Origin: Tricharina praecox | Taxonomy: Eukaryota | Direction: 5' to 3' | Assembly (NCBI RefSeq): GCF_024521635.1 | Contig: NW_026250413.1 | Coordinates: 930,001 to 994,000, forward strand | DNA length: 64,000 nt | In this document: positions 1 through 64,000 of the stretch, piece after piece | Layout: each line of letters starts with the position of its first letter | How positions within the stretch are numbered: the stretch's first letter is position 1 | Position numbers and translations under genes: made by a program | The notes under the pieces: model-generated | What the model saw: only the letters and a program-made list of their open reading frames with translations | Databases searched by the model: none | What the model was told of the DNA's origin: nothing

Positions 1-70
1 ACTACTGCACCTGGCAAGGACTTCATTCGCCTGAGACGAGCACTCGCCCAGTCTTGTCCGGATCCGCGTG

Positions 71-1328
71 TTTCGTGCTACGCTGAGAACTCTCGCCAAT
101 AACAACCAGCCGCTCTGCTCCCCATCGCCCTCCTCCTGCTGCAACGATCCTCCCCCCCCCAGATCTGTCCCAACCACTCGCTCAACCCATCATCAAACCC
201 GCCGCTGCCAACGCCCTCCATCCAGCTCGCCCCTCGCTCGCCCCTTCATCCCCCCAACTCGCGATCGACTCGGTCTGACCCTGACATCCCGAGAGAGAAT
301 CACCACCCCCGCCGGAAATGCGCTGTGTGTGACGGGCGCATTCTCCACCCTCCTTTGTTTGGTTTCGCGGAAAGAGTAAGAGAGAGAGAGAGAGAGTGAG
401 GGGAATTTTGTTTTTCGCGACCGCGACTCTGCACCGCACCGCACCGCTCTCTGCAGCCACCTACTTCCTATCTTCCATACATACCAATCCGCTCCCAACA
501 CAACATTCATTCGCAACACCGAATCCACCACAACCCACCAACGAAGCAGCCCTTCTCTCCCTCCCGCAGCCACCACCACCACATCCACCGCATCCACATC
601 CACTGCCAACCACACACACCATTCTCCGCCATTCATCCACACAACACCCCATACCCTCACCTCATCCTCTCTCCCTTTTGACACGACGACACGATCTAAA
701 AAAAATACATCCGAATAGCTCCCCGACAGCGAACTTCTCCTGCAAGTTCCGTCGAGTGACTAAATCCAATCACATACCCTCCCGCAGTTCCAAATACTTC
801 TGGAGAAGAAAAAAAGAAAAGAAGAGAGAAAAAGGCCAACTACTTCCTGCTCGACTGCTGTCCTGTCACTGATTGCTACCTGACGCGCCACGATTTTATT
901 TTTTCCTTCTCCATCTTGACGTCTTCTCCTTCTTCGGCTTCTTCTGCTTCTTCTGCTTCATATTCGGCCTCGGATCGAACTCGCGCGCATTGCTGGTATT
1001 AACGACGAAACGAAAAAAACAACTTCGAAAAATTCCCCCCGATAACGAATCTCTTCTTCTCGCTGTACTATTAGAACGAAGACCTACGAATCTTGAAACG
1101 ACCCACAACTTAACCTTACATTCTCCAGCTCGACCAACCCCCCTCTCTTATCCCATCTACGATTGTGCATACCATTCCCACATTGGCTACAGCTACCGTT
1201 CTCTAATCGCCAGCTCACACGTCGCCGCTCAACGCTGTAACGGATCGCTGGGGGAATCGCCCATTCCGCCCACCCCACGCACACACCCACATATCCACAC
1301 ACCAGCTACCCCCCCAACCCACGCGAAA
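71..1328. promoter_or_regulatory. SCB/MCB-like (APSES factor) sites upstream of byr4
   Basis: TTTCGTG 71-77, TTTCGCG 363-369 and 413-419, CACGCGAAA 1320-1328 lie upstream of a cell-cycle gene. These are short motifs and function is inferred. Confidence 0.35.
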
Positions 1329-1360
1329 ATCAACACGACACAGGTAGCACTCTGGACAGC

Positions 1361-4300
1361 ATGGCAAGCCGCTTGGATATAGCGGTGCAGGCGCTCCATC
1401 GTCGTGCAGACACAGTCGAATGCTGGGACGATGACCCAGACTTCGCCGAACTAGACCAGATCCAGCATCCCCCGGCCACTGCTACGACACCTACGACAAC
1501 GACGGCGCCGGCGCGCGCAGGTGCAGACTACTATCGCCGTGAGCCTTCCTCCGCCGTCTCGAGTCGGAGATCCACCATCACATCCGCCTACGACCTTGAC
1601 GCCCTCGAGGTTGCCGACCGCGAACACCAAATTCCTTTCGACGGCTCGCCCGCCGCTGCGATCAAGTCCGCTCAGTCCGCGGGTATCCCCATACCCGAAA
1701 ACGTTCCCTTATCGGCCCTCGTTGGCGGCACCATCAAACGGTTAGGACCCAGCACCAGAGCAAGGAAGGTCACGATGCACGACGACTGGGGCGAAGATCT
1801 GGAGTTCCCCTCCATGGGAGATGCCTTCACCGTCAAGACGAAGGAATTTCCACAGTCGCTACATCACATGCCGAGCAAAGGCAAAGGCATCCGGAATATT
1901 TCGCCGTCGAGGGTGAATCTCTTGCCCGTGACGAATGCAAGCGAACAACTCAACAAGTTCCGAGACATGCCTGAGGATGAGATGTTTTTCGGTGAGTGCG
2001 AACAGCTCCCGTCACTCAAAGCATTTGCGGCAGGGAGAACACCGATGCAGGGAAGAGGAGCCAACATGTCGCTGCCGACACCGCCGTTATCGGAATCTGC
2101 ATTCAGGCCTTCGCCTACGTTTGCAGACGATGATTTCGACGCCGATTTCGAATTTCCTGCCGATGCACCATTACAACTTGGAGGTTTGAGGGGGATGGAA
2201 AGATCCCGACCGATAGATTTTCATGCGATAGACATGGGATTCGAGGATTGGGGGGATGGGGACAGTGGATTGGGCTCCAGCTATGCGGGCACCCGGGGTG
2301 GCGCCGATCATGGAGCACATTCGGTTGTTTCGCCCAGCATCTCAGCTATGACCATGGAGAGCGAGGATGACATGTACGGTTTGGAATTACCCGGCGGTAT
2401 GCTTCCCGATTTCCACAGGGCTCTCGAACGACGCCGGCGGGCGGCCGCGGCGGAAGAATCGGACCTGGCTCCAGCCCCGATAAACCACCATTTCCACGCT
2501 CAGAAGGACTTCGACGACCCGGCGAGCGAGGAGGAGTTTTTCGAGGGAATTGAAATTGGCGATGTCTTTGATAGCAAGAAGCTATCGCTGAACGGCAATG
2601 TGAGACAAAAACAACAACCTCGGAAACCGAGTCCTATCAGGCGAACTGCCATGAGTCTGACTTTTACAACGAAGCCACTTACCCCACAGTCATCCGCCGG
2701 AAGACTCAACAGGCTTACGCAAGGCCATCCCACGCTCCTACCGTCGGCACCCCTCGAACCTGTCGCCGAGCGGGAAAACCAGCCGAGCACGGTCAAGCGG
2801 ATTCCCCGTAATAACCGTTGGGGAAGCGCGGATTACAGGTGGAATAGTAGCGAACAGACACCCCCTCCACCGCCGATACCCAGAACTGACAGGACGAGAA
2901 CACTGGCAACGGATGGGCGGAGACCTCTGTCGACAAAGTCCACACGGAATCTGCGCGGCGACAATGCTCCACCACCAACCACTACTCACGCTCAGTTGCT
3001 GAGAGCGAAACGCTCGATGCCTAACATACAGGACAGTCCGAATTCGCAGAAGGGTTCACGACCGCAGAGCCGTGCATCGAATGGGCGACCACCCAGTCGT
3101 AGCTCTAGCGGCCGACCTCCTAGCAGCGGCAACGCCTCGACAAGACCGACAAGTAGCGGCACTAGACCTCCTCCTCCTCCTCCTCCCAGCAGCGCTACCA
3201 GACCGACGAGTACCGGTACCCGACCCACGAACAATGGTTCCCGACCGACGAGTACTGGCGCACGACCTCCCAACGCAAACGTGCGACCACCATCACGGAG
3301 TAGTAATGGGCGTCCCCCTAGTAGGAATGATCGTACCAAAACCGCCAATGCTCCTGCGGCTAGACATCCTGCTCCGTTCATGTGTGGTGGCAGTTCGACC
3401 AAGAGTAGCCATCACGTCGCCGCGAAGACCTCGAACAAGAGTCTCGATAGCCGTGGGGAAGGCAGCACTACCGATCGACGACCCAATTCTCGCCTGCAGA
3501 ACCGCAATATTACTCCTCGTCACTCGCCCAGCTCCTCTGGGGCCAGCAATACGACCGCCAAAAGGATAACACCCGCGATCGCACCAGAGCAACTACGGCG
3601 GGAGGCGGCGACCATCGGAACACTCACTCAGCCGACGAGAAAACGCAATTTCGGAGACGGAACCGAGCTCGAGACTTTCGATGATTTACCTACCAACGCA
3701 AAGGTTGAGAATACATTCACCAAGGCTCCTGCCGCGAGAGGAGTGGTGAAAGCTCGACCAAAGAGCATACCGACTCGCGAGGCCGAGAGCCCAAGGAAGA
3801 AGAAGCAGCAACACGAAACTACTCCTCGACAGGACGATGTTCCGAGGTTCGCACGGGACACTACCGGTATGTTTTTCACGAGCCCCATCTCTCATCACGT
3901 GCACATCTAACGTCCATCAGCATCAAGAAAAGCACGAGAAATCACCCAGCAGAGACTCGGCATGGGCACGCCTGTACCCCAGACGCCCAATGCCGACCGT
4001 TGGCGATCAAAGATTGCGGCACGAAGTCAGGCACCGTCTCGCGTCCTTCCAAAGAAGACGTTGCAGCACAAGCCTCATCTCATCAAGCCGATGGGCAATA
4101 TCACTACTCTTCCTAAAGGTTCGTCTCCACCCTCGGTTTCACGAGCTATCACTCGACTCATTTCCCATACACTGTATCGGAGACAATGGCTAACCTCGCT
4201 TCGTCCGAAACAGAGAACGCTGCCAACGGGATGGTTTACAATCCACGCACGTTTCGGTGGGAAGGAAATGACAAGGACCTCCGGGCGTTCGAGGTGCCCG

Positions 4301-4770
4301 ATAGCCGTACGCCGCCTCGCCCGGCATTAATCACCAAAGTCAATCAGTCTGGTAGCAAGATGGGGATTCAAGTTGTCGGTGGCATGGTCTTCGATCCCAG
4401 TCGTATGTGCTGGTTGAAAGTGGACGAGGATCCGGACGACGAGGATGATCCTTTCGAGGGACTGGATGACTTGCCCGAGGACATCATGTCTGTCGACGGT
4501 CAATCGGTTGCCGGCGCGCAGACAACCAGTAACTCGGTAGTCATGAGTGGCGTCGGGGGTGCCTTCGGTGGAGCGGCAAGGATCAGCGGTGGCTTTGGGG
4601 AGTTTGTCGTCGGAGAGGAGTTCGATGTGGGTCCGGAATTCGTGCGCCGGCAACGCGAGGAGGAGGACAGGTGGAGGAAGACGACGGATGGGTGGATTCA
4701 GCCGTCGGCCGACCTCACGACCAGAGAGAACCGATACTATTGGCGGGAGCTGCTGGCCGAATCCCGGTAG
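1361..4770 (+). CDS. byr4: Byr4/Bfa1 septation-initiation/mitotic-exit GAP scaffold; join(1361..3866,3921..4118,4214..4770), 1086 aa
   Basis: Motifs VECWDDDPDF, FGDGTELETFDDLPT, FARDTTASRKARE (created across intron 1), GMVYNPRTFRWEGN, RPALIT, GGMVFDPSRMCWLK and EEFDVGPEFVRRQREEE are typical of Pezizomycotina Byr4. Both introns are GT..AG with CTAAC branch sites and keep frame. Confidence 0.88.
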
Positions 4771-7700
4771 CAGTATCGATGGAACTCTGAAACATTTCCT
4801 TGATTATCGGGTGTTTCAAATCTAATATGGACGACGAACACATGGTATGCATTTTTGGACCGGTCCGATGGATGCGCAACACGGGAGCATGGAGGAAGGA
4901 GAGGGACTGGTGTTCTTTGCTGGCGCACGCTGCTTTGCTTATTTTCCATTTCCGCACTTTGTGGTTTTTCTTTGCGGATGGATCGAATCTGGACGTCTTT
5001 GCTGGCTGACTTTTTTTATCTGTTTTATCGTGTCTGGGTTGGGTGTTTTCTACACTCCCTCGTCGTTTATTTTTTTTGCTTACTTTGTTTTGTCGTTGTT
5101 GGTGTTGAATGTAATTGTATACTATTGATTGATACCCATACCCATACCCATTCTTCTTGTTCTTGTTCTTCTTCTTCTCCTTCACCTTCCACCTCTACGG
5201 AACCCTGGTTTCCTTACTATATCTGATACTCCTACCTACCTTCCCTCCCTTACATCATTACCTCTCCTACTCTTACCTACTATATCTGACACTTCGCCAA
5301 CCCCTGAGGCCGTGTTGCGCGGTGTTTTTTTTTCCCCAGCCACGCACTCGGGCGAGGGGGCGCGGATCTATTACAATTTCATTTCTTGTTTTTTTTCTTC
5401 TTCTTTTTTCTCTTTTTCTTTTTTCGGTCTTTCTTATTTTGGTTTTGGTTTTTAGGGCTGTGTTGCGCTACCATGAAGGACTGGGCTGGGATGTCACTGG
5501 GATGAGGGGCGTTTTTTTCTTTTTCTTTTTCTTTCCTAATACCGTTTTTCTTTTCGATTTGAGGGAGATCTTCCCGTCCTATCCGTGCTGTTCCGAAACG
5601 TTGCCGGGAGGGGGGGAAGGGGGGGGGGGGGGGGGGGGGGTAGGTTAGGATGCGCTGCGATTGCGCTGTTATGTTTTTGATGCTTGATGCGTTAGTTAAC
5701 GTTAGGATTTATGTAGCTTTGGGTTTCTGTGTTCTGTTTTTGTCTGGGTTTTGTTGGGTTTGGTTTGGATTCGGTTGGCTGGTTGGCATGGACGGCATGG
5801 ACGGTTTTGATAATGGCTGGCGGACGGTGATGTGATGTGGAGGCGGGTTGGGTGGGTTGGGGGGTAAGTGGATGTGGGATGGAAGGGATGGGAGGAGTGG
5901 AATTATATGCTATGCTGTGCTATGCTGTGCTGTAGCCTGTGCTCTTTGGACTTGGACTTGGACGTGGTATTTCGCCTTGGCTGTAATGGCTGTAATGGCT
6001 ACATGGCTGCGATGGCTGTGAACATGATGTGCTCGATGTATGCGAACTCGTTTTTTTCTCTTCGACGCAAGACAGGACGGGTTGGGAAGGTTTGGGAACT
6101 TACGAAGGGTGGATGGACGGAGGAGGGAGCGCCGAGGGAGTGCCGAGGTGCATGGACTGTCGAGAGCTACATAACTAGGCGGAAGCGGGGTGGTGGTTTG
6201 CTTTTTCCGCACAGGTTATCACTGGGGATGTAGGTATGTGGTCCGGCTTTTCGGGAGTTGCGGCGGGATCCGCACCGATGAGCGGGACGGGATCTTTGGT
6301 AGACCTCTTCTCCAGCGGTGGAATCGTCATGGGCAACGCGGAAACGACCACTCTGGCCGTAGCGAGGAGTAGAGTCACTACGGTGGTGGCCAGGCGTGGA
6401 GTAGGAGGATGCTCAGATCCATGGTCTCCATCTCTCTGCTAGATATGGTACCATACCGCGGGCCGAAAGTAGAACCCGGCCCTGGCGGTGCCGAGAGCAG
6501 TGTAAGGAGACAGCCGAGGGAGGGGGGGAGGGGGAGGTATCTTCCAAACGTCATCACGAGGGCCAGCCTGCCAGGAGCAGGGACTACGGACGATGTTCTC
6601 CCTCAGGCTAGGAATGGTGATAAGGCGAGTGGTGCTGTGCGGGTCAGGTGGAGGGGCCGGGGGACGAAGAGGACGACATCCTTGCGAACAATCTCCCACG
6701 TTTCTGTCTGGAAACGTGGATGCTACAGCCACGCAAAAGGGACGTCTGGCGGACGGATAGCAGGGGGGACACGCGGCAGAAGACGACGAGACCCGCCCAA
6801 CCCGGTGCGCATCAATGGCAATGGAAGTTAACTGCAGGTACATATGTGCGGCCTGGAGCCCGAGACGGCACGACACGGCCTCAAGGTTCAACAAAAACCG
6901 AGGAATTCGGCTTGATTGGTGGATGCCGCGCTCGGGAGTCGGAATAGGTGGTGTGCCGAAGATCGCTCAGCATGGACTGCGGGGCTGCGGTTCCGCTTCG
7001 TACTCCTTGGGGGTCGGGGTGGACTGTTTCGGGCGAACGAGCTTCGGACCGGAATAGCACGGCCGCGTAGTCCCCCCACAGCCACAGCCATAGCCATAGC
7101 CCGGACAGCATTGTATTACGTTGCCGCCTCGTTGCCGCCCCACCCCGCCTCACCTCACCGGGACGTGCTCGGACTGCAGCCGGACAGCAGACCGACTCTC
7201 GGCCTGCGTGCCGGGCAGTCGAGTGACCGAGTTCCAGGATCAGCCTTGTTACTACTAGTATGAGTATGAGTAGTATCACTCGGCCCGCGAGTATTCGTGT
7301 CGTCCGCAGGAAGACAGCCCTGGCTACAGCGCTACGCAGTTGTTATCCTGGGCTTTCACTTGCGCCCCTCCACGCCAGGGTGCGTGGAGGGGGCGGGACG
7401 TTGACTGCGCCTCGCCTCGGACGGCGACGGCTGCGGATGCACCGGGGACTCGGGGAGGGAAAAAAACGTCGCACACGCGGCCCATATACTGGACTGAGCA
7501 TTCCGTAAGCACTGAGGGCAGTTCCCGTCAATCGTCAGTCGTCATTCTGCTATCGTCCGGTAAGCTTGCTGCCTGCGGGTATGTACCTAGGTAGCGAGGT
7601 CGACCGCTCGTCCAGCTTAACCACAACCCGGAAGGTGAGGGGCTATTGCCAGTAGTTGTGTGCTAGGGGAGGTGGGGGGCACTGGTTTTCTGACGGTCGC

Positions 7701-10115
7701 AACTCTGGAGTCTGCATCGCCGCCGTCGCCGTGCCATGATACGGCTCATCGAAACTCGAAAGCTGGCGTCCTCGAAATAGAGACCAAGACCAAGACTGGG
7801 TCCGGATTTTATAACAGCTGGACGCACGGGCATACATGGTAGTGCCGGCTCTACTGCGCACGATAGGTGAAGATTGGCAATCACCGCGATCACTCGACTA
7901 GGAGTGATACATTATGATGCTGAACTTCCAAACGGATCACCGTTTCTTCGCTGCATGCGAAATATATTGAAGGTCTCTCTCTCTCTCTCTGTCTCTCAAG
8001 CGAATCACCGAGAAGCTTAAAGGATGGGCCGTATGTGACGATAACTTGTTCTCTCGACTCACTGAAAAGGAATCCGAGTAACTCCGCCGATCGAAGGAGG
8101 TCGCTCGGAAAACACTTACATGTATAAACTGGTATCACTGTATGTAGAGGATATACCGGAACGTAAAAGCCACGCCCAGGCGCCGAAAAAGCTGAGGAGC
8201 CTAGAAGTGTCTTCCCCTAGTAGGATATATAAAAAAGGCATTAGCCTAGTGCCTAGGGGGCACATTCACCATCGGACATCATAGTTCCAGCCTTCCAGGC
8301 GCGCGATGTCCCCTCACATACGGTGGTTTAACTCCTGAGATACCAACCATTGAGACCTTTTGACCTGATGATGGAATACTTATTTGACACGCGGGCCATG
8401 TATAGCTGATCTTTCAGTGCGGTATGTACCCAGCCCTGCATTCGGTGCATAGATTTCCGAGGCTCCGTAGAACCGTCCCCGGGAGGCTGTGACATCTTCC
8501 CGCCGTTCGCCTGCCAACAAGACTGAAGAATAACAGAAGCGAGCCTTACAGTTGCGTAAGGTGATATATATGCCTCCAGGGCGCTTATGGACGTAATGGA
8601 TGCGGGGCGGATACTGGTATGTAGAGTAGGCACTTGGGTAGCTACACTTAGTTAGGTATCGCAGAGCTCCGTTGGAAATCATCTCTCCGCAACCGAAATC
8701 GTGAATTTCGATGCGTCCGCGCCTTGTGGAGTAAGTGCTCATTTACTGATGCACCGTATTTCATCGGCCGGGATAATCCGTCAACGCAAACGTACTGGTA
8801 GCAAATACCCCCATCGGGATCGTCGGGGTCGTCGGGTGGTGGAGTACGAGTGATGTCGCATGCACACATCCGCGCAGAACGGAAACAGGAAAGCAGGAAA
8901 AACTACCGACGCTTGGCGCCCCCCCATGGGAATGATCACGTACATAGAGGTCCGTCTCGGGTCGGTTGTGGCTCGGCAGACAGCAGGGGGTTGTAGCGTC
9001 GACTACGGGAGGGATCGTCCACTTTCTTGGGAAACTACCCGGGCCGCACCGCTGCGTGGCGCGGTGCGGCGTGGCGTGGGGTAGACGAGCCCGCCGAGCT
9101 CGAGCGCACATACACACGATCGCGGATGACTCGGCGCGTGCTCCGGTGCACCTTCCATGCGAAGAGCTATTGTGCGTACGCACTGATTCGTCGGCATGGG
9201 TTGCTGGATCCGCCCTGCTTTCCGTTCTTCACGGGTTCCTGGGGTTTCGTGGTTGCGGTCAGCTTTAGATCTGCCAACGGGGATTCCCACCGCCTTCAAT
9301 TTTAACGCCTTTCCGTGCCTTTCTTTGCTCTCCCGGTGGTTTGCTGCTACTTCCTACTAGATACGCACGCAGCAAGAGCGGAAGTATTGTATTATGCACA
9401 AGCGATCACTCCGGGGCCGGGAGCCTGTCGAGTGAGTAATTGTGACTAGTCACGCTTCCAGCCCCCCCTCCACCCCCAACCATGGGCCAAGGCGCCGTAT
9501 AGAGTGTTGCCAATCGCTGCGCACCCGTCGGTGAGCCGTGAGCATCCACCGCACACACACACGCATCTACCATACACGTACATGTACGCACGCCGAGCCG
9601 AGTGTAGCTCCGAGCGGCGAGCTCGGCGTAGCATCCCCCACCACGACGAACAGCGGAGTTCTGCCGGCGCATGCACGTACTGCGTACCTGCGGTGTCGGG
9701 AAAGCTACGGGATAACTACGGTACTCTAGGTACATACCGTACCCAGGTAGGTAGGCAGGGCGGTCTTGGCCGACCCACACCGCCACCGCCACGGCCAGCT
9801 GTCGCTCGCTGCCGCTGTGGTGTGCGCTGTCGCCTCATCCTCGGGTCGGGTCGGTCCCGCGACTGCCGTACCTACTTCTTACTCTGCCTACTACTGCAGC
9901 TCGCCGGGCCCCTTAGGTAATGCCGAGCGCTGGTGTAACTACAGTATGGACATATGCCTACCCAAGCATGTAAGGATGTGCATAAATAACCAGCTCAGCT
10001 CTCCGACGCCTTGTGCATAACGTCCGGAGTAACTACTCGGTAGTGCGATGCAGCTACTCTAGATGGCTACTAGATTCGTATAGTAGATGATCACGGCTAC
10101 ATCCCTCGTCCTCAT

Positions 10116-10136
10116 CGTCCCCGTTCCCGTCCCCGT

Positions 10137-10171
<35 letters not shown>

Positions 10172-10181
10172 TTCCCGTCCC
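10116..10181. repeat. (GTCCCC)n imperfect hexanucleotide microsatellite
   Basis: Directly visible tandem GTCCCC/GTCCTC/GTTCCC units. Confidence 0.9.
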
Positions 10182-12147
10182 ACGGCGTGACTTGAACTTC
10201 CCTCCCCCCACCTCCCCTCCCCCAATAGGCCGTGTACATATCATACTCTCTGCACAGCGCGGGGGGCTGGGGGTAGAGTAACTACTCGAACGCAGAACCT
10301 TCACGAGCACGAGCACGAGCACAAGCACGGCCCAGATTCGGACATGGCCGAATCCGGTGGGGTGGTAGCACATACCGAAGTACCTACCCAAGTACCCAGG
10401 TATGATACTTACTCGTAGATCATACGGCTCAGCACCGCAGTCCATCTGTTTATATTTTTTCCTTCTCTTTTTCTTCTCTTTCTCTTCCTTTTTTCCTTTC
10501 CTTCTTTCCTTTTTCTTCCTCCTCCTAAATTTATGTAGGTAGATCCTCGTGGAGCAGATGGCGGCCGTAGCCGTGGTTGCTTTTTTGCCACTGCTGCGGA
10601 GAGGGAGAAAAGAAAAGAGAAGAAAAACAGAAAAGGAAAAAGAAAAGAAAAACAGAAAAGGAAAAAGAAAAGAAAAGCATGAGGAAGAAAAGCAAGAGGA
10701 AGAGGAAGAAACACTACTCTTCACGGCGCTGGGAAGGAGGGGGGGGAGGGGGGGACCGGATGGGATCTGGAAATCCACCAACATCCACATCAACGCTCAC
10801 GGCGCAAGAGGGCAAGCAAGCAGGCAAGCAAGCGCACGCACGGTGAAAAAGTCTATCCCACGTCTACATACATCCACATCCACATCCACATCCACATTGC
10901 ATCCACATCTATCCACATCCCCTCGGTGCGTTGCATGCATACCTCCCCACCCACCCACCTCCCCACCTCACCACGTACCCACTACATACCCACCTACACA
11001 CACGGCAGCACAGTTTCGCGCCGGTGGAGTATCTTCACGAGCCGCAAGTCGCTCCTCCATCTCCAGAGTCACGAAGGCATGGATGGGATGGGGGTGGGAT
11101 GGGGGTCGCCCGCGCGGTGTGTGGGGTTATTTTGCGGGGTACTGCGGGTGTCGTGAAAATCGCGCCATGCAGGGGCGACGGGGCGACGGGGCGTGCGTGT
11201 GTGGCGGGCGAACGGCGCGCGCGCGGGGCGTGGGCGTGGGTTTGGGCGTAGGAGTGGGAGGGAGTGGGCGTGGGGCGGAAGGGAAGGGAAGGGAAGGGAA
11301 GAAGGGAAGGGGTGAGAGAACGTGATCAGACGTATACCATACATACCCAGAACCGTACATAATACGGTAGGTAGAGTATGTAGAGTCTGCGCCTACCCCC
11401 CACCCACCACCCACCCCCCATCGGGAGGTTGGATTGGCGCCCGCGGGATGTACCCGTACATAGACTCGACCCATCCGCTCTGCTCTGCTCTGCCTCCCAC
11501 CACCGGGGCGCAAACAGCGGTTGCTTGCTTGGGGGGCAACAACACCGGGAATCCGCGGGAGTGGATTCCGGGCGGCCGGCCGGGGGATTCCCGCCACGCA
11601 CCCACGCAGAACGCAGCACGCAGAACGCAGAACGCAGCCACAGCGCGAAAGCGAGGCGGAAAAAAAAACGGACGGCCGGCGTGGGATGCGGAATATCGGA
11701 CGAGACCACGGCGTAGCTATAGTAAGTAACCAAGAAGGTGGCGGCCCGCGGGAACCCGCTTGTGTACTGTCTGTGGCTGCGGCTGCGCCGTCCGACGTCC
11801 GAATCCGACGACGACGATCGTGAGTACATACATACTTGGGACTCGGGAGATTTCTGCTGCTTTTACATACTTCTTCCTTTTTTTGCTTCCTTTTTTTCGT
11901 TCGCTCGCGGGAAACGGGAGCGTGAGCGAGAGAGAGATACCGTAGGTACCGTACCCAAAGGGATAGGTATAAGTCGCGGAGCTGGTTACCTATCGCTCTC
12001 CTCACCTCGCTCGCTCGCCTCATCCGCAAGCAAGCAAGCACATCACCCCACGTCTCTGACCCGGAGATATAGTATATATAGTATAGGCAGTATAGTATAT
12101 ATTATCGACACCGCACAGGCACCCGGTACCGACCGAGCGAGGGACCT

Positions 12148-12238
12148 CCCACGCCCACGCCCACGCCCACGCCCACGCCCACGCCCACGCCCACGCCCAC
12201 GCCCACGCCCACGCCCGCGCCCACGCCCACGCCCGCGC
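12148..12238. repeat. (CCCACG)n microsatellite, about 15 units
   Basis: Directly visible, with two CCCGCG variants. Confidence 0.95.
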
Positions 12239-12398
12239 CGGTGGTTTACGGTTTGCGGATGGATTACGGTTGCGTGCTCGTGCCCGTGCTCCTCGCGCGC
12301 ATAGGTACTATAGATATACGGTACATATATGGCAGTTGCGGTGATCGGGAGGGTTGTTTGGATGGTGGATGGTGGGGTGGGGTTGTTTTGGTTGGATG

Positions 12399-12454
12399 GA
12401 TGCGTGGATGCGTGGATGCGTGGATGCGTGGATGCGTGGATGCGTGGATGCGTG
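12399..12454. repeat. (GATGCGTG)7 octanucleotide array
   Basis: Seven perfect copies. Confidence 0.95.
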
Positions 12455-13157
12455 GAGGGATGCCATGGGGGCCGTCGATTGTGGCCGATATATTGCGACG
12501 CCACCTCCACGTCTCTCGCTCGCCTCTCGCCTCTCGCCTCTCGCCTTTCGGAGCTTTGGTGCTTGGGCGTTTTGGCGTTTCGTTTACCTTATAATAGTTA
12601 TACTAGTATCAACAAATCTAGTGGTTATATATGCTGGTATATGCTAGTAGTTATGCTAGGAGAGCGTGCTAGGAGAGCATGCAAGTGTTGTTTCTCTGGG
12701 GTTGGTGGGAATTAGATGCCATTCCCACACACACACATTTTCATGATACAGACTTGACACACACACTTGGCATGAGCCCTGTAGAATATAGAGTATCTAG
12801 AGTAGGCAGAGGACAGTTAACCAGTAGAGTAGTTAAAGTAGAGTAGAGCGGTGTATGCAGAATAGTTACAGAATATGTAGAGTATCTAGAGTAAACTGCA
12901 GCCAATAAAACAGTCTACATACATACAGACGTCCAGCATCTATCTACCAGCATCTATCTACCGGTATCTGCTTGCTGCTGCTTACTGCTGCTGCCATAAA
13001 CGTCCCCCACGTTTTCCGACCGTCGATAGCTATGGATGATATGTATGTACTCTATCGATTTCCATGCACGCACGCAAGCAAGCAGGTAAGTAAGCACCAT
13101 CCGACAGGGAGAGGATTGCCGACCGCCCCGCCCCGATGGGGCCTATCTGCTTATCGT

Positions 13158-13270
13158 GATGGATTGATGGATTGATGGATTGATGGATTGGATTGATGGA
13201 TTGATGGATTGATGGATTGATGGATTGATGGATTGATGGATTGATGGATTGATGGATTGATGGATTGATG
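13158..13270. repeat. (GATGGATT)n octanucleotide array, about 13 units
   Basis: Directly visible, with one short interruption. Confidence 0.95.
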
Positions 13271-14115
13271 GTGGTGGATGGATGGGTTGACGCGACCGAT
13301 GGGGGGGCGATGGGATTGGTTGGTGGATAGATGGTGGTGGTGGTGGTGGTGGATAGATGATGGGTGGTGGATAGATGGATGGATGGAGTGCACAACGTGC
13401 GACATAACCAGATATCTACTCTAACTACTCTAACTATCAGTCGCCAGTGCTGAGTGCGTCCTCGGGTCCTCGAATCCACTCGGCTCCACGCGGCGGAGGA
13501 GGGAGCGAGCGAGCGAGCGACTTCCACGGGGGGCATGTTGGTAGAATCTACATAGAGTAGGTACCGTAGGCCGTAGATGATGTTTAGCAGTTGAAGCTGC
13601 CGATGCTATTACTATTAATAGTCGCGGCCGTCGAGCAACTTGAGACTTGAGTAAGAATGGGTAAGTAGACTGTAGGCCATGGACACATTGGCATTGGGCA
13701 TTGGCATTAGCATTGTTGCAGCAAAGCAGACTGAATTGGCACTCGTCCTTCCTCGTCGTCGTCGGAGAAGTCGGAGGCAGTTGCTGTATGTATGTACATT
13801 CCCGATTCGGCGGGGATTCCTGTCTTCGTTGAAATGCAGCGTGCTTTGCCCTTGCCACTGCCACTAACTCACTGACTACTCCATGCCGTGGATCGATCGA
13901 AAAACGAGCAGAGCAGAGAAGAAAAAAAAAGAAAAAAAAAAAGTGGGATGCTTGGGTGTGGATGGTGGTTGGGTGAGGATCGTTGCGAGCGTTGGAGCGT
14001 TTATGTGCGCACCGACCGAAACAATGTTTTGCATGCGTAGTCGGCCGTTACACTGGTTAGACTAACTGGGTAATTGACTAGCTGAGGGACTAAACGAGTA
14101 ACTAAACGAGCGACT

Positions 14116-14213
14116 GAGTAATTGAGTAATTGAGTAATTGAGTAATTGAGTAATTGAGTAATTGAGTAATTGAGTAATTGAGTAAAGTAATTGAGTAATT
14201 GAGTAATTGAGTA
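14116..14213. repeat. (GAGTAATT)n octanucleotide array, about 12 units
   Basis: Directly visible, with one truncated unit. Confidence 0.95.
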
Positions 14214-14909
14214 GTGGATGGATTGGGTAATTGAGCGATTGACTGACTGGAGTCAGTTGTGCGTGCACTTGCATGTGCGACGGAAAGGGAGGACGACGCG
14301 TACGTAGAGTGGAGTGGAGTGGAGTAGAATAGATGCTGAGACTGACATCTGTGATCTCGTGTTTTACTGTTGCCGTTCTCTTTTTTTATCGTAGTTGTTT
14401 ATTTCATGTTTCCCGCAGCACAGGACGTAGTTGATGGTAGGAGGTGGGTGAAGGGCACTTGAGCACGGCGGATCACTCACGCTCGTCCGCGCCGAGCATG
14501 GGGGGTTCCAGTCGCCAGACGGGCATTCAGTACCCACAAACGTCCATGTCCGTACGGGGCCGGACGCAACCCCTACCTACCTCGCACTCCCTCGCACCCT
14601 CACTCCGTTGCGACGCGCAATCCGTACTATATCCGACTATGTATCCCGCGGCTGGTGGTCCCGACGTGATGTGCGCGAGACGTCGACGTCGACGTTTGCA
14701 TGGGCCCCCCCGCCCCGTCCGCCTCCCCGGGGACCCGGGAAGACCAGTACGCCCTGGTGGGGGACGTCTCTCCATCCGTCCGCCCTCCTCCTCGGACGTG
14801 CGTGTGTGCGTTGCGTGCGTGCGTAATACTAGTATATATTGGTGCTATGTATGGAGCATAAGTCAGCAGCGGCAGTAGCAAGCAGCATGCTGTTGGAACT
14901 TGGGAGAAA

Positions 14910-14996
14910 CACTCCATTCCACTCCATTCCACTCCCCTCCACTCCCCTCCACTCCCCTCCACTCCCCTCCACTCCCCTCCACTCCCCTCCACTCCA
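14910..14996. repeat. (CACTCCCCTC)n decanucleotide array
   Basis: Directly visible; the 5' units are CACTCCATTC variants. Confidence 0.9.
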
Positions 14997-15933
14997 CAGG
15001 GCCGCCACATGGCAGTGGGGGGTGGCCGTCGGCTTGGAATGCTCAGGTACATACGACCAAGCCTACTTACATACCTCTGCGTCTGCAGAACGAATCCATA
15101 GATGTGCAGCGGAGAACACCACCAGCGCCGTCTTTTCCGCCTTGTTGCTGTTGCTGTTGCTGCTGTTGCTGCTGCTGTTGCTGCTGCGTGGATGCCGCGC
15201 GACTACTACTAACTACTAGTATACATACAAAGCAGTAGAGGGTGTAGAGTAGAATATGCTATGTTCGGGTTGCATGGCCTGTGCATGGATGGATGGCCTC
15301 TGCAGTACAGTACAGCGCCGCGCAGCGTGCGTGCGTGCATACATCCCAGGTATGTACTCTACCCAGGTAGGTACACATCCCACCACCATCCACCATCCAC
15401 CATCCACAGTCCGCCCAAACGGTGCTGGGATTCATAGTTACATGCAGACATACATCCATACATACGCTGGCCCCTGGGTACGCCGTACATAGGCTGGGCG
15501 ACGCATCGATCTCGGAATAGCAACTTCACGGGGGGACCCGGGGGCGAGGAGGCAGAAATCACAATGCAAAGTCGATCCTCAATTCAATTCAATCCAATTC
15601 AATGCAATCCAGCTGTCTGAATACATAGATATCACATCACATCTTCCTCTCGCACGCTCGCTCGGCCATCGATCTTCTGCCTCTCTGCATTCAAACATTC
15701 AAACATCCCCCGGGGGCTGCAATGCATTGCACTGCTGGCATCCTCGAGGAAGGGAGGAACTGAACTGAACTGAACTGAACTGAACTGAACTGATCGAGCG
15801 ACAGCGACATTAGTTGTGCTGGTGGTGTGAATGGTTGGATGGGATGGGATGGGTGGTGACTGGGTGACTGGGTGACCGGGCGAGAAAGAGAGACTACATA
15901 CGGCACCCACCGGCGCGATGCAGGGCCTCCGTA

Positions 15934-16080
15934 CATACACACATACACACATACACACATACACACATACACACATACACACATACACACATACACACAT
16001 ACACACATACACACATACACACATACACACATACACACATACACACACCTCTATACATACACACACACATACACACACAT
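15934..16080. repeat. (CATACACA)n octanucleotide array, about 14 perfect units plus a degenerate tail
   Basis: Directly visible. Confidence 0.95.
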
Positions 16081-19000
16081 AACTACACCCAAGCCAGGAA
16101 ACAAAAAGACCGAAGCAACGGATCGAGTAGAGTAGGTTGTGTTGGTTGGTTGGTTGGTTGGTTGTGATATGTGACAGCTACAGGCTACAGCCCCCTGTAG
16201 AGTATCTAGGTGGATGACACATGGAGCTTCGAGCTTGGTGGATGTGGATCCTACCCCGGGGTCCGGAGGTAATGCCCGCCGTGGGATTAGGCCGGCTCGG
16301 GCAGTCAATTCGGTCGGTCTGTCGGTTCGGTTATGTATGGAGTTCTTTTTTTTCTTTCGTTGCTGGTCCTTGGTGCTCGTCGAGGGTATGTAAAGAGAGA
16401 CACGGACGTCGGACGTCGGACGACCATAGCGACATCATACGATTGACGGCGATTGACAGCGATTGACGGCGATAATCAACGCGGGAGAGGATCCTGCCAC
16501 TATGTTACTAGCAGGTACCTGGTCGACCAGGTGTGCACGTCCCCCTCCACCCCGGAGGCCGCCGGGGGGGCCACGGCTGATCTCCCCTCCGCTACCAGTA
16601 TCACAGAGTAACTAGAGTACTACTTGTGGTAGTTGAACGACCGGCAACCACAACCACACGAAAGTGAAACACCGGCGACGATTACATACCCTTCCTTCCC
16701 TCGCGACTACATACATATGATATACATACATCTCGCGTGTGACTATTCGAGAGTCTCGGAAAAACGAAGAAGCAAAGAAACCCCGCGAGGCGTCGTGCCC
16801 GTCCCCGACTCCCCGTCCCTGGAGTATACATAGTACCTACTAGTTAGTACCTGCTCCAGTTCCAGCCGGGGATGAACATTCCCCCGTGCAGCGGCGCAGC
16901 CGTGCAGAGGCACGAAAAGAAAAGCAAAAGAAAAAAACGACATCGCCGGCCCAGCTCAGCTCAGCCCTGCCCTGCCCTCAGGCCCTGCGCCGTGATTCCC
17001 AACCGTCCGGGTACATACAACATACAACATACCTACCAAAAGATCGAGGAGCACGCGCAGGAAACCCCCGTCTGGTCTGCCGGAGCACAAAAACGATTCC
17101 TTCCAGGGCCACGCGCTGTCTCGCCGTCCTCCAGGTTGGTTCCCTCCTACTCGACTTACCTGCACGGCCAAAAGGAAAAGGAAAGGGAAAGGGAGAGGGG
17201 AAAGAAAGAAAGAAAAAGTGACCTGCGCGATTAAATCTTGGAGGAGCTCGTTCGAGCTCGAGCTCGAACTGCCACTGGACAGTTCGATGTGCTGTGTAGA
17301 GTAGTGCAGTTGCCAGTGCAGTGCAACCACAAGATCAGTCCGGGGAAAGAAGAAGAAGAAGCAGAAGCGCAAAAAACAAAGCAGCAGCAGAAGAAGCAGA
17401 ATAGTTAAGGGGAAAAAAGCACTTCCATTCCCTTCCATCCCTCCCTCAGCAACGCCTCCCGTAGTTACTCCGTATCCCGTATCCCGTAATCGATCTGTCT
17501 CAGAATCCCTCTGGGGGTGGTCAGCATTATAGTAGCGGCGCACCCGGAACTTGGCTCCGGGACCCTTTGCGGGGGGTGGGCAGGGCAGGGCGGAAACGAC
17601 AAGACAGGGCAGGACAGGGCCCAACAGGACAAGACAGGACAGGGCAGCACCAGGCTTCCACTCGGCAGGGCGAGACGTTTGACGCCAGCCAATGATGCCG
17701 GAGGGAGCGGATCAACTACATGTGTAGATATGTGCATACATACTCTACATACCATACGCATGAGGGCGTTGCGACAGCTTGTGGTCCGAGCGCGATCGGG
17801 CTCGGTATGATACGATGGCCCGTCTGAGAGCCCTCGACAGCAATCGTGTCTCACACCCAGAGTAGTTGTTTGGTTGCCTAGTTGCCTCGTTATCGGGGAT
17901 GTTCGTTTAGTGTCGGGACGCTTTTCGAGACTCCCGGGGCTCTCGGGAATCCGTGAGGACGTACGGGGGGAGCTGGTTATGCCGAACCGCACTACCCACA
18001 TACTACTCAACTAGTAGTCAAGTAAGAAGTAGGCAAATATGTGACATATCGCAAAACCCACGACCGCGAACTGCGAGATCGAACGCTCGTCGCGGCGCCG
18101 CGCACATGAATGGAAGGTAGTCAGAGGGAGGGGCAAAAGGCAAAAGGGCAAAAGCAAAAGCAAGTACCCATGCCAACGACCCCCCCAAAAAAACCTCCAT
18201 GCGGATACTTACCTTACCTGTCTACATATCATACCTGGGTATGAGAGTTGACATGACAAAAATCCGATCCCCCAACCCCAACCCCAGCCTCAAAAACAGG
18301 CAACAAAAACAAAACAAGGCGTCCAAGCACGCACCCCCGACACGACGACACCAAGCGAGGATGGATCACGCATCCGATTGGCTCGTTTGAAGTTTCGCTT
18401 CCCGGGATGTGGATGTGATGTGTGATGTACATACAGCGGGATGTGATGTACGGTGGGATGTATGATATGTATGGGTGGGTGAGGTGTTGGATGTGATGTG
18501 GATGTGATGTACGGTGTGCGTGCTGAGTGCGTGTCGGTGTGCGTGCTTGCTGGGGGAGGAGTGCGCGCGTGCGTGCGTGCTGAGTACTGTGCGGTGTGCT
18601 GGGTGCTGAACGCTGTGTGTAAAAGTACATTTCTTTCGGGTTGGTGGATGGAGGATGGAGGATATATCTTCCGCAGGGGCGCACGCACGCACGCACCTAC
18701 TATATTACTCCCAACTGTTGCGATATCGATCCTGATGGGGAGCGGTCCTGGTGAAACTGCAATCGTAATCGCAATATGTGTGGGCAGGGTGGACGGGGTG
18801 GACGAGGGAATGTAAATTCGATGGTATGGATGGTATGATAGTACGGTGGTCCGAATACCGGGCCGTATGTACGATACGATATGGTACGAAGTCCGTTCGT
18901 GTCGGCAACAGTTCCGAGTCCAAGCCCGAGTCCGAGCCCAAGTCCAAGCCCGGGTCCAAGCCCGGGTGCTAGGTAGTCCAAGCCCGAAGCATGCGGAACC

Positions 19001-19860
19001 TCGAAGCCACTAGTAGCTAAGTCTCGCCCCGTCCCGTCCAGTCGGCCCGCACCCCGCCTGTTCGTCTTCTTTCATTCCCGACGATCATCTCGGCCCACCA
19101 GTTCTCGGCCTCCACCACCACCAGCACCACCCCCGCCGCCGCCGATCTCCCCCCCTCCGAGCAACCACAAGCAACAACCCACCGATCTCTAGGATCTCAA
19201 CGATCCCCGCCTTCTCCCACCTACTCGTCTGCTCCTGTCATCGATCCGATGCTCCGACACCGCGATGCTCCAATGCTCCGATGCTCCATAGCTTTGCCAG
19301 CCGTGCTCCGTGCTGATTGGCCGCAGTGTCGATATATTGTTGATACCGATACTGTGACTGTGATATCCGCCGGGATCCTCCCCCATGAGCCTACCAACAA
19401 GCCAACCGACTCGACGCGGATCCTACATTATGTATCGAACTATGTGTGAGGAAAGTTCAGCAGCTCAGATACAGCAGCACATCCCCGTATACCATCCCCG
19501 TACACCATCCCCGATACCATCCCCGTATACCGCATACCATCCCCGTATATAGGCCTTCCCCACCACCATGGGCCATGCAAGTAAGCAAGCAAGCAGGCTC
19601 TCGCGTCTGCTTCTCTGTCCTGTCAGTTGTTAACTATGCACCTAGATAGTTGGACCGGGCACGCTCGGAGACATACGCAGACATAGACATACGCAGACAC
19701 AGACACGCTCGGAGACACACACAGAAACTGACAGATACAGATGCATACAGACCCATACAGACACGGATACACAGACCCAACAGCCAACACACCCACCCAC
19801 ACCCCAGGAATCGTATCCAGAAACACATGCTTTGTGTATGTACGGTATGATATGTAGTCG

Positions 19861-19905
19861 ACACGGTGAACACGGTGAACACGGTGAACACGGTGAACAC
19901 GGTGA
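19861..19905. repeat. (ACACGGTGA)5 nonanucleotide array
   Basis: Five copies, directly visible. Confidence 0.9.
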
Positions 19906-20829
19906 TTACATTGGCGACCTGAATACCTAACACCTCGAGCACGCCGTGCAGGCAGCCAGCATCCAGCAGCAGAGCCTACCCAAGCAAGCAAGAAAAGAAA
20001 GGCCCGAGAACTTGCAGCATTGCAGTATTGCAGCAGCAGCATTGCAGCAGTACATAGCAGGAGCAGCAATGCAGCCGTGCAGCCATGCAGCCGGAACTAC
20101 AACGCGCCTGCATTTGGATCAAAAAGGTCTTCACAACACAAGACAAGACAAGACAAGACAAGACAGAACGAGCTCTTCTTTCTCAGCGTCTCATTAGCTA
20201 TGTAGGTAAGGTAGGTAGCGACAGAACCATTACAACAACAGCAACAACAACAATAACAACAACAACTGCTGCTGCTCACTGGCACACACACACACACACA
20301 CACACACACCTGCCCTCTCTCACCCCCCAGCTGTCGTCCATCACTTGAAAGCAAGATATGCGCCCCCTACACCCAGTCCCCGAAAAGAAAGAGAAGGAAA
20401 GAAGGGAAAAAAAACGACTTTTCGCGAGCAAAAACAAGAAAACAAGGAAAAAAAAGCACACATTTTAAGGAGACCCAAAGCAAGAAGGAAAAAAGAAAAG
20501 AAAAAAAGGAAAGAAAAAGGCCCCGATATAATAAGTTTCTCTGGAGTGGCGGTTTGGAAAATTAAGCACAAGAAATTCGATGTATGGAGGTACATCTCGA
20601 TTAGGCATTATGCCACCCCGTAGAGGCGTTGTTGTTGGTCGGTGGTGGTGGCGATCGAAGATGGTCGGATTGTACCCGGCCGGCTCTGCCGCTTCGAACG
20701 TGACACCCCACCAACAACGGCGCAAAAAAAAAACAAAGTCAAAAGTCAAAAGCAGACAATGGTGAACCCCGTATGGAAATAGATGCGGAACAAATTCGGT
20801 ATAGTTGAAAGGCAGGAAAAAAAAGCCGT

Positions 20830-22037
20830 CTACGCCCATTGGGCGGCGAACGGCTGGCTCGAGTGTTGATTCTGGCTGGGCATGTTCTGGAAATGGTGGT
20901 ACTCCTGCTGAGGGGCATGCTGCTGCGGAACGTGCGCCGGAACCTGGTGGTGCAATGGCGGCGATCCACCGACGACCACCACGGTTTGCGCCGAAGGTTG
21001 AATCTGCTGCTGCTGTTGCTGCTGTTGCGGCGGCGGCGAATTGTGGTAGTCGAGGGGAGTGTCGGCGTGTGGAACGACTCGCGGAGGGGTGCGCCTCAAT
21101 GGAGAGCGTCTGGGAGGAGACGTCCGCCTGATGCTCTGGGGGCTTCTGCGAGCCATGCAGCTGGGGCATCCCCTGACGAAGCGCGCAATCAATTCCTTGG
21201 GAACCCTGAACAACTCGATTAGGCTCAATCTCAACGGGAAAAAAAGAGGTCGCAACTATGGGGGGAGAAAGCTTACCACGAGTAGAACTGACGGACCTGA
21301 GAGGACGTCTTGTCCCGTCCCCCGTGTTGGCATTGGATGTGCGCCGTAGTTAGGATCCCAAACAATTGCTCACGGATGGCAACCGGCTTGTTCTCGTGCA
21401 TGACAACCTGGCTGGTGCGACCATTCTCGTCCTCCTGAAAGTCCAAGACGAACATCTTCTTGGCCCAGAACCGGAACTGCGCCGACTCGATAGTCGTGCA
21501 CTTGGGGTCCCGCAGAACGGCGCTGATGTTGTTGTAGCGGACCTGTCCGATCAGAGCCTTGTCGCGTTTCTTCTCCGAGAGCGACATGACGTAGTCATTG
21601 AGCAACACGTCGAATTCGCGGAGGGTGGGAAGCTGGGAGTCGTGGGTCAGCGCCGCTGGAACGGCACCGCTGTACAGGTTCATGTGGTAGAGGGGCGAGT
21701 ATGTGGACGGATGCGGCTGCATCTGCACGTCCATGCCGATCATCGGAGCCGGTAGCTGCGGCTTCCATTGCTCGAAGGCGGTCTGATTGTTGTGGACGGG
21801 CATCTGCTGGGTGGGTAGGCTCTGCGAGAACACCCGGAAGTCGGTATTTCCACCGTAGCCCAGGTGGCCGCCAGCGATGCTGGGGCCGTTGTTCATGCCA
21901 TTGGCCGTGGAGGGTCTCGCGGCGTAGGGGTAGCCGGCTTCGAGGGAGTGTTGGGAGCGGCGTCTTCTGGTCGGGGATGCTTCGTGAACCTCGTCGTAGT
22001 CGTAAGTCTTGGTATTCATAATGCGGGTCTGGTTCAT
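20830..22037 (-). CDS. NOL4-like protein with an integrase-type H2C2 (HHCC) zinc-binding domain and no integrase catalytic core; complement(join(20830..21205,21277..22037)), 378 aa
   Basis: Spliced product reads QFRFWAKKMF...HENKPVAIREQLFGILTTAHIQCQHGGRDKTSSQVRQFYSW|VPKELIARFVRGCPSCMARR, i.e. H-x4-H...C-x2-C. The 71-nt intron (GTAAGC..CTAAT..CAG) splits the Trp codon and restores frame. The domain is flanked by Q/P/H-rich low-complexity regions. The start codon could lie further upstream. Confidence 0.85.
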
Positions 22038-25000
22038 GGCGTCGTTATATGCGTTTATAGGTGCTGGGCGCTGTAGCGAGAGTTTGGAGGCGTCGAGGAA
22101 GAGGTATATATGCGACGGGGGAGGAGCAAGATGGATGGGTATAATGGTGGGGGTATGCGGTGCTTGCGAGGAGAGCTGTAGGCAAAAGGGAGGCGAAGAG
22201 GTGAGGGGATTGGCCTGCAATGCGATCGTCGGAGCTGTTTTGATGTTGAGGAGGAGGACGAGGAGGAAGACGAGGAGGACGGTGAGGATGAGGAGGTCGA
22301 GGTCGAGGTCGAGGTCGAGGAGGAGGAGGATGCGCGGTGATTTAACGAGGGGCAGCTCAAACAGCGAAGGGTTTCCGTTCTCTGAACAGGTTCTGCGTGT
22401 GATGAAGTTGGAGCTGAAAGGAAGAAGAAGGGGCAGGAGATGATAGACATGAAGCTGTATTAAATAACAGCGGGATCGAAGAGGCAGATTCAGGTTGAGA
22501 AAGCCCCACGCACCCACCGATCCTAACCTTGATGATTGCTAAAGGGATGGACGAAAAAAGCAATTTAGTTATTGCATTGCGCTGCGTTGCCGTCTTTTTT
22601 TTTTTCCTTTCCTTCCTTCTTTCTTTCTTTCTTTCTTTCTTTTTTTTTCTCCCACTTTCTGAGAAGCTACCAGCTATCCGCTTAGCTCGATTTCGTTATC
22701 AGTAGAGTACTGTCCCGGTTGGACGGGATCAAGAAAAAGCAAATATAAATCAACCTGTCAGGCTGGGGGGGGGTTTGGTACACAGTGGCTGTTGTGACAC
22801 GATAGCTTTCCTGCGAATACCGTAATTACCATACATACAGCTCTTAGTGGATGATGGAGGTGAGCTTGCGCGGGAATTTCCACTAGTAGAGTACGGTATG
22901 TAGGCTGCCTGTGTTTCCATATCCCAGGTGGAAGGAAGTGCCCTGTTCAGCCAAACAAGCAGCAGGGTAGACGAAGAGAGTGGGATATCGGGAGCCAGTA
23001 GGTGGAGCTAGAGCAGGTAGCTAGCTAGCTAGGGAGGTGGGCCATAGCTCGAGGTGGGAGGCAAATGGGGTGGGGGGTTGCTATCATGTTGGGGTAGTGC
23101 AAGTGCATCGCGAGGTGCCTGTAGGAATCCTCCGAGGAGTATGTATGTAGCAGTATCGGCGTCGTATTGGAGTCGAGCAGTTAGAGAGCAGTGCGATAAT
23201 GGTTGCAACGAGCGCAGTAGCGGCGGCAGGCGGCAATTGCAAAGCATAGCCGGGTGGGGAGGGCGGGCAAGAAAGGAGAGCCAGGTTTGTATGTGTGTAG
23301 GTAATGGCGACAGACATCAGACATGTTTGTTGGAATTCCGTCTGATCTAGGAGGATCAGTAGCAGAGGCAGAAGCAGACGTCTGCAGGTCGCGCACTCAT
23401 GCGGGAAGAATGGAATTGTGTGGAGAGAGAGAAAGAGAAAGAGGGAGGGTGCCGGGGGAGGGCCAACGGGGAGGGCCGTAGCAGGTCTTCGGAAACATTG
23501 AAGCGTTTGTTTTACTCCGATATGAAGATGGAATGATTCCTGTTCGTTTTTGCGTGGTGAGTCCCTCCCTCCCTTCCGTATCGGTTGTCTGGCACATACA
23601 TACTTTGGCAGTTGGAGGCGATGGCCTGCCAGTGAACCCGGAATCAATGGCCTGCCAGTGGATCCGGAGGCAATATCACGACGTCGAAAGTTCTCGGCTC
23701 CGATTGAGCTTGGCAGCTTCTTGGCTCCAACATCAAACACGTTGAAGTCGATCGCACCGCCTATAGATGGCAATGTTCCTGAGCATCATCTTCTTGGATG
23801 AGGCATTTCACATATACCGCATTTGCAATACCGATCAAAATACATACTTGGGCAACTATAGATACACCTTGTACCTACATAGCAGGTGGTACGTGTGTAC
23901 CCAGATTGCATATAGCCCCGCGATGAGGAACTTCACCCCCACCACCGAAGAATGTACAGAAGTATGTACCTACATACTCCCGATGGCATTCAAACTTCAA
24001 CGTGAAGTTTGAACTCGTTTCTGTTTGTTTTCTCTCACTGGAGCTTCGAGCTTGATAGCTTTGATCGACCTCCCAACCTTAGTGTCGGTCTCATCATCTA
24101 TTTCGGACAGTGTCAGACTTGGAGCCTACCTACCCACCTAGCTCCACCGTGCTGTGGCCGCTGGTTTCCCCTCGACCGACGACGGCTCGCGGCCTGTCAA
24201 AGAGTTGCCAGAATTGGTCGCTTGGACTTGAGCTTGATGCCCTTCTATTTTTATCCGATTTGGTGAATCGGTATCCCACCCCCCATCATCCATGGCCGAA
24301 CCGCCGTTACCATATCCTGAACAGAACCCACCCCATATGCAGAGCATCCATGGATGTTTGAATATGCTGTGTGCGTGTGCGTGTGCAGTGCGCCAGACAC
24401 GGCCGGTCTCCGATAATCCTCCTTGCAGATAATGCAGACTGGCGATAGTTATCGATTTATGTCTCCCAACTCCGCTGCTGCTGGACATCCATCAAACCTG
24501 ATGCGTACAGACATGCGCCGTGTGCCTCTACAGTACCAGTGCAGGGATATCCAGAGAGAGCATTAGCGAGGGGGGGAGAAACTGGACGCCGGACGCTCGA
24601 CAGCGGTGGGTGAGTGTGAGTGTGTATGTGGTGATACTCTAGGGTATATGTGTGTGTGTGGGTGTGGTGATATGTACTGTGGATTGAGGCGAAACTCCTC
24701 GAGCGGAATCTCCGATGTGAGGGTTATGTTAGGGAGTTCGGTGGTGGGGAGCCACTCCTGAGTTTGATCCGCATTGGACACCACTTTGGACAGCGTGGAA
24801 ACTTGAAAGGGTACAAAGTAGGCAGATACATGCACCTACCTACTTGGCTACATGGTATATGTAGGCATGGATGGATGAGCTGCCGCTTGGAGCCGATGGC
24901 CAATGAGCTATCCGACATGCACGGCGCCGCGATGGGGACTGATCAATGCGCTGGATGGGGGGTTTACCGACCTTGCTCGCTGCACCTGAATTGCGCCGCC

Positions 25001-25474
25001 ACTTTCGCTCTGCAAGCATCCAAGTAAGTCCTTATGTACTCCAAGTACCCAGGTACCAAAGTACCCGAGTACACACTTACCTAAGCACTTGTGTGACTTG
25101 TGTAGTGTATGGTTAGTACATGCCATTCAGTCCTGTGATACGTGGTTGCGTGGTACGGACGCTAACCTCCCTCGCTCTTGGCCATTCAGCTCAGCTCGGT
25201 CCAGCTCAGCTCGGTCCAGCTCAGCTCGGCTCAACTCCACTCGGCTCAACTCAGCTCAGCTCGTCAATTCGGTGCTGGACACATGGCGCTCCTCCGTCCG
25301 GCTATCTGCTTGTTCGCTCGGTTCTCAGCTTCGGCTTCATTCCCAGCAAGTAAGTGCCAAGTAGCAGCCGCTACGATCGTTGGCATACCGTACACACCCA
25401 CGGCACCGAAAGGAGGATGGTTGAGTCGGAACTGCCCCACGTAGTCGAGCTGAGCTGTAGTTAGCAGTTAGCAT

Positions 25475-25514
25475 TTAGCACTTAGCACTTAGCACTTAGC
25501 ACTTAGCACTTAGC
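25475..25514. repeat. (TTAGCAC)n heptanucleotide array, 5-6 units
   Basis: Directly visible. Confidence 0.9.
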
Positions 25515-26371
25515 GGCCAAGTTCTATTCGAGAGGCAACCGGTTTTTTCTTTCTTTTCTGGTGTTGGCAGGTGAGTATTTAGGACCTGCTGCAATAGCGG
25601 CCCGTCCGGCCACCTCCCTCCGTGGCTCGACAAGGTGTGTCCATCGCACGTTTCGGATGGTCGTAGGGCGAGGCGGCAGTCGTGCTTACCGATCCGTGCT
25701 TGGCTTAACTGTGTCCGCTACCACCGAAAGATGGTGGTGGTGGGAAAGCCTTTCCCAGGCGTCGACACATCCCACGTTCGCCGTTGTCGTCTTCGTTGTT
25801 GTTGTTGTTGTTGACCGTACTGCTCCGGCGACAGCGCACACTGCATTGATTTCGGGCAACAGTTCCACGCCACGATGGTGTGGGATTTTATTCCTGGCTG
25901 CATGGCCAACCGAACGCCGATCATTAGTGCTCAAATTCAATTTCCGGGAAGCCTATGGCAATCCGCCATAACTAAAGCCCGAATCCGATGGCAGTTAACT
26001 TGCTGCCTGCCGGACACGCTCTAAAAACCACCAGGACTGCAGAGTGGTTGCGAATCGGACCGAGTTGCATATGGCACCTGCCGGGCTTCCGAGAAGAGTC
26101 TTCCGGTGTCTCATTGTCCTTTTGTGTACGGGCGTTTTTTTTTTCTTTCTTTTTTTTCGTTTTGTTTTTTCGTTGTTTTTTTTGTTTTCTCGACTTATGC
26201 CGTTGAGAAATCCCGCGCATGCGAAGGCAATTATCGCTCTCTCTCTCTTCTCTCTCTCCCTCTCTCACCTGAGAGTATGATACTCGACGGCAGCCACCTC
26301 CGCTGAACGGACAACCGTGATCTGTTTTTGCTCGGCAGCGACAACGACAGAAACAAAAAACAGCCGTTTCG

Positions 26372-26538
26372 TCGCGTTCGGTCCGCTCTCTTCTGTCCCA
26401 TCCATCCAGTGGCGCTCGCGTTCGCAGGTACTTTTGGACCTATGGATGAATAAACCGCCATAACGGCCCGGATGCAAACGCTTGGCGCTCGCGATGTGAC
26501 CGGAGATCCTCGAGCTGTTTGTTTTTTTTCTTTCGCGT
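26372..26538. promoter_or_regulatory. Cluster of four WCGCGWNM (StuA/APSES response element-like) sites
   Basis: TCGCGTTC 26372-26379 and 26416-26423; reverse-strand TCGCGAGC 26487-26494 and ACGCGAAA 26531-26538. All four fall within 170 bp, ~4.3 kb upstream of the NOL4-like gene. Confidence 0.35.
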
Positions 26539-29500
26539 ATCGTGTGCGCTAAAGAGAGTTGTCCGGCCGGTTCTGAACGAACTGGGGGAGGAATGAGGGG
26601 CACAGTAGAGCTTTTTTTTCGACGTGAGCGAGGCCGAGAGAGTCTGGGGGATTCATTGTTTTTGCGAACCTAATCGTGGAGTTGTGGCGGAGGATAAAGA
26701 GTTTAGGGCTGAATCCGACGATCCTCGGATCGTTCCGAACCGTCCAAGACAAGGTCCGTGTCCCGGCGGTACGGCGGGAGCGCCTATCGATAAGCTTAAT
26801 TAGGAGCCTCCACAGACAACCCCCAACAAGGCGTCCGAACGGACCACCACCAATATCACCAAGCACTCTCAAAGTCGTAAGTCCGCAAGCAAGCCAAGGC
26901 GCGAGCCTTGACGAATCAGCGTTGCCGTGGCCGTGGAAGGCAAAGCGGGAGTCAACATCGAGCTCTTCCGCCGACGATTGGCGCGGTCCGTGCGCATGGC
27001 CATGATGGGAAAGAGGAAACATGGAGTAATCCGCTATGCATCTCCGGCGGCCAGTCACCACACAGCTCGGACCGGCGTGTGTGCGGAGGTTAGCTTATCG
27101 TGCTAATTCTTTCGGTCGTGGGTAGTGTGGCAGGCTCATTTCGAATTCGGCCAGATAAGGCCCAGTTGATATTCCCGCTTTGAACGGTCTGCATGCGCAT
27201 GTCTGATATGTGTGTGCTTGCGTGGGTGGACGGGTGTGTGTTGGTTCCCTGGGTCTGCCACCCAAGGGGATCAAATCCGTGGGACGGTCGCCTCGATCCA
27301 TCAGATTTTGTCCTAGCCGATCCTCCCGCACTCCCATCCAGACTCTCGCACCACCCATCCCCCTCCCCCCCGTGGATAGCTACCCGGTGTAAGTTTTTTT
27401 TAGATTCCGCTAATCTGGTTCGCCCAGATTGCTCTCGTGGGATAGCTGCCGTGCGATGCCCCATACCCATACGCTGTACCGGTAGTTCGGTTTGGATCGT
27501 TGCGAAGAGGACATTCTGTTCGTTTGTCCGTCCCCGGTGGGGGTGATACCTATGGTGGGTGGGTAGGTGAGTGTGGTGGGCTGCAGCTAGAGTCGTAGGC
27601 TGGATGCAGACCGAACAGGGTCCGAGTGGGTACAGAACAAGGCCGCGTATGTTGGTGTGTGGGTGTGGGTGTGTGTTTGTGAGATGTCGATTTCACGTGG
27701 GGGTCGTGCTGCCTGCTGCATCCCGAAACATGGAAGCCGAGTTTCAGCCAAGTCGGCGTTCGTTCTGAGCTGTCCAGCAGCGGCCAGCAGCGGCCAGAGC
27801 GGCAGGGGCTATGTGCTCTGTTGTTGAGCTGAACAGCGGAGAGAACGAATGTTGAACCCCTTCAAAGTTTGGTCGACCTTTCCTGGTGAGATTTGCAGGC
27901 CCTGATTGCTTGCTCCACATTGCACTGCTGGCCTGACGGGATATGCATCCTTGATCCGTTGAGACGGCATGTTGGGATCCTACGAGTGAGCACAATAAAT
28001 CCTGCCTCGGGATGTTGGCCCCAGCGAGGACATCCACCCATTTGCCTCGGGAAGTTGGCTCCAGTGAGGACATTCACCTATCTGCCTCGAGATGCCTCGA
28101 GTGGCCGCGAGGAATAATCGATGTGGCTTTTCTCGGCGAGTATCCGGCGTAGGGTTAGGGTGTATGGACGTCAAACGCATTGAGGTAGGAGGTGAATTTT
28201 TTGTCGAAGCCCAAGCAGTGTCTGGCCGACGGATTCTGAGCCGCACTGGCGGGTGCGCTGACAGAAAACAGTTGTGTATGGCGACTGAAGGAAACTTATA
28301 TCCCTCTGCGGCAATCGTGGGCAATTTCTGCAAAGAGGCCCCTGCGGTGTAATTGTATGGGAGTCGCATGCAAGGTAACCCGTAGTGCCCTGCACAGATA
28401 GTGAAATCCGTCTCGGTGGTTCCGGAATGATTGCGTTGGTATCTTCCTGCAAGCGAACGAAGAGCAAGGTGACCGGAAAAGTTTGTTGCAAGGCTGAGAG
28501 GGAGGGGCGTCACCTCCCTTATATATCGACCACATATGCTCCCACTACGCACTTGTCATTCCACACCAGCAAGTGATACCGACGAGACACGGTTGACGGG
28601 AAAGGAGCCGAATGCTGTTCGTTAGCTTGAACCCAAAGGGAATTTTTTCTAGCGGTGAACGCAATAATATCCGGACAGCAAAAGTATCCAGATTTGCGGC
28701 TCCATTCCACACAGTGCCCTTCGCACCAGCAATCAGCGCCTATAGGTCTCCGCGGAAGGACCATTGGAGTCATGCCCCTTCGAACTGACTGCGGATCGTC
28801 CCGCCGAGGCCGTGTCGGAATTCTGCACCTGGTTGTACCCTTTACGAGGAGCATCGTGATATCAGCAGTGATGGACCGCAGTTGGGGACGTCATCGTGCT
28901 GCTGGCGATCGACATCGAAGCGGGAGGTGTATAAAGGGGTCCCTCTCCAGTGCAGATCCTACCGGCATGCATAAGCCTACGATAAAGTCAACCGTCACAT
29001 TCCCAACAGCGTGTCGTCGTACGATAGAGTCTGATGTATGCACGATCCGCTGGGGACATCTTACCAATGAGGCCAAGAGCCCAAGTGCACGCGACCCGTC
29101 TCCTGCGGAACCCGAACGGTGGGATCTCCCGATGAGCCGATGCTAATGATAGATGTCATTAAAGGTATTCCTCAATTGTGATCTGTTCCTGTCAATCGGG
29201 CGGCTCTCGAAGCCCCTGGAAGGACGATACGAGCGTTGCGGACTTTGGAAAAAGAAAAGAAAAGAAAGCTACCACCCACTACCTGCTGTCGCCGCCATCC
29301 GGCTCCGCCCTAATTGTTATGCCACCACACGATCGTCCCGAACCAGATTTCTCTTGGTCATATGCTTCGGAACAACCACGATCGATGGCCACCCAGACGG
29401 TTATAGCCTGGTCAACCTTCGCGGCAACTGTTCCCGTTACCGCTGCACCTTCCCCGGTTTCCCACTCGTCCACCGGTAACTAGATCCTGGCGCAAGATTG

Positions 29501-32139
29501 TCCCACGCTCCAAAATCCCCAACCTCCAGCATAGCACCGCATATCGCTTCGTCGTCACACCTTCATAGGTTGCCTCGGTGGCACCATCTCCCGTCACATA
29601 TCAGAATGACAACGGTTTGGTATGTGCCATCTGCCCCCCGCTGGTCGATGGTCTGCTGAATTTGCTATGCCCCCCAAGCTTCGGCAGTGCCAACAATCTT
29701 CAATCCCAATGCCATGGATGCACATGTTGCCCAAACCAGGCTCTCGGAATTCCAACCAACGCACTCGACGACGAACACATTTCCCTCGGGCCAGACTGAT
29801 CCACACCCACCGCCAGCTTGTATGCGAATCAAGTTAAGGTTTGTAACCGGGTACCGTCATTTGTCGTTGCCGTGGATGTTGTGACGACGAACCAACAATT
29901 TCATCGTATTAGAGTCATAGAGACAGTGCTTCTTGTGGTACCTCGGGACCACCATACGCCCGGCTATATTTTGGTCTAAGAATTTCGGTTGGTCCCCGGT
30001 ATAGGAAATAAATCTATTTCCCGTTTTATTTTGCAGGCCGTTGTGTGGAGGCTCTTGGTGATGCAATGTTCTCTGACCGCCGAGCCGACCGGTGCAGTTG
30101 CAATTTCACCAACCTAGCCCCCCCCGTGGCGGATCGATACCGAGAATTCCACGGCTCCCAGTATGAATGCAGTGACTTCTCGTGCCGAGACAGTATGTAG
30201 CAACGTATGTATCTCCCGGTGTAACTCCGAAGAGCAGCCATGATTTTCAGGAACCCATCTACTTGCATGTCAGCGATAGCTAGCCTGAGTGACACGTATG
30301 TAGTATCATCCTGATCCGTTTTTTTTTCTTTCCGTGCAAAGATCCAGATCATTATCTCCAGGCGGGCATCAACCCTTAGAGTACGATGGTCAGAGTCCAT
30401 GACCCCAAAACATGCCAATTTGAAAGATAACTTGCTCGCATGGCTGAGCACAAATTTCGCCGCAGTGGGTGCTGATAGCCCTGGCAGGCAGAGACGGCCT
30501 CTCAACTACGAAAGTGATCGTCCGACGTCCTCGAGAATCAAGACCTAAGAGTTTTCAGAGTCGGACAAGAGGGAGTTCTGAGTTGATGGAAAAGTGATAA
30601 TTATTTGCTAGTTAGGTAGGGAAAGTAGGTATTATAGACGAACCTGACGAGAACGTCAAGCTCTCTGAGTCCGTCGTCGTAGATCCTGGATCCAAGCAGG
30701 ACCGGTCATCGAAGGAACCCACGCATCTCTCCTCGAACTGTCGAACACCAGAAGTACCGTTGGATGCGAGGGGGGGGGAGACGCCCGCTTCACCCGCGGG
30801 GACGTATGTGGCGTCTGCGGGATCGATTCTTCGCAGCGCGTAGGATTCAAACGGAATCGTTCCCTTTCTCTAGGGCGGGTGGGGGAGGGGGGAGTGTATG
30901 TGTGGTGTGCTGGCACGGGAGACGATGGCCGGTCGAGGTTGGAGGGTAAGAGAGCAAAGCGCACAGATAGCGCATTGTCGGACAGCTGATGGCCGCTTAC
31001 CGAGAACCCCGCCAATCGTACCCCCGCTGCGTGGGTAAGCGTGTAACGCGGCTGGCTGCAGACGCGGGGCGGGCACGGGAACTCACTCGTCGTGGGCGAT
31101 CCCAAGGAGTTGTTCGTGAGGCGGAGAGTGGTGAAGTGAGGATAAGGCTGGGTTGAGATGAGTGGATTGAGGAACTTTATTTGAAGTACGTACCTTATAG
31201 GGGCGTTGGTGGTTGGCCGACCCCCCCGGCTCCAACGGGCTGTATCGGGTATCGGGCTGATTAACAACTCCGGCTACAGCACCGGGGGTTTTGATACGGT
31301 CAAAACCCGGCCCGATCGCGCTCGCCGCATCGCGCAACGTACTGTCCAGCCCTGATCGATTTGAAAGGCTATGGAACGCCGATTAGCAGACCCAAAAGAC
31401 CAGGGAGTGCTTCAGGATTAGTATTCAGAACAGCCTGCTCGCTGAGTCCCTAGGGTACAAGGAATGCGGCAAGCGGCACTTAAGTGAATGCGAGTCTGCA
31501 TGTAAACTGGCTATCAGCACAAAGTGCGGCTCATTCATTTTCACTGGTACCATTCAGTCTTCTACTCGTAAGTCGGCCTTTTTTTCTCATAGCGTACAAG
31601 TTGCAATGTTTTCTTTAGGCGAAGCCGTGTCAGTAGGCGTTTGGTAGTAACTGGATTCTCGCCTCCACAGCCGGCAGCGTAAGGTGTGTCACGTGAACTT
31701 ACCGAGTGATATCTAACTAATGCTCCCTCCGTCACGCCAAAAACAAAAAACAAAAACCGTCACCACATCCGGCGGGTGACTTGGAAGCCCCAAGAGCTGA
31801 ATACAAAGGTCTTTTATCTGGGTTGAAGCCGGAACTTTCCCTCAACTGCCTTCGCTATTTGCATGGCCTAGACCACTAGACCACGCGGGTTTTTTCCGTG
31901 CTGGAAACATGAATTCGATGCTTATAAAGTGGTGGGAAGTGCAGGCGATAGCTCAGCCCGGTCAATGCCAGTCCGCAGCCCGGAGCGAGACAGCCCAGCG
32001 TTGAGGAGCCCGGGCCGGTGGGCCCAAGCGGGCGAGTTCCAATGATTCGCTTCACTGCTAGTATCGTTGAGGGTGATCCAGCATGGCCACCTCCTGTATC
32101 CCAACAACAACCGCAACAATCACCTCCCGTAACAGGATC

Positions 32140-32525
32140 ACCTCAGCGCCAATCTCGAAGACTAAGATCACTGAGGCCTGACGTTCTCCTCGTTGTTGGG
32201 GTGATGGCAGATTTCTACCTCACCGTAGTGACAGGCTTAATACATACGAGCAGTCTTTCGGTGCTGATCACGTTGCCGCGAATGGTGTCCGGACAAGAGC
32301 CCAGGCCCCAATCTACCCACCGAACGGATGGTAGGGGGTGGATCGCTTTCCACTTGAAGCTTCAGCCTGACCAAGGGATGGCAAGACGCCCGGAGCCGGC
32401 ATTCCTTCCGGAGAAGTGGGATGACCCCAATCCCACCTCCCACGAGCATGGCGAATCGAGTGATACGTCGTGGGTGTGATATACCCCTCCACGGATTGTC
32501 CGCCGCGCAACCTGCCAGAAGTGCA
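32140..32525 (+). pseudogene. Frameshifted C-terminal relic of a cytochrome P450, CYP56/Dit2-like
   Basis: Ordered degenerate motifs across frames: YLTVV..SSLSVLIT (cf. YLTAVI.E.LRLYPPLSQLIN), LPTERMVG/WIAF (cf. IPAGTYVGWNAY), FLPEKW (PERW motif), RRGCDIPLHG then RRATCQK (cf. F..FHGGRRACLGQKF heme motif). ExxR is lost and there are several frameshifts. Confidence 0.45.
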
Positions 32526-33771
32526 AGGAAACAAAGACAATAACCCCACTGTAAAAATACTGGCCCGATTTTACGGGAATGCGGAGGGTAGTTATAGGGG
32601 ACTAAAGAGGACGAGAGTTGGTTTGCAGCCTTGACTCACTCGACCCACGTTGAGCGCAATATGTGTGCACCATCAGAATGGAAAATTTTCTAAGGAAAGA
32701 ACTGACAACAATCCCTATGACTGCGTTCTCAACCATCCACAGCCACCCTCCTCCTCCTCCCCCCCAGCACAAAATCAAATTCCCACCAGAATAACCGTCA
32801 ACATCGGCTCCATCAGCAGCATATTGGCCCCCCGCCCACGAAATCGCGTAGCTCTGCATTCATCGTCGCCAGCAGCACGATAAACTTGGCCCTTCTCGTC
32901 ACCTCCTCGCTGCCGGGACACTCGTGAATTTAAGTTTGCAAGTGCACATTCACTCTACGGTAATGGTCAATGGGTCTTTCAAGCGGGCATTCTATCACCC
33001 AAACACCCACCATGTAACAATGGCCAGATAATCCCTCTTTGTTCATGGTCAATAGGTCTTTGCAGCGGCCATTGCCACTTCTACTCTTCAGTGGTTAAAT
33101 ACCTATTCTCCCTGGCCGCACCGACTGGCCCCTCGACTGGCAATTGTTCAAGCACCTATTCTGGTTCGCTATTATGCTCCTATCGGACAATCATACATCT
33201 TAGCAACTCAACGCATCGGTCCTTTGGGCGGGTTAGCCTCCCCGTTGCCTTGGATGGAGTGCGTCGCCGCTAGCGGCTGCGCACGAAACTTGGAAATTAA
33301 GACATAGCTCGTCACCTCAACCCCAGATCTTCATTCCACTCCTAGATTCTCGGCACTATGTACTCGGAGTACTCTATGTACATAGGCGAGTTAGACGCGC
33401 GCATATATCCTACCAAGGATGATCTAAAGCTTTCTTTGGGTGGTGTCTACTGTCGTAAAAAAAAGTCGAGTGTGATATCATGATCAAGCGAACGACTTGA
33501 CGTGTGGTTCACCGTCGGTTTCGGCCTGGTGCTTCTGGATCAATTCGGACAGACTTCTAATATGCTATCATTCTCGTGCTTGGAAACCACAAAGGTGTCA
33601 GGATCCAGTTGCCGACATCTTCTCAGCAGCCAAAGCCGAGATCCTCAATTCCTCATGACGCTAACGCCAAGCCCCGCGTAGCTCCCTAGGTATATCTAGA
33701 GTGGTAGCTGGAGCTAAGTCAACACTTCGGTATGCGAATTCCCAGCACCTCCGAACCACACCGCCACCACG

Positions 33772-34989
33772 ATGATACCAAACTCCACCCTCCTACCGGC
33801 ACTCACCAGCACCTTTCAGGATCTCCTGGCGAATCCGCCACCCGCAATCCCTTCTCCCGTCACAGTCCCAAAGCGAGCTTCAGTAGCTCTCGTCCTCCGA
33901 GTGCGCACCGCTCCGTCCCTCACCTTTAGTTACCACAGCGCATCCATTCATTGACGACCGCATGTACTCTAGGTGCAACCGAATCCAGCACACCTGCCCG
34001 CGCCCACCGCGGGCACTCCGGCGAGCATAGAAGAGTTTTTCCAGCAGGAGTGGGTGAGTCATGGCGAGGTTGAGCTATTGTTTATCAAGCGCGCCGCGCG
34101 GAAGGGGGATCGGTGGACCAGCCACGTGGCGTTTCCGGGTGGGAAGCGGGATCCGGAGGATGGCGGGGACCGCGAGGCGGCAGAGAGAGAGACGCTGGAG
34201 GAGGTGGGCCTGGATCTGAGCACGGAGCCCAACTTGTATTCCGGACATCTGCCGGATAGGATTATCACCACCAGCTGGGGAACGACACCGTAGGGCTCCC
34301 CCGCCGCGCAAATGACCGATCGTGCTAACGGCGACGACAGACTGATGGTCCTCTGTCCATTCATGTTCCTCCTGCTCTCGCCCACACCGCCGGCGCTGTC
34401 GCTGCAGCCGACCGAAGTAGCATCGATCCACTGGGTGCCACTGCGCACGCTGCTCTCGCCAGATTTCCGCACGTTCGAAACAACCGACGTATCCGACCGG
34501 CTCGCGCGCCAATTCACCGGGTTCCACGGCCGCATAATCCGCTACGGTCTGCGGCTCTCACTCGGCCACATGTTCTTTGCCGCGATCGAATTGCAGCCTA
34601 CCACTAGCGTCTTTTCGCCGTTCGGGAACGACTTCCTGGGCGAGCGCGAAAGGCTCGTGGTCTGGGGCCTCACCCTGGGTGTCCTGGCGGACTTCCTGGA
34701 TATGCTGCCACCTGCGGGCGGCACGTTGGATATGTGGGTGTGGCCCACGCTCACGGCGCCGGATGTGCAGTTGGTTGCAAAGGTGATGACGTCAGGCTTG
34801 AGGAAGAGGAATTTGGAGGCGGCGAGGGAAGCAGTGGCGAGCGGGAGAAACGACAGAGGGAGTACTGTTCATATGCTGTTGGAGGGCTACCTGATTGAAG
34901 TCAGGAAGGCGGTGTGGATTACCATCGCGGCGAGAGCGGCGGTAGGGACGGCGGTTATTGGCACCGTCTTGGCGAGGTGGCTCAAGTGA
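33772..34989 (+). CDS. Nudix hydrolase (CoA-diphosphatase-like subfamily); join(33772..33900,33973..34289,34341..34989), 364 aa
   Basis: KRASVALVLR, LLFIKRA..GDRWTSHVAFPGGKRD and the Nudix box GGKRDPEDGGDREAAERETLEEVGL, plus LQPTEVAS.HWVPL and VWGLTLG. Two GT-AG introns keep frame. Confidence 0.88.
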
Positions 34990-35250
34990 GCTGAGTGAGC
35001 GGTAGATGCCCGTAGATATAGCGATTAACATAGACATAGATTAGACAGAGTAGATATCATGGAGAATGATGTAAGTAGGATACACATATCATCATCTCAC
35101 CCACCCCGATCACATGACACTAACCAGCCCTACCGCCCGTAGGATCCGTAGGATCCCTACCACCGCGGCTCAAAATTTCCCCCCGCGTACCACCACCACT
35201 TACCTCCCCCACCACCACCACCACTACCACCACCACCCCGATACGACACC

Positions 35251-35671
35251 ATGATCACCCGCTACCTCACATCGGCCACAATCTCGTTCAACCCGTTCGT
35301 GCGCGGCGGCCGGACGGCACGGATCTTCGCCTCGCTGCTGCCACCGGATGCGCGCGCTACCGGCGTGAAGGTCACCACCACCGTGCTACCGCGGGACAGC
35401 AAAGTCGGTGGAAGGGTTGACGTTGTGTTCAGTGAGTGCTCTTAGATACGGGGGGGGGGGGTGGGGGGCGTGACGGGGCGGGAGAAAGGGAGAACGAGTG
35501 ACGGACGGGGGGAAGATATCGCGAGGAGAATGGGACTAATGCGGGTGACGGCGCATAGAGGACGGGAAGGAAGTGAAGCTCGATACCACCAAGATGACGA
35601 TTGCGGACGTGGTCGAGCAGATGGATCGCCATTCGAGAGGACTGGCAAGGCAGGACGAGCTTTCCGGTTAA
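35251..35671 (+). CDS. MRPL44: Mitochondrial large-subunit ribosomal protein L44 (mL53); join(35251..35431,35559..35671), 97 aa
   Basis: MITRYLTSATISFNPF...ARIF...VVF|KDGKEVKLD...IADVVEQMDRHSRGLARQDEL is the typical fungal MRPL44 pattern. Intron is GTGAGT..CTAAT..TAG. Confidence 0.9.
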
Positions 35672-35988
35672 ACCGGTGGTGGAAGATCGATGCCACGGGG
35701 AGTGGAGGGTGTATACTACTTGTACAAACATTGCAGGGCTCGGTCATTGTATCCTACTCGAAGGAGCAGACGGAGGACCAGCGAGAACCCTATGATACTC
35801 AATCAGACACCAGACGCAGTCGGTAGACCGCATGCATAACATACACACAAACTCAACGCATCCCATCCCATGGTCATCCAGCATCTAGCCCGAACTCCAA
35901 CTCCACGCAAAAACAAAAGCACACATTTAGTGAAACCTCTCCTATATGATGTCCCCGCACTCATTTTCTCCAAAAACCCACATCCTTT

Positions 35989-37672
35989 TCACTCTTTGAT
36001 GGTAGAACTCGACTCAATGAATCCATTACCGTGACTTACACTGGTGTGTTTGATGTGGTGACCTCCGCCGCCAGTGCTGTGGTCAGAGCTCAATGGCAGG
36101 AGTGGCTCTTCGTGTTTCAGCTGCGAGGCTCTCAGCGCCTTCTCCTTACGCGTAGTATCACCAGCGCGGTCGTAGAGGTATAATCCGAGGAAGCTATCCT
36201 CCTGTCAGCCAACATTCTTCCGCAACCGAGGGGAGAAAGAAGACGTACGTAAGCGCAATCCCGCACGCTTGTAAACCCGTCGTCGGATTCCCGAACCAAG
36301 CAATAGCCATCAAGATGACGAAAATCCGCTTGATGAGCGAAGCAACCGAGTACGTAACCGGCGACACCAAGCTCAGCAGTACAAACGCAATGATGTTCTG
36401 ACCAAAATGCACGGTTCCGTTGAATACGAACTCGGCGACTAGCTCCCAGCCCGTGAGAGCCGGCTGGCCATGCTTCCCCGGCTTATCCGTGAGCACGAGG
36501 CCACCGGTGTTGTGATACTGGCTCATGAGTGTCCCTCCTTCGATGTAGAGCCACGGCAGAAAGGTGAGCAGAAACGCCTGCCCGCTGGAGTAGCAAAGGA
36601 GGTTAAGTTTATCCAGCTTCCTACGGTGGATCGGAACCATCGTTTCCGAGGCGAGCGAAGACTCGTTGAACAGCTTCTTGGAGAAGATGTTTTGCGTGAC
36701 GAAGACGATGGCACCGAAGAAGGCATTGAAAACGCCGAGAAAGTTGCCACGGAACTCGACCGAGCAGGCGAGCATTACGCCGAGGGTCAGCGGGACGAGG
36801 GAGAGGTAGGTTGCGGTGCTGTATTGGATGTTGAAGATGAAGCGGTAGGCGGCAACAGTGAAGAGCGGCGACATGCCCTGGATCAATCGCACCCTGTCAA
36901 CTCATCGTCCGGGAAGGAGGGAGCGGGAGGAAGATGAGATGGACCTTGATCGTATGGACCAGCGACACGGGAATCTTATTCGTCGCCATGGAGCTCGCGA
37001 TATGACCCATGACCTGGAAAACCGCGAGTGGCGCCGTGGTATAGATGACATGTCTGCTTGGATACCTCAAACCGCCCTGCAGTCCTGGTATGGCTCTTCC
37101 GACGAGGGGCACGTAGCGCGCAATGATCGCCAACAGGATACACCACGACGACACGAAGCCGAATTGAACGATGGTGAGCGTGACCGGTCTCGGCAGCGCA
37201 TTCAGTATGCTCTTTGAGGAGGTATTCGATAGTGCCGACACGAGATACCTGCATTCTCGGGACGTCAGCTTCCAACACCACCTTTGGTTTCATCTTCAAT
37301 CACGATCGGGAACGGTACCAAGTCATGCACAGAACCTGCACCCATCAGCTCTGATCCCCCTTCTCACCCTCCCCCCTTCGTCAGTCTCCCGGAAGAACTC
37401 ACAACAAGCCTGTAACTGATCGGTGCCTTCAGTGTCTCCACCACTTCAGTCGCGGTAACACTGTGCGCGCGCCGTCTCCCTCTCTCGATAGCATCGCTGA
37501 TGCTCATGCTCCTAGTGCGCCCATGACCGCCAACCATTCTTGTGCGCGTGGTGTGTTCTAAATTTTGTAGCGACGAAGCGGGTGTGTAGCTGCAGTAGGC
37601 CTCGTAGTAGTGGTGGTGGTGGTGTTGAGCTGACGATGGTGATGATGATGATGGCGGCGGCCGAATCGACAT
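35989..37672 (-). CDS. SLY41: Triose-phosphate/nucleotide-sugar transporter family protein, Sly41-like; complement(join(35989..36193,36249..36877,36945..37248,37319..37335,37403..37672)), 474 aa
   Basis: LKAPISYRLV|VLCMTW|YLVSALSNTSSKSILN, PVTLTIVQF, IPVSLVHTIK|GMSPLFTV, FVTQNIFSKKLF, KLDKLNLLCYSS, HFGQNIIAFVLLSLVSPVTYSVASLIKRIFVI. All four introns keep frame. The extreme 3' end could contain one more intron. Confidence 0.82.
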
Positions 37673-39190
37673 TATATCTCTCCCGTGCACACACACGACG
37701 GAAGGGGGGCAGGGGGGGGGGCACTGGGCAAGGTCTCGCTTGTACCGTAACCAGGCAGACGAGCTGAAGTTTGATGCCCGCCAAGGAGAGCTTATGCCAA
37801 TCTGCGAATTTACTCTATTCCAAGCGGTGAATAGAAGAAAGTTTATGCATATTCGCGTGTCGAATTGGTTAGTTGCGGTCTCCGGTGGGGAGGAGACTCG
37901 GAGATGCGACTTGGCGCTAGGTGGCCGGCGTTCTCACTGCATGCCCAGCTACAGAGGCTTCACATCTCCACCGTTCACAGCCACTCCGGATCACTCCGGT
38001 AACATGAGGAATGCTCGTATTGATGTCCAAATCGTATGTACTCCGTACGCCTGGTATATAGATCCAGTATGAACCGGCGATCTCCAGCCGGTGCAGAGCT
38101 TCTATGTAGGTAGACACGCATCATCACTCACTCACTCGGAGAATAACTAGTAGTCTGCTCCGAAAGTTTACCGCGTGCTATGTCTACCGGTATATATAGA
38201 GTACCTACGCTACTGTAGGTACAGTGCATACCGGTATCTCACCGGTATGTAGCTTGTGGAATAACAACACAGAGACCACGCAGAATACCTAGCAAAGACA
38301 ACAGAATGATATTTGTTTAGGCGTCTCTCAACCTTACTTGCACCTTCCCGGTGAGCCCTCGGTGGTAAACCGCCAAAGCCGTTGCGGCAAGCGGGTCAAA
38401 ACCCAGTATATAAACAGAGTCACTGTTCAAGCATAACTTCACGCCGTCACTCCAGGCAAGTCCCGCTCTCCATGATGAACTACCTATCATTCCCTCAGAA
38501 GCTTTTATACTTAGTACACGTGCATGCAAGCTCCAGCAATCAACGATGAAAGGCAATTAAGCATCCTCAAGGCTCATCCACGGTAAGTTACCACAAGCCC
38601 GTAACAACCGAGTCCCGCCATCTCGCACCCAAGCCTTCGCCTTCACCTTCATCAACACTTCGCCTTCCATGCCAATTCCCCATCCCCATCCCCATCCCTA
38701 TCTATAGTACCATGTATACCACCTATACCGCACATATCTTTACAAATTTCCCGCGCTTGAATCTGGTCCACGGCCGGGTCCAAACGCACAGATACCATGA
38801 AAAGCAAGTACTAACTAAGTAGAGGTCATAACGCAGCGCAACGCAATCAGAAACCACCTTTGCACTGCACATCCGTCATGGGTAGTCATTGTACAAGATC
38901 TCAAAGACCGAGTAAATGTCCGTTCCGTCGACATGCAAATGCAAAATGCAAAGTAAAAGCGTCAGATGAAAAAGTAAAAGGAAAAGGACATGTGAAAAGA
39001 AAGAAGAAAAAACGGCCAGATGAAAAAGAAAAGGGGCATATGAAAAAAGAAACAGAAACAGAAACAGTCAATTGGTAAAGAACGAAAAAGGGTACTAAAA
39101 CGCCGGCTCATGCCTCGAAAGGAATCACAACTTCCATTTATCACCATCCATGCCGCCCAACTCCATGGACGACGCCTGCTCACCCGTTTC

Positions 39191-41455
39191 CTATTCGAGC
39201 GAGACTTCCTGGGCCGCCTGGAGCTGGCGTTCCGCAACCTCGACACGGTAGCTCGCGATCTCCGCCTCGCGCTTGCTCTTCTCCCAGGCGTAGAGTCCCT
39301 TGCGTTTCTTCTCCTGAGAGATGCGCACCTCTTCCTCGAGCTTGACCTGTTCCGCGCGCAGGCGGGTCAAGCGGTCCTCGCTCGCCTTGTCGATGGGCGG
39401 GAGGAGTTTGCCGCCGGGGATGAGAGTTCCTGGACCGGTTGCAGCGGGGACATACCGGACTGGCGCCTGCGCGGGGAGCGAAGTGCGGTAAGGGAAGTTG
39501 CCAGCGCGGGGACCAGTGGGAATTGCGGTTGGCTGAGGGGTGGCGGATTGGGTGGCGGGGTTGCCAACGCCAACGGCGGATCCACGTCTCGGGCCGAGCG
39601 GGGGAGCAGGTGGCGTGGGTCTCTGCTGTGGAACGGGGGGACCGCGGTTGATCGGTGGCTGCTGCTGGGCACGGGGTGGTCCGAATCCTCCACCACCACG
39701 GGGATGCGTGGGTGGGGCCCTTCCACCGACACCGGAGGGACCTCTCGGAGCAGCGGGAGGAGCACCGTTGGTAGGTGCAGCCGCAGACGACAGATGCTGC
39801 AGACGGTCAGGGTGAATTCCTTGGCCATTAATCGGTGGCTGTGGCGGAATGTCATTTCTAGGACCTCTCGGGGGCGAGCGGGCTCTTGACGGCGGGGAGC
39901 GATGGGCAGAGGGTGGGCAGGCCGGCGACTGTGGTCCACGGGAATTGGCTCCAGATCCAGGAATGGCAGGCGATCCAGGGAACCATCTCGGAGGTGGGCG
40001 GGGCGACTCGTGGCGGGACTCGGCGTTGCGAGCCGGAGATCGTGAGCGAGGACGAGACGGCGGCATCTGCGGCGATGGTTCAACGGCTCTAGTCACTGGA
40101 GACGCTGCGGTTCGCGGTGTGGGCTCCTCCACGGGACTCTTCGACCTCGATTTAGCACGGGCAACTGGACGCTGAGCCGGCGGAGTATGAGAACGTCCTC
40201 TCCTCGTGGCAGCCGGACCATTCGGCGTACGAGCACGCGGCTGATACGGCGAACGGGCTCGAGCACTGCTGCTCGTCCAACGATCACCAGCTCCTGGACC
40301 TCCACCGCGACGATAATCTCCTCCACCGCGACCGAATCCTCCACCTCCACCGCGGTATGGCGACCTCGACCTGCGGCGAGGGCCGGTGGGCGTCCTCGAA
40401 CGACCTCCACGACGATTCATCGGAGACCTTGGTGAAGCCGATCGTTTCCTTGGGGACCTATCTTTATAGGCAGGACGCGAAGTACTTCTGGTCCTGTCGT
40501 TGATACGGGAGGCGAGCGGGCTCCTCTCTGTTGAACGAGCTCTTCTCGATGTCGGCGGCGGTGAACGGCCCCGTCGGAGAGCTGAAGATGGGGGAGATCT
40601 CTCTTTCGAACGTGGACGACGAGGCGGCGGTGGTGATCTCTCTCTCGATTTGTCCCGGGTGATGACCGGCGACTTCTCCTTCTCCTTGTCTTTTTCTTTC
40701 TCCCTGGAGGTGTCCCTTCTCGTTGCTGCGGGTCCAGTTGGCGGTTGACGCTGAGGTGAGCGGCCCTCTCTAGGTCTCGCGGGAGCTACTGCCGAGCCTG
40801 GGGTAGGAGGAGGCGGCGAATTTCGCTTCTCGCGCACCGGGGACTTATCCTTCTGTCTCGCGACGGCGGGGGACGGAGATCTCCTCCTGAACCTCGGGGA
40901 CCTAGATCCACCTCTCGGGGGCGGCGGGGAGCGTCTCCTTCTCAGCGGAGACCTCGATCTGGAGCGGCGGCGAGGTGGTGGAGATCTGGATCTCGCTCTA
41001 TCCCTCGCGGAATTCCTCGAGATTGAACGTCTCCTTCTCGCAGGCGGTGGTGGGTGGTGTGGTGAGCGGGATCGGGCACGTGCAGGCGGCGGTGGGGAAC
41101 GGGAAAAGCGACGACGCGGAACCCAGCTGTCGCTGCGTAGAGGAGGGGGTGGGGAGCGCGAGGGACGACGGCGGATGGTGGGGACATACGAGTCGATACC
41201 ACCGAAGTCTCGGTATCTGCACAGCACGCCGAAACGAGTAAGCATCATTGTTCGAGCTGCAAGATACGAACGGGATAGCCTGAGTAGTCAGGGAACATAC
41301 CTCCTGTCCCTGTCCCTATCGCGGTCTCTGTCACGGTCGCGGTCACGATCTCTGTCGCGGTCGCGGTCCCTATCCCTATCTCGGTCGCGTTCTCTGTCCC
41401 TGTCCCTCTCACGGTCCCTGTCCCTCTCCCGATCGCGTTCTCTGTCCCTATCCAT
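39191..41455 (-). CDS. Arg/Asp- and Arg/Ser/Pro-rich protein with a C-terminal coiled coil (SR-related, probably nuclear); complement(join(39191..41216,41301..41455)), 726 aa
   Basis: Long ORF with many RSRSP repeats. Exon 1 encodes a (DR/ER)n tract and the 84-nt GTATGT..CAG intron keeps frame. The C-terminus RLTRLRAEQVKLEEEVRISQEKKRKGLYAWEK...RVEVAERQL looks like a conserved coiled coil. No specific orthology recognised. Confidence 0.78.
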
Positions 41456-42173
41456 TATTATTATTGCTGCTTGGTAATCGATAGGAATTGTTTTGAGAAT
41501 CTGAAAATAGAAGTGGTTGTCGTTGAGGGAAGTCGTTTGCCCGGGTTGGTTGTGTGTGCAGATGAGTAGTATGAGGTGAAGAGGTCGGACGCAGAAACGA
41601 GCGAGAGCTCGTTGCAAAAATCCAGATGTGGCTAGCTTCATTCATGTTCCCTGCCACACCTGCACCAGCTTCTTTGGACCTCAAGAGCGTTCAATTTCTG
41701 GCGTCATCGAGCAAGTGACAAGAAGATCATGAAAGCTAGGTATCAGAGAATCCTACTCACTCGTTTCCTCTCAGATATCCTTTGGCCGGCAAACCGTAAC
41801 TTTCGGCTCACCTTTCACGAAATCCTATTCAACATAGGGTCTCGTAGGGACTTATACCGACTCGTACCGCTACTCACACGGCATCACCTAACGATCTGCC
41901 CAGCGAACCGTTTGCAACAGTTCACAAGCAAGCCAAGGCCTCGACCTCGAAGAAACGATATAAAATCCGTACTAGAATTGGTATAAAAGCCCTGTAACTA
42001 CAAAATCATATGTCTGGTATAAGTACGTATGTGTGTATCATACCAAATGGAATGGATCTATCAGGTCGTAACGAAGCAAGCAAATATCCCCATGCCAACC
42101 CAGTTCACAATTTTTTTCTCTATCCTCGTCTCATCATCCCCACACCGTACACAATATTCTCTACACTCATCAT

Positions 42174-43713
42174 CTAGTGCTTTCCGGTAGGTACCTCGCC
42201 GGTGAGCGCCGCGACTGCTTCCTTGGCCCTGTATGTAGTCAGTATCAGTTGGCTTGGTGGAAGTGCCGGGGAAACTTACATGTCACCGAGTCCGACCATG
42301 CAGACCGTCTGCCAGACACCGAGTCCGATCCTGGGGGTGACACCACGGTAGAGACCCTTGATTCCGTTGAAGGAGTAAATGTACTTGGCGGCCTTCATGA
42401 CAGTCAGGTTCTTCGGCCTGTTGGGGTCGGGCTTCTTCGACTGCATCTCCACACGGATGACCTCGATGGGCTGGTTCCACGCAGAGAGACCTCCTCCGAT
42501 AGCGGAGGCCAAAATCTTCTCCATAGCACTGAGCCTATCTCCTTCCGCCTTGCCCGTGATATCACGAATTCCCTGCTCTGCCAGGCGCGCAAGACCGAAT
42601 CTGCTTCCCCAGTTGGTCATCTGGCGGATGGCGACGGCATTGACTCCCTTGTTGATACCGGCGATACCCTCCTTGCGGTAGATATCGGCGAAAACGACGA
42701 AGGTCGAAGGAGGCTTGATGCCGGACATGGCCTGCTTGGTGCGGGTGATTTCAACCGTCTTCATGCATGTGCAGAATCCCATCGTGGCATACGCCTGCGC
42801 AACACCTCCGATGACACCTCCGGAGATACCCGCAGTGAAGTTTCCGGCGCCGAGAGTACGGGCGTAGTATCTGCCACCCCGCACTCAATTAGCTAGCTGG
42901 CAGTTGCGCGGGAATCGTCGGGACGTACTCGGCCTCGGCGGCCACGAAGAGGAGCACAGCACCCTTGGTGGAAGCTTCAATCCAGGCCTGCAGGATCCTT
43001 GCATTAGCCTCACGAATCCAATCATTCCCGGAGCACATGTCACGCCGGAGAAACAAGCGCCAAGCCGAGTTTCTCCACCGGAGCGACAAGTGCAACCTCG
43101 GAAGTAGAACACAAAAAGCGAGAGGAAACTAACCCACGGGATCAACCCCTGGTAGACTTGTCGTCGGGAGAGCGAATGTCAGCGTGTGGTTCTCGATGTA
43201 TGCTGCGGAGTTGTATGTGGGGACTTACACCCAAAGGGTCCTCCACGCCCCCAGGTCTTCGTGACCGCCGTTACGATGTTGTCGCCACGGTTAGCCGCCA
43301 TATGAGTCTACCGAGCACAGTCAAGTCAGTCCTTCTGCATCGATCGCGAGAGAGGGGTGCGAGGAGATAATCACCTTGATGACCTCGAGCGGCTATTGTC
43401 AGGCGAAAAAGAAGCTGTTAGCTGGCTGTTCGCATCCTCAACCCAATTGCTCTGCGGAACATCATACCTGGCCCAAGGTGGTAACCCTATGGAGAATCAA
43501 ACGTCAGTCACCTTCCCTCATTGCACCAACCCACGCCTTCCAACGAGAGTACTTACTCGAACATGTTCAAACCGGCTCCGACTGTGCAGCATCCATCGTC
43601 AGCGAGTGGTCCATTCCCGGATGGACCCCGATGGGTAGGAACTTACGGAGCAAGTTCGAGAAGCTCACGGGCTTCTTCTCCAACTTCTGGGGAACAGCTG
43701 CTGCGGCGGCCAT
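42174..43713 (-). CDS. YHM2: Mitochondrial citrate/oxoglutarate carrier Yhm2; complement(join(42174..42228,42280..42870,42929..42987,43134..43156,43229..43307,43375..43392,43468..43486,43557..43581,43647..43713)), 311 aa
   Basis: Spliced product [38 protein letters not shown]...[22 protein letters not shown]...QAYATMGFCTCMKTVEIT...NAVAIRQMTNWGSRFG...WNQPIEVIRVEMQS...LYRGVTPRIGLG matches Yhm2. The exons sum to 936 nt in frame. Confidence 0.93.
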
Positions 43714-44658
43714 CGTTATTTGTGTGCGGTGTCAAGGGCCCTGACCAAGGACGACTGTAGTGGGATGGATTGGAGGGTTCGAAGCTGGAATGGAGCTGAG
43801 AGTGTTGGGTTCGACGGCGAGGAAGACCGAGAAGGACCGAGGCGCGGACGGGAGTGGTGTAGAGTGGTGAGTGGGGTGAAGAGAGAGTTGGTTGCAACGG
43901 GAATGGATGAGGAGTGAGGGGAGATTTATGTATGCAGCACAGCAGGCCAGACGGCAAAGGACACTTCGGTTGCAGTGTGAAGGCGGATAGATAGGGGATC
44001 AAGAGAAGAAGAGGAAGAGGACCGAAGAAGTGCAAGTAACTTTACCTGCTCGCAGCTCTCCTTACCTCTTAGGGACTCTATCTTAGTCTGGCATCTCTTT
44101 CCTGCGGGAGAAGCTCGTGATTTGTTGAGTTTGGACAGCTCGCCCTTTTTTTTTTCTTCGGTTCCTTGCTCACTCAGGGCATTTGGGATTGCAGGGGGAA
44201 CAGGGTGCCTCAACAACATGCAATTAGAGCGCCAGCTATTCCCACTTGCGGTTACCGACTAAACTCCACGTCGAGGGGACTTCTGGGCAGTGGAGATGGT
44301 ATGTAACATACGTGCTCGCAGCCCAGAAGTACAAAGGCATCGCCGACAGGCAGTACCGCAGTTATGCCAAAGCCGGAATCTCCTCAGCTTGCACCAGTGC
44401 ACATGTGATCGCACCCTTCGATGTATTTCTGATTGCGGCCCTTTTATCTCGCCAAGGGCATGGTCCATTGCTACACATCCACAGTGTCCGGGCCCGAGCT
44501 CCTCGGCAAATCGTTTGAGGTGCCGTCGGTATCATGTTTGCCAGCCGGGCCACATGCGAGCCGAACATCCCCCACTTTTCGTGAGATAAACCGAAGGCAT
44601 AACTAATTCTACAGACCAGAGTGGATCGCGCTTGTCGACAAAGTGCTCGAGCGAGAGG

Positions 44659-47251
<2,593 letters not shown>

Positions 47252-47387
47252 TAGTGGGTTGAGTGATTATCTATGAATATGTCCTACAGACAAGTAGCGC
47301 ATCGCCAGGTATCTAGTGTCGAATCGACTGAACGGAATATCTACATCTTGGTGAACCTCTTGCTTCCTCTCCGACTGTAGTCATAGC

Positions 47388-48124
47388 ATGACTCAGTCTC
47401 GCGCGGCATTTTCCGGCACGACATCCGACCCCATTGACCCGACTCTCGCCAATGACGGTACCAGTATTCCGAATTGGCATGATACCTGCTTTATGTATGT
47501 GAAGCGGGGTGCATCCAGATTAGCCGCACACCTCCATGTTCCTACACCCTGAAGAAGTACCGGTATGCTCTAGGTAAGCATACGAGGGCACGGTAGCACA
47601 AACATAAGCGTTTTCTCCACTCATCGTTCGTTCGTTTGGCGGATGATGGCCATTGGCCATGGATGTAACTATGGATGATGGACGGTTCCTGGAATGCAGC
47701 CGGCAATACTTTCGGATATACCGTACATAACAAGCCACAGCGGACACGAATCGACTGTCAAGCAAACGCAATGGTCCCTCCCGTAAGCTGTAGTTAGTCA
47801 TGTCGTTTTCTTTGCTCGGATTCTCTCTCTCAATCTCTTTCTCTTTCTCGGACGATTCGTCGATGATGAACGAACCGAAGCACGTCGTTGCGTTATATCT
47901 CCACTTGTGACTACATAGCTCGCCCTTCCTCGGGTACTAACACGTATGATCTCGCACGGGCAGGGGGCAGCTGCTTAAAGGCACGCGGGGTCGCCAAGTT
48001 TTCGTCGATTGTCTTTCTGCAAGGATTTTTTGGTTGGTGGTGGTGCGATCGGGGGCCGCGGCAATCTAACGGCTTGCTCGTTTTTTTCTCTCGTTCTTTC
48101 TCGTGCTCTGACTGCACTGACTCA
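47388..48124. promoter_or_regulatory. Gcn4/CpcA (cross-pathway control) elements upstream of ILV2
   Basis: ATGACTCA 47388-47395 and TGACTCA 48118-48124 (190 nt before the ATG), plus variant TTAGTCAT near 47794. This is expected for an amino-acid biosynthesis gene. Confidence 0.6.
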
Positions 48125-48313
48125 ACCACAAAAACCTACTCTTCTCCTGCCAACACCCACCCCCCGAAAGCCAACCCATTCTATCCAGCAAGCAAGCAAG
48201 CATCGTGTCTTTCTAAGCTTTTTGCTTCCACTATCCACTCCCTCAATCCAAGAGATCCCTCTCGAGCGCACTCATCTCACTCTTAACGGCACACATTCAC
48301 CACCTCCGCCACA

Positions 48314-50704
48314 ATGCTCCGGTCACCCGCCCGGGCGTCGATTCGATGCCTCTCACGAAGCCAGATTGTAAGGTCTGCTACGGCCAACACCACAAAGTTC
48401 TTCCAGACTTCCACTGCACCGGCAGCTATTTCGCCGTACAACAGACCAGCTGGCGCTGCTGAGCTCCCAAAGCGCACCCGGAAACAATCGACAGCCACTG
48501 CTCCGTGAGGCTCCACAATCCTACTACCGCGAGGTACTCGCCCAGAGCTTTGTGACTGATACTTGCTTGGCTACAGCGCTACAAGACCTATTCCTTCACC
48601 GGCCTTCAATGCTATCCCCGATACACCGGCGGCCACGCATAATGTCCACCCTTTGCGGGGGAGCAAGCAGCCCGAGATGGATGACTCGTGAGTCACCCTG
48701 AGTGGATTGGATGTGTGGTCGGTCGAGTCATACTGACATACTTGGCTTTGTAGTATGGTGGGAATGTCGGGTGGTGAAATCTTCCACGAGATGATGCTGC
48801 GGCATAACGTGAAACACATCTGTTTGTCGTCCTGAGCTCCTGAAAGAAATAATTTTTGCGGGTTGATTCTGATTCTGACTCATCATAGTTGGTTACCCTG
48901 GTGGAGCCATCTTGCCTGTGTTCGACGCCATCTACAACTCCAAGCACTTCGAGTTCATCCTGCCCCGACACGAGCAGGGTGCTGGACACATGGCGGAGGG
49001 CTATGCTCGTGCGTCTGGAAAGCCCGGTGTCGTCCTTGTGACATCCGGCCCGGGTGCTACTAACGTTATCACCCCCCTCCAGGATGCACTCAGCGACGGA
49101 ACACCGCTTGTCGTCTTCTGCGGGCAGGTCCCGACCACGGCGATTGGTACCGACGCTTTCCAGGAGGCTGATGTTATCGGTATCTCGCGTGCGTGCACCA
49201 AGTGGAACGTCATGGTCAAGAATGTTGCCGAGCTTCCTCGGCGTATCAACGAGGCGTTCGAGATCGCCACTTCCGGACGACCCGGTCCTGTCCTCGTCGA
49301 TCTGCCCAAGGATGTCACTGCTGCCATCCTGAGACAACCCATCCCCTTAGCCTCCAACCTGCCTGCCAACCCCTCCGCCGCTTCCGTCGCCGCGCGCGCC
49401 TTGAACAAGGAGCACTTGGACGCTACCATCAAGAAGGTTGCGGATCTCCTCGCTGTCGCCAAGAAGCCCGTGATCTACGCCGGCCAGGGTATCCTCCAGA
49501 AGCCTGAGGGCCCTGCCCTGCTTCGCGAGTTGGCGGACAAGTGTAAGATTCCTGTCACGACCACTTTGCAGGGACTCGGTGCCTACGATGAGCTCGAGGA
49601 GAAGTCCCTGCACATGTTGGGTATGCACGGATCTGCCTACGCCAACTTGGCTATGCAGGAGTCGGATTTGATTCTCGCTCTCGGTGCCCGTTTCGATGAC
49701 CGTGTCACTGGAAACATCGCCAAGTTCGCACCCCAGGCTAAGGCTGCCGCCGCTGAGGGACGTGGTGGTATCATCCACTTCGAGATCATGCCCAAGAACA
49801 TCAACAAGGTTGTCCAAGCCACCGAGGCCGTTGAGGGTGATGTCGCCGACAACCTCGCCCTTTTGATCCCCCAGCTCAAGGCCGTCGATAGCCGACAGGA
49901 ATGGTTCGCCCAGATCGCCGACTGGAAGAAGCGCTACCCTTTCGAGTTCGAGCGTGAGACTCCCGGAGGACCGATCAAGCCTCAGACCGTCATCCAGGAG
50001 ATCTCGAAACAGACCGCCAGCTTCAAGAAGGACGTCATCATCACCACCGGTGTCGGTCAGCACCAGATGTGGACTGCCCAGCACTTCCGCTGGAGACACC
50101 CGCGGTCGATGGTCACCTCTGGTGGTCTGGGAACCATGGGCTTCGGTCTCCCCTCTGCCATCGGTGCCAAGATCGCCCGCCCCGACGCTATCGTGATCGA
50201 CATTGACGGCGATGCCTCGTTCAACATGTCGTTGCAGGAGTTGTCAACGGCCTCCCAGTTCAACATTGGTGTCAAGATCTTGGTTCTGAACAACGAGGAG
50301 CAGGGAATGGTCACTCAGTGGCAGAACTTGTTCTACGAGAACCGATTCTCGTGGACCCATCAGTCCAACCCCGACTTTGTCAAGCTGGCCGATGCTATGC
50401 ACATGACTGGTATGCGGTGTGACAAGCTGGAGGAGCTGCCCGCCACCATCAAGAAGTGGCTCGAGACCGACGGCCCCGTGCTGTTGGAGGTTGTCGTTGA
50501 CGTAAGTTCCATTCGTTTACCACCTTGTAGTTGACAGATTTAACACCCACACAGAAGAAGGTGCCCGTCCTGCCTATGGTGCCCGCCGGCAAGGCTCTGC
50601 ACGAGTTCCTGGTGTACGACCCCGACACTGAGGTTTTGCGGAAAAATGCTTTGAAGCTGCGGTACCCCGATGGAAAATACCACGAGGCCCCTAAGTCTGA
50701 CTGA
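48314..50704 (+). CDS. ILV2: Acetolactate synthase catalytic subunit, mitochondrial precursor; join(48314..48504,48577..48687,48754..48821,48889..50501,50555..50704), 710 aa
   Basis: FGYPGGAILPVFDAI, RHEQGAGHMAEGYARASG, TSGPGATN, FQEAD, LHMLGMHG, RFDDRVTG, GVGQHQMW, TSGGLGTMGFGLP, TPP motif DGDASFNM..NNEEQGMV. The N-terminus is an Arg/Ser-rich transit peptide. Confidence 0.96.
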
Positions 50705-51319
50705 TTGATCTGATTGGGCTCTGGATATGTTGTCGTTTTCCTATCGAAAAGTACTATCGTCGTCTGCATACCATTTTCTGTACAAACATTTCTATTTTCT
50801 TCCTTTTTTTTCTTTCACTTTACTACAGCGATTTGGGATTTGGTTTCGGGATTGATGTTATGCTGCTTGCTGCTTGCTGGTTTTGTGTTTTTGGCATCGT
50901 CGCTTTAGGTATAGGAATGGGAAGTACCGGATAGGAGGGCTGGGTTTGGTTGGGTGATCGAATTGCAGCTATTGCGTTTATGTTCATTTTCGTGTTCAGT
51001 GTGCAGATGTGAAGACGTGAAATTATCGTGAAGATGATGTACCTAGTGGTGATGGTCAGTCAGTGGTTCCATCTCGGTCGGCGGTCTCTGCCTGCACTCC
51101 CTTCGGACCGTATGCGATGGCAGCCTCATGTTAAACGATTGAATAGCTTGAACTCCGCTATCACTCTAGTTTATCATGTGCGAAGCCAGTGGTGGAGAAT
51201 CGCGAGACAATTACTTCTCAAGCTTTTGGTAGCTACGAATAGCTGGTGGTTGATGGCTATTGACGGTAGAGTCTCCTTCTAGGCTTTAGCACATGTAAGG
51301 GACGGACTTTTGTCACCTT

Positions 51320-51331
51320 GGGTTAGGGTTT
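51320..51331. promoter_or_regulatory. Telobox-like GGGTTAGGGTTT element upstream of RRP4
   Basis: Reverse complement is AAACCCTAACCC, ~120 nt before the RRP4 ATG. It matches Tbf1-type binding sites. Confidence 0.35.
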
Positions 51332-51448
51332 CTGATCCATGTTGCACCAACTGATTGGCGGCGCGTCAAACTGAGGCTGCTGCTGCACGAACCTTTCTCC
51401 TCGCCCTCACCCACCCCACCAAGCACCCCACCCCCACCACCACCGAAG

Positions 51449-52411
51449 ATGCCGATCTCCATCCACGGGCCGACCGCGCCCCCCAAACTCTTCTCGCTCC
51501 TCCCATCGCGGCACACCGACGACGCGATGGACACGGACCTGGACTCGCCGTCCACCTCGCTCGTAACCCCCGGCGAAACGATCACCAGCGACCCACAGTG
51601 GATGCGCGGGCACGGCACGTACCTCTCGCGGTCCGCGGCGCTCCCGCCGTCGATCATCGCATCGCTCAGCGGCACGATCCAGAAGACCAACAAGCTTTTG
51701 TCGGTAGTGCCGCTGCGCTCGCGGTACCACCCCGAGATCGGCGACCTCGTCGTCGGCCGCATCGTCGAGGTCCAGTCGAAGCGCTGGAAGGTCGATATCT
51801 GCAGCCTCCAGTCCGCCGCCTTGCTGCTGAGCAGCATCAACCTCCCCGGCGGAATCCTAAGGAAGCGGACGAGCACGGATGAGCTGCAGATCCGCACGTT
51901 CTTTGCTGAGGGCGAGCTGCTCGTCGCGGAGGTCCAGAGTCTGTTTCAGGATGGAGGGGCGAGCTTGCATACCCGCAGTCTGAAGTATGGGAAGCTCCGC
52001 AATGGGTACCTCGTCACTGTGCCGGCGGGGTGTGTGCGCCGCGCGCGGAGCCAGCTGGTTACACTTGCGGCAACGGATATTGAGGTCGTTCTGGGCGTCA
52101 ATGGGATGGTGTGGATTCAGGTCAAGAAGGCAGGCGCCGAGGGGAAGGACGGCGAGGCTACTGAGGAGATGTATTCCGACAAGAACGATTACATCACGCC
52201 CGAGAAGCGGAGGGAGATTGCGCGCGTGGGCGCCTGTGTTAGGGCCATGGTCAGGTGCGGCCTCAGGGTCGATGAGGACCTGCTGAACGCGGTGTATGAG
52301 GCGGCTGTTGAGGAGGCCGAGGGGGAGATGGACGAGAATGCGGATGAGAGCCTCGAGGGCGAGAAGGGCCGGCTGGTGGTCGAACGCGCGGTCGCAAGGA
52401 GGTTGGTGTAG
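51449..52411 (+). CDS. RRP4: Exosome cap subunit Rrp4, single exon, 320 aa
   Basis: [112 protein letters not shown]. Confidence 0.95.
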
Positions 52412-54140
52412 AATCGAGTGGTAGCCACACATACCACTGCTGCTCCCGTGACGGTGAATTCCGAAGTGTCTCAGAAGTGACGCCCGATGAAGGAGTCGAG
52501 TATTGGCATCTACCGTAGCGCACGATCTTGACGGGATCTGCATACGCAACATCACGTGGCGGAGATGGGCATCGCATAACTTGGCACGTCACTGCACATA
52601 TGTAACTATCCTCCGCCACCGTCTAGTTAGAGCACACCACATTTGTTTCGTTTGAGTTGTTCATGTAATGGCTTTTTGCGAGTTCCGCATCGAGCAGTCG
52701 CATCCCATGTACGGTACGGTAAGTACTCAGACGACGAATGCCGACATAGCCTGCTTCCGGAAGCTAAGAGGCAGCGATCCCGAGCAAACGAGCGCCAGCG
52801 GGGGACGGCCCATGAGCTAAGCGAGTGAGGCGCCGAGAGGAGACAAAGCCGTGCAAGTGAGCCATAGAAGTGCCGGGCATCACGGCCAACAAAGAGGGCC
52901 AGAAGGAGAGAGGTCTTGTTTCGCGTATGTAAGGATGCTGATTCCGACTTGCTGGAATTCCTCATTGATACCGCATTTACGTGAGCAATACCTAACGTCA
53001 ACCTACCACCACCACCTTACCTTACCTTACCGAGCTCTGGCTTCCTTTCTTCCTTCCTTCCTTCTCGCCTGCCTTCCGTGCATCCCTTCCCTTCGTTCCT
53101 TCCTTCGTCGCACACTCGCTGGTCTGTAGATAGTACACTCGTAATACCTAAACTATTCGCACCCAACCGCGAGCAGCCAACCCTTCACCCACAACACCAC
53201 CACCACCACCATCCAACCAACACCCGCCAGCCAACCAACCACTGCTTCTACCGTACTCTACCTACTATTGCCCCACAGACAACCCATTCTACTTCCTTAC
53301 TACTACCACCACCTCCTCCACCTCCATTCACCTCCACTACCACCACTATCACCACCACTATCACCACTACCACCACCACTACCACCACCACCTCCTCCAC
53401 CACTATCACCACCACCACCGACTACTCCCCCGCGTCCAGCGAAAACAACACCCGCCTTCCTTCTCCCCACCAGCCCCCATTCTCCCCACCAGTCTTCTTC
53501 ACTCTCACTCGCACATTCACTCAACTGCGCCCCAATCCCAGCCTGGCCATGCTCGTCCCCCGCCTCTGAGCCGCACTCGAATCGGTTGCTGCTGGCTGCT
53601 GGCGCTGGCTACCCGTCGATCGGCGTCCGGCCTTACTTACCTTACCTACCACCTACCTTACCTTACTTTACTACTCTACTTCACCCTACCACCACCCCAA
53701 ATTCCCACCCTACTACTCTACTAACCCCCTCCCTACCACCCCAACTCCATTCACCGTGCGACGTCAATTATTATTGGCGAAAGAAACCCGCCCACCGCAC
53801 TGCACCGCGCCTACCCACGAAACTGTGTCGACCTGCCAGCACAACAAAACTCTTTTCCTTTCCTTTCCTTCCGTCAAAAAGAACTTCAGCCTTGGATGTG
53901 CCCCGCGAATTAGCGACCCGAACGACCCATCGCAGGCAACGAAGCACGCAAGCAGTAACTGAGTTTTACGCCCAGGGGCACATACACACATACACACCCA
54001 GCTCCACATCCACACCCATACCATACCCACAAACACACACACCCATACACGCACACCCCCACAAACACAAAACGCATCCCGCGCTATATACCTTTTTGTC
54101 GCCTATCCTTATTTCACACGCGCGCGCGCTCACAGGCTCG

Positions 54141-56693
54141 ATGGCGAACACGGTCGCCCTCGTCGTCGACACGGACGAAATCGGCGTGCGATTCCAGAAG
54201 CTTAACCTTCCGCCGCGCCCACTGATCATGGACAAGTCGAGTCGCCAGTGCCAGCACCATCAGCACACGTCTTGTTTCTGCTACGAGTACACCACGCTGC
54301 TGGACCGGCCGGAATACACGGGAAAATACCTGCGCGAAAGTCCCGAGCCCGACTCGGCCGCCGCCGCAAGGACGCCGAAGGTCTCGACGAATGGCTCAAC
54401 GCCAAACTCAACGGCCGCTATCGCGACGAAGAAGTTCAAACTGGGGCAGTACCTCGCGGGAAAGACGACAACGCCGAAGCCAGACCACAGAAGCTCCGAG
54501 ACGTCGCCGAGTAACGCGACGAACGCGCCTGTCAGAAGCACTCTGCCGCCTCCGCCTCCTTCGTTACCGCCGCCACCTCCTCCGCCTGCTTCTGCTGCTT
54601 CGCATTCCTCGCATTCGAAGACGGCGTCGCGCTCAAATACTCCAACCACTAATAAGTCCAATGCCGCAAACCCTGTGATGGATCGGTCACGGGGTTCGTC
54701 GAAAACTGCAATTCCAATCAAGAGGTATGACGAAAGCTTTACCACACCAGGAGAAACATGTTTAGTGAGCTAATGCCTGTCTCTCTCTCGTGCAGGACCA
54801 GCGACCTTCCTCCAATGGATGAGCCTAAACCATCTCCAAAGATAAATTATTCGGAACTGTCGCGACCTTCGAAACGGCCACGCCTGTCGCCGCCGCCTCA
54901 ATCACGACAACCCCTCCCTCCTCCTCCTCCCCGACGGGAGCGCAGTCCACACCCCCTTCCAGCCTCCGCTTCCTCCTCCAGACAGCGCAGTCCCCCGCCA
55001 CCGCCTCGTCGGAATGCAGCTTCCCCACCTCCTCCACCTCCTCCCCCTCGACGCTCAGCCACACCCGCCCTAGTTCTACCGCCAATACTGAGTCCCACTC
55101 TGCCGAAGATCATCGAAGATGCGCTGGCGGCGGAGGATAACTTGGACGACGAGATCATGGCGAAGCCGACTCGCGATGGGACCCCGTTGTCAGTGAAAGA
55201 AGGGCGAGGCAAGGCGTCCCAATCGAGCAAGAAACCTCCGACGTCATCATCAACTCCCTCCGGGCGGTCCCCGCGCTCGGTCGCTTCTCCGGCCAAAACA
55301 CTTCCCAAGAAGTCGAGCCTTGGCGCCGCCGCCGCCGCCTCCAAGACTACCGGCAAGCGACCAGCAAGTCCGAATCCTTCATCTCCGAGATCTCGGATAT
55401 CCGCAACCTCGTCCAAACATCCGCCGGCAGCTTCTGCTACTACTGCTACACCTCAGAAGTCGCGGATAGTCAAGTTCCGGTTCAAACGGCGGTTGAAGGA
55501 TTTCCAGAGCTTCTGCAAGATCTCGCTTAACAAGCGCCCTCGCCCGTCGGCGAGCCTAGAGGAATCCAATGGCTTTGCCAAACCGAAGATGGCGTCGGCA
55601 GCGTCGCTCAATGTGCCGAAGATCTCGGCCTCGGCCGCTCGCTCACCCGCCTTCAAATCGCCGGCACTCAAGGCTCCGGTCACGGAGAGAGATGTTGTGA
55701 CGCCGCCTCCGAAGAAAGTCAATGGTACCACCGGGGGAAAGAAGCCGGAGCGATCTGCAATCACGCCGGCTTCCAATCGCGATGACAGGAACGGTGTGCC
55801 AAGGGTCATCCCGCACATAAGCCAGCAGTTTAGCCAGGATTACGAGAAGTATGTGGGACACGAAAATTAGGGTAGGTTGCAGGAACTAATCGTCATCTGC
55901 AGATTCGCGTCGCTGGGTAAATCCACGAAGCACGAGGCGGACGCCATCTTTCGGTCGGGAACGTCGGACACTAGGGAACTTCACCGTGCTTTGGTCATTG
56001 CCGCCGACTCGACGTTGTGCTTCATCCTTGCATTCGTGCTCTCGGACCGCGCGCGGGCGCTCGATGGCGGTAGACCGCCAACTGCGGATATGTGGAGGAC
56101 TTTCATCCCGTTGTCGATGTTTGTGTCGGACAAGGCGAAAGCTAGCCACGCGCACACGCTGTATGGGTTCTGGTATGTGCAGTCGAAATCGATCCATGTT
56201 CTGTCCAAACGATGTTGACGGAGTGGGGCGCAACAGCAAGCAGATGGAGACGGTGGTCCGCCAGCACGTCTTCGACATGGACGTGGCGCAATTCGGCCGC
56301 GCCAGTCTCCCGGACGCCACATCGAAAGCGCCCACGCCGGACTCGAGCAATTCGGTGAACAACGAGCGCAGCAGATACCTCGGGCTCAAATCACGGCTCG
56401 TCCAGGACTCTCGGGACCTCCGGGAATGCTGGAACGAGGGTGTGCGCTACCTCTCGTTCGACGACATCTCGGGGAAGTTCCCGCAGACGTATGCCGCCCG
56501 CAGTACTAAGTGGGTCGACCCCGAAACGCAGCTGCCGAAAGCCGTCGGAACCTACAAGCAGGCGTTCCAGCTCCCCCTGCATAGAAACAGCACCCCGCTG
56601 GAGACGGTCAACTTTGGTCGCCGATTCATCGAGGAGTGGGCGACGGGTAATCGCGTGCAGTATCGGAGTAAACTGTATGAATGGTTGAACTGA
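54141..56693 (+). CDS. Ser/Pro/Lys-rich nuclear protein with a helical C-terminal domain resembling Ebp1 (ELL-binding, AFF/AF4 C-terminal homology-like); join(54141..54724,54796..55848,55903..56172,56237..56693), 787 aa
   Basis: Three GTATG..CAG introns join four ORFs in frame. The C-terminus reads LGKSTKHEAD...IAADSTLCFILAF...WRTFIP...LYGFCKQME...W.EG...L....FP...LPLHRNSTPLETVNFG..FIEEW. The gene model is solid, but the family call is from memory and less sure. Confidence 0.7.
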
Positions 56694-58037
56694 CGGCGAT
56701 GGTCTTTTTGGTTGATTTCCTTTTTTCTTTCTTTCCTTATCTTCCTTTTTTCCTTCCTTCCTGTCTTCCTTGCTTCCGGTGCGATCACGCGAAATAAATT
56801 TCTTGCTCTTTTATCTCTATCATGTGTACTCAAATCTTTTTCGTTCGTTAACTTTTTATTTTTGTGTTTATTTTGTGTTTTTGTGTTTTTTATGTTTTTT
56901 GTATTTTTGTGTGTTTTTTTTGTTACTCAGGCGTAAAGCGGGGGGTGGGGGTGGGTTTTCCAATATCCATTGTTTTTGCTTTTACTTTTGCTTCTGCTAT
57001 TTTGTGAATTGCTGAGAATTGCTGAAAATTGGTTTTGACTTGCCTGCGAATGGGGGGTGGATGGGGATGGGGATGTAGAGGGGAAGGGGGAGGGGGATGT
57101 GGATGTGGATGAGGGGATGATATGGGGATGTGAATGGGGTATGGATGTGGACGGGGATGTGGGTGTGGATGGCGATGTGTATACTAGTTACTATCTTATT
57201 TTACTAGTTTTACTGGTTTTTGCTGGTTTTTGCTTGCGTATAAAGGGTGGAGGAGGGAGGATTGAGTATGGTGGTGGTTTTGGCGTCTAGATGCGTACTG
57301 ATGTATTTACTTAGTAGTTGGGAGACAATTGGAAGAGAATTGGAAGCAGATATGTAGACCGGACCAGTACCTCAGCGTTGAATAGGAGCTTGAACGGGAG
57401 GTGATGGTTGCGTGACTCATGAGGCTATTCAATCGGAGGGGGAGGGCAGTCGAGGTCAGATCGAAGCTGAGCTCTGATGGATCATTCTACCAAATATGAA
57501 ATTTCTCACCGCCATACATACGCACCGCCATAATTGTCGGGAGGGGTGTCATTCCAAGCAAGGCTCCGCCGTCAATGGCACCCGGAGGTTTCAGGTACCT
57601 ACTTAGGATCGGTAACGGTAACGTCTTTGTCTTTTTTTCTTCTTCCCCCTTGGTTTCATGATCAATTGCATGCATGCAGTCTTGCGGGACTGCGGGGACT
57701 GTGGTAATGTGGACTGTGGCAATGTCGCAATGTCAGTTAAATCTACATAAGACGAGCTTCGGCCTTCGGCCTTTGGGTGGGTGGATGCTCGATGGTACAT
57801 ACTAATAGTACAGGAGTGTGCCCAGTCGGTCGAGCGAGTGAGCGGGCATGGGTAGTCTACAGGAGAATACAGCGAGCCACGATATATGTACTAGGCAGTA
57901 ACTATCAATTCTCACTCGTCCACGCTTCTTCCAGAGAAAGCATGAATATCCAAAATGCTGCAAATATAACCAAACAACCCAACTCAAAAGAAAAACAAAA
58001 ACAAAATAGGTAGCTAACAGATCCCCTCCTCGCCTCG

Positions 58038-59371
58038 CTACAACTCATCATCATCCGTGGTATCATCGGCGGCATCATACTCCACCTTCTTCTCCACCCT
58101 CTCAACCGGCTTCTCCACCTTCTTCTCCGCTGCCGGCGGCTGCAGAGGCTGCGCAGCCTTCGCCGCCCACGCAATCGGCTTCCGCACGGGCGGGAGCTCG
58201 TCATCATCCTCGCTCTGTTTGGCATCACTCTGCGGCTCATCTTCATCGTCGTCGGAGGCGGTGAGTGCTGTTTCATCGTCCGCCACTGGAGCGGCCTTCC
58301 GTGACGGTCCAGCATCAACCTCCATCCTGTTGTCGTCGGAGGAGTCCTCGGTATCTGATGGTGGAGGAGCCGGTTTCCGACTTCTTGTGGCGCGCGCGGC
58401 GGGGGCGGGTTTCTTTGCGGGCGCTTTCTTGGCTGGCGCTTTCTTCGTTACGCGCGCAGGCGGTGTAGGCGGCGGCGGGGGTGGGGAAGCCTTGCGTTTC
58501 CCCTTCGCCTTGGCCTTGCCCTTCGCCATCACCGGCTCCGGTTCCTCCCCCGCGTCCCTCTCCTCCCCCTCCTCCCCCCTCCCCTGCTCCTGCTCCTTCT
58601 CCAGCAACCTCCCTTCCAACTCCCTTATCATTTTCTTCTTCTCCTCCAGCACCCTAACAAACCTCTCCACCAACAGCTCCTCATGTTCCTTCCTTGCCTT
58701 CACCAGCTCCTCGAGCTGTTGCTTAAGCTCATCCACGGCGCCCGCCTCCTCCTGGATCTTCCCGGCCACATCCGCCGCCTCGAGCCGCGCCACTGCCGCG
58801 CATGCCCACTCAAATATCTCGATCTCCGCATTGGGGTCACACGGAATCAACAGCGTCGCGAGCGTTTGCTTTACGCGCCCGAAGATGCGGCGGAGGCGGA
58901 GCTGCGCGAGGGGGGTCAGTGCCAGCACCACCACTTCGGTAAAAGGAAAAGGCAAAGGGAGGAAGGTACACACCCCGAACCCGTCCTCGCCCACAGTCGC
59001 AAAGTCAACATCCAGATTCGCGAGCAACCTGGGCTCCACAGGCCGCCGGAATAGCACCCACCCCCAGATTTCTAGGAGCTCGCTATCGCTGCCGGCGAAC
59101 TTCTCGTTCTTGGAGCTTAGCAGCTTCGCGGAGTCGACTGTTTCCCCCACTTCCCGTCAGTGTCGTGTCGTGAGAAAAAAAGAGGGATAGGGTGGGATGG
59201 TGTCGTACGCGTCAAGGTGAATGCCCGCTCGCCCTCCGTGGCTTTGATCGTGCATGCGAGGTTTTGCGGGAATGGTGAGTCCGCCGAGGTCGGCGTGATG
59301 TGTAGCAGGAAGTGCCCGTGCTTGTCGAAGCGCGGGATTCGTAGGAGCGGGTTGGGGTTGGGGGCGGCCAT
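58038..59371 (-). CDS. XRCC4: XRCC4-like NHEJ factor; complement(join(58038..59137,59209..59371)), 420 aa
   Basis: Head domain (LLRIPR..., ATEGERAF, LRRIFGRVKQTLATL...IEIFEW), coiled coil LEELVKARKEHEELLVERFVRVLEEKKKMIRELE (cf. KF..LLNEKK.KIR) and an acidic tail ending TTDDDEL. An alternative in-frame acceptor at 59150 would add 4 aa. Confidence 0.8.
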
Positions 59372-59401
59372 GGTCGTCGTCGTGCTGAGTGCAGAGGAAA
59401 G

Positions 59402-59458
59402 TCGCGTCGGAGTATGAGTCGGGACGACGCGATGGACGCACGCACGGGGTGGACGCGT
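59402..59458. promoter_or_regulatory. MCB-like cluster directly upstream of XRCC4
   Basis: TCGCGT 59402-59407, ACGCGA 59427-59432 and ACGCGT 59453-59458, all 30-90 nt before the ATG of a DNA-repair gene. Confidence 0.5.
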
Positions 59459-59737
59459 AGCGCTAAGTTGGTGTGACACATGTGCACGTGGTGGTGGCCT
59501 TTGCATAGGGCGTCACTCGATTATCATTGTTCCGACTCGGATTCAGTCACGTAGGATGAGCTCGTCTTTCTTAAACTTGTAATTGCCGGAATAAAACAAG
59601 AAAAAGATGAAGCCGATATCAACCGTATACACTGAATCCTCCACATCCCATCTCCGCCCCCTCTCTCCCCTCTCTCCGCCCCCTCTCTCCGCCCCCTCTC
59701 TCCGCCCCCCCGCGTTCCCCTCCAGCTGCCTCTGCCA

Positions 59738-60569
59738 CTACACCGGCAGCTCAAACTTCTTCCCCTTCATAACCTTCGTATAGTAGATATAGAAAAAGTC
59801 CGAGTAGAGGACCGTCTGCACGATGCCAGCCAGCAGACTGATCTGGTCGACATGGCCCTCCATGACATATCTCCAGACCCAATTTGGGATGTAGAGGGCG
59901 CGATAAGCGCCCAGGGCAAATAGGTAATGCGTGGTGATCGTTTCCGCCTCGCCCGTCCTCTGCATCATGAACAGCTGCGGTAGGATCGCGACGCTCTCGA
60001 GCCAGATGCTGAAGCTCCACAGGATCTCCGAGAAAGTGTACTGGTACGGGAATGCGAGCGCTAGCACGCCCGCGCCCACCAGAAGGAACTCCACCCGGAA
60101 CGTGTCGATTGCCGGGTCGTGTGTAGGCTTGAACGGCGAAGTCATCAGGTAGATCGTGTACCCCGTTTCCCCCAGGAATACGACCTTCATGATCGTGTTG
60201 TAGTACGAGATGTTGAATGTCGTGAAGATGTCTAAGGCCCTGTTAGCTCCGCTGGCCTGCTTCCGCTTCCTCCTCCTCCCCCTCCCCCCACACAGCACGG
60301 AGCGACATACCGAGGTAGCGCGTAACGAAGATCAGTAAGTAGAGGCATTGCGACTTGAGCGAGATTCCTGCGCACGTCTGTCCGTCCGGCATCGTCAGCA
60401 CATCAGCCATCCCATCTCATCTCGCTTTCGTCCCTCCTCTCCTCCATCCCCCACTCCGCTCGGTCCCTCTCCAGCAGCCCCCACTCACCCGTGACGTTTT
60501 CATCTTGTGCAGCAAGATAAAGATACTCGCCAGATGCGAGAGATCTGCTGCGATCCGGAAGATATTCAT
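59738..60569 (-). CDS. ERD2: ER lumen protein-retaining (HDEL) receptor; complement(join(59738..60231,60311..60377,60489..60569)), 213 aa
   Basis: [113 protein letters not shown]. Confidence 0.96.
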
Positions 60570-61359
60570 TGCAGCGGCGGTGGTGGTATGTGGTATGTGT
60601 AGTCGTGAAGCGTGGGTGGTGTGAGTGGTGGTAGTGGTGGTGTTTGCGGCGGCGGCCGCGGGCGGGTGGTAGATACGAGGTAGTTGGAGCACTAAAAAAG
60701 TTTGGGTTGGGTTGGAGCTGGCTTGCTTGTGGACACGTTCGTTTGGATGAGCTATGTAGGAATCTAGTGATGCTGGCTGGCTGGCTGAGCTACCCCAACC
60801 TTATGTGCTCGATGGCGGGGCTTGGTATTCGGGGTGACGAAACAACGACAGAACAAACAAACAAATTGAAGGTGAATGAATGAATTCGAAGGATTCTAAA
60901 GATCTGAGATGTGGCCTGAGTGGAGATTGAATAGAAAAAGCAATTGGGCGTGAATAGAAGATCAGGGGTGAGGGCTGCCATGCGATTACCCGGCAGGGAA
61001 TGCATGCTGTTGCTGTGACAGCTACGGTTTCAGGTGTCACGTGGCCCGGAGGAGTGAGGTACTGTGATGAATTGCCGATCTGAGGGATATTCATTGTCAG
61101 CGGTGGTTACCCACACCCTCCAGTACACACATACACAGCCCGCCCCACGAGTCACGAAGTGTGAAGATGCCGCTGTCTACTATACGTGCTTACACTGCCA
61201 CTGACCCATCGATAGTGGGCGTTGTGGAGCTGCGGCGGTAGCGGCCCGCACCTTGCACGGTTAAAGCCTGGGACCTGGATGGACAAGGTTCGTGATCACG
61301 TCTCCCCGCACACCCAGCTCCATCTACAACCTCGATAGCTACTCGAGCACGCCGCCCAC

Positions 61360-61720
61360 CCGTGATGGCAAACTTCTGTCCCATCTGCAAGCTACCTACC
61401 TAGTTTTCTCCTCAAGGATTTGGCCTTCGTCGACCAGGCGGACCATATCATACGGGGTGACGGAATTGACACGGACTGCTCGACACCTACAAAATCCGGC
61501 TGGAGGAGAAAGCAACGCAGTTGGCTTCTTTGCTTGTGCAACAGGAGCCGAAAGTGCTCTCACCGAAGGAACATGTGCTTGATCTGGAGGCCCGGACGAA
61601 GGGGTTCCAGGGGTTGCCTCTGGAGAAGGATCTACCCCGCAAGGCTCGAGGTGAAGAGGTGCAAATTGAATTGGAGGAACTGTATGCGAGGAGTGAGAGG
61701 ATGTATGATGGTATAATATG
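61360..61720 (+). pseudogene. Decayed C-terminal fragment of an augmin subunit HAUS1-like gene
   Basis: After an in-frame TGA (61467) the frame reads YKIRLEEKATQLASLLVQQEPKVLSPKEHVLDLEARTKGFQGLPLEKDL...EEVQIELEELYARSERMYDGI. This resembles the fungal HAUS1 tail (QE..V..L...V..LE.R...F.GLP.D...A..E.E....EL..L......FEGL). It has no ATG, and the upstream part lies in other frames. Confidence 0.5.
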
Positions 61721-62648
61721 GAGCTCTCGCCAAGTTGACACATCGTGGATAAAGACACAGTATTGATGCGCATGCTAAAGCATTCATCCACGGTCACTCG
61801 CCATAGGTAGCAGTTCTCGGAGCTGCAAAGCGGGGACCCTGCTTCGTTACATGTAGGAAGCGAGCTCCCCGGAAGAGGCAGGAGAAACGAAATCTCGAAT
61901 TTGTACGATGGTGAGTAGAGTATTGTACATATAGTGAGTGCGGGGACCTCGTCCCGAAAAGACGACCTCTCATCTAGACGGTCGACCTCCTACATACCAA
62001 TCCTCACATCATACTTCACTAGCAACCTCTTCATCCCGCATACCGTGTTATTCCTACGTCCCCTCCTCGGAGTAGTTTATCAATCGGCATCGGCGTGATG
62101 GACTTTGCTGCATCTTTGGTGGATGGATGGGCATTGAGTCGGCGGTGGTGCTGGGAAATCTCGTTCCAGTGGGATTTCTCCAGCTGTTGTCGAGTAGGTG
62201 TTGTCGCTAGTTATCGCCGTTTCTCTCGCCTCTCGAGGGCCGTAATAGCTACCTACGGTAGGTATGTAGTATTTGGCGGGACTCGGGCGACAAAGTGCTT
62301 CCAGTTGTAGGATTGCAGGGCCGACTGGAGCGGCCATAGTAGATGAAGGTGCATATATGTACAAAAGCTGTAGATGAAGCTGATGGGGACCGAGATCATG
62401 CATCTGTATGCATGCGGTGAGCAGTAACCACGAAAGTATGATTCATTGATAGATACATGACCGACGGACCGACCGTGACCACTCACGTTTCAACGGGGAG
62501 GGGTAGGGGACCTCCCAGACTCAGACTCAGACTCAGACTCGGGTCTCAAAGCCCGCGCCATCGTATGTATTGTACATGCCATGTACATGCCAGAACCGAT
62601 TCTACGGATCCTCCCATGTACCTACCGGCCGATGACTCAGTAAGAGGC

Positions 62649-62697
62649 CTGGAGCCTGGAAGCCTAGAGCCTGGAACCTGGAACCTGGAGCCTGGAG
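62649..62697. repeat. (CTGGARC)n heptanucleotide array, imperfect
   Basis: Directly visible CTGGAGC/CTGGAAC units. Confidence 0.8.
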
Positions 62698-64000
62698 ACG
62701 CGATGTCAGCTGTTTGCTGTCTTGCTGTCTTGCTGTTTTGCTGTGTGCTTCAGCCACATGCACGTTCGGCACTTCGGATTGCTATGCGGCCGGGGTTCGA
62801 CAGATCCGCAATGCGAAGAAAGGCGCGCCATCTGCCGAACGCGCTAGTCTCATGGCATGCGCAGGTGCTGTGTTTCGCGGTTCAGCCCGATGGCGGTATC
62901 GCGAGGCATCCTCAGCAGTTGGATGGGTAGTTGGGTATGTATCAGAAGCTTTGAAGCTTGGTGCTGAAGCTGACATGGCCTGGAACTCAATGGCGATCTA
63001 AGCGGTAATCTGGGCACTTGGCCACAAGTACTAGTAGATGCGCACGAGATGCGCACGGGAATAAGAGCTTCCATTGCATCCGCTGTCAATGACTTCCGCT
63101 GTCAACGACTTCGAGAAAGAGCCCCATTCACGAGCTTAAGTTAGGTACCACAGCCGGTCCGGGGAGCGACATTGAGTATCGATGGAGCTCCCCACTTCCC
63201 ATTCAATTCATCCCCCGGCCACCACCACCATCACGTCACCGCATCCATCTCCCATCTCCATCTCCATCTCCATCTCCCCATCACCGGCGAAGTCTAAAAA
63301 CACCCTCCAATTGCAATCGCAACTTCCGAGTCCCGGGTCCCGACTCTTAAGTCTCCGCACCGGACATGTAGCCCATCTAGGCTCTCGCTGATACCGGTAC
63401 ATATCCTCCTTTTAGCTTTTCTGCAGCCTGCAGGTCCCATGATCCATCGCATCCCATGATGCATCCCATCCCATCCCATCCCGAAGCCTGCGAGTGTGCA
63501 TGTCCACACTGCTAGTAGATAACCAGCTACCGCCAGCCTCAATGTGTTCATATCCAGTAAGCCACCAGCACCACCACCGCCATCCTCCATCATGGGTACG
63601 CAATTCCTCGCTCATCAGTCTTTCCGACCGAGCGACCATTGAACATCCCCACCCATCCCCATCCATCCAGCAGCTTCTACCCACGCCCTAGTGGGCGCAG
63701 CAAACGCCCACATTCCCCAACCCAGCCAACACAACCACGGACTGGGACTGGGACTGGGATGAACCGACCGGGTGCGAGTCCGTCCATCTAGCGTCCATCA
63801 AATCCGTCCAATCCATCCAGTCCATCCAATCCGCCGAAACAGAGACACAGAGACAGACAGAGACAAGCAAGCCATCCATCCAGCTGCAGGTCCGAAACGA
63901 TAGCAACGCGGGGCTTTCGGGAGTTTTGGATTTCCTTGCTTTTCGTTGATTTTGCTTTTTGCTTTTTGTGTGTTTGCTTTTCCGGGTCACTCTCCATCTG

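Follow-up and report, generated by a model that had tools for sequence, protein, structure and literature searches.

A gene whose only recognizable domain is an integrase zinc finger may be what is left of a mobile element, or it may be a component of the host that was built from one. Integrase zinc fingers are already known to have given rise to host genes, namely Spt10, ZBTB11, GIN1, and NYNRIN. A gene raising this question lies on the minus strand of contig NW_026250413.1 of Tricharina praecox, within the 64,000-nucleotide stretch of DNA analyzed here (hereafter the window). An initial annotation, made from the letters of the sequence, described it as an intact, spliced, transposon-derived host gene. 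Is this the case and, if so, what may the encoded protein do in the fungal cell?

Gene model and transcript

The gene is made up of two exons (22037..20830, minus strand) and, according to its open reading frames and spliced translation, encodes a 378-aa product. Coding exon 1 (21277..22037, minus strand) begins at the ATG 22037-22035, which is the first in-frame one, no other being present upstream within the 421-aa open frame; it supplies residues 1-253 and two bases of the Trp254 codon. The intron (21206..21276, minus strand), defined from the sequence and from a transcript-type contig, is 71 nt long and of the GT..AG type, carries the signals GTAAGC...CTAAT...CAG and splits the Trp codon in phase 2. 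Coding exon 2 (20830..21205, minus strand), supported by the reading frame and by the match to an annotated protein, brings the last base of Trp254, residues 255-378, and the stop codon TAG at 20832-20830.

Splicing at 21206-21276 had been set beforehand as a test of this model. In run X1, whose “RNA” label is the guess of the tool and in which some depth stays in the intron bin, a single 1577-nt contig joins 20747-21204 to 21276-22394, thereby omitting 71 nt at this place. The ends of the gap, CT..AC, correspond to GT..AG on the minus strand. From record 7 and the short records of this run, the latter extending to 20685, the transcript-type contigs cover 20685..22394 on the minus strand, with a 5′ end at 22394 at least and a 3′ end reaching at least about 20685. 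The 5′ untranslated region deduced from the contig and the sequence (22038..22394, minus strand) is at least 357 nt long and contains no upstream ATG. A second run, X2, also labeled (“RNA?”) by a guess of the tool, gave no aligned contig though 0.90 of the words are present. The annotated T. praecox protein P0006 (NCBI, 260 aa) is 100% identical to the spliced product and reads ...QVRQFYSW and VPKELIARF... on the two sides of the junction, that is, it uses the same splice as the X1 contig. Moreover, the N-terminus encoded by exon 1 is kept in close relatives, P0005 having 74% identity over 100% of exon 1. Thus, the gene is transcribed and spliced, as an RNA-type contig attests, and the X1 contig together with the identical annotated protein bears out the idea of an intact spliced gene.

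The integrase-type module and its disordered arms

The folded part of the protein is a conserved module of about 140 aa, residues 137-276 (21139..21629, minus strand, the intron being included in this span), equivalent to residues ~19-158 of P0006. Its limits are given by the alignment, by a pLDDT above 90 in the AF2 model, by the fold scan, and by the Pfam family PF17921. The module contains two N-terminal helices, a helix and a beta-hairpin resembling the integrase NED, and a three-helix HHCC zinc domain. The H-x4-H half of the predicted zinc site (21324..21341, minus strand) is formed by His233 (21341-21339) and His238 (21326-21324), and the C-x2-C half (21157..21168, minus strand) by Cys267 (21168-21166) and Cys270 (21159-21157). 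These residues, numbered H115, H120, C149, and C152 in P0006, are invariant in 14/14 aligned family members. Their spacing in the 14-member alignment, H-x4-H-x28-C-x2-C, fits the range of integrase HHCC ligands, H-x(3-7)-H-x(23-32)-C-x2-C. As the initial annotation had proposed, the intron lies inside the domain, where it separates the His pair from the Cys pair.

The assignment to integrases comes from sequence profiles and from structure comparison. P0006 matches Pfam PF17921 (Integrase_H2C2) with 30.0 bits (E 5.5e-7), above the gathering cut-off of 25.5 bits, and this cut-off is passed by 5/5 full-length members, the four others scoring 29.6-34.8 bits. Exon 1 alone scores just 10.3 bits because the intron divides the domain. 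Integrase_H2C2 is the sole Pfam family reported for P0006 and for both exon products, with no rve match. When residues 46-153 of the model were used to scan 48,161 chains, the top three entries were integrase N-termini, namely PFV integrase 8-97 (4bac_A; Z 6.7, rmsd 2.6, 83 aa), Ty3 integrase 24-135 (7q5b_A; Z 5.9), and the N-terminal domain of MLV integrase (3nnq_A; Z 5.0), these Z values of 5-6.7 being modest and below the value of about 8 under which the tool itself advises caution. The fourth row was unrelated (Z 3.8). Foldseek retrieved Ty3 with a prob of 0.96, PFV with 0.90, and foamy-virus Pol fragments with 0.97-1.00, the best E value against the PDB being 0.055. A sequence profile of the family gave 0 matches to PDB chains at E<=10. 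A PF17921 score above the cut-off and integrase N-termini as best folds therefore confirm the integrase-type HHCC domain. The further claim that HHCC is the only folded domain holds for the finger itself but not for the extent of the fold, the 140-aa module also having the NED and two further helices. A homodimer of the module predicted with zinc scored 0.00 and was counted neither for nor against.

Disorder is predicted on both sides of the module, in the N-terminal ~136 aa that precede it and in the tail. The disordered N-terminus is weakly constrained (dN/dS 0.50). The alignment of close relatives reveals in it a basic Ser motif, RRRRSQHSL (residues 24-32; 21942..21968, minus strand), a candidate basophilic-kinase site in which R25, R27, S28, S31, and L32 are invariant in 7/7 close relatives. 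Right after the finger, residues 273-296 (21079..21150, minus strand) form a basic Ser/Thr-Pro cluster with an invariant RR and with TPP/SPP recurring in the alignment. This cluster is a candidate nuclear signal and may offer proline-directed phosphorylation sites. Finally, composition and disorder prediction define a Q/P/H-rich tail (20833..21078, minus strand) that includes a run of eight Gln. The C-terminal 102 aa contain 20.6% Q, 17.6% P, and 8.8% H, in agreement with the Q/P/H-rich flank noticed at first.

Genomic context, conservation, and selection

Since an integrase domain is the only database family matched, the gene could be a piece of a transposon that is still mobile or has decayed recently. 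Its surroundings argue otherwise. RT, rve, and transposase families have no match in 40 ORF translations of the window, of which 34 belong to the set of 78 ORFs that are listed for 8-36 kb and reach at least 110 aa. In the same 8-36 kb, no LTR- or TIR-like pair flanks the gene, microsatellite arrays and short low-complexity pairs being the only repeats found. Linkage to an integrase core or RT was found neither near the gene nor in the long relatives (rve or RT/RVT in 0/39). In the 90% clustering, P0006 is the sole member of its cluster, which is represented on 1 contig. Hence, the 40 translations and the repeat search uphold the statement that no DDE core, RT, LTR, or TIR is nearby.

The protein belongs to a family that counts 1015 cluster representatives at E<=1e-3, of which 375 remain at E<=1e-30. 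Named members cover Mucoromycota, Mortierellomycota, Basidiomycota, and Ascomycota, and come from Rhizopus, Phycomyces, Mortierella, Kwoniella, Tulasnella, Rhodonia, Plicaturopsis, Sporobolomyces, Cronartium, Aspergillus, Tuber, and Morchella. Agaricomycetes are represented by Rhodonia, Plicaturopsis, and Tulasnella; Coccidioides and Histoplasma each have a member, as do Aspergillus and Rhizopus. Among the matches listed, no named member belongs to Saccharomycotina, Sordariomycetes, Dothideomycetes, or Leotiomycetes. The core is about 42-53% identical to that of the window's protein across 13 other aligned members, Mucoromycota included, and the family motifs are near-invariant. The position and the phase of the intron are common to 35/48 metagenome loci in which the exon-2 motif was found.

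The locus is also syntenic across distant fungi. Two markers lie outside the gene. One is an exon of an ER lumen protein retaining receptor (ERD2; 59741..60331, minus strand; PF00810, E 1.2e-48), a homologue of which is present in the retrieved flank of the HHCC gene at 16/80 related loci. The other is a large, conserved, mostly low-complexity ORF pair (1241..4767, plus strand), a homologue of which occurs close to the HHCC gene at 15/80 related loci, the count being that of the 889-aa ORF neighbor. The two large syntenic neighbor ORFs match no Pfam family even at E<=5.

The core of the family is under strong purifying selection. Since dS is saturated for most pairs of the window with another locus, the figures are from finite-dS pairs only; they give a core dN/dS of 0-0.26, with 7/9 pairs below 0.09, far below the value near 1 that would have told against a domesticated gene. 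Unsaturated pairs with real divergence give 0-0.085. The window compared with locus L001 gives 0.16 (dN 0.068, dS 0.43), and the value of 0.26 comes from loci L006 and L012, which show almost no change of either kind.

Taken together, the spliced transcript-type contig, the intact reading frame under purifying selection, neighbors conserved across distant fungi, an intron common to relatives, the lack of rve, RT, LTR, and TIR, and the single-member cluster contradict the idea of an integrase remnant, which can hardly be credited. The integrase fold, the absence of transposon parts, purifying selection, and synteny all favor a transposon-derived host gene, as initially proposed. Its core is conserved across fungi and the protein is therefore probably an old one.

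The same data bear on a role in genome defense. Of an integrase, the protein retains precisely the portions by which viral DNA ends are held and subunits bridged, the catalytic core being absent, and Ty3/gypsy elements with the same Pfam domain are reported in fungal genomes (e.g., PMC8454179). It might thus behave as a decoy integrase N-terminus, dominant-negative in effect, that binds retroelement cDNA ends or poisons the assembly of Ty3/gypsy integrase. However, a core 42-53% identical across 13 members, with a dN/dS of 0-0.26, is the opposite of the fast evolution of an arms race, and the one possibly related knockout (psr3, see below) has a developmental, not a transposon, phenotype. We consider a defense factor very improbable.

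Known relatives, possible function, and significance

With the NED and HHCC domains of Ty3/gypsy, spumavirus (PFV), and MLV integrases, the fungal protein shares PF17921, the H-x4-H-x28-C-x2-C pattern, and a two-domain fold over about 83-92 residues. Unlike these integrases, it is devoid of DDE core and C-terminal domain, and RT, LTR, and TIR are lacking; it has two extra N-terminal helices and disordered Q/P/H-rich arms, and its gene, an intron of which interrupts the finger, occupies a single syntenic locus.

A fungal host protein with an integrase-type finger is already known in Spt10, whose H2C2 finger binds histone-gene UAS elements. In Saccharomyces cerevisiae, this His2-Cys2 finger is reported to be homologous to foamy-virus integrase and to bind DNA in a sequence-specific manner (PMC1807970); the T. 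praecox protein, too, finds its best structural match in foamy-virus integrase. The two proteins nevertheless differ. PF09337 (zf-H2C2), the family of the Spt10 finger, reaches 17.9 and 13.3 bits in 2/5 members (cut-off 25) and has no match in P0006. In addition, the fungal protein has no GNAT/acetyltransferase-like domain, no GNAT family being found at E<=1 in the five full-length members, in exon 1 (residues 1-253, before the finger), or in exon 2. Spt10 is reported to be present separately in Pezizomycotina (Beauveria; PMC8619123) and the fungal HHCC family is therefore distinct from it.

In vertebrates, ZBTB11, GIN1, and NYNRIN are likewise host genes retaining an integrase HHCC domain, with a reported spacing of H-x6-H-x29-C-x2-C (PMC5384227) vs. 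H-x4-H-x28-C-x2-C in the fungal protein. ZBTB11 adds BTB and C2H2 arrays, GIN1 and NYNRIN keep the integrase core, whereas in the fungal protein the N-terminal module stands by itself. Each HHCC ligand residue of ZBTB11 is reported to be needed for its transcriptional repressor function (PMC5384227). Two further leads, in which both sides are predicted models, come from Atlas. Residues 19-158 of the P0006 model resemble a “KRAB-A domain-containing protein 2-like” cluster (TM 0.81), 87% of the members of which carry rve, and an arthropod cluster with Integrase_H2C2 and rve has a TM of 0.78 to the P0006 model. The integrase of KRBA2 is reported to derive from GINGER2 (PMC3575427). Proteins of both clusters keep the catalytic core, in contrast to the fungal protein.

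The N-terminal region of animal NOL4/NOL4L may resemble the module too, by the layout of motifs to which the initial annotation compared it. No NOL4-named cluster appears in the Atlas structural look-ups of P0006, one of which was limited to named clusters minus six integrase/RT families, and by features they gave “no usable hit.” A full-text search found no literature joining “NOL4” with “integrase”; among the matches listed for NOL4 together with zinc, N-terminal domains, and transposons, none contains NOL4.

According to the initial annotation, no functional characterization existed in fungi. In the literature on fungal integrase zinc-binding host proteins (IPR041588, HHCC, Integrase_H2C2), the sole relevant document is a June 2026 preprint (10.64898/2026.06.13.732014). 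It attributes a nuclear signal and IPR041588 to Coprinopsis cinerea PSR3 (JGI protein 450751), and describes the psr3 knockout as having white caps, spores that fail to mature, and sporeless mushrooms (10.64898/2026.06.13.732014). For Aspergillus and the integrase zinc binding domain, the sole match concerns a centromeric retrotransposon (PMC8454179). The claim thus stands, nothing else having been found, with the psr3 deletion, as far as the preprint describes it, as one possible exception. PSR3 has the same InterPro domain as the HHCC family, domain content being the basis of the comparison, and is possibly an orthologue. A search from the Rhodonia member toward Coprinopsis, in which low-complexity words crowded the candidates, gave 4 proteins, none of them from Coprinopsis.

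Integrase NED and HHCC domains contact viral DNA ends in intasomes. The HHCC domain of integrases also serves multimerization, and a protein-binding role is therefore equally compatible with the fold. The module could be a unit for protein-protein interaction or oligomerization within an adaptor or co-factor that partners bring to chromatin or to another complex. Its fold is that of the integrase NED and N-terminal domain, which bridges subunits in retroviral intasomes, and long disordered Q/P-rich arms would suit a scaffold. In ZBTB11, function is reported to be abolished by point mutants of HHCC but not by deletion of the N-terminus, pointing to a role that is regulatory or structural (PMC5384227). 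However, the module is strongly basic (22 K+R vs. 15 D+E, pI 9.5) and 15 Lys/Arg are invariant in the alignment, so that nucleic-acid binding fits better; moreover, the Spt10 precedent is one of direct DNA binding. A pure interaction unit seems to us rather unlikely.

We lean toward an old transposon-derived fungal host gene that encodes a nuclear DNA- or chromatin-binding regulator, with a likely developmental role. It would have arisen from an integrase of the retroelement or Ginger type, of which it would have kept the N-terminal portion that has no catalytic role, NED and HHCC; two helices would have been added and the catalytic core lost. The basic 140-aa module may bind DNA or chromatin in the nucleus, a role suggested because it is basic, because integrase NED and HHCC touch viral DNA ends, and because of the Spt10 precedent. 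By analogy, nuclear localization, zinc binding, and DNA binding would be properties of the fungal protein. Its disordered Q/P/H-rich arms could recruit transcription co-factors, and their control could involve conserved phosphorylation motifs, namely RRRRSxxS, close to the N-terminus, and the S/T-P cluster that follows the finger. Provided that PSR3 of Coprinopsis is an orthologue, the developmental role would be, for example, in spore maturation.

A bolder version would have the module domesticated once, before fungi and animals split, and surviving both in animals, as the N-terminus of NOL4/NOL4L, and in fungi, as a pan-fungal gene at a single locus, among the oldest transposon-derived host genes. 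The fungal form would then bind DNA in a sequence-specific manner and act as a master regulator of spore maturation, Coprinopsis PSR3 being its orthologue. We find this version improbable.

Apart from an automatic domain label, no function of the family is described across the fungal kingdom. Compared with host genes of similar origin, it is unusual in that the non-catalytic N-terminal module occurs alone, with about 42-53% core identity including Mucoromycota. If the psr3 phenotype is one of this family, the gene would act as a regulator of spore formation that many fungi have in common. This would be relevant to mushroom breeding, through sporeless strains, and to the spread of molds and pathogens such as Aspergillus, Coccidioides, Histoplasma, and Rhizopus. 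Finally, the family may offer a clean case for what the integrase NED and HHCC unit does once freed from integration.

Gene model and transcript support

The gene for the integrase-type HHCC zinc finger (two His and two Cys ligands) lies on the minus strand and has two coding exons. Exon 1 (22037-21277) starts at the first in-frame ATG within an open frame of 421 codons, and exon 2 runs from 21205 to a TAG codon at 20832-20830. The intervening 71-nt intron (21276-21206) carries 5' GTAAGC, a CTAAT branch-like site and 3' CAG. It is in phase 2, inside a Trp codon, and the His pair and the Cys pair of the finger are on opposite sides of it. The spliced product has 378 aa. It is 100% identical to P0006, the annotated 260-aa NCBI protein (hypothetical protein BZA05DRAFT_337173, Tricharina praecox, Pezizales, Pyronemataceae), in which the junction reads ...QVRQFYSW-VPKELIARF.... 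In addition, a single 1577-nt contig from the public sequencing run X1 fuses 20747-21204 to 21276-22394, and the 71 skipped bases end GT..AG on the minus strand; X1 is presumed to be RNA by the tool's guess, and residual depth in the intron bin indicates that unspliced molecules or DNA are also present. The splice, and with it the intact gene spliced at 21206-21276 that the initial annotation had described, is thus confirmed by two independent results, P0006 and the X1 contig.

According to the X1 contig, the 5' leader measures at least 357 nt and has no upstream ATG. The P0006 annotation begins at an internal Met (residue 119), so that residues 1-118 (22037-21684), including an invariant RRRRSQxSL motif, are absent from that model. 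Conservation of the first ~45 residues in close relatives argues for the start at 22037. Exon 1 is 74% identical to the close relative P0005 along its entire length, and an R-x-R-S-x-x-S-L...P-Y...R pattern near the N-terminus is invariant in seven relatives.

A module related to integrase N-termini

An AlphaFold2 model built on a 14-member alignment has pLDDT >90 at P0006 residues ~20-155 and <60 elsewhere; in a second model (exon 1 and seven close relatives), residues 1-141 are almost throughout <50. The predicted module, or core, contains helices at P0006 residues 21-34, 37-43, 47-58 and 68-77, the last one carrying FRFWAKKMF, followed by a three-stranded sheet (79-101) and the HHCC helices (104-156). 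Hence the models have one folded domain only, as first proposed, but it extends over a 140-aa module and not over a ~45-aa finger.

The domain belongs to Pfam Integrase_H2C2, which covers the last 48 residues of the module (30.0 bits, E 5.5e-7, cut-off 25.5) and scores 29.6-34.8 bits in four other members. Exon 1 alone reaches 10.3 bits, under the cut-off, as the domain is interrupted by the intron. The four zinc ligands, H-x4-H-x28-C-x2-C, are invariant in 14/14 sequences. A fold scan of 48,161 PDB representatives, independent of Foldseek, ranked first the prototype foamy virus (PFV) integrase (4bac_A 8-97, Z 6.7, rmsd 2.6, 83 aligned), then Ty3 integrase (7q5b_A 24-135, Z 5.9) and Moloney MLV integrase (3nnq_A 13-105, Z 5.0), modest scores for which the tool cautions that Z < ~8 can mean a common arrangement. 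The aligned part of the model is residues ~46-153 in all three, and the next row is unrelated (Z 3.8). By the domain limits of the PFV and MLV structures, the matched chain ranges span both the N-terminal extension domain (NED) and the HHCC domain of these integrases. Foldseek recovered Ty3 (prob 0.96) and PFV (prob 0.90) in the PDB, with a best E of just 0.055, and foamy-virus Pol fragments among viral models (prob 0.97-1.00, E 0.005-0.009). No PDB chain matched a sequence profile of the family at E<=10. The module is assigned to the integrase N-terminus because the top matches are all the same object, well clear of the rest and concordant with Pfam; the integrase-type finger of the initial annotation is borne out.

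The ESM Atlas's own model of the protein matches two clusters over the whole module (19-158), a 'KRBA2-like' cluster with rve in 87% of members (TM 0.81) and an arthropod Integrase_H2C2/rve cluster (TM 0.78). As a lead only, the two extra helices might also be integrase-derived, possibly of the Ginger2/KRBA2 type; the KRBA2 integrase is reported to derive from GINGER2 (PMC3575427). As to the NOL4 likeness proposed initially, no NOL4-named cluster is among the ESM Atlas matches listed, and a full-text literature search found 'NOL4' together with 'integrase' in no paper.

Distribution, selection and surroundings

Of 1.84 billion cluster representatives searched exhaustively with HMMER, 1015 match at E<=1e-3; 675 of them remain at E<=1e-10 and 375 at E<=1e-30. 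Among the matches listed, named members come from Pezizomycetes (Tuber, Morchella, Ascobolus, Geopyxis, Trichophaea, Kalaharituber), Eurotiomycetes (Aspergillus, Penicillium, Histoplasma, Blastomyces, Coccidioides, Paracoccidioides), Agaricomycetes (Tulasnella, Rhodonia, Plicaturopsis, Wolfiporia), Pucciniomycotina (Sporobolomyces, Rhodosporidiobolus, Cronartium) and Mucoromycota (Rhizopus, Sporodiniella, Phycomyces, Gilbertella, Absidia, Dichotomocladium), with Kwoniella and Mortierella grouped separately; lichen-formers and Xylona also occur. All members are labeled hypothetical or 'Integrase zinc-binding domain-containing'. Motifs are near-invariant: HGGRDKT occurs 265 times among 286 family proteins, in which AQFRFW[VA]KKM predominates over other forms of its motif.

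The comparison set comprised 80 metagenome loci, 32 of which matched nothing with the exon-2 motif pattern and stay outside the intron count. AG|G directly before VPKE, the same intron position and phase, is found in 35 of the remaining 48; 12 have no intron there (several of them short contigs, maybe transcripts, and one or more of Mucoromycota type) and one is unclear. In L047, L054, L057, L058 and L063, which have no intron before VPKE, the tblastn match breaks near P0006 residue 130, not 136/137, and this sequence pattern points to a sub-lineage whose intron is shifted or different.

The core has ratios far below the dN/dS near 1 that would have spoken against a host gene. By NG86, the window and the related locus L001 differ over 139 codons with dN 0.068 and dS 0.431 (ratio 0.16), synonymous sites being saturated in most other pairs. 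Further core ratios are 0.012 (L004-L010), 0.019 (L013-L014), 0 (L014-L017), 0.058 (L008-L009), 0.072 (L042-L043), 0.068 (L020-L022), 0.085 (L024-L026) and 0.26 (L006-L012, a pair with almost no changes). The arms are looser: 0.32 for the C-terminal tail, 0.50 for residues 1-118 and 0.29 for residues 1-50.

On both sides of the gene, L001 and the window are collinear. Within fetched flanks, an ERD2 homologue is present in 16/80 loci and a homologue of the large ORF 1241-3907 in 15/80, including loci in which core identity to the window's drops to ~41-45%; many loci do not extend far enough for a call, and some come from sister samples of one organism. This ORF belongs to a plus-strand pair (889 aa and 217 aa, 1241-4767), linked to the HHCC gene in those 15 loci, that is largely Pro/Ser/Thr-rich and of low complexity, matches no Pfam family at E<=5, and is 85% identical to its L001 counterpart and recognizable at 35-40% in distant fungi. 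The ERD2/KDEL-receptor exon (59741-60331, minus strand; PF00810, E 1.2e-48) is 38 kb from the HHCC gene vs. 1-8 kb in many other fungi; therefore, the block has been expanded or rearranged in the window's lineage. A homologue of a 698-aa minus-strand ORF (39194-41287) without Pfam family accompanies the ERD2/HHCC block in distant loci L033, L034, L072 and L077-L079. Between the HHCC gene and the gene at 1241-4767 lies a spacer (about 5000-20800) of ~16 kb vs. ~6.5 kb in L001. Its ORFs have no Pfam match and it is full of microsatellite arrays with units of 6-12 nt, such as (CCCACG)n at 12148-12240, (GATTGATG)n at 13150-13275, (AGTAATTG)n at 14100-14230, (CACTCCCCTC)n at 14910-15000 and (ACATACAC)n at 15925-16050.

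A host gene and its possible role

Pfam was run on 40 ORF translations; 34 of these belong to the 78 ORFs (at least 110 aa) listed for 8-36 kb. RT, RNase H, rve, transposase and gag were all absent above noise, and the ERD2 receptor was the sole real match. In 8-36 kb, no LTRs or TIRs were found, repeats being microsatellite arrays and short low-complexity pairs; the absence of a surrounding transposon, as initially noted, therefore stands. Linkage to an integrase core is likewise lacking in the scanned ORFs and in 39 long relatives (proteins >752 aa), none of which has rve or RT; two bear other domains (Rap-GAP, Kelch-type) and appear to be merged gene models. P0006 is the sole member of its 90% cluster, on a single contig. 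That the gene is a transposon remnant is effectively excluded: it is neither integrase nor transposon, but a host gene exapted from an integrase zinc-binding N-terminus, a kind already known. Ligand spacing and the lack of any further domain set it apart from ZBTB11, GIN1 and NYNRIN. The Spt10 family was ruled out (PF09337 under cut-off, no GNAT domain).

In intasomes, the NED and HHCC domains touch viral DNA ends and bridge subunits. Q/P/H-rich disordered composition is common in activation or co-factor-recruiting regions. The module is basic (K+R 22 vs. D+E 15, pI 9.5), with 15 invariant Lys/Arg in the 14-member alignment. The arms are Q/P/H-rich and predicted to be disordered. Two conserved motifs in them resemble kinase sites: RRRRSQxSL, close to the N-terminus, and an S/T-P cluster rich in Arg that directly follows the finger and could also be a nuclear signal. 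In ZBTB11, every HHCC ligand is required for repressor function (PMC5384227). Because of the basic module, the intasome and ZBTB11 precedents and these arms, we somewhat favor a nuclear DNA- or chromatin-binding regulator. A protein-binding adaptor, to which the subunit bridging of intasomes is also relevant, ranks second and appears rather doubtful, and a transposon-defense decoy is a long shot.

The literature search for the fungal family returned one relevant work, a June 2026 preprint in which psr3 of Coprinopsis cinerea was deleted (10.64898/2026.06.13.732014). Its authors describe PSR3 as conserved, with a nuclear signal and IPR041588 as sole domain. Upon deletion, meiosis finished in basidia, spores were unpigmented and did not detach, and nuclear migration into spores was not observed (10.64898/2026.06.13.732014). 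PSR3, a possible orthologue, is an experimental lead for the HHCC family, which does occur in Agaricomycetes. Overall, the observation of the initial annotation is confirmed and its interpretation partly supported. The gene stands out by its extreme conservation and its wide occurrence among fungi.
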